Assembly: GCA_002104945.1 (NCBI GenBank)
Contig: MCFH01000059.1
Location: forward strand, 248,001-312,000
Length of the DNA stretch: 64,000 bases
Source of the DNA: Piromyces finnis finn
Taxonomy: Eukaryota; Fungi; Neocallimastigomycota
Direction: 5' to 3'
Under the pieces are notes generated by a model. The model was not told the origin of the DNA. It was given only the letters and a program-made list of their open reading frames with translations, and searched no databases. Positions 1-64,000 of this stretch are shown here, one piece after another (position 1 is the stretch's first letter; each line of letters starts with the position of its first letter). The position numbers were made by a program, and so were the translations under genes.

Positions 1-204
1 TTTAATTATTAAATAATAAATTTAGAATTCTTTTCTATTTCTTATTACCGATGGTTTAAATAAAATATAATTAGAAAAAAAAAAAAAAAAAAATACACAC
101 ATAGATAGAAGTATAAAGATATAAAAATAATTAATTATAGATTATTAAATAATATTAATAATGCTATTTACTCATTTATTTATTTTTAATAAAATTAAAT
201 AATT

Positions 205-3200
205 TTATTCATAAATAGCGGTATGTATTCCAATTGATTCTAAATATGAATTTAAAATATTAAAACTATTTGATATTGTTAACGAGGTTGTTGTAGAAGC
301 ATCACAACACACATCTAATGTAGTAAGAGAATGGCAAATATTACAAAATCTAATATCCATACTATCCGTATTATTTTTAAACATATCTTGTATTATGTTT
401 TCTACACCATGAGCTATTAACGCATCTTTTTCCATTTCTCCAATTCTTAACCCACCATTTTTTGATTTACCTTCAGTGGGTTGTTTACTAATAGCATTAA
501 TATTACCATTAATACGATAAAACATTTTTTCTTCAACTTGATGTTGTAAAGCCGTATAATAACAAACTCCAACAAATGCTGTTCCTGTACTCATTCCAGT
601 ACCAGGATCAATCATATTTTCTAAAACTGGAATATCACTTTCAAGATATTTTGTTTTGAAATTTTTTATATCGTTACTTTCAATGGAGGCATCAAAAAAG
701 GTTCCAAATCCATCTGGATCCATAACCATACATTTACCAACATACATTTCAATTAAATGACCAATGGTCATTCTTGATGGAACAGCATGTGGATTAACAA
801 TTATATCAGGTATTACACCATGTTCTGTTCGCGGCATTAATTCTTCAGGCAATATTGATCCAATTACACCTTTTTGTGCATAACGACTAGCAAATTTATC
901 ACCTTGTTGTGGTTTATATAAATGACTAACTTCTACACAACAAAAGCATACATCATCTTTAATAAATGTAGTACATCGATCAACTCTCACTGGTTTTCTG
1001 AAAATATTTTCTATATCTGTAACCTTATTTTGAATAAAATTATATTTTCGAAATATGGGTTCATTACTAAATGATGAGTTTTGAGCTATAGGGGTATTAG
1101 GTTTAGGTAATCCATTTTCATAATTTGAATTGATGTTTAATAATACTTCTTGTTTAATATTATATGAAATATATTGATATCTACATTTCACATTACTAAA
1201 TAATCCATTTTGTATACTGTTCTCGTTAAAAATAACACTATCTTCTTGATTATTTCCCATTGCCATAATAGCAACTATAGCATTTTGTCCACCAAATCTA
1301 TGATATGTATTACCTGTTGTTATCAATTTATTTTCATCCTTTTCAATATTAATATTTGAAAGTATTCCAATACGTTTTCTGAATTCTTCATTATTTAATG
1401 AAATATTCTTTTCCAATTTATAATTATTTGATAAGTTTTTTAAATTAATATCATTAATTTCAGAATTATTTATTTCTTTTTTTTTCATATTGATTTTTAA
1501 ATCATCATTTTCATCGACTAAATTAAAAAATAATTCACTATTTAAATTACCATTAAAATTATTATTTAGTATATTTAGTGAATGATAATTACATAGTCTT
1601 CGTGATAAAATAGATTCCAACCTTGTCATACAGAAAGGACGTTGAGCATTAATTAATTTTCTTGAATTATCATTGTATCGGAATATTGTGCTATCATTAG
1701 TCATACATTGTTTAGTCATACCGGCTTGGAAGGTAAGTCTTGGTACATGACTATTCCCAGGAAATGGTGAAAGTGCACTAATTAAACCAAAAACAAAATT
1801 AGGATCTATTTCTTCATACTTGTATTCAACATTACATTTATACTCAGCAATATCAATAAATCTAATACCTATTTCAATATTATTTTTTATAACTTTAATT
1901 GGTCTTACAATTCTTCCTTCGTCTGTAAATATATAATATGCAACCTCGTCAAATAAACAACTGATAAATGGATATTTCAATTTTAATTCTTTATATGTAT
2001 ACTCCACTAAGTCATTAGTTGTAAATCCAATAAATCTTGTGTTAAGTAAAACTGGGTATTCTTTTTTTTCCTTTGAATAAGTCATATTATCATAAACAAA
2101 TTGCTTTAATACTTCTTTATCTATTGAGAAATCCGGTGCTACTAAAACGGATAATCCAAAATATTTTACAAGTCCAACATCCTTTGATTCTGGTGTTTCG
2201 AAAGGGCAAAAATAACCATAATCATAAGACATTCGTAATTCATTGTTTTCACTTTCCTTATTAATAGGAATTTGGACTCTTCGCAAATGTGACAATTTAT
2301 CATAATAAGAACGTTTACTAAGAGTTTGTATTGCTATTGCTGAATAATCTCTAAAATAGGATCGAACATTTCCAACTTTAATATTATTATACAATTTAAA
2401 ATTTAATTCATTAACAAATTTATTTAAAGGTAAATTCTTATTTTCCATCGTAAAATATTTTATGAAACGAGATAGAGAATATGGAAAAGTATCTATACGA
2501 TTATTATAATGCTTTTTTTGATTATTAAATAATGCTCTCGCCATTGTTAAATATGTAAAAAATTTAGTATTATTATTTTCTTCATTTGAATGCAGTGAAT
2601 CAGGAGGAAAATAACTATCAATAATTTTATTAATAATTGATAATATTTTTTCTTTCGACTCTTTTCTACGAGATATAATAATGTCAAGAGTTTCATCAGG
2701 GAATAATTCTGGAATAATAATTTCGATATTTTCAGGTATATTATTCCCAAGAACAGTAGAAATAATACATTCTTTAATTTTTTCTAGAGGAAGTTCTGGT
2801 TTTAAATAATGAAGAATATATAACAATGAAACATTTTGTTTTTCAATTGATTTAATACCCTTAATTCTTAATAGTTGAAAAAATAATGAAAAATAAATTC
2901 TTATATCTAAATAAACATGTCTCTTGAATTTCAAAAGTTTATTTTTACGATCTTTATTAGAAAAAGTATAGTTAACTTCTATATTAGTATGTTCATTTTT
3001 AGAGTTAGAAGAACTTTTATTATTTATAACTCTTTTTAAATATTCTATATACTTGTAATCAGAAAACATTTGAAGTGATTGAAATTTTCCATATGTATTA
3101 CATTCCTTATATTCTATAAAATCATCTTCATAAACAAAACAAGGTGTACAAAAAATTTCTTGTGATATAATAACTTTTTCAACACCATCAATTATAAAGA

Positions 3201-3450
3201 TTCCATTAATTGGTGAAGGTATTTTTATTTCATATTGACCATGTTTAAACGAAATGTAATAATATCCCTTCTGTATCATTAAATTATTATAATTTACATC
3301 TGGTATGGATATTGTTAAAGGCTTTAAATCAGGAACATTATTTTCTAAAAAATCTTTTATATCATTTACCTTTTTAATAAATAACTTGTCAATATTAGCA
3401 AAAATATTATATTTATCAATAAACTTTTCTAAATAAGTTGAATTTAACAT
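205..3450 (-). CDS. DNA-directed RNA polymerase second-largest subunit (Rpb2/beta-like), intronless and highly divergent
   Basis: Uninterrupted 1081-aa ORF. It has the Rpb2 motifs SHLRR, CPFETPESKDVGLVK, NQEDS, GDKFASRYAQKG, PDIIVNPHAVPSRMTIG, LQHQV, QPTEGKSKNGGLRIGEMEKD and a C-terminal Cys cluster (CNIC...CC). Confidence 0.93.
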   Translation of the reverse strand: MLNSTYLEKFIDKYNIFANIDKLFIKKVNDIKDFLENNVPDLKPLTISIPDVNYNNLMIQKGYYYISFKHGQYEIKIPSPINGIFIIDGVEKVIISQEIFCTPCFVYEDDFIEYKECNTYGKFQSLQMFSDYKYIEYLKRVINNKSSSNSKNEHTNIEVNYTFSNKDRKNKLLKFKRHVYLDIRIYFSLFFQLLRIKGIKSIEKQNVSLLYILHYLKPELPLEKIKECIISTVLGNNIPENIEIIIPELFPDETLDIIISRRKESKEKILSIINKIIDSYFPPDSLHSNEENNNTKFFTYLTMARALFNNQKKHYNNRIDTFPYSLSRFIKYFTMENKNLPLNKFVNELNFKLYNNIKVGNVRSYFRDYSAIAIQTLSKRSYYDKLSHLRRVQIPINKESENNELRMSYDYGYFCPFETPESKDVGLVKYFGLSVLVAPDFSIDKEVLKQFVYDNMTYSKEKKEYPVLLNTRFIGFTTNDLVEYTYKELKLKYPFISCLFDEVAYYIFTDEGRIVRPIKVIKNNIEIGIRFIDIAEYKCNVEYKYEEIDPNFVFGLISALSPFPGNSHVPRLTFQAGMTKQCMTNDSTIFRYNDNSRKLINAQRPFCMTRLESILSRRLCNYHSLNILNNNFNGNLNSELFFNLVDENDDLKINMKKKEINNSEINDINLKNLSNNYKLEKNISLNNEEFRKRIGILSNINIEKDENKLITTGNTYHRFGGQNAIVAIMAMGNNQEDSVIFNENSIQNGLFSNVKCRYQYISYNIKQEVLLNINSNYENGLPKPNTPIAQNSSFSNEPIFRKYNFIQNKVTDIENIFRKPVRVDRCTTFIKDDVCFCCVEVSHLYKPQQGDKFASRYAQKGVIGSILPEELMPRTEHGVIPDIIVNPHAVPSRMTIGHLIEMYVGKCMVMDPDGFGTFFDASIESNDIKNFKTKYLESDIPVLENMIDPGTGMSTGTAFVGVCYYTALQHQVEEKMFYRINGNINAISKQPTEGKSKNGGLRIGEMEKDALIAHGVENIIQDMFKNNTDSMDIRFCNICHSLTTLDVCCDASTTTSLTISNSFNILNSYLESIGIHTAIYE

Positions 3451-3519
3451 TTAAAATTACTTTATTTATATTCTAAACATATATAGGTAATTCAATTAAT
3501 AAAAAAAAAAAATTTATGG

Positions 3520-3832
<313 letters not shown>

Positions 3833-3966
3833 TATTGTTTTGTGATAAATTTTATTATTAAAGTTTATTTATATAGAAATATAAATAGGCAATTACATCA
3901 AAATTACTATTTAATAATTATTAATTAATTATTGAATAATTTAAAGATATATTTTATATCTTTACA
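3833..3966 (-). mobile_element. Two adjacent LTR fragments: Copia-3-type LTR end (about 3833-3900) and family-B Gypsy LTR start (about 3905-3966)
   Basis: tgtgataaattttattattaaagtttatttatat matches 33553 and 50762. taaagatatattttatatctttaca is the reverse complement of the family-B LTR start. Confidence 0.75.
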
Positions 3967-4434
3967 AAAACCTTCATGAAATTTTTCAAATATTGAATAT
4001 TATGAAGAAGATAAACATGATAATGTAAGTTTCGATGAATTAAGGAAAATGTATGATAAAGACTTTTCTAGTTTCGAAAAAATAAATAATCACAATAAAA
4101 AGGAAGAATTTACTAATGCTAAAAATCCTCAAGAATTTCAATTAAATAACTTTGAATACGATGCATTAAAAAATAAAACTGTATGGACTTTTGACACTGG
4201 AGCATCGGAACATATAACTTGCAACAAAGATATTCTTGTTAATTTTATCGAAAAAGAAATCAAAATGAAGTGTGCAAATAATACATTATGCAAATTTTCA
4301 GGATACGGTTCTTATATTGGAACAATTAATAATAAAAGAATTATCTTAAATAATGTTTTCCACTCTGATCAAATCAAAAAGAATTTTTTAAGTGGAATTA
4401 AATTAGCTAAAAATGGAATTATAAACAATATTAC

Positions 4435-7400
4435 TGTAAAGAAATGTGTCTTTAACAATAAAACAAATTATAATATTTACTAAATAACTTAGTAATATTA
4501 ACACTTTAAAATATTCTGTAAATTATTAATTTATAAAAATATCATTAAAAACACATAGAATTTAACTTAATAAGTTAGTGTTTAATAATATAATTATTTA
4601 TTAATAAAATCTCGATTCTTTAAAATATTTGGGAAAATTCACTCGTATTTATACTAAAAATTTTTTAAATTAATTTATAAAATTTTTTCAACTTAAAATT
4701 CTTAACCAATCAATAATCTTCATATAAAATAAAATTTAAAAATAAAATAAAATAAAATAAAATTATAATTTTTTTAAAATAGTATCTATGAGGTCTCGAA
4801 CTAGTGTCATTCAGACTCAAAGTCTTAGCTACTAACCACTAAGACAATTTAGTTATTTCTAGTATTCGTTACATGGTCCTCCTCCAGGATTCGGATACCA
4901 GACGAATCTAGAATTTTAATATTTAAATATATGTTTTTCTTTTTTAATAAACTAAACTAAGGAGTGAATTTTCTTAATTATAAAAATACATTTAATATAA
5001 TAAAATACTTTTTTTTTTTTTTTAATATTACTAAAGTTAAAAATAAAATATTGATAAATTTGATATTAATAAATTGTTTAATAATAAAATTGATATTGAT
5101 AATGATATTAATAAGTTTTGATAATAATAATAATTGTGATTTTAATATTAATAATAAATATAATTTGAATTTTTTAACTATTTTTTATTTCTTTCTATTA
5201 AATTTTTTAAGTAGCCCCTTGCAATTTAGATTTTCTTCAGGCTCCCACGAAGCTTCATTGATTGAATACCCTTTCCATTTAATCAGGTATTGTATTTTTC
5301 CGTAATGTCTTCTTTTATCCAGAATTTCTTCAACTTCGTATTCTTCTTTATTGTCAACGGTAATAGGTGGCGGTGGTGGTTGAGATCTTCCAAATTTATC
5401 TTCGACATATTTCTCGAGATTGGATACATGAATAACTGGATGAATCTTAATAGATTTTGGGAGACTTAATTTAAATGTAACATTTGATATTTTTTCCAAG
5501 ATTTTGTATGGGCCGAGTTTTCTTGGCTTAAATTTTTTATTTCCTTTGTGGATAATTAAAGAACTATCCAGCCAAACTTTGTCACCAACTTTAAAATTCG
5601 GAGCTTCTTTTCTACGTTTGTCAGCATGCTTCTTCTGGGTTTCCATGGCAGATTTTAAATTTTCTTTTAAGGTATTAATTAAAGTTTTAAAATCTCTTGT
5701 AAACTCTTCTGCTCTTGGGACTTTAGATAGGTCTGGAATAACTGGTGAATATTTTGGATGAAAGCCGTAATTCAAAAAGAATGGAGAAAATTTGGATGAT
5801 TCTTGAACCACGTTGTTATAACTAAATTCTGCAAGACTAAGAAAACTTTTCCAATTTGAACCTTTATAATTTGAGAAACATCTTAAATATTGTTCTATAA
5901 CGGAGTTCACCCTCTCCGTCTGACCGTTTGATTGATGATGAAATGGAGTAGACAACTTAAGTTCAATGCCAAGGGAGGAACAGATGGATTGGAAGAATTT
6001 AGAGGTAAATTGAGAACCTCTATCCGAGACAATAGATTCAGGTAGGCCATGAAGACGGAAAATATTATCAATAAAGGCTGTGGCTGTTTCGGCGGCGGAA
6101 GGAATACTTTTGAACGGAATGAGATGAACCATTTTTGTAAGACGATCAACAACAAGAATGCAAGTGAAACCAGAAGATGAAGGCAAATCTGTAATGAAAT
6201 CCATTGAAATGGATGACCAAGGACGCTCAGCAATATCAAGAGGATTCAGAAGACCATAAGGTTTATGACGAAAGGTTTTTGAACGACAACAAACTTCACA
6301 AGAACGAACGTAGTCTTTAACATCAGAAGAAATAGAAGGCCACCAGAAGTCTCTAGCAATAAGAGAAGATGTTTTCTTTATTCCGAAATGACCAGCTGAA
6401 GGAGAGTCGTGACAGAGTTTAAGAATTGAAAGACGACAATTAGGAGGAACATAGATTCTGTCAGTAAAAAGGAGAAAACTATTGCTTAAGGAAAATTTGT
6501 CAATTTGAGGGTGAGGTATTGGAGGTTTCCTACAATCAAGATATTCACAGGTTTTATTGTAAAAGTCATCATTTATATATTCGGAAAGAAAAGAATCACT
6601 AATGGACGAAACAGAAGTCACAATGGCACAAAAGTTTTCAGGGCGAAGAACATTAAAAGGAACATCAGAAGAGGAATTCGAATTGATAGCATAATCAGGA
6701 CGACGAGATAGGGCATCAGGCTTACCGTTAGAAGAACCAGAACGATAAATAATAACAAAGTTAAATTCAGAGAGAAACAAAGCCCAGCGAACAAGACGTT
6801 GAGACATTTTTTCAGGTTTCTTTTGATAGAGTAAATTTCGATGATCCGAGTAAATCTTAAAAGTAGAAGAAGAGCCTTTAAGTAGATGACGCCATGTTTC
6901 AAGAGCAGCAACGATAGCTAAGAGCTCTTTATCATATATTGGATAATTACGTTCAGGACCAGTAAGAGAGCGAGAAAAGAAAGCAACTGGATGTGTCATA
7001 TTATCAATTGGAGAGACTTGCGAGAGAATAGCACCAATGGCAAAGTTACTTGAATCAGTTTCGACTATGAACGGAAGTTCACGATTAGGAAATATAAGAA
7101 CAGGAGCAGAAACAAATAAGGACTTGAGTGAATCGAAAGCATCTTGAGCTTCTTTAGACCATACAAATTTAACATTTTTCTTCAAAAGTTTATGCAAAGG
7201 ATGAGCGATCTTTGCAAAATTTGGAATAAATCGACGGTAGTAGTTCGCAAGACCAAGAAAAGATTGAACCTCTTTAACATTAGATGGAGTAGGCCAGTTT
7301 AAAATAGAAGAAACTTTATTTGGGTCCATGTGAATACCATCAGTAGAAATCCTATGACCAAGGAAATCAATAAAAGAAACAAAAAACTCGCATTTTTCCA

Positions 7401-10400
7401 ATTTAGCATAGAGCCCAGTATCCCTCAGGAGTTTCAAAACAGTTTTGACATGAGAAATATGAGATTTATAATCCGAGGAAAAAATAATAATATCATCTAT
7501 GTAAGAGAAAGCGAATTTACCAAGAACGTCTTCAAGAACATCATTAATGAAATGTTGAAAAACAGCAGGTGCATTTTTCAACCCAAAAGGCATCACGCAG
7601 TATTCAAAATGACCTAACTTGCAAGTAAAAGCGGTTTTATATTCATCACCACTTTTAATCCTGACCAAGTTATAGGCAGAACGAAGATCCAATTTTGAGA
7701 AAATCTTCCCTTTTCCAAGATGTTCAAGCATATCTTGTATAAGAGGAAGGGGATAAGAATCACGAATAGTTATGGAGTTTAATTGGCGATAGTCAACACA
7801 CATACGAAGTTGACCGTTTTTCTTAGGTACAAACAGAATAGGAGCTCCCGCAGGCGATTTTGATTTTCTAATAAATCCTTTCTTGAGATTTTCTTTTATA
7901 TATTCTTCTAAAGCAATTGATTCGGTTTCTGTTAAGGGATAAATCGGTCCATAAAACAGTTTTGAATTTTCTTTGAGTTTTATTTCACAATCGTATGGAC
8001 GGTGTGGAGGAAGTTTTTCAGCATTAGATTCATTGAAGACATCAGCAAAGTCAGAGAGAACATCCGGAAGTATAATAGAAGAATTGGGTTCTGATTTAGA
8101 GTTTGAATCGGATTTGAGAATAGAATTGGAATGAATATTAGAATCAGAAAAAGAAGTCAAAACAGAAGTTGGTTCTTGATTTGAGAGAGACGAAGTAGAA
8201 AAGTTAACAGAAGACTTCTTAGAAACAGAATTGTTAATATTTTTTGAAGAACCCGAACAGAGAATAGTACAAGTACGATTAGTTTCGTTTTGAGATTGGA
8301 TGTTTTGTTTATCGACAAATATAGGGTAAGCGAATGAATCATGCGGAGGTTCGTAGGAAGGATCTTCCATTGCAGGAAAAGCAGATCTTTCTTCAGGAAA
8401 TTCAGAGACATTATTGGAGAGTGTTATACAACGATTATAACAGTAATCGGATACAAATGAAATTTTGTTCTTTGTGAAATCGATAGAAGGATTGTGTTCT
8501 TTAAGCCAGTCTATTCCAAGAATACAAGGATAATAAGGTAGATCAGTTACATAGAATTGTGTTCGACAGAGATGATCTTTGTAGCGAAGATTCAAAGGAG
8601 ATGTAATTCCAAAAAGAGATTGTCGACCACCGATACCAACGATATTTGGGAGGTTACCATCATCATGATAAGGAATGTTATTATCGTTACAGTAATCTAC
8701 ATCAATTAAATTAAGTTTGGATCCTGAGTCAATAAGAATATCCGTATTTAGTTCATAAGAAAGTTTAAATTTAGTTGTCATTTTATTATGAGTTTTGTTT
8801 TCTTCTTTAGGAGCGGATATAAGTGTGGGAATAGATATTAGTGAAGGATTTTCACGATCTTTATTCTTTCTTTTTGGACAATTATTAAGCTTATGACTTG
8901 AAGCACCACAATACACACAAAGATTTTCTTTCTTTCTTCTTTCCTTTTCTTCGTTTGAGATAGGGCCATGGTTATTCCTGTTTGTAATGGACTTTGTTAT
9001 TTTTGAAGAGTGATGAAAAGATCTTTTCTTTCGGTTTTGGTCATTGTTTGAACCAGAAGGGAAAAAGGTATGGTGTGTAGATAATCTTGAATCGATTCTT
9101 GAAGCAATAGTCTGTAATGAAAGAAGATCCCTAGGACCCGGAAACATTTCCAAAATACGAACTGCAACTTGTTGATTAAGGCCAGCTATAAATGCATCCA
9201 TTTTGGCTTGTTCATTCCAGTTTGATTCATCAGCATAGCGGTTAAATTCCAAGATATAGCCTCTAATTCCTCCTAATCGGCGTTGTTTTAAGGTTCTAAG
9301 CATTTGATTTGCAACATAGGTAGCATCGTTATAACCATAAAAAGCCTTAAATCTGTCAACAAAATCTTGGTAGTTATTAAGACACGGATCATGGTTGTTT
9401 ATAAGAGTAGCAGCCCAATTCATAGCGTTCCCATAAAGTCTTGATATTATATAGAGAATTTTGGTTGCGTCGTCTTGATACCGTTCAGGATATAGCATAA
9501 ACACTAGCTCCACCTTAGCTAAGAAACCCTTCAAATACCTGCGATCCCCTGCAAAACCATCCTTAAGAGTTGCGTTTTCGAAAATATTATTATTATCCAT
9601 GTGGTTGTTTTCGTTCTCTTCCATAGTACTTATGATGTTTTCTTTAATAAGCTTTAATAAATTTGTAAAAATAATAGAATAAAGTATTTAATTATATTTA
9701 TTAATTGAGTAAATCTTTTTATTAAATAATAATATAAACCAGATTATATAGTGTTAAACCATCAAATATATAACCTGTTTTATTCTTTATAATAAGTCCT
9801 TCGTAGCTCTTCACGATAACACGTATAAAGTCGATTGTTAATATTAATTAAATTAATAAAAGAAAGGAACGGTGTAAAAATTTTTTTTTTAGTGTCTAAC
9901 TTATTGTTAGCAATAAAAATTATTACAGGTTTTCTTTCCCTATATCAACCTTATCCGAACGTAGAAGTATTATGTATAAGAGTTTAACTTCTCACGCTAA
10001 AGGAGTTATAAAGAATATTATTTTATATTATTACAATTTTAATAAATTGTCTTAACAATTAATAATTATAATTAAAAATTAGAAATTGTTTTATTAGAAA
10101 ACTTAATTTTAAAATGTATTAAGAAATATTATTTTATTAAAGTAAGGCATTTCCGGCTATTTTCCGGTCTATAATCAAACAGCAAAAGATAGTATACAAC
10201 TATAAATCTCACGCCAGCTTGCTTATTACAGCGTCTTGTACGTGGTGTACCTCGGATTCTCCTACTTCCTTATTCAAAGTAGAATAGCTCAGAGCCTGCC
10301 AACCCAATTATTGTACAGGTTAAACTCGATCCCGTTAATCTTTTACTTTTTATAGTTTGAATTATATACCGCTTCTAAAGCGTACTAATTCTACTACTTT

Positions 10401-10952
10401 AAGTAAAAATATTTCTTTAAAGAAAAGCTTCAACAATAAAACTTAAAAGTTTTATCTATAACAATTTCTTAAACACTAAGGTATTAAGCTTTTATATTAT
10501 AAGGAGATTTTATTGTAAAGAAATGTGTCTTTAACAATAAAACAAATTATAATATTTACTAAATAACTTAGTAATATTAACACTTTAAAATATTCTGTAA
10601 ATTATTAATTTATAAAAATATCATTAAAAACACATAGAATTTAACTTAATAAGTTAGTGTTTAATAATATAATTATTTATTAATAAAATCTCGATTCTTT
10701 AAAATATTTGGGAAAATTCACTCGTATTTATACTAAAAATTTTTTAAATTAATTTATAAAATTTTTTCAACTTAAAATTCTTAACCAATCAATAATCTTC
10801 ATATAAAATAAAATTTAAAAATAAAATAAAATAAAATAAAATTATAATTTTTTTAAAATAGTATCTATGAGGTCTCGAACTAGTGTCATTCAGACTCAAA
10901 GTCTTAGCTACTAACCACTAAGACAATTTAGTTATTTCTAGTATTCGTTACA
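4435..10952 (-). mobile_element. Gypsy A: full-length Ty3/Gypsy chromovirus, apparently intact
   Basis: 439-bp LTRs at 4435-4873 and 10514-10952, identical by eye, with TG...CA ends. TSD ATTAC at 4430-4434 and 10953-10957. PPT GGAGGAGGACCA lies next to the 3' LTR. Confidence 0.97.
5185..9624 (-). CDS. Gag-Pol polyprotein of Gypsy A (Gag, CCHC knuckle, protease, RT, RNase H, integrase, chromodomain)
   Basis: 1479 aa with [28 protein letters not shown]-like [16 protein letters not shown] integrase, GPY motif and chromodomain EEYEVEEIL...KWKGY...SWEP. Confidence 0.97.
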
Positions 10953-11838
10953 ATTACTGAAAAAAGGAATAATGCCTATTTAAGTTTAAAAATAAAAAAT
11001 AAAAATAAAAATAATAACAAATTTATTGGAAGATTTAAAGCGAATGAAAACAATATTATACAAATTGTGTCAAAGAATATAAATACTTCAAAATTATGTA
11101 TTTCAAGTATACAACAAAATAATTCATCAAAACTAAATGATGAAAGTAAGTTATTATGGCATCGTAGGTTGGGACATTTTTATCATGACAACCTAGAAAA
11201 ATATTTAGAAGTACATAATATTAAGCCAATCAAATGTTTATACTGCAATATTGCTAAAATAAATAGGAAACCACATAATGATAATACTCCAAAAGCTACC
11301 CAAGTATTAGAAGTTATTCATTCAGATGTCATGGGCTCTATTGAAGAATCAATTACTGGAAAGAAATATATTCTTACTTTTATTGATGAATTTTCAAGGA
11401 AAAGTTGGATTTTCTTATTAAGAGACAAAAAGGAAATAACAAAAACAACAATTAATTTTCTCACATATTTAAATAATCGCTTTAGGAAAAACATTAAAGT
11501 TTTCAGAACAGATCAAGGAACTGAATATAACAATGATAAAATCAAAAATTACTTCTTAAAGAAAGGTATTACTAAAATTTTTTCTCCACCTCATAACCCA
11601 GAAAATAATGGAATTGCCGAACGATTTAACAGAACTTTAGTTAATTGTGGGAAAACTCTACTAAAATGGGCTAGAGTTAATACAAATTTCTGGGACTATG
11701 TTACTAGATATGCAAACATTTTATACGACATGGCTTCGCATAAAGGTATAAAAAACAAAATTCCAGATGAGGTATTTTATAATAAAAAAGTAATTTTAAA
11801 ATATATTCTTACTTTTATAATAAATTTTAACTATTTTA

Positions 11839-12945
11839 TGTAAAGATATAAAATATATCTTTAAATTATTTAATAATTAATTAATAATTATTGAATAATA
11901 ATTTTGATATTTTAATGAAAAATGGTTTATAAAATTTATTGTATAAATTTTATGGAATAATTAAATAAAGATTAATTTTAAAATATCAAAGTTAGAAATA
12001 AAAATTGGATAAATATTTAAATTAATGGATAATTAAATTTAAATATTTTAAATATTCAAATTAAATCTTAAAAAGTTTTTATTTAATTAAAATTAATTTA
12101 ATAATTTTAGTGTAGTTTTAAATTAGCATTTTTTAATAGCAAATATATAATAAATAATATTATTAATATTTAATTAATATATAGGTAATACATGGACTGT
12201 ATTCAATTTGTAGTTTACTCAAATTGAATCAAAAGTGTATTTAATTAGTTTTAGTTTAGTTTTATTATTTTATTATTTAATTAAATTAGTATTAAATTAG
12301 TTTTGTTTATTTTATATTGAATATATGTGTAATTTGTAACGAAATATTATAATAATAAACACACACACTCCAATGTATCAAATATATGTATTTTTTTTTA
12401 ATAATGTTTATTTATTAAATTTATTATTATAATACGACTAACTCGCTAGGTCAGTGTATTATCAAACTAAAGACGAAACAAAAAAAAAACTAATTTTTAT
12501 TAATTATTAATAAAAACACTAAAGAACTATTTTATCTTTCTTATTCTCTCTTTTATACATGAAAATTATTTTTTTTTTTTTTAATACAATTTGATAAGTG
12601 AATTAATTACTTAATGATTGGTTATAAAAATATAATTATGAAATTTTCATTAATCTAACCTTAATGATTTTCTAGTCTAACCCTTATCATTAGATATACC
12701 TCATTACATAATTAAATAGAATAGTATATTAAAATATAATTTACAAAAATTATAAATACATGTAAAATTTCTTGATTAAAACAATGTAATTGTTATTGAC
12801 TATTATTTAGTTAATAACTAAATAAAAATAACAAAAGAAATATTTTAAATATAATTTATTTTCTTGTCTCTTTTTTATTTATTTTGTGTTTAGTGTTTTA
12901 TTGTAAAAATTTTATAATCTGTTTTGATATATAAAACCTTTTACA
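11839..12945 (+). mobile_element. Solo LTR, family B, hosting a family-C solo LTR
   Basis: TGTAAAGATAT...TTTTACA, homologous to 36499-37224. TSD TTTTA on both sides. Confidence 0.92.
12335..12708 (-). mobile_element. Solo LTR, family C
   Basis: Reverse complement of 43043-43439. TSD TAATT. Confidence 0.93.
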
Positions 12946-13002
12946 TTTTATTATTTTATATGTTAATTTTATTATTATTATATATTTTTTTAATGTGTTT
13001 TT

Positions 13003-13513
13003 GAAAGAAAAGCTTCAATAATAAAGCATAAATTTTATCTATAACTATTTCTTTAACACTAAGGTATTAAGTCTATCATTATAAGGAGTTTTTATTGTAA
13101 AGAAATGTGTTCTTAACAATAAAAGAAATTTATAATAATTTACCAAAATAACCTAGTAAATATAAAACACTTTTAATTACTGTTAATTATTAATATTTAA
13201 AATTATTATTAAAAACACACAATTTCTAACTTAATAGGTTAGTGTTTAACAATAATTTATTAATTAATAAAAACTCACTTTTCTTAAATTATTTAGAAAA
13301 ATTCACTCGTATTTATATAAAAATTTTAAAATTAATTTAAAAGATTTTTTACAACTTAAATTTCTTAACCAATTAAAGAATTTCGTGTTAGTAAAAAATC
13401 AAAATAAAAAATTAAAATAAAATAAATAAAGTAATTTAGAGGTCTCAAACTCAAGACATTCGGACCAAAGTCTTAGTTACTAACCACTAAGACAATTTCA
13501 TTATTTCTACGAT
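13003..13513 (-). mobile_element. Diverged family-A 5' LTR plus about 90 bp of leader
   Basis: Aligns to 10424-10945 (gaaaagcttcaa...aaggag..ttattgtaaagaaatgtg...cactaagacaattt). Confidence 0.85.
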
Positions 13514-14009
13514 TGTAAGAAATATTCGTGGCCATAAGTTTGCCCACAAATATTTCAATTGAAACCATATATTCTGGTTACCATCTATTGGCCAGATATA
13601 TGCATAATCATATATTAATGGTTATTAATTAAATAGGAAGTTTATTTGCCTTACCCAATCAAGTGGTAAAGGAAATAAACTAGAATAGTTAAATAGAATA
13701 GTGTAAACAAACGCTAAATACTTTAGCATTAGTATTAAAGTAAATTAATAATTATAATAACAATTAATGTATGATAATTATAAATAATAAATAAAAGATG
13801 TAATTAAAAATAATTATTTAAGTAAATTTATTTCATAATAATATTTATATATATTTATATTTATTTTTGTGTTATAATATTTATTTTAGTTCTTTTATTA
13901 TTTTTTATAAAACTTTATTTAGTTATTAACTCGTATAAAGAGGTAATAACTAACTTAATTAACTAAATAGTGATAACTTATTAACTAATTTTATAATAAA
14001 CCTTTTACA
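13514..14009. mobile_element. Solo LTR, family E
   Basis: TGTAAG...TTTTACA with TSD ACGAT. An inverted homolog lies at 21632-22738. Confidence 0.85.
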
Positions 14010-14147
14010 ACGATTCTGATAAATAATTAAATCTATAAATTATAAATTAATAATAATCATAATAATAATAACAATAATTTAAACACAGATAAAAATTAAA
14101 ATATTTAACATGTATAAAATTATTAAATTAAAAATTATAAATGTAAA

Positions 14148-14178
<31 letters not shown>

Positions 14179-16300
14179 TAAATTAAATAGTCTATATTTG
14201 TTTATAATTATACTTTAAAATAATAATTTTGTATAAATAGTAATAGAAAACATTCATTTTAAAAGATGTTCCTAATAATCCAGAGTGAAAAATTAGATAT
14301 ATATTTTTAAATATTAAATTCAAAAATGATTTTATAATAAAACTTATTTTTAAAAAGGTTACTAATAATCCCTGAAAATTAGAATATAAAACATACATTT
14401 TTTTTATTTAATAATACTAGAATTATTAAATAATGATATAATTTTATAATTAAATAAACTTTATTTTATAAAACTAATACTTGAAAATGAACAAGTATAA
14501 AAATCATTTATTTTTATTTTCTTTATTTTTATTTATTAAATATTTTTTTTAGATACAGATATTATCACTTTCTATAGTAAAATATAGAATTAAGATAATA
14601 TTCTCTATTGTATCAATTCTGATAAATAATAATTATAAATATATTATAAATTTGATATTAGTAGAATATTTTATTATAAAAATAATTAAATAATTTTATA
14701 TAAAAATTATAATTTACATAAAATCAAATATTTTATAAATTTATATATTTGATTGGGTTAAATTATAAAAATAATTTTTAATATAAAAAATAATATTTTT
14801 TAGTACAAAATAAGAAGACTTAGACTATTAATAAGAAGTAAAAGTTTTAATAATAATTAATATAGTTAATTAAATAATACATAATAATATTTAGAAGACA
14901 AAAATAAGTTTTTATATAATAAGAATTATTGTTAAAAAGAGTGAAAAACAATAAATAAAAGAAAATATAAAAACGAAATTAAACTTGTCTAATTTGTAAT
15001 TATTGTGTTAATAATAAATAATATTTTATGGAATAAATCTGGTGTTATTATTCTATATAAATATTATTAAAATAATAAAACTATTAAGATTATAAAACAA
15101 ATTAAATCTATTAAATAAAACTAGTAGATATTGTTAAAGTTCGTACAATAACTGTCGAGATAAAGCAATATAAGATAACAGAAGAAGTAGTTAAAAAGTT
15201 GTAATATAACTACCAATCCGTTATCAATTCGTTACAATATGTTTCTTTTATGTTGTAGTAATTTAATATTAGTTTATTTATAATTTATTATATTAGGTGA
15301 AAATATTTTATTATTATTATTAACTTCTCTTATTAATAATTTCACTTATAATCTTTTCTTATCAATTATTAAAACTCTTCTCTCATTATTAATTATTTTT
15401 ACATGGATATTTTTATATTATAAAATTCCTATAATATAATTGAATATCAATTATATAATGTAATGTATTTATAATATATGAATAATAATTAAATAGGATA
15501 TAATATAATATATTTTACATTTTATATGAAATATTACTATATAAGGAAAGGTAATGTAATACAAATAAGTATTACAATAAAATTAATACTAATATATAAT
15601 ATTAATATATGAGAATATAATGGAATATGTACATGAATTCTATAACTAATATATAAATAATGTATTATAATATATATCAATTATTATATTATTATTATGA
15701 AATATTATACATAAATTTTTAAATATGAAATTATATATTTTAAATATGGCTAATATGTAGCTAGACATATTAATTTCATATCATAAATATTTAACATGAA
15801 TATATAAAAGTATGTTTCCATAAATTCCATAATATCAAAAATGTTTAGATTAAACTTAAATCCAATCTTTGTTAAGCTGATAAAGCTAGTATTGTCTCCA
15901 TTAGTAAATATTTTATAAACAAAAACTTTTTTCAAGGTTTGAAAAATCTACTTCTATATCTGTTTAATATTTGTCTATAAAAGTTAAATACAGAATGAAA
16001 TAAAATGTAAAGAAAAAAATATAAAAATTTTATTGAAACAATAAATTCTAAATTTATATTAAAAAAAAAAAAAAAAAGAAATGTTATATTAATATTATAT
16101 TAATATGCAGTAAAAAAGAACAACTAATAAGATCAATTATTAAATTATATAATTTATATTATTACTAATAATACTCAAAATATCTTAATATTCAAGATTT
16201 GTCTCTTTCTATACCATGTTTTAGATATGACATGGAAAGGTCAAAAGAAAATGTTTAATAAAATAATTATTTATTTAATATTATGCTATTTTTTGTCGTT

Positions 16301-16337
<37 letters not shown>

Positions 16338-16406
16338 TATAATAAAGATTATTTTAAAAATAAATTATTTTAAAGTTATTTATAATTTAGCATAAACATA
16401 AAATAT

Positions 16407-18738
16407 TTAGATTTTTGATAACAAATATTTATATTCATTTATTAAAGATTGATAAGTTTCTTCTAATTTTTCATATCTTTCATTCTTTTCCATTTGACTA
16501 ATAACATCCTATTTTATATTTAAAAACATAAAATTATTATAATATTAGATATTAATCAGAATACCAATATAATATGTAATATTTTTTAATATATTTGCTT
16601 ACATAATTTTGTTTAAAAATTCTACGCTTTACTTGTAAACGATACTTCTTTACCTTTTTAGGATCATTACTTTGAAGTTTTTTTAATAACATTATTTCAA
16701 GATATCTGTGAGATTGTCTCTTTAGTAATTAAATCATAGCATTATAATAAATAATAATTAATAAATAACACAATATTAGTTATTTATTATTGTTTTTAAT
16801 ATTTACCTTACTAAATTTATAATCATTTTGGATTTTTAGTAAAATTGGGTGATAAACAGGTACAGGTGCTTCCAGGTTGTCAAAAATGTTCGTAGATAAT
16901 AAAAGTCTTAAATCAATTATATCTCTCATATCAGAAAAATTTTCATTTGGATCTTCAACTATTAATTTTTATGTTATATTATAGTTTTATAATTATTATA
17001 ATATTCTATTATAATAGGATGTCGGCTATATATATGTTATACCATTTAATTTTAATTAATTACCATTAATACATGCAATTTGCTTATCTTGAGAATATAT
17101 TTCATATAACTTTTGATATAATTTTTCTGTATATTTTTTTGTTATTATTATTATTATTTAGCAATTTATATATTCAATTATGAAATTAATATCCAAGGGT
17201 TTTTTAAACAATAAATAATAATACATTTATTAAGGAGTTAATATATAAATTTAAATGATATGAATATACCTCCATGTCTCTTTCTTTGATATGGGGGCAT
17301 GATTAAAAATTGACTATTAAAAAAGGAGTAACAATATTATTAATTATTAAAATATTTTTTAAATCATAATTATAAAATAAAAAATATTTATTTTAATTTG
17401 TATACCTAATTCTCATTTTTATTTTATCTGGGTATACATAGAACGGGTAGCAAGTACAATAACCAACTAAATTATATGTAACATATTCGCCAGTATTTAC
17501 TTTTTGATAACTATTTAATGTTTTATAATTTGTTATTAATTATAATGATTATAATGATTATAATGATAAAAATTAATATATAAACAAAGTATAATAATAT
17601 TTTACAGCGTATAAATAATCCATTTTTTATCAGTTTCATCAATGTATGAAGCTCCTTCAATGGTCCATAATAAAAAAAGTTGTAATCTTCTATGATATTT
17701 TTTAAATTCTGGTGTGTTTAATGAACACTTTATTTTCATATTAATTATATATTAATTATTTTATTATGGAAGAAATATGAATATAATATATAATACAATA
17801 AAAAACTTTACTTTATAATATTCATAAACTATTGAATCATCTTCATTTTCTAGTCTATATTCTGATACTTTTTCACCATAAGGTTTAAATGTTTTTGCTT
17901 TTATTTCTACTAAATGTAAAAATTCATCTAAACTTGAAGTATATGATTCTTATTGTTATTGTTAAGTGTAAAAAAACGTTATAATTAATAATATTATTAT
18001 AGTACAAAATATTTTAATATTTGCTATTGAGAAAAGTTTTATTTACCTTTTAAATGAGGCAGAATTTTACTTTTTACATCTTCTGCCGGTGGTATTGCAG
18101 TTATATTAATAGGAAGTTCAATTGTATTTTTAATTTTTTCTGGATCTATTTTTTGATCATAATCAATGTGGAAATATGTGTCAAGTGAACCTGAACAATA
18201 AAATAACTTATTTATTAAATATTATTATTAAAATAAAGTAAAAATTATTATTATATGTTGATTTGTTTTCAATATTATTTAATTTTATATTATACTAACT
18301 TGAATTTTTAAATTTTTATAACCATAAATTTTTTCCTCAAACCCGAATAATGGATATGAAAATGAAGGATGAAATGAATTTTTTTTTAAATAATCAATTT
18401 TATTTTCTTCATTTAATATTTCATTTGCCTTAACTGAAAAATAAAATTATTATTTATGCCAAAATTTAATTTAAATTAAAAGAAATAAATTAATAAGTTA
18501 CCAAGAGAAATTTCAATTGCATTATTAGAGCTATTAACCCATTGTTCAAGGGCTTTTTATAATGAATTCAGTAATTAAAAAAAATTAAAAAAAATATACA
18601 TAGGAATTTATGCAATTAGTATAATTATACTTTTGAAATTGCTATTTTTAGAAAATTTTAACTTTGAAAATATATATATATATATATATATTAAAATCAT
18701 TTTAGTCTTATTACATAATATATATATATACCTTGCAT
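16407..18738 (-). CDS. HAT1: Histone acetyltransferase type B catalytic subunit (multi-exon; missed by the ORF track)
   Basis: Manual GT-AG splicing gives MQALEQWVNSSNNAIEISLV, FHPSFSYPLFGFEEKIYGYKNLKI, YHRRLQLFLLWTIEGASYID, LVGYCTCYPFY, RISQFLIMPPYQRKRHG, VEDPNENFSDMRD and YRLQVKRRI, ending in TAA at 16407-16409. Confidence 0.9.
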
Positions 18739-18911
18739 TTCTATTTTATTATTATTATTATTAAGTAGGTTTCTTATTCTAATAAAAGGATATAATCTAA
18801 GACAACAAACTAGATGTTTAGTATTTTAAAAAAAAAAAAGAAATAATTGTTAACAATTATAATTAATAAATACATACTTTTATTTGTATATCATATATTT
18901 ATGTACACACG

Positions 18912-19457
18912 TGTCTAACTTATTGATTATATGTAGAAAAGAAGAAAGAATTTAACTTTAAATAATATATGTTTTATTAATAACTTTATTTATTACATTC
19001 CAATATTTCTATTCTGTCTAAATACTAAAACGTTCTGTCGTTGTCAAATATGAAAATTCTAACTTAAACAAGAAGCCCTTTTTAATAGTATTTATTCTAG
19101 TCTGTTTATACTAATGAGGCTTACTTTATAACTAATTGTCCAATTATAAGGCTGGAACTATATGGATCATTCATTTACATTATTCTTTTACATTACATGA
19201 TATTACATTTGCCGTACATTTACATTACATTCTTGTACATTGTAGAAACTGTTAGAATTTTAGGTTTTTTAATATTTACTTTATTATGGTAATTTATTAA
19301 TATTTCATTACAAAGATTTAATTAACAATTACAAGTTTGTATTTATACTAAAATTTATGGCTTATGCTCTAATACATACATTATCAATACATTACATTAT
19401 ATTAAATACATTTTACTAATGAATAAGGTTTAAAATAAAATTTGAGATTTTCTAACA
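18912..19457 (-). mobile_element. 3' LTR of Copia-2
   Basis: Minus strand starts TGTTAG directly after the PPT TTTGAGGGGGAA (19458-19469). The distal end ...AAGTTAGACA at 18912 is less certain. Confidence 0.7.
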
Positions 19458-21631
19458 TTCCCCCTCAAACTTGATTTCATTTTGAAATTCAATGTTTGGA
19501 AGTTTTGTTTTAAAATATATAAAATGAAATAAAATAAAATAAGATAAAATAAAATAAAATAAAAAAAATTTTTTTTTTTAATAGAACTTTGTCAGATTAT
19601 TATTGAATGTATAGATAAGTTTAAGTAAATATAAAGTGTAATAAAGTAATTAATTTTTTGTGCAACTTATTATTTTACAATAATTTTATCTGTAAAATTT
19701 CTAATTTTTGTAGAATTTAAATTTTTTGTGAGTGCATCAGCCAACATATCATTTGTGTTCTTATATTCTAGCTTTACTCTTTTATTTATAATATTATCCT
19801 TGTTGAAGTAGTATTTTATTGAGATATGTTTGAGTTTTGGGTTGGCTTCTCCATTTTCAATAATTACTTTGCTTGATTTGTTGTCCGTAAATATTGTAAT
19901 GATTATTTTTTGGTTGAATAATTCCTTTATTAAGTTTCTTATCCATAAGACCTTTTTTACACATTCTGAGGTGTTAATGTATTCTGCTTCTGCAGTTGAT
20001 GTAGCAACTATGGGTTGTTTTTTCGAAAACCAGCAGATAGGAGAGTTTCCCATAAGTATTATATGACCAGATGTTGATTTTCTGTCTTTGGTGTCCCCCG
20101 CAAAATCTGCATCTGTATAGGATATAATAAAACCTTTTCCGTCGTATTTCAGTTTGTAATGAATTGTGTTGTGTAAATACTTAAGGATAATAAGGACACA
20201 ATGCCAATCTGATACAGTAGGATTTTCACAATATCTAGCAGCTTTGTGTACTGCAAAAGAAATATCCGGTCTGGTGCATTTTGCAAGGTAAATGAGGGAT
20301 CCTAATGCACTTTTATATGTTGTGGCGCTAATTTTTCATCACGCATTTGTGGCTTGTCAATACAACATGGAGTATTACATCGATAAGCGTAATTAGTGTT
20401 AATAACTCCAAAGTTTTGTAAAAGATTTTCAATAAAATTTCTTTGCGAAATAAAATAGGAGTAGCTAGATTTTTCAACAGTTATGCCTAATAAGTAATGG
20501 ATTTTTCCATAATTTGAAATATTAAATTTGTTATTGATCTTATTTATTATGGATTCGATGATGTTAATATCGCCACAGATGATCATATCATCAACGTAAA
20601 TACCAAGAATGCATATTGTATTATTGTTATGAGGTTTTTTAAATATACATGGTTCTGATTTAAGCTGGTAGAAATCTGAATTAATGAGAAAACTTGAAAT
20701 GATAAGATACCATTGTCTTCCGGATTGTCGGAGACCATATAATGCTTTGTTGAGTAGCCAATATCCTTTGTTGTAGTTCTTGTCACCGGGAGGTATTGTG
20801 GCGTAGATTTCTTTATCAAGTTTAGCGTTTAGATAAGCGGCTTTAATATCCAGTTGGTAAATTTCCCATTTAAGTTTAGCAGCAGTAGAGATGATAAACT
20901 TTAAACTATCAGAATTTAATGTTGGAGAATAGGTTAAGTCAAAATCGGTCATGTAAACTTGAGTGAAATCTCTGGCTACGAGTCTGGCTTTATATTTGGT
21001 GATATTATTATTTTCATCCCTCTTGATGGTGAATACCCATTTTGTGGAAACTAATTTTCTTTCTTTGGGAATTTCGGGAACAAAAGTCATGATTTTATTA
21101 GAATATTAATTGTTAAGTTCTTCACTAATTGCATTGATCCAGTGTGATTTATTGGAACACGTAGTGGCTTGTTTGTAATTAAATGGAATATCTGATTTAT
21201 ATGTATACGTGGATTCTTCTAAATTTAAAACCAGTCTTTCGCTATCATTAAGCAGTGGTGAATCATATGGATGTTTTTTAGGGATATTGATGTTTGACTG
21301 TTCATTTATGTAACCTGAAATTGTTTTATTATCATTATTTGGAACATTTGAATTATTGTCTGAATCCTTGTATTTAGTTTTATTTTCAAAAGTTGTATTG
21401 GCATTTTCATTTGTGGCGTCGTAGTTTTTATTAATATTATTGTTATTGTTGAAAAAATTATTATTACAGTATTCGAATGTGGCGTTATTATTCATGACAT
21501 CATTAAAATTCTTATCCATTTGTTCATTGGTGTTATCAATCCCAGTATTAAGTCTTTCAAATATATTGTAGTAGTTGATGTTTGTATTGTAGTTTGGATG
21601 ATTGTTAGTGTTATTGTAACGAATCTGTTTA

Positions 21632-22738
21632 TGTAAAAGGTTTTTTTATATTATTAGTTAATAAGTTATTAATTTAGTTAATTAAGTTAGTTATTACCTC
21701 TCTATATGAGTTAATAGCCAAGTAAAGTTTTATATAAAATAATAAAAGAAATAAAATAAATATTATAACACTAAAATAATTATAAACAAACGTATAAAGA
21801 TTTTATGAGATAATGTTTACTTAAATAATTATATATTAATTATATCTTTTATTTATTAATTATAATTATATACATTATTTATTACTATAGGTATTAATTT
21901 ACTTGTAATGTTGAACACTGAAAGAATAGATTAGGATATCTATTCTATTACAATAACACAAAAATTTGAAAATTAAAATAAAAAATTGTTTTATAAAATA
22001 TCTTTTATTATAGTAGAATTTTAATAATAACAATTACATCGATAAAATGATGAAAAATATCTTCTATTTATATTTTTCCTAAATACATTTATATTATATT
22101 ATAACTATTTATTTCTTATATATTATTATTTAAAATCTACACTAAAATCTTAATTATTAATAAATATTTAAACTATAACTATTTTTAGTAAAATACAATT
22201 GGCAATTCAAATTAAGTACCATATAATTTGAATATGTGCCCATGTATTATTGATATATTAATCATTTATTATTTATCTATTTCTATAAAAAAACAATACT
22301 AAAACTAGGGATTTAAATTGAGAATATTAATTTACTTGTTAAACATTAAAAATAAATTAATAATTTATTTTGTTTTAAACTTTAATTATTAATAAATAAA
22401 TTATGTCTCATTTTCTTTTTCTGAATATAATTTGTGTAACTTAAACAATAATACTTGTGGCTTAAGTTACATTAAAGATATCAAACAGAGGCGTTTGATA
22501 TCTTTACATTACTTTAATACTAACGCTAAAGTATTAAACGTTAGTTTTAGCTATACTATTTAACTATATTAGTTTATTTTCTTTACCACTTGATTGGGTA
22601 AAGCAAATAAACTTCCTATTTAATTAATAACCATTAATATATGGTTATGCATATATCTGGCCAATAAATGGTGACCAGAATATATGGTTTCAATTGAAAT
22701 ATTTGTGGGAAAACTTATGGCCACAAATATTTCTTACA
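21632..22738. mobile_element. Solo LTR, family E (inverted relative to 13514), split by a family-F solo LTR
   Basis: Reverse complement of 13514-14009. Flanks GTTTA and ATTTA (TSD with one mismatch). Confidence 0.85.
21904..22508 (-). mobile_element. Solo LTR, family F
   Basis: Reverse complement of 56618-57232. TSD TTACT. Confidence 0.93.
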
Positions 22739-22744
22739 ATTTAT

Positions 22745-23100
22745 TATTAAATTTAGAAAGTTGTCCTAGTCGTAGAGTACTAAGACTATGAATCAAACTA
22801 TCATAGGTTCGATTCATACTGTTTCCAACAAAATTAATTAGTAATTGTTTTACATAATTAATGTTTCATTATTTTTCTTAGATTTTATTAATTAAATTAT
22901 TTAATCAAATCAAATTAAAGATTTAGAATTATATATTTTTTTGATTGGATTGTTTAAATATTGAAAAAATATAAATAGATGTAAAATTAAAAAATATATA
23001 AAATTTTTCTTTTGTGTTTTTATTAACAAACAAAATTAATAAAAAGAAAAAAAATAAAATCAACAAAATATATTTTTTCTAAATAAATTATTTTCTTGGG
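22745..23100 (+). mobile_element. Highly diverged family-A-related LTR remnant
   Basis: gttgtcctagtcgtagagtactaagactatgaatc...aggttcgattc aligns to the tRNA-like block of LTR A. Boundaries uncertain. Confidence 0.55.
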
Positions 23101-23381
23101 TGTAAACCTGTTGAATCAACAAAGCTTCTTAATTAATAAAAAATTAAATTAAGAAGTGTTACAGTTATACTGGTTATTGAACGTAAAATTTCCTGGCTCC
23201 TCTTCAAGAAAAACAGTTTCTCTTACTAAATGAATAGATTGATCACGGGTATCCATAATTATATAACAATTTGTGTCGAATTTTATTCCCAAGAATATGC
23301 CTTTTTGTGAATTAGTTTCAAATTTAGACGCTTTATTTTGAATCTTGCTGTAGTAGGATACACAGCCAAATACTTTGATTT

Positions 23382-24170
23382 TGTAAAAGTATAAAATTTA
23401 AAACAGATTTCATACTTAAAACAAAACAATTTTTATTAACACAAAAATAAAAAAATAAAACATTAAATTTTTATTTTAAAAATCATTTTATTTAAAACTC
23501 TTAAAAAGATTATTAACTATATAATAGTTAATAATTAAAAAATTGAAAATAACAATTACATCGATTTAATAAACAAAAATTACATGTATTTATATTTTTT
23601 CATAATTATATTCTAATATATTATTCTATTTAAATAAACATATATTTAATATAAAATAAACAAAACTAATTTAATTAAATAATAAAATAACAGAACTAAA
23701 CTAAACTAATTCATTATACTTTTAATTCAATTTGAGTAAACTCAAAATTGAATAAAGCCCATGTATTTTCTATAAATTAATTTAATATTATCAACACTAT
23801 TCTTAATATATTTCCTATTGAAATATAAATAAATCTATTTTTAAAACTAAGTTAAAATTATTAAACTATTCTAAATTTAAATAAAAAAGTATAATCTATT
23901 CTAAAATTAAATAAAAAGTATTTAAAAAAATATCTTAATTATTTAAAATATTTGAAATATTTAAATTTAATTAAAATTCTTTTATTCCTTAAACTTAAAT
24001 ATTTATCTTAATTTAAATTTAACGGAATTATTATAAAATAATTTATTATTAAATTATTCCATAAAATTTATTCAAAAATTTTATAATCAGTTTTACTAAA
24101 TATTAATTTATTATTTAATAATTAATAATTAATTATTAAATAATCTAAAGATATATATTATATCTTTACA
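23382..24170 (-). mobile_element. Solo LTR, family B-like, inserted in the Copia-2 integrase
   Basis: TG...CA ends, homology to 36499-37224, TSD GATTT. Confidence 0.9.
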
Positions 24171-25943
24171 GATTTTATCAATTTTTACGGTTTTATTGTA
24201 GAAAATTTCATTTGGTATTAAATTTGAAATTCCCTTTCTTGGTGTAATGTTATACAGGTGATTTGTATAAATTACAGCATATGACCAGAAATCTAAGCTA
24301 AGTTAAGCCCAAAAAATTAAGGTCTTCGCAGAGTTGATAATGGTTTGGTTGAATCTCTCGGCAATACCATTATTCTCAGGATTATACGGTGGGGAAAATA
24401 TTTTCTTGATACCGACTTTTCTACAATATTTCTTTATTCTTTTATTGTTAAATTCATGTCCGTTATCACTTTTGAAAAATTTAATATTATTTTCAAAATG
24501 ATTATTTATGAATTTTAAAAAATTTAAAATTGTGTTAGTTGCTTCGGCCTTCTCTTTGAGTAAGCAAACCCAGGATTTTCTACTAAATTCATCAATAAAT
24601 GTGATGATATATTTCATATTATCTATTGATGTGAGTTTTATAGGTCCGATGATGTCAGAATGGATAGTTTCCAGGATATTAGATGCTTTTGGAGTAACTT
24701 TATTATGGGATTTTGCCTTCAATTTTGATATCTTGCAATCTAGGCATTGGTCATTTTCCTTCGTTCTGAGTTCCAAATATTTGTTTAAATCTTCCTGGTA
24801 GTAGTGACCTAGACGACAGTGCCATAAGTCTTGGTTAAAAGTTTCAGTGGAGCAAAATTGTTGATTAAGATTATTGAATTTTATCCTAATAACATTATTG
24901 CTGTCAGGTTCGTGTTTACTAATAACTTTGTCTGTATGGTCAGACAAAATTAAGAGAACCTTACCATTTTGATTCTTTAACTGAGTATTAATACCGGCTA
25001 TCGTTAGTTTTATTCCACTGATAAGATTTTTATTAACTTCATTTGAGAAAAGTACTCTTTCTAAGACTATCTCAGTTCCGTTTATTGCTCCGCGGTAAGT
25101 ATCATGGCCCTCAAAAGTACAAGAAGAGCCATTTGCACAGCTCATAGTAATTTTTTCAGTAATAAAGTTTTCTAAGATCCCTTTGTTGTTCGTTATATGT
25201 TCACTTGCTCCAGTATCACAAGTCCATACTGATGTTGTGTAACCTTCATTTTGGTCATGTGATTTCAGAAAATTACATGAACATATTTCTTCTGTATTTT
25301 CTAATGGAAAAACGTTTTCAAGGGTTAAATCATCAAGTATATTTATCACGTAGTTGACATCTGGTTGGTCAGTGTTTATGTTTGTGTAACATTTATTATT
25401 GTTACTATTACTATTGTTACTATTATTACTACTATTGTTACTATTACTATTAATATTATTGCTGTCTCTATTATTATTAACAAGTTTATTAAGCTATGAT
25501 ATTATAAAAACTAAAAACTATAGTTAAATAGTTAATATATACATAATATTATGTAAATAAATGCTTCTATGTACAATTAATATTATTTATATTAATAACA
25601 TTATTTTATGTAAACCACAGATTTAATATTAAATTTCATCTATTTTATTTTCATTTGATAATAGCCTCTTTTACTTATTAATAATTAGTAAATATTTATT
25701 CGCTTATTCAAACATTTATTAATTTTATTTGTTTATAAGTTTAAAAACAATAAAGTATTCTTCATTTATAAAAAAGCTTTATATATTAATACATATTATC
25801 AAATAAAAAATCTTTCTAAATAAATAAATAGAATAAAGTAACTATTATAAAAAGAATAATATGATTATATTAATGGGCGATTATAAATTATTAATAATTA
25901 ATTTTATCATCTGAATTCTCTATAATAATAAGTAATTGTCGAT

Positions 25944-28884
25944 TTAGTTCCTTCTTTTTTTTAACAATTTTGCTTCTTCTCTTAATTCATCCCATTCATC
26001 TTCCATTTCTTTTTTTCTTTTTTCGGCTTCTTTTTTCATTTCTTCTTCTTTTTTAATAGCTAAAACCATATTACGAGTTTTCGCATCTCTCTTTCTTTCA
26101 CGTTTTTCTCTTCTTTCTAATCTTCTTTCCTTTAATTGTTTTTTTTGTGACCATGCTTCATTTTTACCACTTTTCTTTCCTTTTTTTGATTTATTATTTA
26201 ATTTTCCTTCTTTTTCTTTTTGTAATCTAGCTTGTCTTTGTTTTTCTCTATTTTTATCTTTATATTTTATTGTTTCAGGCTATAAATTTTAAGTTACATT
26301 AAATATATATATGCATATTCTATCGGTTATTATTACTTATATATTATTACTTTTATATTATTATACATTTATATATTTAAAAATGCTTAAATTATTAATT
26401 TATATACTAACATCGATATTAAGCCCTTTATATTCAATTTTTTTATTCTTTAATTCAGGCATTCTTGGAAGCTTTAAAAATAATTGTTAAAAAATAAAAG
26501 TTACCATTAAATGATAAATATATACTAATTTATATTTTTTAATGATATTTACTCTTAATAAACCATATGCTTCTGCTACTAATGCAATATCAACATTTTT
26601 AAATCTAAAAATAAAAGAAACTTGATGTTCGTTATATGCTCTAACCCAACTTACAAAAGCTTTTACACTCTATTCATGAAAATAAAATAAATTAAATAAT
26701 AGGTTAAATATTTTGACATATATAATATAATTTATAATATATAAATATTGTTACCTTTTCATATAATTCTCTATCCTTGGAATTTTTATCAAGTAATTGT
26801 TCATTAATTAGCTTTGAATTTATTATTGAGGTTTTTTCATTTTCTGTGCTTTCAAAATCTTCATCTTCATACTTTTTAATTTCTTTCATAGGTATTTTTC
26901 TTATTTTTAAAAAATCTTTAAAATAAACAAACAAAAATATAATTGAAGAAATAAATAAATAAAAAAAAGCATTATATTATATTATATTATATAAGATACT
27001 TATTTAAAATGTTTACCAACATAAGTGTCTTCTTTTGGTGTTAAAAATACAACAGCTTTTCCTTTTTTACCTAACCTTGCTGTTCTACCACAACGATGTG
27101 CAAAACATTTTGGATCTTGAGGAGGATCTATTTGAATAACCCAATCAACATCAGGAATATCTAAACCACGAGCTGCCACATCAGTACATAACAAAATTGA
27201 TGAACCAATAGCACTTATAAAATTTTTATAAACATCTAATAACATCAAGTATTAAATAAAAAATAAATATAACGAAAGGTATATAAAGCTTTATTGCTAC
27301 ATATTCATTTAATAATTAATATTTACTTTCTCGCCTTTTTGGATCCATTTTACCATGAAGTGAAAATAATGAATAATTTTCAAATAATGGTAATGAATTT
27401 AATGCTTTGAAATAATAATCAACACATGAACAGGTAGCAAAATAAACAATAAATTTTTTATCTGGTTCATTTTTAAGGATATGACAAAATTGTGCTATTT
27501 TTTCATTATTTTTACATATCAAATAGCATATATCCAAACTTTTCCATAAAATTTTTAATTTAATTAAATATATACATTAATATTCAAAAATATATACATT
27601 AATATTCAAATATATGCATTAATATCCACCTTTGTGGAGTTCTTTGAATATCCTTTGTAGAGATATCTTCAACCTTTACCATAATTCTAACAGGATTCCT
27701 TAAACCAGCTTTTATTAAATCAGTCAAGGCATCAGACATTGTTGCTGAAAAAAGACCAGTTCTACGTTGTTTCGGAAGATTTAAAAAAATATTTCTAAGA
27801 GATTTTTCAAATCCCATATCAAGTAATCTTATGTGTAATATTTAAAAAAATATTTCAATTAAAAAATTAAAATAAAACAATTAAAAAAATTAAAATTCAT
27901 TATTACTATTATGATTATTATTCACTATTTATTATTGAAAATTATATATGCATATATATATTCATCTATACCTATCAGCTTCATCTAAAATTAAAACTTC
28001 TAAATCATTAGTATTAAATATTACATGTCTTTTAAGTAAATCTTCTAAACGACCCGGAGTACCAATAATAATATTACCACCAAATTTTTGAAATTTTTGT
28101 ATATCTTCTTGAACAGAATTACCACCAATGAATAATTGTGTAGTAATTACAAATTTATTATTAATTTTATTTTGGTCATCTAATTCCAATCCTTCTATTT
28201 CTTCAACTTTTTCGGTAGTTTCATCCATACAGCCCATAGCTTCTAATAAATGAGTACATACATCATAAATTTGTTTTGCTAATTCACTGATAAATCAATG
28301 AATTTTTATAATTTAAATTAATAGATTTAATAGATTGAATTAGCAATTTTTATTTTCATGTTCTATTAGTTTATGTCAAAATATTTTATACCGAGTTGGA
28401 CTAATAATTATTGCTTCTATTTTTTTTTTGCTTAATTTAATTTCACTCTTCTTTATCATTTCAATTATTGGAATTAAAAAAGCTAAAGTTTTCCCAGAAC
28501 CAGTAACAGCCTTTAAATAAATTAAATATTTAATATTAACACTTAATATTTAATGTTTTATTTAAATTAATCTTTACATTATAAAATTTACTTCAACAAT
28601 AACATCCTTACTATTAAGAAATAAAGGAATGGTAGACGCTTGAACAGGAGTCATTTGAGTATAACCCAATAATGATAATGCTTGTAATCTTTAATTTTAT
28701 GTTTGCATTTGAATATTTATTAAGTTATATTTTATTATTCCATTAATAAAAAAAAAGTTATAATCATTTTAATTAAGCAATTAGCATAAAAATGAAAATA
28801 TTAAAATAAAGGAAATATTTACGTATCATCCATTAATTTTGGATTCAATGAATCCCAAGTCCCTGCATTGGCAATTGATTCCAT
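25944..28884 (-). CDS. SPB4: ATP-dependent DEAD-box RNA helicase of 60S biogenesis (Spb4/DDX55), multi-exon
   Basis: Spliced exons give [55 protein letters not shown] and a basic C-tail [16 protein letters not shown]. The exact stop depends on the length of a homopolymer. Confidence 0.9.
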
Positions 28885-29177
28885 ATTATTTTTACAATTA
28901 TTTTTAAAATTTGAATAATTTTTTTTTTTTTAAACTAAAGGAATAAAAAAAATAAATTTTAATTCTTATTTTATTTTATTGGCCAAAATTAAAAATTTCA
29001 AAAAAAAAATTTTTTTTGAAATTTTTAACCAGAACATCTATTAAGATTAGGATAAATATCAATAATTATTGTTATAATTATGAAAATATCTTATATAAAA
29101 TATAAATTATAAACCTTAATTATTATAAATTGGTAAATTTATAATAATTACATAAAATCCATAAATTTATTCATTAC

Positions 29178-32100
29178 TGTCAGAATATGTGAAACGTTAT
29201 GACACATACATTAAAATGTATTAAAACGTATTTGTATGTATTATATTTGATTATATATTTAAGCCATAATGTAAATGTATAAATACATGTAATTTGAATA
29301 GAATGTAACGATAATAGTTCTTTATTATGAAAATATATTAATAAAGTTGTTATAATTATAAAACCTAAATTAACCAACACCTAATAGATTAAGAATCTCA
29401 ATGACTCTCATTGACTCTCAGATGATTCTCTGAAAGATGAATCAAACCGCCGGACACGACATTATGTCATAGGAGAAAACTATTGGAAATTCTAATCCCT
29501 ACAATATAAGTTTATGAAATTTAGAGATTTAGTTTTGAGATTTCAAGATTTCAAAGTTTTAAGTCACAAAATTGCCTAATTAATTATTATGACTATATAG
29601 CGAAAGAAAACCCCACCCAAGAAACATGGAATATTGATAATATTATATTTTAGATATGAAATAATTTAGATTTAGATCTTAAATTTAAAAATAAACAAAT
29701 TTATAATTATATTTAAATTTGAAATTTAAACCTTTTAAATATAAACTTAAAATTTTAAAATCTAGAAAATAAACAAATTTCAAGATATTTTAAATACTTT
29801 AGCATTTTATATTAAAGATATTAAAATTCCAATTTTAATTATTTTATTCACAACAAAAATTATAAATTATCTAGTGAACTCCAAATTTATTTTATATAAT
29901 TGTTTACAATTGAGTTTTTAAATTTCATCAAATATATTAATATTATAAATACTCCAAAGAATGAGATTAAGAAGCAAAGTAATATATTTTATAAATATTT
30001 TTTTTGACAATTTTAATTCTACCATTGGTAATTGCTGAAAATCAAAAATGTCATGTAAATAATGTCGGAACAGGTGTTTGCGTTAGAAAGGTTCAATGTA
30101 TATTAAAAAATGAACAAACTGGCAATGCTAAAGCATATCCAGGTTTTTGTAAAAATGACAGGGAAAATATTCAATGCTATATAAAAACTATCAATAGACT
30201 TACAGATGGAACAGATCTTCCAAGTACTGGAAAATGTAAAAATATAGATGACTGTTCAGAAGAATCTTACATAAGATATGAGAACCAATGCCCGGGAACT
30301 AGTGCTGTTCAACTATGCGCTCCAAAGTCAAATAAAAATCAATGTAAAAACAGAAATGGATTCATTGGTATTTGTATTGAGAAGAATACTTGTATTACAA
30401 GAGGAGGTCATTACGAAGATAACAATTGTCCAAATGATGGAAAATCCATAAAATGTTGTGATTCTATTCCTTGTAAAAAGGATAATGTTGAAGAACAATG
30501 TATGTTCAAACATAATTCCATAGATAATAAATACAGTGAATTTAAAGATTTATGTCCAGGAGAAAGTGATTTTCTATGTTATATCGAAAAACCAAAGGTT
30601 ATTTATTTGAAGGCTAAGGAAAATATAGGCTCAAATGTATGATTTCGATTTAAAAAAAGACAAGCAGAATTGAATGATAAGGTATTTTTTAATGTTGGGG
30701 AATATAAATGTAATCTTTTTGTTTACGAAATTCTTTTAGCTTCCGGCATTGATATTAGAACGTCAAATAAATTAAAAAAATCTAAACATCCCTTCTTAGC
30801 TGCAAAAAGTCAACTTGATAGACCACCATGTACTACAGATTGGTTCGATAATATGGTTAAATATTTTGAACCTATTATTGATATAACTAAAGCCAAAATT
30901 GGTGACATTATTATTAATGGTGAGCATATCGGTATTGTTTCTGGACCTAGGACAACAATTAGTGCGAGTGCAATGGAATCCAAAATAGTAAATAACGAAT
31001 GGGGTTATAGAGGAGACGAAGGAACAATTAAAGTATTCAAATATGACCCTACGTATCTTCCTATTACACGAATCTCCAACGTCCAAGAAATAATCTCTGA
31101 GGTTGATACCAGTTCATTTTATGATGATGTAGATGATATTATACATTTATGTAAGGATTACCCAGAAGAATGTGAAGAAGAAACAATTTCTGATAATAAC
31201 CTAAAAACCAGCGGAATCTCTAACATCAAATACTTCTCCTTCTTTAGTACTTTTATAATGTTCACATTCATTTTGTTTTTGACTTGACAAACACATACTA
31301 TATTTTAGATTTTCCAAATTAACTTGATATTGATCTACTCATTATGTCAATTTACATACAATATCATTAAATATCCATATATTCAATTATGAAATATTTA
31401 TTCATAAATGTCAATGTGTAATTGCACAATTCTACCGATATCCCATTTTATATTTAACCCTAACCCATCAATAACAATGTAGCACCTTCATAGTAAGGGC
31501 TCCTTAGATTTAGATGACATTGATTCATCATATATATTTATTACCAACATTCAAGAATGCTGTGACGCCGTTTTAAATTTTAATTTACGGTGATTTTAGA
31601 AACCTCATATATAAATCGCCACTTTCAACGTAGTGAGTGATCGCCGACCAATTAGCTGACATTCTAATTAACCGAGCCAACTTCGATATAATTTAGAAGA
31701 GCTTTATTCTCTTCAACTATCGATATTTTAAATGTCATTATCTTACCATATTAACTTGTTATAATTTTACTGGTATATCTACTTATTTTAATTTGAAGTA
31801 AAGAAATAAATATTTGAGGAATATTTTATTTATTTGTTTGATCTTTTATGATAATCACAACATTAAAGTATATTATTTCACGATATTTTAAAGGATAGGC
31901 AATTGAGAAAAATGAATGAAAACATTAGAATATGTTATTTATTATTTATATAGGTATTAATACTTATTGTATATGTTATGGAAATTTATTCATTATTATG
32001 AAAATTTGATGCAACAATGAATGAAATTTTATGATATTTAAATTTCTCATTTTCAAATCTAAATATTTATTACTAAACATCTAGATTTGAGGGGGAAGTA

Positions 32101-32432
32101 GTGAACATATAAAATTTAAAATTCAAGAAAATAATATTTGTTTCTAGTTAAACATTGGAAGAAATTAAAACATTATATAGAAACTAAGGCTTAACATATG
32201 GAAGAATGATTTTAAAATTAAAATTAGAATATATATGAAAGATTTAATACATAAATAAAACAAAATTTAAAAGGCAAATTAAATATTTTTAAATTCTATA
32301 AGAATAATTAATCAATACAAAGAAAAACACCTAAAAGAAAATGTTAGATACATGTAATTTGAATAGAATGTAATGATAGTAGTTCTTTATCATAAAAATA
32401 TATTAATAAAGTTGACATAATTATAAACAATA
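29178..32432 (+). mobile_element. Putative non-autonomous Copia-derived element carrying a cargo gene
   Basis: LTR-like 29178-29386 (TG...TAATA), PBS 29387-29400, degenerate RNase H tail DQLADIL at 31646-31666 and PPT GATTTGAGGGGGAAG at 32084-32098. A second LTR-like block shares about 80 bp (32348-32427 vs 29282-29362). No TSD found. Confidence 0.6.
29961..31287 (+). pseudogene. Secreted Cys-rich-repeat NlpC/P60/CHAP-like (papain-fold) enzyme with a GPI-like C-tail; one frameshift and one in-frame TGA
   Basis: ATG at 29961 joins ORF 30004 if one T is removed from the T8 run. TGA at 30640-30642 is in frame with ORF 30670. Contains four CxxxxGxC...CP...C repeats, YKCNLFVYEIL (Cys), GDIIINGEHIGIV (His) and a hydrophobic C-terminus. 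Confidence 0.72.
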
Positions 32433-32763
32433 GTTATTTTCAATAATTAGTAATAAGTTTAGTTTTAGTATTATAAAATATATTATGAATATAATCATGT
32501 ATTGAAAAGTTATTTTATTATTAAATGTAAAATTACAAATAGTATAAATAGTTTAGAATAGTTTATGAAATTAAAAGTCTTTGTATAGATTATTAACAAT
32601 AATTAATACTTAATGAGTATTGCTATTAAATAATCTTATTATTATATTCTTTATTAATATATTATTTAAATAAAATAAAAGGAAATTATTTTAATCACAA
32701 TAATTATTCGTTTATAAAACAATTAAAATTATTTTAATAAAACTTTTTTACTAACCTAGTTAT

Positions 32764-33475
32764 TGCAAAATAATAATTTTAAAACTGATTATTATTTTTA
32801 CAATAAAATACAAAAAATATAAAAAAGTTAAACACTAAAATTAATAAATAAAAGTTTCAATTAATATTTCTTTTTAAAGGTTATTAATTATATAATAGTC
32901 AATAACAACTACGTTTATTTAAAATTTGGAAAAAATACATGTATTTATGTGTTTTTTCATTTACATTCATTATATATATTTTTCATTCAATTATACATAT
33001 ATTTAATATAAAATAAACAAAACTAATTAATACAAATTTAAATAAATAAAATAATAAAAACTAGACTAAAACAAATTAAATACACTTTTGATTCAATTTT
33101 AGTAAACTGCAAATTAAATACAGTCCATGTATTATTTATATATTATTTTAATATTAATAATACTATTTATAATATAGTTCTTATTAAAAAAAAATTATTT
33201 TAAAACTACGCTAAAGTTATTAAACTAATTTTAATTAAATAAAAACTTTTTTAAGATTTAATTTGAATATTTAAAATATTTAAATTTAATTATCCATTAA
33301 TTTAAATATTTATCCAAATTTCATTTCTTAACCTTGATATTTTAAAATTAATTATTATTTAATTATTCCATAAAATTTATTGAATAAATTTTATAAATAA
33401 TTTCCATTGAAATATCAAGATTTTTATTTAACAATTATTAATTAATTATTAAATATTTAAAGATATATCTTTACA
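32764..33475 (-). mobile_element. Old solo LTR, family B-like
   Basis: Degenerate TGCAAAA...ATCTTTACA, homology to family B, TSD GTTAT. Confidence 0.8.
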
Positions 33476-33929
33476 GTTATCTTTTAATCTTTTATTTAAT
33501 TATTAAATCATAAGTTTAGTAAAACTTTTACATTAATTATTTAATATTATTTTGTGATAAATTTTATTATTAAAGTTTATTTATATGTAAATATAAATAG
33601 GTAATTACATTGAATAAATTTATGGAAATATAAAACCTTTTATACTACAACGTGGCATAGTATTTTATACAAGGTTAATCATATGAATAATTTATAACTA
33701 GTCCATAAAAATAATATACTTAATCACATAAAATACATAACATTGAGGTTAATTATATTAATACTAAGATTATATTTATAATATATCAATTATCAAATAA
33801 ATATTAAATTTTAATTAATAAATAATATATAAAATTCTTTTTATATTCTAACACTCCCCCTCAAATCAGTTTTTCTTTAATTATTAAAAACTTGATTTGT
33901 AAAATTTTTCATTTTAATTCCATCTACAT

Positions 33930-36498
33930 CTTTTGTTAAAATATCTGCTAGCATTTTGTCTGTTCTTATATACTCCAGTTTTATCTTATTTTTTTTATAT
34001 TGTCTTTATTAAAATGATATTTTATACTTATGTGTTTTAACTTGGTATTTAGTTCTCCATTTTCGATTGTTGTTTTGCTAGCTAAATTGTCTGTAAAAAT
34101 TGTAATCGGTTTTTCTATTTTAAACAATTCATAAATTATATTTCTAATCCATAATATTTTCTTTGAACATTCTGTTAAACTTATGTACTCTGCTTCTGCA
34201 GTTGATGTTGTTACTGTAGTTTGTTTCTTGGATTGCCAGCTAATTGGATCTTGTTCCGTAAGAATTATGCTTCCTGATGTTGATTTTCTATCTTTTTCAT
34301 CTCCTCCAAAATCGGAGTCAGAATATCCTTGTATCTTACCTTTTCCATTATAAATAATTTTATAGCTTTTTGTTTTATTTAAATATTTAAAAATGTTCAT
34401 TACTTTTTTCCAGTCACTAACCGTAGGATTTTCTGAATTTCTAGCTGCTTTTCCTACTGAAAAAGATATATCAGGTCTTGTGCATTTTGCTATATAAATT
34501 AATGAGCCGATTGCACTTTTGTAAGTCGTTCTATCAAATGGTGTTTTATTTTCGTTTATAGTATTTTTACCAGTGCATGGAGTGTTGGCTTTTCTAGTAT
34601 TTGTAATGTTAAACTTTTGTAGCATATTATTTATAAATTGTTCTTGTGAAATAGAATATTTTTTATTATGTTCTTCAACTTTTATTCCTAATATATAGTT
34701 TATTGGTTCATATTTTGAAATTTTAAACTTATTTTTAATTCTATTTATAATCCATTTAATTTCAAATTTAATCCTGAAATAATTAAATCGTCTACGTAGA
34801 GTCCGATAATACATGTAATATTCTCCCCCTTTCTTTTCATAAAAATACAAGATTCCGAATTCAATTGGATGAATTTGTTATTTTTAAGGAAAAAAGTAAA
34901 AGTAATGTTCCATTGGCGGCCAGATTGTTTTAAGCCATACAAGGCTTTATTAAGTTTCCAGTAACTATTCCCATGGTATGGATCACGAGGAGGAATAACA
35001 GTATAAATGTCATAATCTAGGGGAGCATTAAGATATGCTGCCTTAATATCGTGTTTAATTGTAAAAACCCATTTAGTTGTAATAGGAGTTTTTCCAGGTG
35101 GTAGTTTTTTGACTAAAGTCGTAATCTTATTTGAATGTAAATTATTAAGTTCATTTTGAATAGCATCTATCCATTTATCCTTGTCTTTACAGTTAATTGC
35201 TTGTTTATATGAAAATGGTGTATCAGTAATAATATTGCATATAACGTAGTTATTAATATCATTATTTGCATTTTTACCAAGATCTATTCTTTTAGAATGA
35301 TTAGATAAATGATCACTGTTGTATCTTTTAAGTGGTAAATTGTTGACATTGTATAAATTATTTTTAATCTTTTTATTAAAAATTGTATTATCGTCTGGAT
35401 TAAAATGTTTTCTTTTAGTAGAAAGGATAATATCATTATTACATTTTGAATCAATTCTTTTAGAGTATTTTAAGTTTTCACCAAAAGAACATTTTCTTTT
35501 TGAGCCTGATTTAAATTTATATTTATCTAATTGAGAGTGGTGTTTTTTATTATTTGTATTATCACTATTATTATCATTTGTAATATTTAAATTATTATAA
35601 TTAGTAGATTCTAAATTTAAATTAATCGATTCTTCATTAATATGTGTATATTCATTTTCATTGTTAATATTAGTTGTATTTATATGTGTTTCTAAATTGT
35701 TATTTTTAGTTGTTAAATCATTATTATATAAATGTACTTTCTTGTGTTCATTATTATTATTATTCATATTAACATTTAAGTTATTATTATAAATTCGATT
35801 ATTGATAGAATTAGTTTCATTAACATTATTATTGGAGATATTTAGATTATTATTAAGAGATTGATTATTATTAATTGAATTGTTTAAATCAATATTTATA
35901 TGCCTATAATAAGTGTCTTCATTTTCAGAAAAATCGTTATTATATTAAACAAAATTTGACGATATTTTATTTCCACTACTATTACTATTACTATTACTAT
36001 TACTATTACTATTATATTACTATTACTATTACTATTACTATTACTATTACTATTACTATTACTATTACTATTACTATTACTATTACTATTACTATTACTA
36101 TTACTATTACTATTACTATTACTATTACTATTACTATTACTATTACTATTACTATTACTATTACTATTACTATTACTATTACTATTACTATTACTATTAC
36201 TATTACTATTACTATTACTATTACTATTACTATTACTATTACTATTACTATTACTATTACTATTACTATTACTATTACTATTACTATTACTATTACTATT
36301 ACTATTACTATTACTATTACTATTACTATTACTATTACTATTTTCTGGGCAAATATTTGCTGGGGATCTTAAAATATAGTTATCAACATTGAAAAGTTTT
36401 GTGTTTATTTTATTGCTAATTTTGCTGTTTGAATTACTTGAAAATATAGATTGATCTTTAGCTAAGCCAGCAGGTGTGAGTTCATCAAAAATAGCTTC
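33930..36498 (-). pseudogene. Copia-3 RT/RNase H and integrase-RT linker (internal RT deletion, frameshifts)
   Basis: ORFs 34745-35767 (KWVFTIK fused directly to DIKAAYL; LYVDD) and 33981-34850 (TRPDISF, YSDSDF, AEAEY). Confidence 0.9.
35975..36341. repeat. (TTACTA)n hexanucleotide microsatellite
   Basis: About 60 units read directly. It encodes poly(Asn-Ser) on the Copia strand. Confidence 0.98.
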
Positions 36499-37301
36499 TG
36501 TAAAGATATAAAGTATATCTTTAAATTATTTAATAATTAATTAATAATTATTGAATAATAATTTTGATATTTTAATGAAAAATTGTTTATAAAACTTATT
36601 GTATAAATTTTATGGAATAATTAAATAAAGATTAATTTTAAAATATCAAAGTTAGAAATGGAATTTGGATAAATATTTAAATTAATGGATAATTAAATTT
36701 AAATATTTTAAATATTCAAATTAAATCTTAAAAAGTTTTTATTTAATTAAAATTAGTTTAATAACTTTAGCGTAGTTTGAAATTAGCATTTTTGATTATA
36801 AATATATAATAAATAGTATTATTAATATTTAATTAATATATAGGTAATACATGGACTGTATTCAATTTGCAGTTCACTCAAATTGAATCAAAAGTGTATT
36901 TAATTAGTTTTAGTTTAGTTTATTCATTTTATTATTTAATTAAATTAGTATTAAATTAGTTTTGTTTATTTTATATTGAATATATGTATAATTAAATAGA
37001 ATAGTATATTAAAATACAATTTACAAAAAATATAAATACATGTAAAATTTCTTGATTAAAACAATGTAATTGTTATTGACTATTATTTAGTTAATAACTA
37101 AATAAAATTAATAAAAGAGATATTTTTTTAAATATAATTTATTTTCTTGTTTTTTCTTTATTTTGTGTTGTTGTTTTATTGTAAAAAATTTTATAATCTG
37201 TTTTACATTTATAAAACTTTTACAATAACAATTACCTTTGTTCTAATAAAACACGTTATAAAATTTTTTTAATAAAACATATTTAATAAAATTTTTTTTT
37301 A

Positions 37302-37495
37302 CTACCGTGTTTTAGGGACTCTCTACCTTGCTTTGAAATTTGCTACCGTGTTTAGAAACTAACTACCGCGTTTTAGGGACTCTCTACCTTACTTTGAAAT
37401 TTGCTACCGCGTAATAAAGGATTATCTACCGCGTTTTGGTATTGCTACCGTGTCATTTAGAACGACTACTTTGCTTTAGAGATATCTACCGCGTC
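37302..37495 (+). repeat. Degenerate about 20-bp periodic CTACC array in the Gypsy B leader
   Basis: CTAC(C) heads at 37302, 37323, 37343, 37363, 37384, 37404, 37426, 37445, 37466 and 37486. Confidence 0.9.
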
Positions 37496-37730
37496 CATCA
37501 TTGTACTTGTATATATTGTGGATCAACTTTATTTAATCTTCCACCAACATCTACTATTGTACTGTATTTAATTTTGTTACTATATTTTTAAGAGCTCGTC
37601 TAACACCGTTTGATAGGATAGAGTTACGACGACATCTTAATTAAAATATTGTAAAAAATTAAATAAGTAAATATTAAACATACTGGAAGAAATAAACCAA
37701 CTTTTATCTAACCTCCACTTAAACGGAAAT

Positions 37731-40700
37731 ATGGACCGTCAAGGGGCGTCTTTGAGGATAGTTAATGATCCTCCAACTTTCTCAGGAAGAAGACAAGAAC
37801 TAGATGGGTTCTTGACCAGGGTTGAACTAGCCATTGAAGCCAACCCTGATAGATTCGCTAATGATGAAGCGAGAGTTCGCTTCTTAATATCTTACTTTGT
37901 TAACAGACCTTTAGAATGGGCCGCTCGTTTACGACAGAACAACGACGCCATTCTAAGAAACTATGATCAATTTATTGCTGCCCTTCGTACCAATTTCGGG
38001 GATCCCAATAATGACACAATTGTTGCAAATGGAAGACTTTGCAACATAAAACAAAGAAAGTTTGGCAAAGTGTTTGAATATATTAATGAATTTCAACGCT
38101 TTAGCCAAAACTCTAATTTCAATGAAGCAGCGAAGATATATATGTTCACAAAGGGCCTACATCCAAAAATGCGTGAACATTTAGCAATAGTCAACCCAAA
38201 TCCTACTCAGCTAGAGCGTCTCTACTCTGATGTCCTTAGCATAGAAAATCTTACTAAGAGAAATGACATCAGCGAATATTATATGACGCACCAAGATAGA
38301 AGAAATTATAATCGTGACGATCCAATGGATGTTGACCTATATAGGATTAGCAAGGGTCAACAAAACGTAAATTACTTCCCATCTCACAGAAGTAATTACG
38401 TTGAACCTTCTACTACTAGATCGGATTTAAAGAAAAAAGGGGTTTGTTTTTCTTGTGGGAAGTCTGGACACATGCAGTTCAATTGTCCAAACAGGAAAAA
38501 ACCTAAGAATGTTAAGATTATTAAAAGGACTATCTCCGAAGAAGAAGCCAGTTCTTCAACCCCTTCAGTCAAAAGAATTAGACCAACCAAAGATGTTACT
38601 GAGAATGATTCAAACTTATATAAAATACACATAAGTGAAAAGAAGAACATCATCGATTTTTATATAAAAACAAATGATATGGAAGAAGTGAAAGTCAAAG
38701 TCCTTATTGATTCCGGCTCTGATTTAAATTTTATTCATCCTGAATTTGCGGGAATTAATAACATTAAGTTTTACAATATCAGGAATCCATTTAAGGTTTC
38801 TGGTCTTGGTCAAGGTAATTCCACTGTTAGAAAAGAATCCGAAAAGTGTATTCTCCGTTTAAGGAACCATTACGAAGTAATTCAACTGTACTCGTTAAGG
38901 ATTCCCGAAGTCGATGTTATTCTCGGAGTACCTTGGATTGAGAAACATTGTCCAGTTTATTATCATGATTCCTCAAAAATTGCCTTTAGCTCCGGATACT
39001 GTGCTCGACACTGTAATGTAGGCAAAAGGAGAAATAAGGGTACAACCAATATGGATAAGAAATCGATGCCATCATCAAGAAAAGGGAAAGAAGCTGCCTT
39101 GGATAACGAAAATGAACAATCCTCTTGCATTGACCGTGGTTTTTCCGACTATGACGAATCCTTTTGTTGTGACTCTAGTGATGACGAAGAAACTGTTAAT
39201 ATCAGGGGCCGTAGAACCTCCGTTAAAACCATTAGTAACTTAGATAGTTGTAATAAAATTAAATTTAGTGATAGTTTAAATAGCAATAATAATAATAATA
39301 ATAATAATTGTAATTTTAAATGTACATGTAATAATATTAATTGTATTGATGATAATTTAAATAAAGATAATAATTCGGTCACTGGACCAAAACAATACTC
39401 ATTTTCAAAAGAAGTGATTAATAATAACAATTTTTGTGTATTAAATTCCGTTAGTAACTGTAATGATTTATCTTGTAATATTATTAATAAATGTAAAACT
39501 GAAAATAATAATTTGAATAAAGATAAAAAGCCTGTTGAAATCCCAAATCAATATTTATTATTTAAAGAGGTTTTTAATGAAAAGAATTGTAATATTTTAC
39601 CTCCACATCGTGAATACGATTGTGAAATCAGATTAAAGGACAATTCCAACTTGTTTTATGGTCCTCTTTATCCTTTAACTGAGGCAGAGAGAGATGAATT
39701 AAAATGTTATATTAAAGAAAATTTGGAAAAAGGTTTCATTAGGAAATCTAAATCTCCTGCCGGAGCACCAGTTTTATTTGTCAAAAAGAAAGATGGGTCA
39801 TTAAGACTATGCGTTGATTATAGGAAACTTAATGATATGACCATTAGAAATTCATATCCTCTTCCATTAATTGGTGACTTATTGGATAGAGTGAAGGGTG
39901 CAAAGTACTTTACTAAATTGGACTTAAAGTCTGCTTATAATTTAGTAAGAATCAAAGAGGGTGATGAATACAAAACTGCCTTTAGAACAAGATATGGACA
40001 TTTTGAATATCTCGTCATGCCTTTTGGTTTAAAGAATGCACCAGCTACTTTCCAACATTTCATAAATGATGTCCTTAGTGATTATTTGGATGATTTTGCT
40101 ATATCATATATTGATGATATTCTAATATACTCAAATAGTCTAGAAGAGCATCATGAACATGTTAAAAAAGTATTGGAAAAATTATTAGAAAATATTTTAT
40201 ATGTAAAGTTAGAGAAGTGTGAGTTTGATGTTTCAGAAACCACTTTTCTTGGTTATGTATTATCCAAAGATGGTCTGAAAATGGATAGAGATAAAGTTAA
40301 AGCTATCCTCGACTGGCCTGTTCCTACAAATGTTAAAGAAGTCCAATCTTTTATTGGATTATGCAATTATTATAGAATTTTTATTAAAGACTTTGCAAAA
40401 ATCGCAAGTCCTTTACATAAACTTACTAGGAAAAATGTTCCTTTTAATTGGGCTTCTGAGTGTCAAAATGCATTTGTTATACTTAAAAAGGCTTTTACTT
40501 CTGCTCCTATTTTAATGAACCCTGATAGCAACAAACCTTTTATTGTTGAGACTGACGCTAGTAACTTTGCAGTCGGTGCAATTCTTTCACAAGAGTTTGA
40601 AGGGCAATTGCACCCTATTGCTTTTATTTCATCTTGCTTAACCAAGTCTCAAAGAAATTATCAAATTTATGATAAAGAGTTGCTCGCTATCAAAGTGGCT

Positions 40701-42780
40701 CTCGAAGAATGGAGACACTATCTGGAAGGTGCAAAGCATCAGTTCGTCATTTATACTGATCATAAGAATTTAACTTTCCCAAGAAAGCCTGAAATGCTCT
40801 CACAAAGACAGATAAGATGGTATGAATTCTTATCTAGATTTGATTTTTAAGTTAATATATAGGGCTGGAAAAAAGTCTGGCAAACCTGATTTGTTATCCA
40901 GACGTAGTGATCACATTTGTAATGATAGTAATAATAATAGAATTAATAAAAACACTGAATGTAGTAATTTTAGTTGTAATTTTATTTCATGTAATGTAAT
41001 TAATACTTTTAATAAAGATGATTCTTTAATTAATTCTATTTTATGTTCTTTAAAAAATGATGATTTATATAATAAAGTTTGTGTATTTTTAAATGATAAA
41101 AATTCTTTGTCCCCTCCAATTAGGAATATTAATAAAGTTAAAATCAATAAAGAAGGATTTTTACTTTACGATAATTTAATTTATGTTCCTTCTTCATTAA
41201 GAACTAGGGTCTTAGAATTACATCATGATTCTATTTCTGCTGGTCACTTTGGTGTTAATAAAACTATTGAATTAATTAGTAGAAATTTTTGGTGGCCAAA
41301 ATTTAGTTATGATGTTAAAAAATTTATAAAGTCTTGTGAAACTTGTTGTAAAGCTAAAGTTCCAAGACATAAACTATATGGTTTGCTTTCTCCTCTTTCC
41401 ACGCCTAATAGAGCTTGATCGGAATTGTCAATGGATTTTATTGTCGAGCTTCCAAAATCCAAAGACATGACCACCATTATGGTTGTAGTTGATAGGTTAA
41501 CAAAAATGGCTCATTTTATTCCTTTAAGATGTCTGCCTACTGCTTCTATAGCAGCTGATGTTTTTGTTAACAATATCTTTAAATTACATGGTTTTCCTGA
41601 TTCTATCATTTCTGATCGAGGTACTCAATTTACTTCAGACTTTTGGAATCGCTTATGTAATTTGTTAAATATTAAACTTGCTTTTTCTACTGCAAACCAT
41701 CCTGAAACTGATGGTCAAACGGAGAGGGTGAACGGGATATTGGAACAATATCTCCGTTGTTTTATTAACGAAAAACAGAATAACTGGGTTGATTTGTTAT
41801 CTTTTGCTGAATTTGCTTATAACAATACTTTACAGCAATCAATCAATCAATCTCCGTTTTTCGCTAATTATGGGTTCAATCCAAAATTCAATCCTGAAAT
41901 TCCTTCAGCGAATAGACCAATTAGAGCTGAACAAAGAATTTTGGATATTAATGAAAACATTAAATTTTTAAAAGAAAATCTTGATCAAGCAAAAGAAACC
42001 TACAAAAAGTATGCTGATCAAAAGAGAATGGAATCCCCAAGTTTCGAAGTTGGTAAAAAAGTTTGGTTATTAAAAGGTATTAATCCTTCCAACAAAAATA
42101 TTAAAAGAAAGCTCGCTGAATAAACAACTTTTGTTTATAAACAAACTTAAATGTAATTATTTATTATAAATAGAAATAGAAAATATTATTTTTAAAGATT
42201 GTTACTAATTAGCCAGGAAAATTAGAATATTTTAAAATTATAATAAATTAATATATTTTTTTTATAATACATAGCGAGATGTATTATACATTTATTTTAA
42301 ATAAATAAACTAATATTATAAAACAAGATGTGTTTTTAAAACTTTAAATTTGAAATAATCAAAAAGGTAAGTCCTTTAGCATTTGAATTAAAGTTACCAA
42401 ACAATTTACGTTGTCACCCTGTTTTTCATGTTTCATTATTAGAACCTTATAACGAAAATGAATTTATAAATAGATCAGTAATAAATAAAAGAAAAAATAT
42501 TAAGTTAACTACTGATACTATTGATAGGATTCCTGATAAGATTATTCAAGAAAGAAATTGCCATGGAAAGAAATCTTTCTTGATGACATGGAAAAATCTT
42601 GACGAAAATACTTGGATCCCGGAAGATCAAATTACAGATGTACAATTGATCCAAGAATTTTATAGAAAAAATAAAAAGTCTAGAAAAGAAAGTCAAGATC
42701 AAGTTTATACAAGGAATAACAATGGTATGATCAGACACAGATATCAACCATTTGTAATTGATATTCCTTCAAAGAAATAA
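37731..42780 (+). pseudogene. Gag-Pol of Gypsy B (frameshift near 40845, TGA at 41416-41418, about 220-bp insertion at 42124)
   Basis: CFSCGKSGHMQFNC, LIDSGS, YIDD, ETDAS and DDE integrase. GPF-region and divergent chromodomain remnants lie at 42345-42780. Confidence 0.93.
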
Positions 42781-43042
42781 TCTCGCAGGAGCTCGACTTA
42801 AAGGGCGAGATTGTAAAGATATAAAGTATATCTTTAAATTATTTAATAATTAATTAATAATTATTGAATAATAATTTTGATATTTTAATGAAAAATTGTT
42901 TATAAAACTTATTGTATAAATTTTATGGAATAATTAAATAAAGATTAATTTTAAAATATCAAAGTTAGAAATGGAATTTGGATAAATATTTAAATTAATG
43001 GATAATTAAATTTAAATATTTTAAATATTCAAATTAAATCTT

Positions 43043-43164
43043 TGTAATGAGGTATATCTAATGATAAGGGTTAGACTAGAAAATCATTAAGGTTAGATTA
43101 ATGAAAATTTCATAATTATATTTTTATAACCAATCATTAAGTAATTAATTCACTTATCAAATTG

Positions 43165-43207
<43 letters not shown>

Positions 43208-46200
43208 ATTTTCATGTATAAAAGAGAGAATAAGAAAGATAAAATAGTTCTTTAGTGTTTTTATTAATAATTAATAAAAATTAGTTTTTTTTTTTGTTTC
43301 GTCTTTAGTTTGATAATACACTGACCTAGCGAGTTAGTCGTATTATAATAATAAATTTAATAAATAAACATTATTAAAAAAAATACATATATTTGATACA
43401 TTAGAGTGTGTGTGTTTATTATTATAATATTTCGTTACAATAAAAACACTCTAAGAAAAAGATCGCTACCTCAGTGCCTCGTTTATTTGCTTACTTCTAA
43501 TTTTTTTTATGGATAACTCTGCTGATTTGAAGAACGGTTTTGATGGCAACCGTCGCTACCTGAAGGGATTCTTAGCCAAAATGGACATGATCTTTATGAT
43601 CCATCCTGAAATAGGAAGGGACGATGGAGAAAAGGTCTTCTACGTCGTTAGTCGCCTCTACGGGGATGCAATGAATTGGGCTGCTACCTTGATTAACAAC
43701 CATGATCCTTGCTTACAGGATTATGGCGCCTTTGTTGGAAAGCTGAAGGCTGCTTTTGGTTTTCAGGATATGGTCTATACTGCCAACCAAAAGCTCAAGA
43801 AGATCAAACAACATGGCCTATCCAATACTCAAGAGTATATCAAGGAATTTAACTACTATGCTGATGAATCCACTTGGAATGAACAAGCCAAGATGGATGC
43901 TTTTGTTGATGGGTTGGACGATAGAATCGCCACCCATATCCTTCAGATGTTTCCTGGCCCTTCTACCTTGATAAACTTACAAACAATAGCCAGTCGTATA
44001 GGAAGTAGATTGGCATGCCACCAAGAGGAAATAAACAGAAGATCCAATAGAAGTTTCCGTTCTAAACAAAGCTTCCAATCCCGCTCCTCAGAAAGATCTA
44101 CAAGTAAATCCACTCAGCCCAAGAAGGAAAATAATTTTGGCCCCATTTCAAGTGAAGAACGTAGCCGCCGAATGAAAGAGAATCTCTGCTTATATTGTGG
44201 TAAACCTGGTCACCGATTATCTGAATGCCCTATTAGAACCAAAAAGGAAAACCATACTAATAATGCTGGGGTCCATGTTTTGAATGAACAAGAAAAATCC
44301 ACTCGACTTTCGGATAACTCCTCTTTACCTCAAACTGTTATCGATGTTGATGTTGTTCTTCCATACAAATCTGTCGGAACTAAAGTTCTCTTAGATAGTG
44401 GTTCACAATTCTGTTTGATAGACCACGCCTTTGTTAAGGCCCATGAGATCCCTATAATTACCAAAGTAAAATGCCCACAAATTATAGGTATCGGAGGTCA
44501 CCAAAAGATCATCGGCCAGACTTGGCCTATAACTGTGGAACACATGAATCACTCATGCCAGTTACAATTTTACGTCGTAGAATTGCCTTCTTACTGTTGT
44601 ATTCTTGGCTCTGATTGGCTGGCCCTTCACAATCCGACAATCAATTTTGCTAGTAAGGACGTTTCCTATCATTCTGAATACTGTAAGGAAAATTGCTTAA
44701 GGAAAGAATCTGCTAGCTCTACCACTTCTGAACTCGAAGACCAATCGAAGGACGAAATGTCAGTTGGAAATACACCTGAATACCCTTTCAATGTATTCAC
44801 TTGTTTAGAAGAACCTGAAGTTGAGTCACCCCAAATTCCAATTCACTACTCTCAACACTCCAAAGTGTTCGAGGAAAGGCTCGCTGATAAACTCCCTCCT
44901 CATCGCCCGTACGACTGTGAGATCAACCTGAGACCAAATAGCAACTTGTTTTATGGTCCAATCTACCGACTTACTGAGAAAGAATCAAAGGTATTAGAAG
45001 AAACCATTAATGAAAATTTAAAAAAGGGGTTTATCCGCAAATCCAAATCGCCAGCTGGTGCTCCCGTTCTGTTTGTCCCGAAGAAGAGTGGAGAACTTCG
45101 TATGTGTATCGACTACCGCCGCTTGAACGAAATCACCATTAGGAACTCGTACCCTCTCCCATTGATCCAAGACATGTTGGATCATCTAGGAAAAGCTAAG
45201 GTGTTCTCGAAGTTAGATCTTCGATCCGCCTATAACTTGGTAAGAATCAAAGAAGGAGATGAAAATAAGACCGCCTTCACCTGTCAATTTGGCCATTTCG
45301 AATATCTGGTAATGCCTTTCGGTCTCAAGAACGCTCCTGCAGTCTTCCAACATTTTATTAACGACGTTCTTGAAGGCATTATCGGTAAATTCGTCTTTTC
45401 GTATATTGACGATATTATCATTTTCTCTGATAATATAGCCGAACATCATGAACACGTCAATGAAGTCCTTCGTAGACTCGAAGAAGCCGGACTGTACGCT
45501 AAACTTGAAAAATGTCTATTCGACTCTCCTTGTCTTGACTTCCTTGGTCATAGAATCTCTGCCTCTGGTATCGGAATGGACCCTAATAAGGTGAAAGCCA
45601 TTGCGGAATGGCCGACTCCTAAATCGGTCCATGAACTACAATCTTTCCTAGGCTTAGCCAACTATTATCGTAGATTTATTCCTGGCTTTGCTAAGATTGC
45701 TCACCCACTCCACCAACTTTGCAAGAAGAACACCGCCTTCGTTTGGAACGATACCGCTCAAGATGCTTTTGATGCTTTGGTTAAGCATTTTATTAGTCAG
45801 CCTATCCTTGCATATCCTGATGTTGACCTACCTTTCGTTGTCGAAACCGATGCAAGTAACTTCGCCATAGGTGCTGTATTGTCTCAAGTCAACAAGTCCG
45901 ACAATATTCTTCACCCTGTTGCGTTCTTTTCTAGATCCCTTACAAACCCGGAGAAGAACTACCCTATCTATGATAAAGAACTTTTGGCTATCGTCGCGTC
46001 CTTAGAAGTGTGGAGACATTTTTTGAAAGGTGCGAATCATCCTTTCAAAATTATATCAGACCACAGAAACCTCCTTTTTCAGAAGAAACCGGAGAAGATG
46101 ACTCAGAGATTAATTAGATGGTCCCTTTTCCTTGCTGAATTCGATTTTGTCATTGAATATCGCCCTGGTTCCTCGAACGGGAAAACCGATGCCTTGTCAA

Positions 46201-48074
46201 GAAGACCTGACTATCTTGTTCACTCTTGCAATTCCGATTCTAATAACTCTGTCTTTCGTCCCGAAAATTTCAGCTCCTGCTTTGCTTCATCCACTCCTTC
46301 TTCTCTTCTTGAAAAAATTGCTCTCTCTTGTAAACTTGACAAATTCTTCATTGAGACTTCTAATCAACTTCTCAATGATAATTGTTCTTCTGACTACAAA
46401 CTTAGTAACAACGTCCTCCTTTTCCAAGATAAAATCTATGTTCCTAATGATTGCCGAGTTGAAATTCTGTCTTCTTGTCATGACTCCCCTGCTGCCGGCC
46501 ATTTTGGTATTTCAAAAACTTTATCCTTGATTTCCCGTAACTACTGGTGGCCCAAAATGTATCAGGATGTTAAGGACTATGTCCGTTCTTGTGAGGTCTG
46601 CTGTCGTTCGAAATCCTCTAGACATAAACCTTACGGGTTATTATCCACTCTTCCTTTAGGTGAACGTCCCTGGTCTTCCATTGCTATGGATTTTATCACT
46701 GACCTCCCCTCTTCTCGTGGATTTACCTGTATCTTCGTTGTCATTGATCGATTGACAAAAATGGCTCACTTTATCCCTCTTGAAAAAGTTCCCACTGCTG
46801 AACGTGCTGCCGAAGCTTTCATTAACAACGTCTTCAAACTTCATGGATGCCCCTCCGACATTGTTCTCGACCAAGGTTCTCAGTTCACTTCAAAGTTTTG
46901 GAAGAAATTCTTTGCTACCCTCAAGATTGATTTGAAATACTCTTCTGCTTATCACCACCAATCCAATGGCCAGACGGAGAGAGTGAACTCCGTTGTAGAA
47001 CAATATCTACGCTGCTTCTCAAATTACAAAGGCACTAACTGGATCGAATACTTAAGCCTAGCTGAATTTAGTTACAATAATTCAGTTCAAGAATCTGCAA
47101 AACAAACACCCTTCTTCTTGAACTATGGTTTCCATCCTAATTTTAATCCAACAATTCCAACAACAAGTGAAGTTCCAAGAGCTGAAGAATACACAAAAGA
47201 ATTAAAAGAAATTATCAGCACCCTCAAGAAAAACCTTTCGGAAGCCCAAAAGAAACAAGAACATTTCGCCAATAGACATAGACAACCAGGCCCGTCATTC
47301 AAACCAGGAGAAAAGGTATGGTTAATCAATAATAATTTAGTTAAGGGAAATAAAAAATTCACCCCTCGGAAACTCGGTCCCTATGAAATTGAACAACAAA
47401 TATCAGAAGTCTCATTCAAATTGAAACTCCCTGGTAACATGAAGATTGATCCGGTATTCCATAAATCATCTCTCGAGCCTTACTTCGAAGGGAAAAGTAC
47501 AAACCGAAAAGTTCAACCTCCACCACCTGTCATTATAAACGAAGAGGAGGAATACGAAGTAGAAGAAATTCTGGACAAAAGAAGACGCTATAACAAAACT
47601 CAGTACTTGATCAAATGGAAAGGATATCCTATTTCAGAAGCCTCATGGGAACCCGAAGAAAATCTGAACTGTCCAGCAAAGCTAAGAGAATTCAACAAGA
47701 CCCATTAAAAAAAAAAAAAAAAAAAAAAAAAAACTAATAATAATAAAATTAACTAATTTTCATTAATTTTTAGACACAAATGAGGGAATATTAATTTTTA
47801 GAATAAACTTAACCGATACCGTTTTGGCGAAGCTCCCATAGGGATTTACTGGACTTACAAGCGTACCAAGAACAAGTACTATCAAACGGCCATATTGGAA
47901 CCTTGCCTATGAAACCTCTAGTACTTGTTGGACATACTTTAGTCTTGGCGCCAACCCGCCTTACATCAAAGTTACTCTACCAACCCCGACTTCGAACCCA
48001 CAACCTTCTAGTTCATTGCCAACTACTCGACCATTGTACCACACCTTTTAATTCTCATATGAAGTCAACTGCCT

Positions 48075-48125
<51 letters not shown>

Positions 48126-48292
48126 ATTAGCTTATAAATTCGTCTGGAATCCGAATTTAGAGGAGGAGCTTGTAATGAGGTATATCTAATGATAAGGGTT
48201 AGACTAGAAAATCATTAAGGTTAGATTAATGAAAATTTCATAATTATATTTTTATAACCAATCATTAAGTAATTAATTCACTTATCAAATTG

Positions 48293-48335
<43 letters not shown>

Positions 48336-48567
48336 ATTTTCATGTATAAAAGAGAGAATAAGAAAGATAAAATAGTTCTTTAGTGTTTTTATTAATAATT
48401 AATAAAAATTAGTTTTTTTTTTTGTTTCGTCTTTAGTTTGATAATACACTGACCTAGCGAGTTAGTCGTATTATAATAATAAATTTAATAAATAAACATT
48501 ATTAAAAAAAATACATATATTTGATACATTAGAGTGTGTGTGTTTATTATTATAATATTTCGTTACA
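43043..48567 (+). mobile_element. Gypsy C: full-length chromovirus, apparently intact
   Basis: 397-bp LTRs at 43043-43439 and 48171-48567, identical by eye. TSD ATCTT. PPT GAGGAGGAGCT. Confidence 0.97.
43509..47708 (+). CDS. Gag-Pol polyprotein of Gypsy C with chromodomain
   Basis: 1399 aa with [32 protein letters not shown] integrase, GPY and EEYEVEEIL...KWKGY...SWEP. Confidence 0.97.
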
Positions 48568-49056
48568 ATCTTAAAAAGTTTTTATTTAATTAAAATTAGT
48601 TTAATAACTTTAGCGTAGTTTGAAATTAGCATTTTTGATTATAAATATATAATAAATAGTATTATTAATATTTAATTAATATATAGGTAATACATGGACT
48701 GTATTCAATTTGCAGTTCACTCAAATTGAATCAAAAGTGTATTTAATTAGTTTTAGTTTAGTTTATTCATTTTATTATTTAATTAAATTAGTATTAAATT
48801 AGTTTTGTTTATTTTATATTGAATATATGTATAATTAAATAGAATAGTATATTAAAATACAATTTACAAAAAATATAAATACATGTAAAATTTCTTGATT
48901 AAAACAATGTAATTGTTATTGACTATTATTTAGTTAATAACTAAATAAAATTAATAAAAGAGATATTTTTTAAATATAATTTATTTTCTTGTTTTTTCTT
49001 TATTTTGTGTTGTTGTTTTATTTTATAATCTGTTTTACATTTATAAAACTTTTACA

Positions 49057-50712
49057 ATTTTGTACTTCCAAATATTTTTCTAGGTTATCATGATAAAAAT
49101 GACCTAACCTACTATGCCATAATAACTTACTTTCATCATTTAGTCTTGATGAATGAATTTATTGTATACTTGAAATACATAATTTTGGAGTATTTATATT
49201 CTTTGACACAATCTGTATAATATTATTTTCATTCACTTTAAATCTTCCAATAAATTTGTTATTATTTTTATTTTTATTTTTTATTTTTAAACTTAAATAG
49301 GCATTATTCCTTTTTTCAGTAATATTGTTTATAATTCCATTTTTAGCTAATTTAGTTCCACTTAAAAAATTCTTTTTGATTTGATCAGAGTGGAAAACAT
49401 TATTTAAGATAATTCTTTTATTATTAATTGTTCCAATATAAGAACCGTATCCTGAAAATTTGCATAATGTATTATTTGCACACTTCATTTTGATTTCTTT
49501 TTCGATAAAATTAACAAGAATATCTTTGTTGCAAGTTATATGTTCCGATGCTCCAGTGTCAAAAGTCCATACAGTTTTATTTTTTAATTCATCGTATTCA
49601 AAGTTATTTAATTGAAATTCTTGAGTATTATTATCATTCGTAAATTCTTCCTTTTTATTGTGATTATTTACTTTATCGAAACTAGAAAAATCTTTATCAT
49701 ACATTTTCCTTAATTCATCGAAACTTAAATTGCCATGTTTATCTTCTTCATAGTATCCGATATTTGAAAAATTCTTGAAGGTTTTGATTTAAAGTTGTTA
49801 TTTTTAAAGTTTCTACCCTTTTGTTTTTGATTTCTTGAATATTTCTCTGATGTATTTCTATATTTATTTCCTTCTCTATTTTTGTTTTTTAGGTTAAATT
49901 TGCATTGATCTAAGCTATAATCATACGTTTCGCAAATGTAGCAATAGTTTTTAGTAGATTTGCTTTTGTATTTGTTATTTGGAATTGTTTTTGTTTTATT
50001 GAAAATTTTTTCTTTTGAGATAAAATCTATATCCATTGGATCATTACTTGACAATTTGACATTATCAATTTTACTAATAGTTGACTTATCCTTGAGGTAT
50101 TTGATCATTAAGTGTTTGTCAATAACTTCTTCAATGAATTCATCAGATTTAATTTTTGTGGATATAGTCATTCTTTCTTGTAAGTATTTTGGAAGAGCAT
50201 GATAAATAATTTTTACCTTCTCAACTTCACTCATGATTTTAGTATCTTGTTTTTCTATAGAAGTAAATATGTTTTTGATTTTCCTAATTATAGATGGTAA
50301 TTCTTCTAAATTTCTAGCCTTTATTGAATAGAGTTTATTAATTCTTTGATTGAAGATCTTCCTTTTTTCCTCCTTTATATAATTCATTAAGTAAATTCAT
50401 GAGTTCGTAAGCTGTTCTACCATCTTTTACCATTTCGCGGGTTTCTAGATTTAGGTTGTAATTTATGATTGCAATCGCAATCGCATCATTTCGATCTGCC
50501 ATTTTTAGCTTTTGGGTTAATTCATCTTAAGCGGTACCTCCATCATCATCATTCTTGATTTCTTCAATTTTCCTTTCTAAGTTCCCAATTACGTCCTTTT
50601 GAATATATTCTAAGACTCCTTTTCCTCTTAACAAATACTTAATGGTATAACACCATATATCGTAGTTTCCTTCTGTAAGGATAGTTGGCTGAAAGTGCAA
50701 TTCCTCTAACAT
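49057..50712 (-). pseudogene. Copia-3 gag, protease and GAG-pre-integrase (broken frames)
   Basis: EGNYDIW gag start, degenerate knuckle CYICETYDYSLDQC, WTFDTGASEH, and an LGHFYHDNL remnant near 49080-49110. Confidence 0.88.
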
Positions 50713-50738
50713 TTTGATTTTTAAAAGCGCAGAATAAG

Positions 50739-50753
50739 ATGAGACTCTTAATC
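50739..50753 (-). promoter_or_regulatory. Primer-binding site complementary to the anticodon arm of tRNA-Lys(CUU)
   Basis: GATTAAGAGTCTCAT abuts the LTR and is the reverse complement of ATGAGACTCTTAATC. GACTCTTAATC is the conserved eukaryotic tRNA-Lys(CUU) anticodon arm. Confidence 0.75.
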
Positions 50754-52469
50754 TATTATTTTGTGATAAATTTTATTATTAAAGTTTATTTATATGTAAA
50801 TATAAATAGGTAATTACATTGAATAAATTTATGGAAATATAAAACCTTTTATACTACAACGTGGCGTAGTATTTTATACAAGGTTAATCATATGAATAAT
50901 TTATAACTAGTCCATAAAAATAATATACTTAATCACATAAAATACATAACATTGAGGTTAATTATATTAATACTAAGATTATATTTATAATATATCAATT
51001 ATCAAATAAATATTAAATTTTAATTAATAAATAATATATAAAATTCTTTTTATATTCTAACATTTAATTATTAAATTAAATATTTATTTAAATTATTAGT
51101 ATATATTCATTTAAAATTACTATAAGCATTTATTTATATTAATATTAATTATTCATTTATTTAATTTTAAAAATTTATTTAATTATTATACTAATTATTT
51201 ATTTATTTATTTATTTTAGTAATTTATTTAAAATAATAGTAAATATTCATTTACATTTGTTATTTAATATTTTTAATTACATTTATTTGTACATTTTAAG
51301 GAAACATTATGTATTTCATTTTTTATTAATTTTATATGTATGTAATTTATGTTGTGTATTTTATTTCAACAGAAATTTAAGAAACAATTAAAAAGTTATT
51401 AGGAAAATCGGATATTAAGGTTTTTCTGAAATTTATTTCGGTTTTACTTAATATTACGATGATTGATATATTAGTTATCAATCGAATATCTTTTTAGGTT
51501 TTTCTTCTAGTCTTTTCCTAAAAAGATTATTTGTTAAGATTAGAAATTATTCATTAAACGTTAAATTTCTACAAAATTATAAATAAAAGAACTCTTGGAT
51601 TCTACTAAAGAATCCAGAGTTATTATTATGTAAAGATATCAAACGCCTCAGCCTGATATCTTTAATGTAACTTAAGCCACAAGTATTATTGTTTAAGTTA
51701 CACAAATTATATTACAGAAAAAGAAAATGAGACATAATTTATTTATTAATAATTAAAATTTGAAACAAAATAAATTATTAATTTATTTTTAATGTTTTAC
51801 AAACAAATTAAATTTCTCACTTTGTAAAGTCGACACAAAAGAATAGATTAGGATATCTATTCTATTACAATAACACTAAAGATTTATATAAAATTGTTTT
51901 GTTAAAAAAATATCTTTTATTATAATAGAAATTATATTAATAACAATTACATCGATAAAATGATGAAAAATATCTTCTATTTATATTTTTCCTAAATACA
52001 TTTATATTATATTATAACTATTTATTTCTTATATATTATTATTTAAAATCTACACTAAAATCTTAATTATTAATAAATATTTAAACTATAACTATTTTTA
52101 GTAAAATACAATTGGCAATTCAAATTAAGTACTATTCAATTTGAATATGTGCCCATGTATTATTGATATATTAAACATTTAATAATTATATACTAGATGT
52201 CTATTTCTATTACAAAACAATACTAAAACTAGGGGTTTGAATTGAGAATTTTAATTTATTTGTTAAACATTAAGAATAAACTAATAATTTATTTTGTTTT
52301 AAACTTTAATTATTAATAAATAAATTATGTCCCATTTTCTTTTTCTGTAATATAATTCGTGTAACTTAAACAATGATATTTATGGCTTAAGTTACATTAA
52401 AGATATCAATCTGTGGCGTTTGATATCTTTACAATCTCTCTCTCTAAGTCGAGCTCCTGCGAGATTAAT

Positions 52470-55400
52470 TTATAAAGAATCCTTTCTCGAAGGAATTTCA
52501 ATTACAAATGGTTGGTATCTATGCTTAATTAGATTACCAACTTTATTCTTTCTTATTCTCATGGAGGAGTCATTCAACTTATGTTTTGACTTTTTAGAGT
52601 TTCTTTCGAACTCTTGTATTAATTGTTTGTCCGGGATCTGATCTTCAGAAACCCAAGTGGATTTGTCAAATCCTTTCCACGATAACTTATAAAATGTCTC
52701 ACCATTAACAGATTTCATCTTCTCAATTTTTTCTGGAATTTTTTCAATTAAATCTGTGTTAAGATGAATATTTCTTTTCCTACTATTAGACCTATCTATA
52801 AACTCGTTTTCAAAGTATGGTTCTAACAATGAGACATGAAAGACTGGATGACATCTCATTGTCTTTGGGAGTTTCAATTTAAAAGCGAGAGAACTAACTT
52901 TTTCAATTATTTCAAATGGACCAAGCATTTGAGGTGCTAATTTCTTCTTCAAGTTAGTTCCCGGAGAATCTTTCAATAACCATACCTTCTTTCCACTTCA
53001 AATTCCGGGGGACTCATTCTTTTCATATCGGCATATTTCTTATATGTTTCTTTTGCTTTTTCTAAGCTTTCTTTTAATAATTTAAAGTTTTTATTCATAT
53101 CAATTACTCTTTGTTCAGCTCTACTAGGTCTATCATTAGCCGGGATTTCCAAGCTGAACTTTGGATGAAAACCATAATTAGCAAAGAATGGGGATTGATT
53201 TATAGATTGCTGTAAAGTGTTATTATATGCAAATTCAGCAAATGGAATAAGATCAACCCAGTTATTCTGCTTCTTATTGATAAAACAACGGAAATATTGT
53301 TCTAATATGCCGTTCACCCTCTCCGTTTGACCATCTGTCTGCGGATGGTTAGCAGTTGACAATGAATGATTGATATTAAGAAGGTCACAAAGTCTTGACC
53401 AGAAATCAGAAGTAAATTGCGAGCCTCTATCAGAAATGATGGAATTAGGAAGACCATGCAAACGGAAGACATTGGCAATAAAAGCATCAGCAGCAATTGA
53501 AGCAGTAGGAAGACAACGTAAAGGAATGGCGTGAGCAAATTTAGTAAATCTATCGACAACAACCATAAGTGTAGTCATATCTCTGGACTTAGGAAGATCA
53601 ACAATAAAGTCGATAGAGATATCAGACCAAGGCCTACTAGGAGTGTCCAAAGGGGATAACAAACCATAAGGCTTATGTCTAGGGACTTTGGATTTGCAAC
53701 AAGTCACGCAAGATTTAATAAAGGATTTAACATCTGAATGAAATCTTGGCCACCAAAAGTTTCTTGAAATAAGTTCAACGGTTTTCTTAATGCCGAAATG
53801 GCCAGCAGCAACAGAATCATGATGGAGTTCTAAAACTCTAGTCCTAAGAGATTTAGGAACATAAATAAGATTGTTAAATAACAAAAATCCTTCACCATCA
53901 ATAATAACTTTATCAATATTTTTAATAGGTGCATTACTTGTAGAACCATTCATTTTAAATTGAACAATGGAATTGTACAAATCGTCATTTTTAAGTTCTG
54001 ATAAAATAGAATCTATTAAAGGTTTGTTATCGCTATGATGAAGTGAAATTGTAAGACAAGAAACATTAGAGTTAATATCATTCACTAAATGATCACTTCT
54101 ACGAGACAGAATGTCAGGCTTTCCAGATTTCTTTCCAGCTCTATAGATGAGTTTAAAGTCAAATCTGGATAAGAACAAATTCCATCTAATTTGTCTCTGA
54201 GATAACATTTCAGGTTTTCTAGGAAATGTTAAGTTCTTGTGATCGGTATAAATTATGAACTGATGGCGTGCACCCTCTAAGTAATGACGCCATTCTTCAA
54301 GAGCAACTATAATAGCTAAGAGTTCCTTGTCATATATAGGATAGTTTCTTTGACAACTCGTCAAACTTTTAGAAAGAAATGCAATGGGATGTAATTTGCC
54401 GTCAAACTCTTGAGAGAGAATAGCACCGACAGCATAATTACTAGCATCAGTTTCAACAATAAATTGTTTATTACTATCCGCATGTTTCAGAATAGGAGCT
54501 GACGTGAACAAAGTTTTTAATAAAATAAAAGCGTCCTGATCTTCTTTCCCCCAGTTAAAAGCAACATTTTTTCTAGTGAGTTTGTGAAGAGGGTTTGCAA
54601 TTTTAGCAAAGTCTTTAATAAAAATTCTGTAGTAGTTACATAGACCAATAAAAGACTGAACCTCTTTAACATTCTTGGGAACCGGCCAATCGATAATTGC
54701 TTTAACTTTATTCTCATCCATTTGCAACCCATCTTTTGAAATGACATAACCAAGAAAAGTGGTTTTCTTAACATCAAACTCACATTTTTCTAATTTAACA
54801 TAAAGATTATTTTCAAGTAGTTTCTTAAGTACCTTTTTAACATGCTCATGATGTTCTTTGATATTATTAGAATAAATAAGGATATCATCAATATATGAGA
54901 TAACAAAATCATCTAAATAATCACTAAGAACATCGTTAATAAAGTGTTGAAAGGTTGCAGGTGCATTCTTTAATCCAAAAGGCATAACCAGATATTCAAA
55001 ATGACCGTACCTAGTACGAAAAGCCGTTTTGTATTCGTCACCTTCTTTAATACGAACAAGATTATAAGCAGATTTGAGATCTAATTTAGTGAAAATTTTA
55101 GCATTTTTCACTCTTTCCAGAAGGTCACTTATTAAAGGTAAAGGATATGAATTACGAATTGTAATATCATTCAATCTTCTATAATCAATACAAAGTCTTA
55201 AGGAACCGTCCTTCTTTTTAACAAACAAAATTGGGGCACCAGCAGGAGACGATGATTTCCTAATAAAACCTTTATTTAAATTTTCATCTATATACTTTTT
55301 AAGTTCCTCTCTTTCAACTTCAGTTAATGGATACAAGGGTCCATAAAATAAAGTTGAATCATCCTTAAGTTTGATTTCACAATCATAAGGTCTATGAGGA

Positions 55401-57681
55401 GGTAACACTTCACAATTTTTTTCGTTAAACACTTCACTAAATTCTAAATATTGGGTTGGTACGGCGACCAATTTATCTTTATTAATATCCTTTTCATTAT
55501 TATTATTATTACTACATGATTCATTATCATTATTACATGTTTCAATAATTTTCGTTACAATACATTTAACTTTTTTATTAAAACTAATATATTCATCATC
55601 GCTGTCATCTTCATCATTAATGGTTCTAACAAGGCGGCCTTTAACATATTCTTTTTCTTCATGGTTTGGGACGGAGGGATCTACTTTCGGTTTTTTGGTT
55701 AAGCTTCGGTCAAGAACATCATGATCTAATTGATCATTCTTGGACTTCTTTCTTGGTTTTCTTTTTCTTTTACCTTTGTTACAGTGTCTGGCACAATAAC
55801 CAGAACTAAAAGCGATTTTCTTAGAGTCATAGAAAGCATTTGGATTATGCTTCTTTATCCACGGCAAACCAAGAATAACATCAACACCGGGGACTTGTAA
55901 TCCATAAAGTTGAATTACTTCGAAGTGATTTTTGCATCGGAGCATACACTTCTCAGTCCTTTCCCATACACTTACAACTCCATCACTAACACCTGATACA
56001 CGGAATGGTTCTACCTTTTCCAACTTAATACCAAGGTCTTCAGCAAGACTTGGATTAATGAAATTCAATTCAGAACCGGAATCAATTAAAACCTTAATTT
56101 TAACTTCCGAAACTTCATTGGTACTCAAGTAAAAATCCACAAGATTTAAATCACTTTTCACTCCCTTGACTCCAACTTTGTAAATTTTTGGATTAACAAT
56201 TTTTGGAGTCCTTTCTTTAACAATTCTTAACACTTTTCTGGGCTTTACTCTATTAGGACAATTAAATTTTAAATGTCCTGGCTGTTTACAAAGAAAACAT
56301 AATCCTTTTTTCTTTTCTTCTTCAAAGTTGTCCATGTTTTCATTGTAATTTTTACTTGATCCTTGGATATTCACATACCTTCTACGCTTGTTTTCTCTAC
56401 TAATTCTAAATACATCCACATCCATAGGATCATCAGCCCTTCTACTATTAAAATAAAATTCACTAAGCGAATTCCTTTTCATCATATCTTCAACTAAAAT
56501 AGTTGAAGAAATCAATTGTTCAATTGAAGTTGGGTTTGATTCAATGAAAGCCAACTTCTCCCTAAGTGGTGGTAGTAAACCTTTCAGAAACATGTAGATT
56601 TTTGCGCTATCATTAAATGTAAAGATATCAAACGCCTCTGTTTGATATCTTTAATGTAACTTAAGCCACAAGTATTATTGTTTAAGTTACACAAATTATA
56701 TTCAGAAAAAGAAAATGAGACATAATTTATTTATTAATAATTAAAGTTTAAAACAAAATAAATTATTAGTTTATTTTTAATGTTTAACAAGTAAATTAAA
56801 ATTCTCAATTTAAATCCCTAGTTTTAGTATTGTTTTTTCATAGAAATAAATAAATAATATATAAATAATAAATGATTAATATATCAATAATACATGTGCA
56901 CATATTCAAATTGAATAGTACTTAATTTGAATTGCCAATTGTATTTTACTAAAAATAGTTATAGTTTAAATATTTATTAATAATTAAGATTTTAGTGTAG
57001 ATTTTAAATAATACTATATTTTAAATAAATAGTTATAATAATATAAATGTATTTAGGAAAAATATAAATAGAAGATATTTTTCATCATTTTATCGATGTA
57101 ATTGTTATTATTAAAATTCTATTATAATAAAAGATATTTTATAAAACAATTTTTTATTTTATTTTTTCAAATTTTTGTGTTATTGTAATAGAATAGATAT
57201 CCTAATCTATTCTTTCAGTGTTCAACATTACATTAAAGCTTGAATTTTGGCTAATACGTTGAAACTCGGTAATGTAATCTAATACCTGACCAAGTTTCCT
57301 TTGGCGAATATTATCTAATTTACCGTTAGCTACAACGGTATCGTATCTATAACTGCCAAAGTTAGCCTTCAACCTATCTACAAATTCATCATAATGGTTT
57401 AAAACCTCACTATTATTCTTCATCAACACTGAAGCCCATTCCAACGGTTTACCAGAGAAGTATGATATAACAAAGTCGACCTTGACTCGATCTGTATTAT
57501 ACAGTGTCGGTCGAGTACGAAATACCAACTCAACTCTGGTTAAAAATCCATCCAATTCTCTTTGTTTACCAGAAAATACAGGTGGAGCATTAATAATGTT
57601 CCCCGAGTTCCCAGAAACACCTACAGTCCCATCACCCATCTCCAAATTCAAACTTTTAAACTCACTAATTAAGTCCTCCAA
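52470..57681 (-). pseudogene. Gag-Pol of Gypsy D (gag split by a solo LTR; 1-nt frameshift near 52990)
   Basis: ORFs 57202-57681, 52973-56593 (CFLCKQPGHLKFNC, LIDSGS, YIDD, DDE) and 52470-52976 (GPF, divergent chromodomain). Confidence 0.93.
56618..57232 (+). mobile_element. Family-F solo LTR inserted antisense in Gypsy D gag
   Basis: TG...CA ends, TSD TTAAA. The gag frame (QNSSFN/DSAKIYMF) is rejoined when it is removed. Confidence 0.94.
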
Positions 57682-57882
57682 TTCAAAATATAATATACAA
57701 TATAAAATTAAAATGGTTTCTTACTACTGTTTCAAGTAAGTAATCTTAAAAAAATTTTTTTTTTTTTTTTTTTTTTTAATTACACTAGTACAATATATTC
57801 TAATACAAAAGTTATTCAAACGCGTTCTGCAAAGCAGTGTCGAACAAGTTTTGTATTACTAATTCCTGTAAGATTTTAATAG

Positions 57883-58022
57883 TTTTCTTTCTTCAATTTC
57901 TTGTCCTTCGGCGGTAGAATCCAACCAAGTAGCTTTTTCTTTCTTCAATATCTTGTCCTTCGGCGGTAGAATCCAACCAAGTAGCTTTTTCTTTCTTCAA
58001 TTTCTTGTCCTTCGGCGGTAGA
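57883..58022 (-). repeat. 52-bp tandem repeat (about 2.6 copies) in the Gypsy D leader
   Basis: cggcggtag at 57909, 57961 and 58013. Confidence 0.92.
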
Positions 58023-59295
58023 TACCCTAACGTATTCTTGGATTTCGTTAGGTAATTGTTATTGTAAAGTCGACACAAAAGAATAGATTAGGATATCTAT
58101 TCTATTACAATAACACTAAAATTTTAAAATAAAATAAAAAAAATTGTTTTTTAAAAATATCTTTTATTATAATAGAATTTTTAATAATAACAATTACATT
58201 GATAAAATGATGAAAAATATCTTCTATTTATATTTTTCCTAAATACATTTATATTATTATAACTATTTATTTAAAATATAGTATTATTTAAAACCTATGC
58301 TAAAATCTTAATTATTAATAAATATTTAAACTATAACTATTTTTAGTAAAATACAATTGGCAATTCAAATTAAGTACCATATAATTTGAATATGTGCCCA
58401 TGTATTATTGATATATTAATCATTTAATAATTATATACTAGATGTCTATTTCTATTAAAAAACAATACTAAAACTAGGGGTTTGAATTGAGAATTTTAAT
58501 TTATTTGTTAAACATTAAGAATAAACTAATAATTTATTTTGTTTTAAACTTTAATTATTAATAAATAAATTATGTCCCATTTTCTTTTTCTGTAATATAA
58601 TTCGTGTAACTTAAACAATGATATTTATGGCTTAAGTTACATTAAAGATATCAATCTGTGGCGTTTGATATCTTTACACACTTTAATTTCTTAGTCTTAG
58701 TATTGTTTTCTGATAGAAATAGATAAATAGTATATAAATAATAAATGATTAATATATAAATAATACATGGGCACATATTCAAATTGAATAGTACTTAATT
58801 TGAATTGCCTATTTAATTTTACTAAAATAGTAATAGTTTAAATATTTTATTAATAGTTAAGATTTTAGCATAGGTTTTAAATAATACTATATTTTAAATA
58901 AATAGTTATAATAATATAAATGTATTTAGGAAAAATATAAATAGAAGATATTTTTCATCATTTTATCAATGTAATTGTTATTATTAAAAATTCTATTATA
59001 ATAAAAGATATTTTTAAAAAACAATTTTTTTTATTTTATTTTAAAATTTTAGTGTTATTGTAATAGAATAGATATCCTAATCTATTCTTTTAGTATTCAA
59101 CATTACATATTATAAGAACAATCATAATAAATAACCTTTATTAAAAAGAATATTAAAAAATATATATATATTTTAAATAAAATATCATTAAAGCTGTGTT
59201 GTTTATTATATTTCCTTATAATAAACTCTTTTTAAGATAAGTATAAATTTTTATTTTAATTTCACAGTTTAATAATATTAATTATTATTACATTC

Positions 59296-60103
59296 TGATA
59301 AATAATGAAATTAATAAATATAAAATTATTATTATACTTGATTTTTAAGTTAACCCTAAAAGTAACTTAAAATAAGTTATAGTTTAATTAATTACTTTTA
59401 CCAAAATCCTAAAATGAAATTAATCCTTAACACTGCATATATTTTGATTATTGAAAGAAAAATAATAAACTTTAATTAATCGAGATCAAAATATATAACT
59501 TTTGTTAAATTAATTGTTAAATTAAATAGTTAATAACTTCTTTTGTAAATTACACTTTAAAAGTAAACAAATATAATAATTAATGTTATAAAATAATATA
59601 ATTAAACACTTTTATTAAAATATTAAAAATAACTATTACTTTAATTGTAAAATAAACAACTTTTTATATTCTTTAACTTTTAATTATTTCTTTTATTGTT
59701 ATTTCTAATTACTTTTATTACTTTTATTGTAAATAGTTATTAATTTTATTATTTTAATGTAAATAGTTTAATTTTAAAAGAAAATATAAATATATGTAAA
59801 TATTCTCATTTTAATCATTATTATTATTAATAAAGAAATATTATATAATTTAGTTAATATTTTTATAATTTTAATAATCAATTTTATAATTAAATAAATA
59901 AAAATTTTAAATATTTAAATATTAGAAAAACAAGTATTTCTAATAAAACAATTTAGTGTTGTAATAAAACAATTTTATTAATTTTTATAAAAACACTTTC
60001 AAATTCTAATCCATATAACTTATACAGTTACAATCAAAGATATAATATAATAATCACTTTTTGAAGTAAAATTCAAAATTAAGATTATTATCAAATTATA
60101 TCA
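59296..60103. repeat. About 810-bp repeat, arm 1 (TGATA...TATCA ends)
   Basis: Reverse complement of 62382-63170. Confidence 0.8.
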
Positions 60104-60500
60104 GATATATGTAAGAAGTTACTTAAATAAAATATAAATAACTTCTACAAATTTGTCATGAATATTAGTGGATTCATGATAATTTATTTAAATAATGTTT
60201 TATTCATTTAATTAATAAGAAATATTTTATAAAAACATTATTTAATAATAACTTTAGAGATATTTATTAATTATAATTATAATGATTTATATTTATTAAA
60301 GTTTAAATTATATCTCTTCATTTATTTGATGTGGAAGGAAATTAAAATAAATGAAATAGTCATTCCTCCCTCAAATGATTAAAATGACTTAATCAAGTAA
60401 TAAAGAATAAGTCATAAGCTTAAAGTCATTATATAAATATTTAATATATTTTAATTAATAGAATAGATAATTAAATTAAAATCTAAATCATGTATTTTAT

Positions 60501-61192
60501 TGTAAAAGTTTTATAAAATTTAAAATAGATTATAAAATTTTTACAATAAAACAATAAACACAAAATAAATAAAAAAGAAACAAGAAAATAAATTATATTT
60601 AAAATATCTCTTTTATTAATTTTATTTAGTTATTAACTAAATAATAGTCAATAACAATTACATTGTTTTAATCAAGAAATTTTACATGTATTTATATTTT
60701 TTGTAAATTATATTTTAATATACTATTCTATTTAATTATACATATATTCAATATAAAATAAACATAACTAATTTAATACTAAATTAATTATATAATAAAA
60801 TAATAAAACTAAACTAATTAAATACACTTTTGATTCAATTTGAGCAAACTACAAATTAAATACAGTCCATGTATTACCTATATTTATTATATATTTGCTA
60901 TTAAAAATGCTAATTTAAAACTACGCTAAAGTTATTAAACTAATTTTAATTAAATAAAAACTTTTTAAGATTTAATTTGAATATTTAAAATATTTAAATT
61001 TAATTATCCATTAATTTAAATATTTATCCAATTTTCATTTCTAACTTTGATATTTTAAAATTAATCTTTATTTAATTATTCCGTAAAATTTATATAATAA
61101 ATTTTATAAATAATTTTCATTAAAATATCAAAATTATTATTTAATAATTATTAATTATTAAATAATTTAAAGATATATTTTATATCTTTACA
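60501..61192 (-). mobile_element. Solo LTR, family B
   Basis: Reverse complement of 36499-37224. TSD TTTAT. Confidence 0.92.
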
Positions 61193-62381
61193 TTTATAAC
61201 TAATGTAACTTTATTAAATAGATTAATGATTTATTAATTGATTTAAAAAATATAAAAACTCGAGAATAATTTGATAATTAAACTTTTGGAGAAATCATTA
61301 AGTTTTATGACTTTACTTAATGATTAATAATATAATTGATTAATAACATGTAGTAATAAATTTATTAATAAATAAAACTTTATAATAAAACATATTTTGT
61401 ATTAATTTAATAAGTAGGGTTAGGGCATTCTGACCTAACTTACTTCAATTCAACCTTAACTCCTTAACAAATAAATAATCATGAATCCACTGATATTCAT
61501 GATTATTTATTAAGGGTTAAGGTCATATCTTAACCTTTTCTAAATTTTTTAAATACTTCTTTATAATTTATAATTTATTTGGAAATAAAATATTGTTGAT
61601 TTTAAAATTTTATAAGTGATTTCACAATTTCAAGTGATCTTGAAATTATAGATTTCACTTGTATTCGTGACAAATATAACTAGTGTGCTTACCACACTTT
61701 TCTTTAATAAAATATCGCTTTTTGACAATGGTACAGAATTTTATTATAAGTACCTTTTTATTTATTATTTAGGACACTACAACAGTTATAAATAACAAAT
61801 TTATATTCTAGATGAATAATTATTATTATATTTTTATTTATTATTTTATTTATTATTTTATTATTTTATTTATTATTTTATTATTTTATTACAAGTTTTA
61901 TTATTCATAAGTATTATTTATTATTATTTATATTATTATTTGTTAGTAAAAAAAAAATAGGAATAATCTTAGAAAATAAACTAATATTATTATTAATTCC
62001 TTCACTAAATCTAATAATAATATTATTTATTCTTCTATTATTATCACTTTATCTTTATTTTATTTATAATATAACTAATATAAACTAACTATAACTAACT
62101 AATTAACTAAAACTAACTAACTATTAATAAGAACGCGTCTTTCTCCTTTCTTTAAATAATTATATTTTTCGTCATTATATTAAATTATAAAAAGTTTATT
62201 ATACTTTATTGAATTATTTATAAGTTATTAATTTAATTTAATTTACCATTCTTATTATTACTATCGATATATCAATTTATTAATTAAAAATATTTATATA
62301 TATATATATTTTATAAGGGTTATTTCATTTGTCAAATATATGGATTTATTACATTTTTCTGAATGTATTGTACCAACAACT

Positions 62382-63170
62382 TGATATAATTTGATAATAA
62401 TCTTAATTTTGAATTTTACTTCAAAAAGTGATTATTATATTATATCTTTGATTATAACTATATAAGTTATATGGATTAGAATTTGAAAGTGTTTTTATAA
62501 AAATTGATAAAATTGTTTTATTAGAAACTCGTTTTTCTAATATTTAATTATTTAAAAGTTTATTTATTTAATTATAAAAGGGATTATTAAAATTATAAAA
62601 ATATTAACTAAATTATATAATATTTCTTTATTAATAATAATAATAATGATTAAAATGAGAATATTTACATATATTTGTATTTTCTTTTAAAATTAAACTA
62701 TTTACATTAAAATAATAAAATTAATAACTATTTACAATAAAAGTAATAAAAGTAATTAGAAATAACAATAAAAGAAATAATTAAAAGTTAAAGAATATAA
62801 AAAGTTGTTTATTTTACAATTAATTAAAGTAATAATTATTTTTAATGTTTTAATAAAGATGTTTAATTATATTATTTTATAACATGAATTATTATATTTG
62901 TTTACTTTTAAAGTGTAATTTACAAAAGAAGTTATTAACTATTTAATTTAACAATTAATTTAACAAAAGTTATATATTTTGATCTTGATTAATTAAAGTT
63001 TATTATTTTCTTTCAATAATCAAAATATATGCAGTGTTAAGGATTAATTTTATTTAAGAATTTCGGTAAAGTACTTAATTAAACTATAACTTCTTTTAAG
63101 TTACTTTTAGGGTTAACTTAAAAATCAGGTTTAATAATAATTTTATATTTATTAATTTCATTATTTATCA
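62382..63170. repeat. About 790-bp repeat, arm 2 (inverted copy of 59296-60103)
   Basis: For example gattagaatttgaaagtgtttttat and atatatgcagtgttaaggattaat are reverse complements of arm-1 segments. Confidence 0.8.
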
Positions 63171-64000
63171 AATTGGTAAGGTTCTGTTAAATAATAGGGA
63201 ATAATAAATATTTGAATTTTAATACTTATTTTTATTTTTATTTTTCTGGTATATCGTTTTTATTAGAACTTCTCTTTTTATTTTATATAAATTTATACAT
63301 TTAAAGTTTAATATCAATTATCAATACTTTTAATTATTAATTTCGGAAATAAACAAAAAAAAATACATTAAAATCTTAATAAATAAAAGATATTTTAATA
63401 ACTAAACAATAAAAATAATAAGTTGTTTAATTTTATAAAATAATATAGTTTAATAATTTAAAAATAAGTTTAATTTAGAATATAATAGTAGTTCAATTTA
63501 ATAAAAATAAAATTTAATTAAAATATTTACACTTAGATAAATAATATTAATTTATTAATTAAAAATTCAGTTAACTTAAATATGATAATAATGATAAATG
63601 GTTAAGCTATTTTAATAATAAAAACATTATATCATTATTCCTTATCAACAAAAGTGTCACAATAACATATATAAAAATTTAAAAAATTTGGACACATGGA
63701 AAAAATTAAAATTTTTTTTAAAATTTGAAAATTTGAAAAAATTTATTTTTTAAATTTTTATTAAAAAATTTCAAAGTATAAAATTTCTAATATTTGAAAT
63801 TATTAAATTTTTTAAAATTATTAAAATTTTATTATTAAAAATTTTATTTTAAATTTATTAACTATTTACAATAATTATATTAATTATTAATTTATAAAAA
63901 TTAAATATTTTATAATTAGATAATAATTAATTAAAATTAAAAAATGTAATAATTAAAATTGTTCATGTATAAAAAGAACAAAAATTGACAAAAATTACGA

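Follow-up and report, generated by a model that had tools for sequence, protein, structure and literature searches.

Evidence for a dead and long-decayed non-autonomous Copia-type LTR retrotransposon with a captured segment in place of gag-pol

The interval 29178–32428 (plus strand) of the Piromyces finnis window, the whole 64-kb stretch of DNA analysed here, is very probably a dead copy, and an old one, of a non-autonomous Copia-type LTR retrotransposon in which a variable captured segment replaces gag-pol. It is one member of a family with at least 26 loci. The original prediction described a Copia-derived shell that carries a cargo gene instead of gag-pol, and this description holds, as the same 5' module and 3' module flank paralogues of the cargo at many loci. 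Our analysis supports the reading of the copy as a helper-dependent Copia-type shell whose gag-pol was swapped for a secreted antibacterial-type cargo, and the view that retrotransposon machinery can mobilise such shells.

Sister copies and their cargos

The genome was searched for other copies of the cargo, the check that had been proposed, and paralogues were found flanked by the same LTR, PBS and leader on one side and by the 3' module on the other. Twenty copies were fetched from the family, and the sister statistics refer to these. Full 217-bp LTR pairs are present in 20/20, with 0–4 differences per pair, and 19/20 have perfect 5-bp TSDs that differ from one another. The PBS follows the 5' LTR, and the PPT AGGTTTGAGGGGGAA abuts the start of the 3' LTR, TGTTAGAA, in 20/20. 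None of the sisters (0/20) contains gag-pol. The inference that the cargo had been mobilised by a retrotransposon is supported by these sister copies with near-identical LTR pairs and distinct 5-bp TSDs. Common upstream flanks among the copies were considered and rejected; the flanks of all copies are unrelated, with similarity equal to that of the shuffled null.

The cis signals of the family are the 217-bp LTR, the PBS, the leader, a ~2.7-kb non-coding 3' module and the PPT. A single slot holds variable cargo. In some sisters this is a secreted GH24 protein (Phage_lysozyme, E = 1e-25), in others an unclassified domain, the same domain fused to the hydrolase, a 196-aa ORF or a dead fragment of a seryl-tRNA-synthetase (SerRS); secreted proteins other than the lysozyme are thus among the cargos. 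Related shells are present on metagenome contigs, hinting that the system may exist in other gut eukaryotes. The ORFs next to these shells are an H-type lectin ORF and one of 376 aa whose N-terminus is hydrophobic.

Across the whole window interval, order and orientation match those of the TSD-bounded sisters, which takes in the leader, the ORF's first 400 bp and about 1 kb of the 3' module. Because the window copy has no TSD and no complete 3' LTR, we infer its integration from this collinearity. Neither Pfam RT, IN or gag domains nor a significant tblastn match to Copia pol was found in the copy, which lies in front of a DEAD-box helicase gene, about 290 bp upstream.

The 5' end

The left flank of the copy is ATTAC (29173–29177), the presumed left half of a TSD. 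As the element has lost its 3' end, ATTAC has no partner, in agreement with the earlier statement that no TSD was found. The 5' LTR (29178–29386, plus strand) is full-length at 209 bp and is 84% identical to the 217-bp LTR of the young sisters. It begins TGTCAGAATA and ends CCTAATA, and corresponds to the LTR-like block ending in TAATA that had been noted. In the window copy, the sisters and Copia-3 alike, the LTR starts with TG and ends in TAATA, that is, with TA rather than the canonical CA.

The PBS GATTAAGAATCTCA (29387–29400, plus strand) directly follows the 5' LTR. It had been described as the same PBS as in Copia-3, and it is 1 base off the PBS of the young copies and of Copia-3 (50740–50753, minus strand). 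There is no tRNA gene within the window. Searches for tRNA-Lys, the primer type that had been proposed, did not confirm it: the D-arm plus anticodon-arm pattern gave 0 matches and the 17-mer anticodon arm gave 1 match in the genome.

The leader (29401–29520, plus strand) is common to all cargo classes of the family, with about 83% identity. It is followed by an upstream region (29521–29960, plus strand) that, by comparison with the sisters, is specific to the lineage with a signal peptide and Cys-rich cargo. The last ~125 bp of this region (29839–29965) are 94% identical to the lysozyme-bearing copies, so this part may be an internal promoter or a 5'UTR.

The cargo pseudogene

The cargo (29961–31287, plus strand) comprises, in order, a signal peptide, Cys-rich module 1, Cys-rich module 2, a NlpC/P60/CHAP-like Cys/His hydrolase domain, an acidic linker and a hydrophobic C-terminal tail. 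Its product, when the gene was intact, would have been secreted and probably anchored at the surface, combining two Cys-rich modules with a NlpC/P60/CHAP-like cysteine hydrolase. The target of that protein was likely bacterial peptidoglycan.

To judge from its reading frame, the cargo of the window copy is now a pseudogene. An intronless gene of about 1.3 kb had been predicted; some 1.3 kb without introns does lie between the repeats, but it is not intact. A run of eight T (29998–30005, plus strand), where seven intact paralogues have T6C, produces a +1 frameshift. This one extra T puts the ATG at 29961 out of frame with the main ORF, and the frame from that ATG terminates at 30036–30038. The run is a homopolymer, and the frameshift could be an assembly error. 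The second lesion is an in-frame TGA (30640–30642, plus strand) at a Trp that is near-invariant in comparison with 16 homologues. A conserved Cys pair has also suffered a Cys-to-Tyr change.

The cargo is a composite. Residues 2–113 of the cargo, and with them Cys-rich module 1, have 69% amino acid identity to the lysozyme cargo of the sisters, and aa 112–210 are 65% identical to the mature N-terminus of a gene on metagenome contig L056. The segment unique to the window copy (30362–31317, plus strand) runs from module 2 through the hydrolase domain to the tail and takes in 30 bp of 3'UTR. At the nucleotide level this segment is 76% identical to the intact gene on L056, and its only genomic paralogue is inside a sister copy on C151. 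Pfam, PHROGs and NCBIfam gave no usable match for either half of the cargo, and a language-model search with the Cys-rich half gave nothing usable.

The hydrolase domain

The cargo had been called NlpC/P60-like. The predicted fold and the conserved Cys and His residues agree with this, but there is no Pfam NlpC/P60 match. Neither PF00877 nor PF05257 matched the hydrolase domain, and there was no hit in Pfam, NCBIfam or PHROGs other than a weak DUF6950 match (E = 0.19). Comparison with PDB sequences returned only a weak match to a papain-family motif (E = 0.25). The AF2 model (pLDDT 75.4) has a papain-like alpha+beta fold. In an exhaustive structure search using VIA-align, ranks 1–34 were all NlpC/P60, CHAP or related amidase-type cell-wall hydrolase entries (Z 6.2–8.3, rmsd 2.4–4.1, 86–108 residues aligned), where Z-scores of 7–8 are middling by the tool's own caveat. 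Foldseek of the same model gave E-values of only 0.02–0.1. The language-model neighbours of the domain include NLPC_P60 and CHAP clusters.

Among 17 sequences, Cys14 (EYKCNLFVYE motif) is invariant and His86, in a conserved Gly-His pair, is nearly so. The predicted fold matches those of Trichomonas vaginalis NlpC1 (6bim), E. coli MepS (8xud) and the phage LysK CHAP domain (4csh), and the model places the Cys at the N-terminus of a helix and the His on a strand of the following sheet, as in these hydrolases. The predicted cargo also resembles NlpC/P60 and CHAP hydrolases in being secreted and modular, with a targeting module. Unlike them, it lacks a PF00877 or PF05257 match, and where a third catalytic residue is usual, 12 residues past the His, all 17 sequences have a Ser. 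The Asn of the NDWG motif, farther along than the Ser, is nearly invariant in the same set. The hydrolase homologue contigs that were examined are AT-rich, and one has eukaryote-type neighbouring genes.

Acquisition of cargo

Cargo would enter the slot, or be exchanged, when reverse transcriptase switches templates to another RNA. The evidence comes from the SerRS cargo of the sisters. The host SerRS gene (C1:662516–663362) matches this cargo in three pieces that are 92–95 bp apart in the genome and contiguous in 11 elements. We read the two ~93-bp gaps in the host gene as introns. The SerRS cargo does not have them, and on this reading it was captured from spliced RNA. Capture from RNA is thus shown for the sister SerRS cargo, and we infer the same route for the window cargo. 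The N-terminal third of the window cargo would be the family's resident signal peptide and module 1. The rest would be the mature part of a separate gene type, intact in a related AT-rich gut eukaryote sequence, that was joined in frame.

The absence of introns does not contribute to this argument. The original prediction had taken it as the mark of a retrocopy, an argument that we abandon. No intron-bearing parent of the window cargo was found in the genome and all of the cargo paralogues also lack introns, so the intronless state is not evidence for retroposition of the window cargo.

The same family could have acquired its cargo differences at the DNA level, through gene conversion or unequal recombination of integrated copies with paralogous secreted-protein genes, which would also cover the chimeric ORF and the ~830-bp deletion of the window copy described below. 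The junctions do lie in homologous sequence, namely the start of the Cys-rich module, the common C-terminal tail and the 8-bp microhomology at the deletion. The ~440-bp lineage-specific region before the ATG, with its 94%-conserved proximal part, is more promoter-like than 5'UTR-like, and no poly(A) trace was seen at the 3' junction of the window cargo. However, template switching at short homologies leaves the same junction signatures, and the SerRS cargo in the same slot clearly derives from spliced RNA. We consider exchange at the DNA level possible but rather unlikely, and favour capture from RNA.

The 3' end and the age of the copy

The conserved 3' module of the family lies at 31318–32346 (plus strand) in the window copy, where 31318–31401 and 31464–32346 are 88–89% identical to all sisters. 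The K2P distance of this module to the sisters is 0.068–0.10 (0.073 vs 0.013 among the sisters). Partial copies of the module occur elsewhere (L058–L062), none of which is attached to a pol-bearing element. Some metagenome contigs run from the 3' module through an LTR into a PBS, an arrangement that is more simply explained as assembler collapse of two LTRs.

The PPT of the element had been placed at GATTTGAGGGGGAAG (32084–32098, plus strand). Its resemblance to the Copia-3 PPT is genuine, as a copy with two mismatches adjoins the Copia-3 LTR at 33853–33867 (minus strand), where 0.01 such matches are expected by chance. As the PPT of this copy the motif fails, because it is internal in all copies, is not LTR-adjacent in the intact ones, where it lies ~1 kb upstream of the functional PPT, and because the true PPT of the window copy has been deleted. 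The motif itself is probably left over from an earlier 3' end. The region after 32084 was also considered as an ancestral long LTR, which was not established.

A second LTR-like block sharing about 80 bp with the first had been proposed as well. The repeat exists: 29280–29362 and 32345–32427 form a direct repeat of 83–90 bp with 91–92% identity. The block 32099–32432, on the other hand, is not one LTR. Its larger part (32099–32346) is internal sequence that is common to every sister copy, with 89% identity. Only 32339–32428 (plus strand) is a remnant of the 3' LTR, corresponding to LTR positions 106–195 of 217. A ~830-bp deletion with ~8 bp of microhomology joins the internal sequence to this remnant; it eliminated the true PPT along with ~105 bp at the start of the 3' LTR. 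The last ~22 bp (positions 196–217) are also gone, with unrelated repeats in their place. A search for the lost LTR end and TSD partner, using CAACACCTAATAATTAC at up to 3 mismatches, gave no match in the window. Having lost the true PPT and over half of its 3' LTR, the window copy is immobile.

The window copy is much older than its sisters and is crippled. The K2P distance of its LTR pair is 0.096, compared with 0–0.019 in the sisters. Over the 90 bp that can be compared, the pair differs by eight substitutions and one indel, against 0–4 differences in 217 bp in the 20 sisters. After insertion the copy would have decayed by the frameshift, the nonsense codon and the microhomology deletion that eliminated the 5' half of the 3' LTR together with the true PPT. 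Later repeat insertions would then have removed the 3' end of the 3' LTR.

It is very unlikely that the copy is not old, but a recent insertion from a divergent subfamily whose LTR differences reflect the small sample or local hypermutation. The comparison does cover 90 bp only, and a search for closer relatives of the window LTR found none. Still, nine changes in that length stand against 0–4 in a full 217-bp LTR, and the two ORF lesions, the Cys-to-Tyr change, the internal deletion and the invaded 3' end are independent signs of decay.

We find it scarcely tenable that the element is intact, with a functional gene that can still be mobilised between an LTR at 29178–29386 and a PPT at 32084 followed by an LTR at 32099–32432. 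The motifs exist at these coordinates and the two blocks share 83–90 bp, but 32099–32346 is internal in all sisters, the true PPT and LTR positions 1–105 are deleted, positions 196–217 are lost, the ORF has a frameshift and a TGA, and LTR divergence is 9.6%. Two unrelated LTR fragments, inserted independently and by chance around an ordinary host gene, would suit the TE-dense region, the differing U3 parts, the missing TSD and the repeats immediately downstream, yet this is hardly credible when the whole interval, with leader, ORF start and 3' module, is collinear with TSD-bounded sisters and the gene's only paralogue is also inside such an element.

Relation to autonomous Copia elements

As an old copy of a helper-dependent family, the element would have moved using proteins supplied in trans. 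Family members would be transcribed from the LTR, then packaged, reverse-transcribed and integrated, presumably by proteins of autonomous Copia elements, and integration would make the 5-bp target duplications. The presumed helpers are autonomous Copia elements that have the PBS and the LTR 5' terminus in common with the family, and a similar PPT. Copia-3 in the window (33545–51062, minus strand), which has RVT_2 (PF07727) ORFs and identical LTRs, is an example. The family PBS is identical to that of Copia-3 at 14/14 positions (the window copy is 1 base off), the LTRs have the same 5' terminus, TGTTAGAATAT, and the PPTs resemble each other. For Copia-2, identity is 71% over the 147 bp that span the PPT and LTR start. 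None of the candidates scored was an autonomous element with the same leader.

A relic RNase H tail had been suggested within the shell. The string DQLADIL exists at 31646, but its similarity to Copia pol tails is not significant. The pattern LADIL...KNF...FNN agrees with the Copia-3 pol tail at 13/25 residues, a weak tblastn match with E = 0.33–7 in a tiny search space. When the window Copia ORFs and the pol tails of Copia-2 and Copia-3 were compared with the shell by tblastn, nothing significant was found.

Implications and comparison with known systems

The window copy is old and decayed, and it carries a different catalytic domain from its sisters. The association of the shell with the cargo framework is therefore not a one-off recent accident, and the copy indicates in-frame exchange of catalytic domains within the same framework. 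Tentatively, the family may act as a 'weapon shuttle', a helper-dependent retroelement that multiplies and reshuffles antibacterial enzymes by retrotransposition. Its framework would place a signal peptide and a Cys-rich targeting module ahead of an exchangeable catalytic domain, with an anchor tail behind, and the window copy, as the oldest one observed, would keep the ancestral cargo, the NlpC/P60-like hydrolase. If so, shell and cargo were partners before the recent burst, and in-frame swaps of cargo domains came later. Should the cargos prove active and expressed, an anaerobic gut fungus could rapidly change the dose and variety of its enzymes against neighbouring bacteria, and the family would offer a clean natural system for studies of gene capture by template switching.

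LTR retrotransposons are known to capture genes, the recorded cases being mainly dead fragments in plants. The present case is a fungal family with complete genes for antibacterial-type secreted enzymes in a single exchangeable slot, spread very recently to many sites. In the literature library that was searched, no paper was found that describes such a fungal cargo-carrying element family.

The closest parallels are LARD/TRIM-type non-autonomous elements and the gene-capturing LTR elements of plants (maize Bs1; the gene-fragment-bearing elements of maize B73, PMC2774510), which likewise have LTRs, a PBS and a PPT without gag-pol. Like the plant gene-capturing elements, the family would need autonomous partners and has taken up host gene sequence between its LTRs, in some cases at least from spliced RNA. 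The plant captures are mostly gene fragments or pseudogenes, whereas several sister cargos described here are complete, intact ORFs for predicted secreted enzymes. Unlike the plant elements, this family has one slot with alternative cargos that share a signal peptide and tail, and it lives in a gut fungus of an early-diverging lineage.

LTR retrotransposons of bdelloid rotifers (PMC5408684) also have extra non-retroviral ORFs, which are common to different element types. The rotifer elements keep gag-pol and add ORFs, whereas in the present family gag-pol is absent and the cargo is the only ORF.

Amplification of ToxB by a Helitron-like element in Pyrenophora tritici-repentis (bioRxiv 10.1101/2025.11.13.688278) is likewise a case of a fungal secreted 'weapon' gene multiplied by a TE. 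That case involves a DNA-level rolling-circle element, a plant-directed effector and tandem duplications, while the family described here is a retroelement with dispersed, TSD-flanked insertions and enzyme types that are predicted to be directed against bacteria.

Transposition of the cargo family

The genome of Piromyces finnis that contains the window (56.46 Mb, 232 contigs) was searched for the flanks of the cargo gene. The left flank, consisting of the LTR, PBS and leader, was found again at many genomic loci, and the right flank (31464-32346) was found at 26 other loci with 85-91% identity. The original prediction had raised the question of whether other copies of the cargo share these flanks, and they do, as cargo paralogues are bracketed by both. 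Twenty sister copies spanning 3.1-5.2 kb were fetched, and 20/20 have two LTRs of 217 bp each (0-4 differences per pair). A perfect 5-bp duplication bounds the element in 19/20 loci. The duplications differ among loci, and the 90 bp upstream of the copies are no more similar to one another than shuffled sequence. In every fetched copy GATTAAGAGTCTCA directly follows the 5' LTR and AGGTTTGAGGGGGAA directly precedes the 3' LTR. Signals for RT, integrase and gag were absent from all 20. The fetched copies represent genuine non-autonomous LTR retrotransposons that transposed recently, and the family transposes as a unit together with its cargo. Common to all copies are a 5' module of ~340-430 bp (LTR, PBS, leader) and a 3' module of ~2.7 kb that is 95-99% identical among young copies.

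Two copies, L035 (G000:C43:14500-20700, where G000 is this genome and C43 a contig) and L045 (G000:C24:899900-905800), have extra diverged or tandem LTR pieces directly beside the element LTRs. L045 is the sole fetched copy without a matching TSD. These features suggest nested or recombined insertions.

Variable cargo and apparent RNA capture

The cargo differs among the sisters. One type encodes a signal peptide, a Cys-rich module and a GH24 Phage_lysozyme domain (E 1e-25), and another joins the same N-terminus to an unclassified domain. In the copy on contig C151 the same unclassified domain is fused to the hydrolase domain also found in the window cargo (514 aa). A further cargo is a 196-aa ORF, and 11 copies carry a stop-riddled seryl-tRNA synthetase fragment (e.g. 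element copy L043:2836-3551). The host seryl-tRNA synthetase gene (G000:C1:662516-663362, minus strand) matches this fragment in three pieces that are 95 and 92 bp apart, but within the elements the same pieces are contiguous. This arrangement suggests that the synthetase cargo was copied from spliced RNA, and it appears to be a processed retrocopy present 11 times in the LTR shell. Capture by template switching, as originally proposed, gains direct support here, although from a sister cargo rather than from the window cargo.

Structure and age of the window copy

The complete 5' LTR of the window copy (29178-29386) is 84% identical to the young LTR, begins TGTCAGAATA and terminates CCTAATA in the window sequence. 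GATTAAGAATCTCA follows immediately at 29387-29400, and GATTTGAGGGGGAAG is located at 32084-32098. A direct repeat of 83-90 bp (29280-29362 and 32345-32427) is 91-92% identical and corresponds to the ~80 bp predicted to be common to both LTR-like blocks. The motifs on which that prediction was built are all present in the window, namely an LTR-like block ending TAATA, a PBS, a PPT-like string and DQLADIL.

The stretch from 29178 to 30361, which takes in the initial 400 bp of the ORF, is collinear with the copies that carry Cys-rich cargo. It is followed by a segment unique to the window copy (30362-31317), the 3' module (31318-31401 and 31464-32346, 88-89% identical to the sisters) and a 3' LTR remnant (32339-32428) equivalent to LTR positions 106-195. 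The window copy jumps from 32346 to LTR position 106, skipping ~830 bp that are kept in every sister; lost with them are the true PPT and ~105 bp at the start of the 3' LTR. The deletion junction lies within ~8 bp of microhomology (AAATGT.TA). By collinearity with the sisters, the supposed second LTR-like block consists of internal sequence followed by a remnant of an LTR, which accounts for the difference between the 'U3 parts'. The PPT assigned to 32084 is an internal feature in all family copies, the true one having been deleted from the window copy; the motif may be left over from an older 3' end. As for the proposed RNase H relic, the DQLADIL string exists, but the likeness of its region to a Copia pol tail (13/25 residues match Copia-3, a Copia element in the window) is not significant.

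Comparison of the two LTR pieces of the window copy over 90 bp gave 8 substitutions and 1 indel (K2P 0.096), and LTR-pair divergence in the 20 sisters is 0-0.019. Divergence of the 3' module is 0.068-0.10 between the window copy and the sisters, and averages 0.013 among the sisters. The window copy is older than the recent burst and can no longer move.

Other repeats take over after LTR position 195, including a ~710-bp unit. This unit (32760-33485) occupies the gap between the truncated 3' LTR and Copia-3 and has 811 first-look candidate matches in the genome (83-95% identity). To the left is a host DEAD-box helicase-like gene (27962-28886, minus strand; ORF with a GTPGR...DEAD motif). About 290 bp separate the 5' LTR from the apparent start codon of this gene (near 28886), so the window copy lies within the upstream region of that gene. 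An ordinary host gene is found at the left window edge, a 1081-aa ORF with RNA polymerase Rpb2 domains 3, 6 and 7 (205-3450, minus strand).

The window cargo

From the ATG at 29961 a frame of 25 codons runs to a stop at 30036. A long ORF in a different frame (30004-30642) terminates at TGA, and a third ORF (30670-31287) shares the frame of the long one. In an alignment with 7 intact paralogues the window has T8-G in place of T6-C-G, which shifts the frame by +1 within the signal peptide. At 30640-30642 the TGA stands where the 16 homologues compared, the closest among them, have a nearly invariant Trp, and a conserved Cys-Cys pair is Cys-Tyr. The frameshift could be an assembly error because it falls within a homopolymer; this is less likely for the TGA, which is a substitution. 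The 1.3-kb gene that was described as the cargo is broken by these two lesions.

Across residues 2-113, the first ORF piece has 69% identity to the lysozyme cargo, in the part that comprises its signal peptide and first Cys-rich module. Residues 112-210 and the entire second ORF piece match an intact gene on the AT-rich metagenome contig L056 with 65% (first piece) and 55% (second piece) amino acid identity and 76% nucleotide identity; in that gene the matching part directly follows the gene's own signal peptide. L057, a metagenome contig from another run, has Cys-rich modules and the same hydrolase domain without the shell. On a contig of ~20% GC, a 158-aa homologue is flanked by RING-ubiquitin-PARP and Kelch genes, a eukaryotic setting. 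With one part matching the lysozyme cargo and the remainder matching L056, the window cargo looks like a chimera in which the family's resident N-terminus was fused, in frame, to the mature portion of a secreted-hydrolase gene of an ordinary type. Alternatively, the window cargo may be the ancestral arrangement, with the lysozyme versions derived from it.

Alignment of the C-terminal domain revealed an invariant EYKCNLFVYE, a G-H-x-G-I motif, TISA and NDWG. In an AlphaFold model (pLDDT 75) the Cys of these motifs sits at the N-terminus of a helix and their His lies on a strand. In an exhaustive structural comparison, ranks 1-34 were NlpC/P60, CHAP or related amidase-type cell-wall hydrolase entries (Z 6.2-8.3). 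Foldseek matched the same families weakly (E 0.02-0.1), and the language-model neighbours include NLPC_P60 and CHAP clusters. We accept the domain as a predicted NlpC/P60/CHAP-like cysteine hydrolase. The original NlpC/P60-like assignment thus holds at the fold level by structural comparison, although the domain has no profile match. Both termini of the cargo are hydrophobic, from which the protein is probably secreted and anchored; its tail is homologous to that common to the sister cargos.

Copia affinity and mechanism

Copia-3 (33545-51062, minus strand) contains RVT_2 ORFs at 33981-35767. Its LTRs (33545-33852 and 50754-51062) show 100% identity across at least 300 bp and it has a perfect TSD, TTTAA; it is a very young Copia. 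Copia-3 and the cargo family have the same 14-nt PBS, the same LTR 5' terminus and a similar PPT. For Copia-2, another Copia in the window, the PPT and LTR start are 71% identical to those of the cargo family over 147 bp. None of the candidate autonomous elements scored has the family's leader, so we can only infer a helper; the family would be mobilised in trans by Copia proteins.

Copia-3 extends over 17.5 kb owing to nested Ty3/Gypsy-type elements (ORFs 37731-42123 and 43509-47708), which have LTR pairs of their own. It also contains a perfect tandem array (35931-36430; 12-bp spacing, ~40 copies of TATTAC-type units) that overlaps an ORF at 35875-36372.

Template switching would have produced the chimeric ORF of the window copy and possibly also its deletion, and an internal promoter may reside in the 125 bp before the ATG, which are 94% conserved. 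DNA-level recombination between element copies and paralogues would yield junctions identical to those seen, and we consider it a less likely but serious alternative. Collinearity with the sisters, together with the lesions, contradicts two other readings, namely independent insertion of the two LTR blocks and an element that is intact as first drawn.

Related shells and known systems

Metagenome contigs were scanned for the LTR-end/PBS junction, which identified 7 AT-rich contigs whose LTR and 3'-module sequences are related to those of the family (67-90% identity). On one (L074:990-1613) a coiled-coil plus H-type lectin ORF (PF09458, E 2e-22) is in the cargo position ~900 bp after the PBS. 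On another (L079:211-1341) a 376-aa ORF lies upstream of 3'-module sequence; its N-terminus is hydrophobic and a Pfam search gave no match. These ORFs may be other cargos in relatives, which hints at related shells with other cargos in other gut eukaryotes.

The original observation is partly confirmed and the core of its interpretation stands, but the locus is a dead, old family member. Its value is that it reveals the age of the association between shell and cargo and adds one more cargo type. Literature searches on retrotransposons of Piromyces finnis or its phylum gave no description of such elements. Comparable systems are the gene-capturing LTR elements of maize (PMC2774510), ORF capture by rotifer LTR elements (PMC5408684) and the amplification of ToxB by a Helitron-like element (10.1101/2025.11.13.688278).
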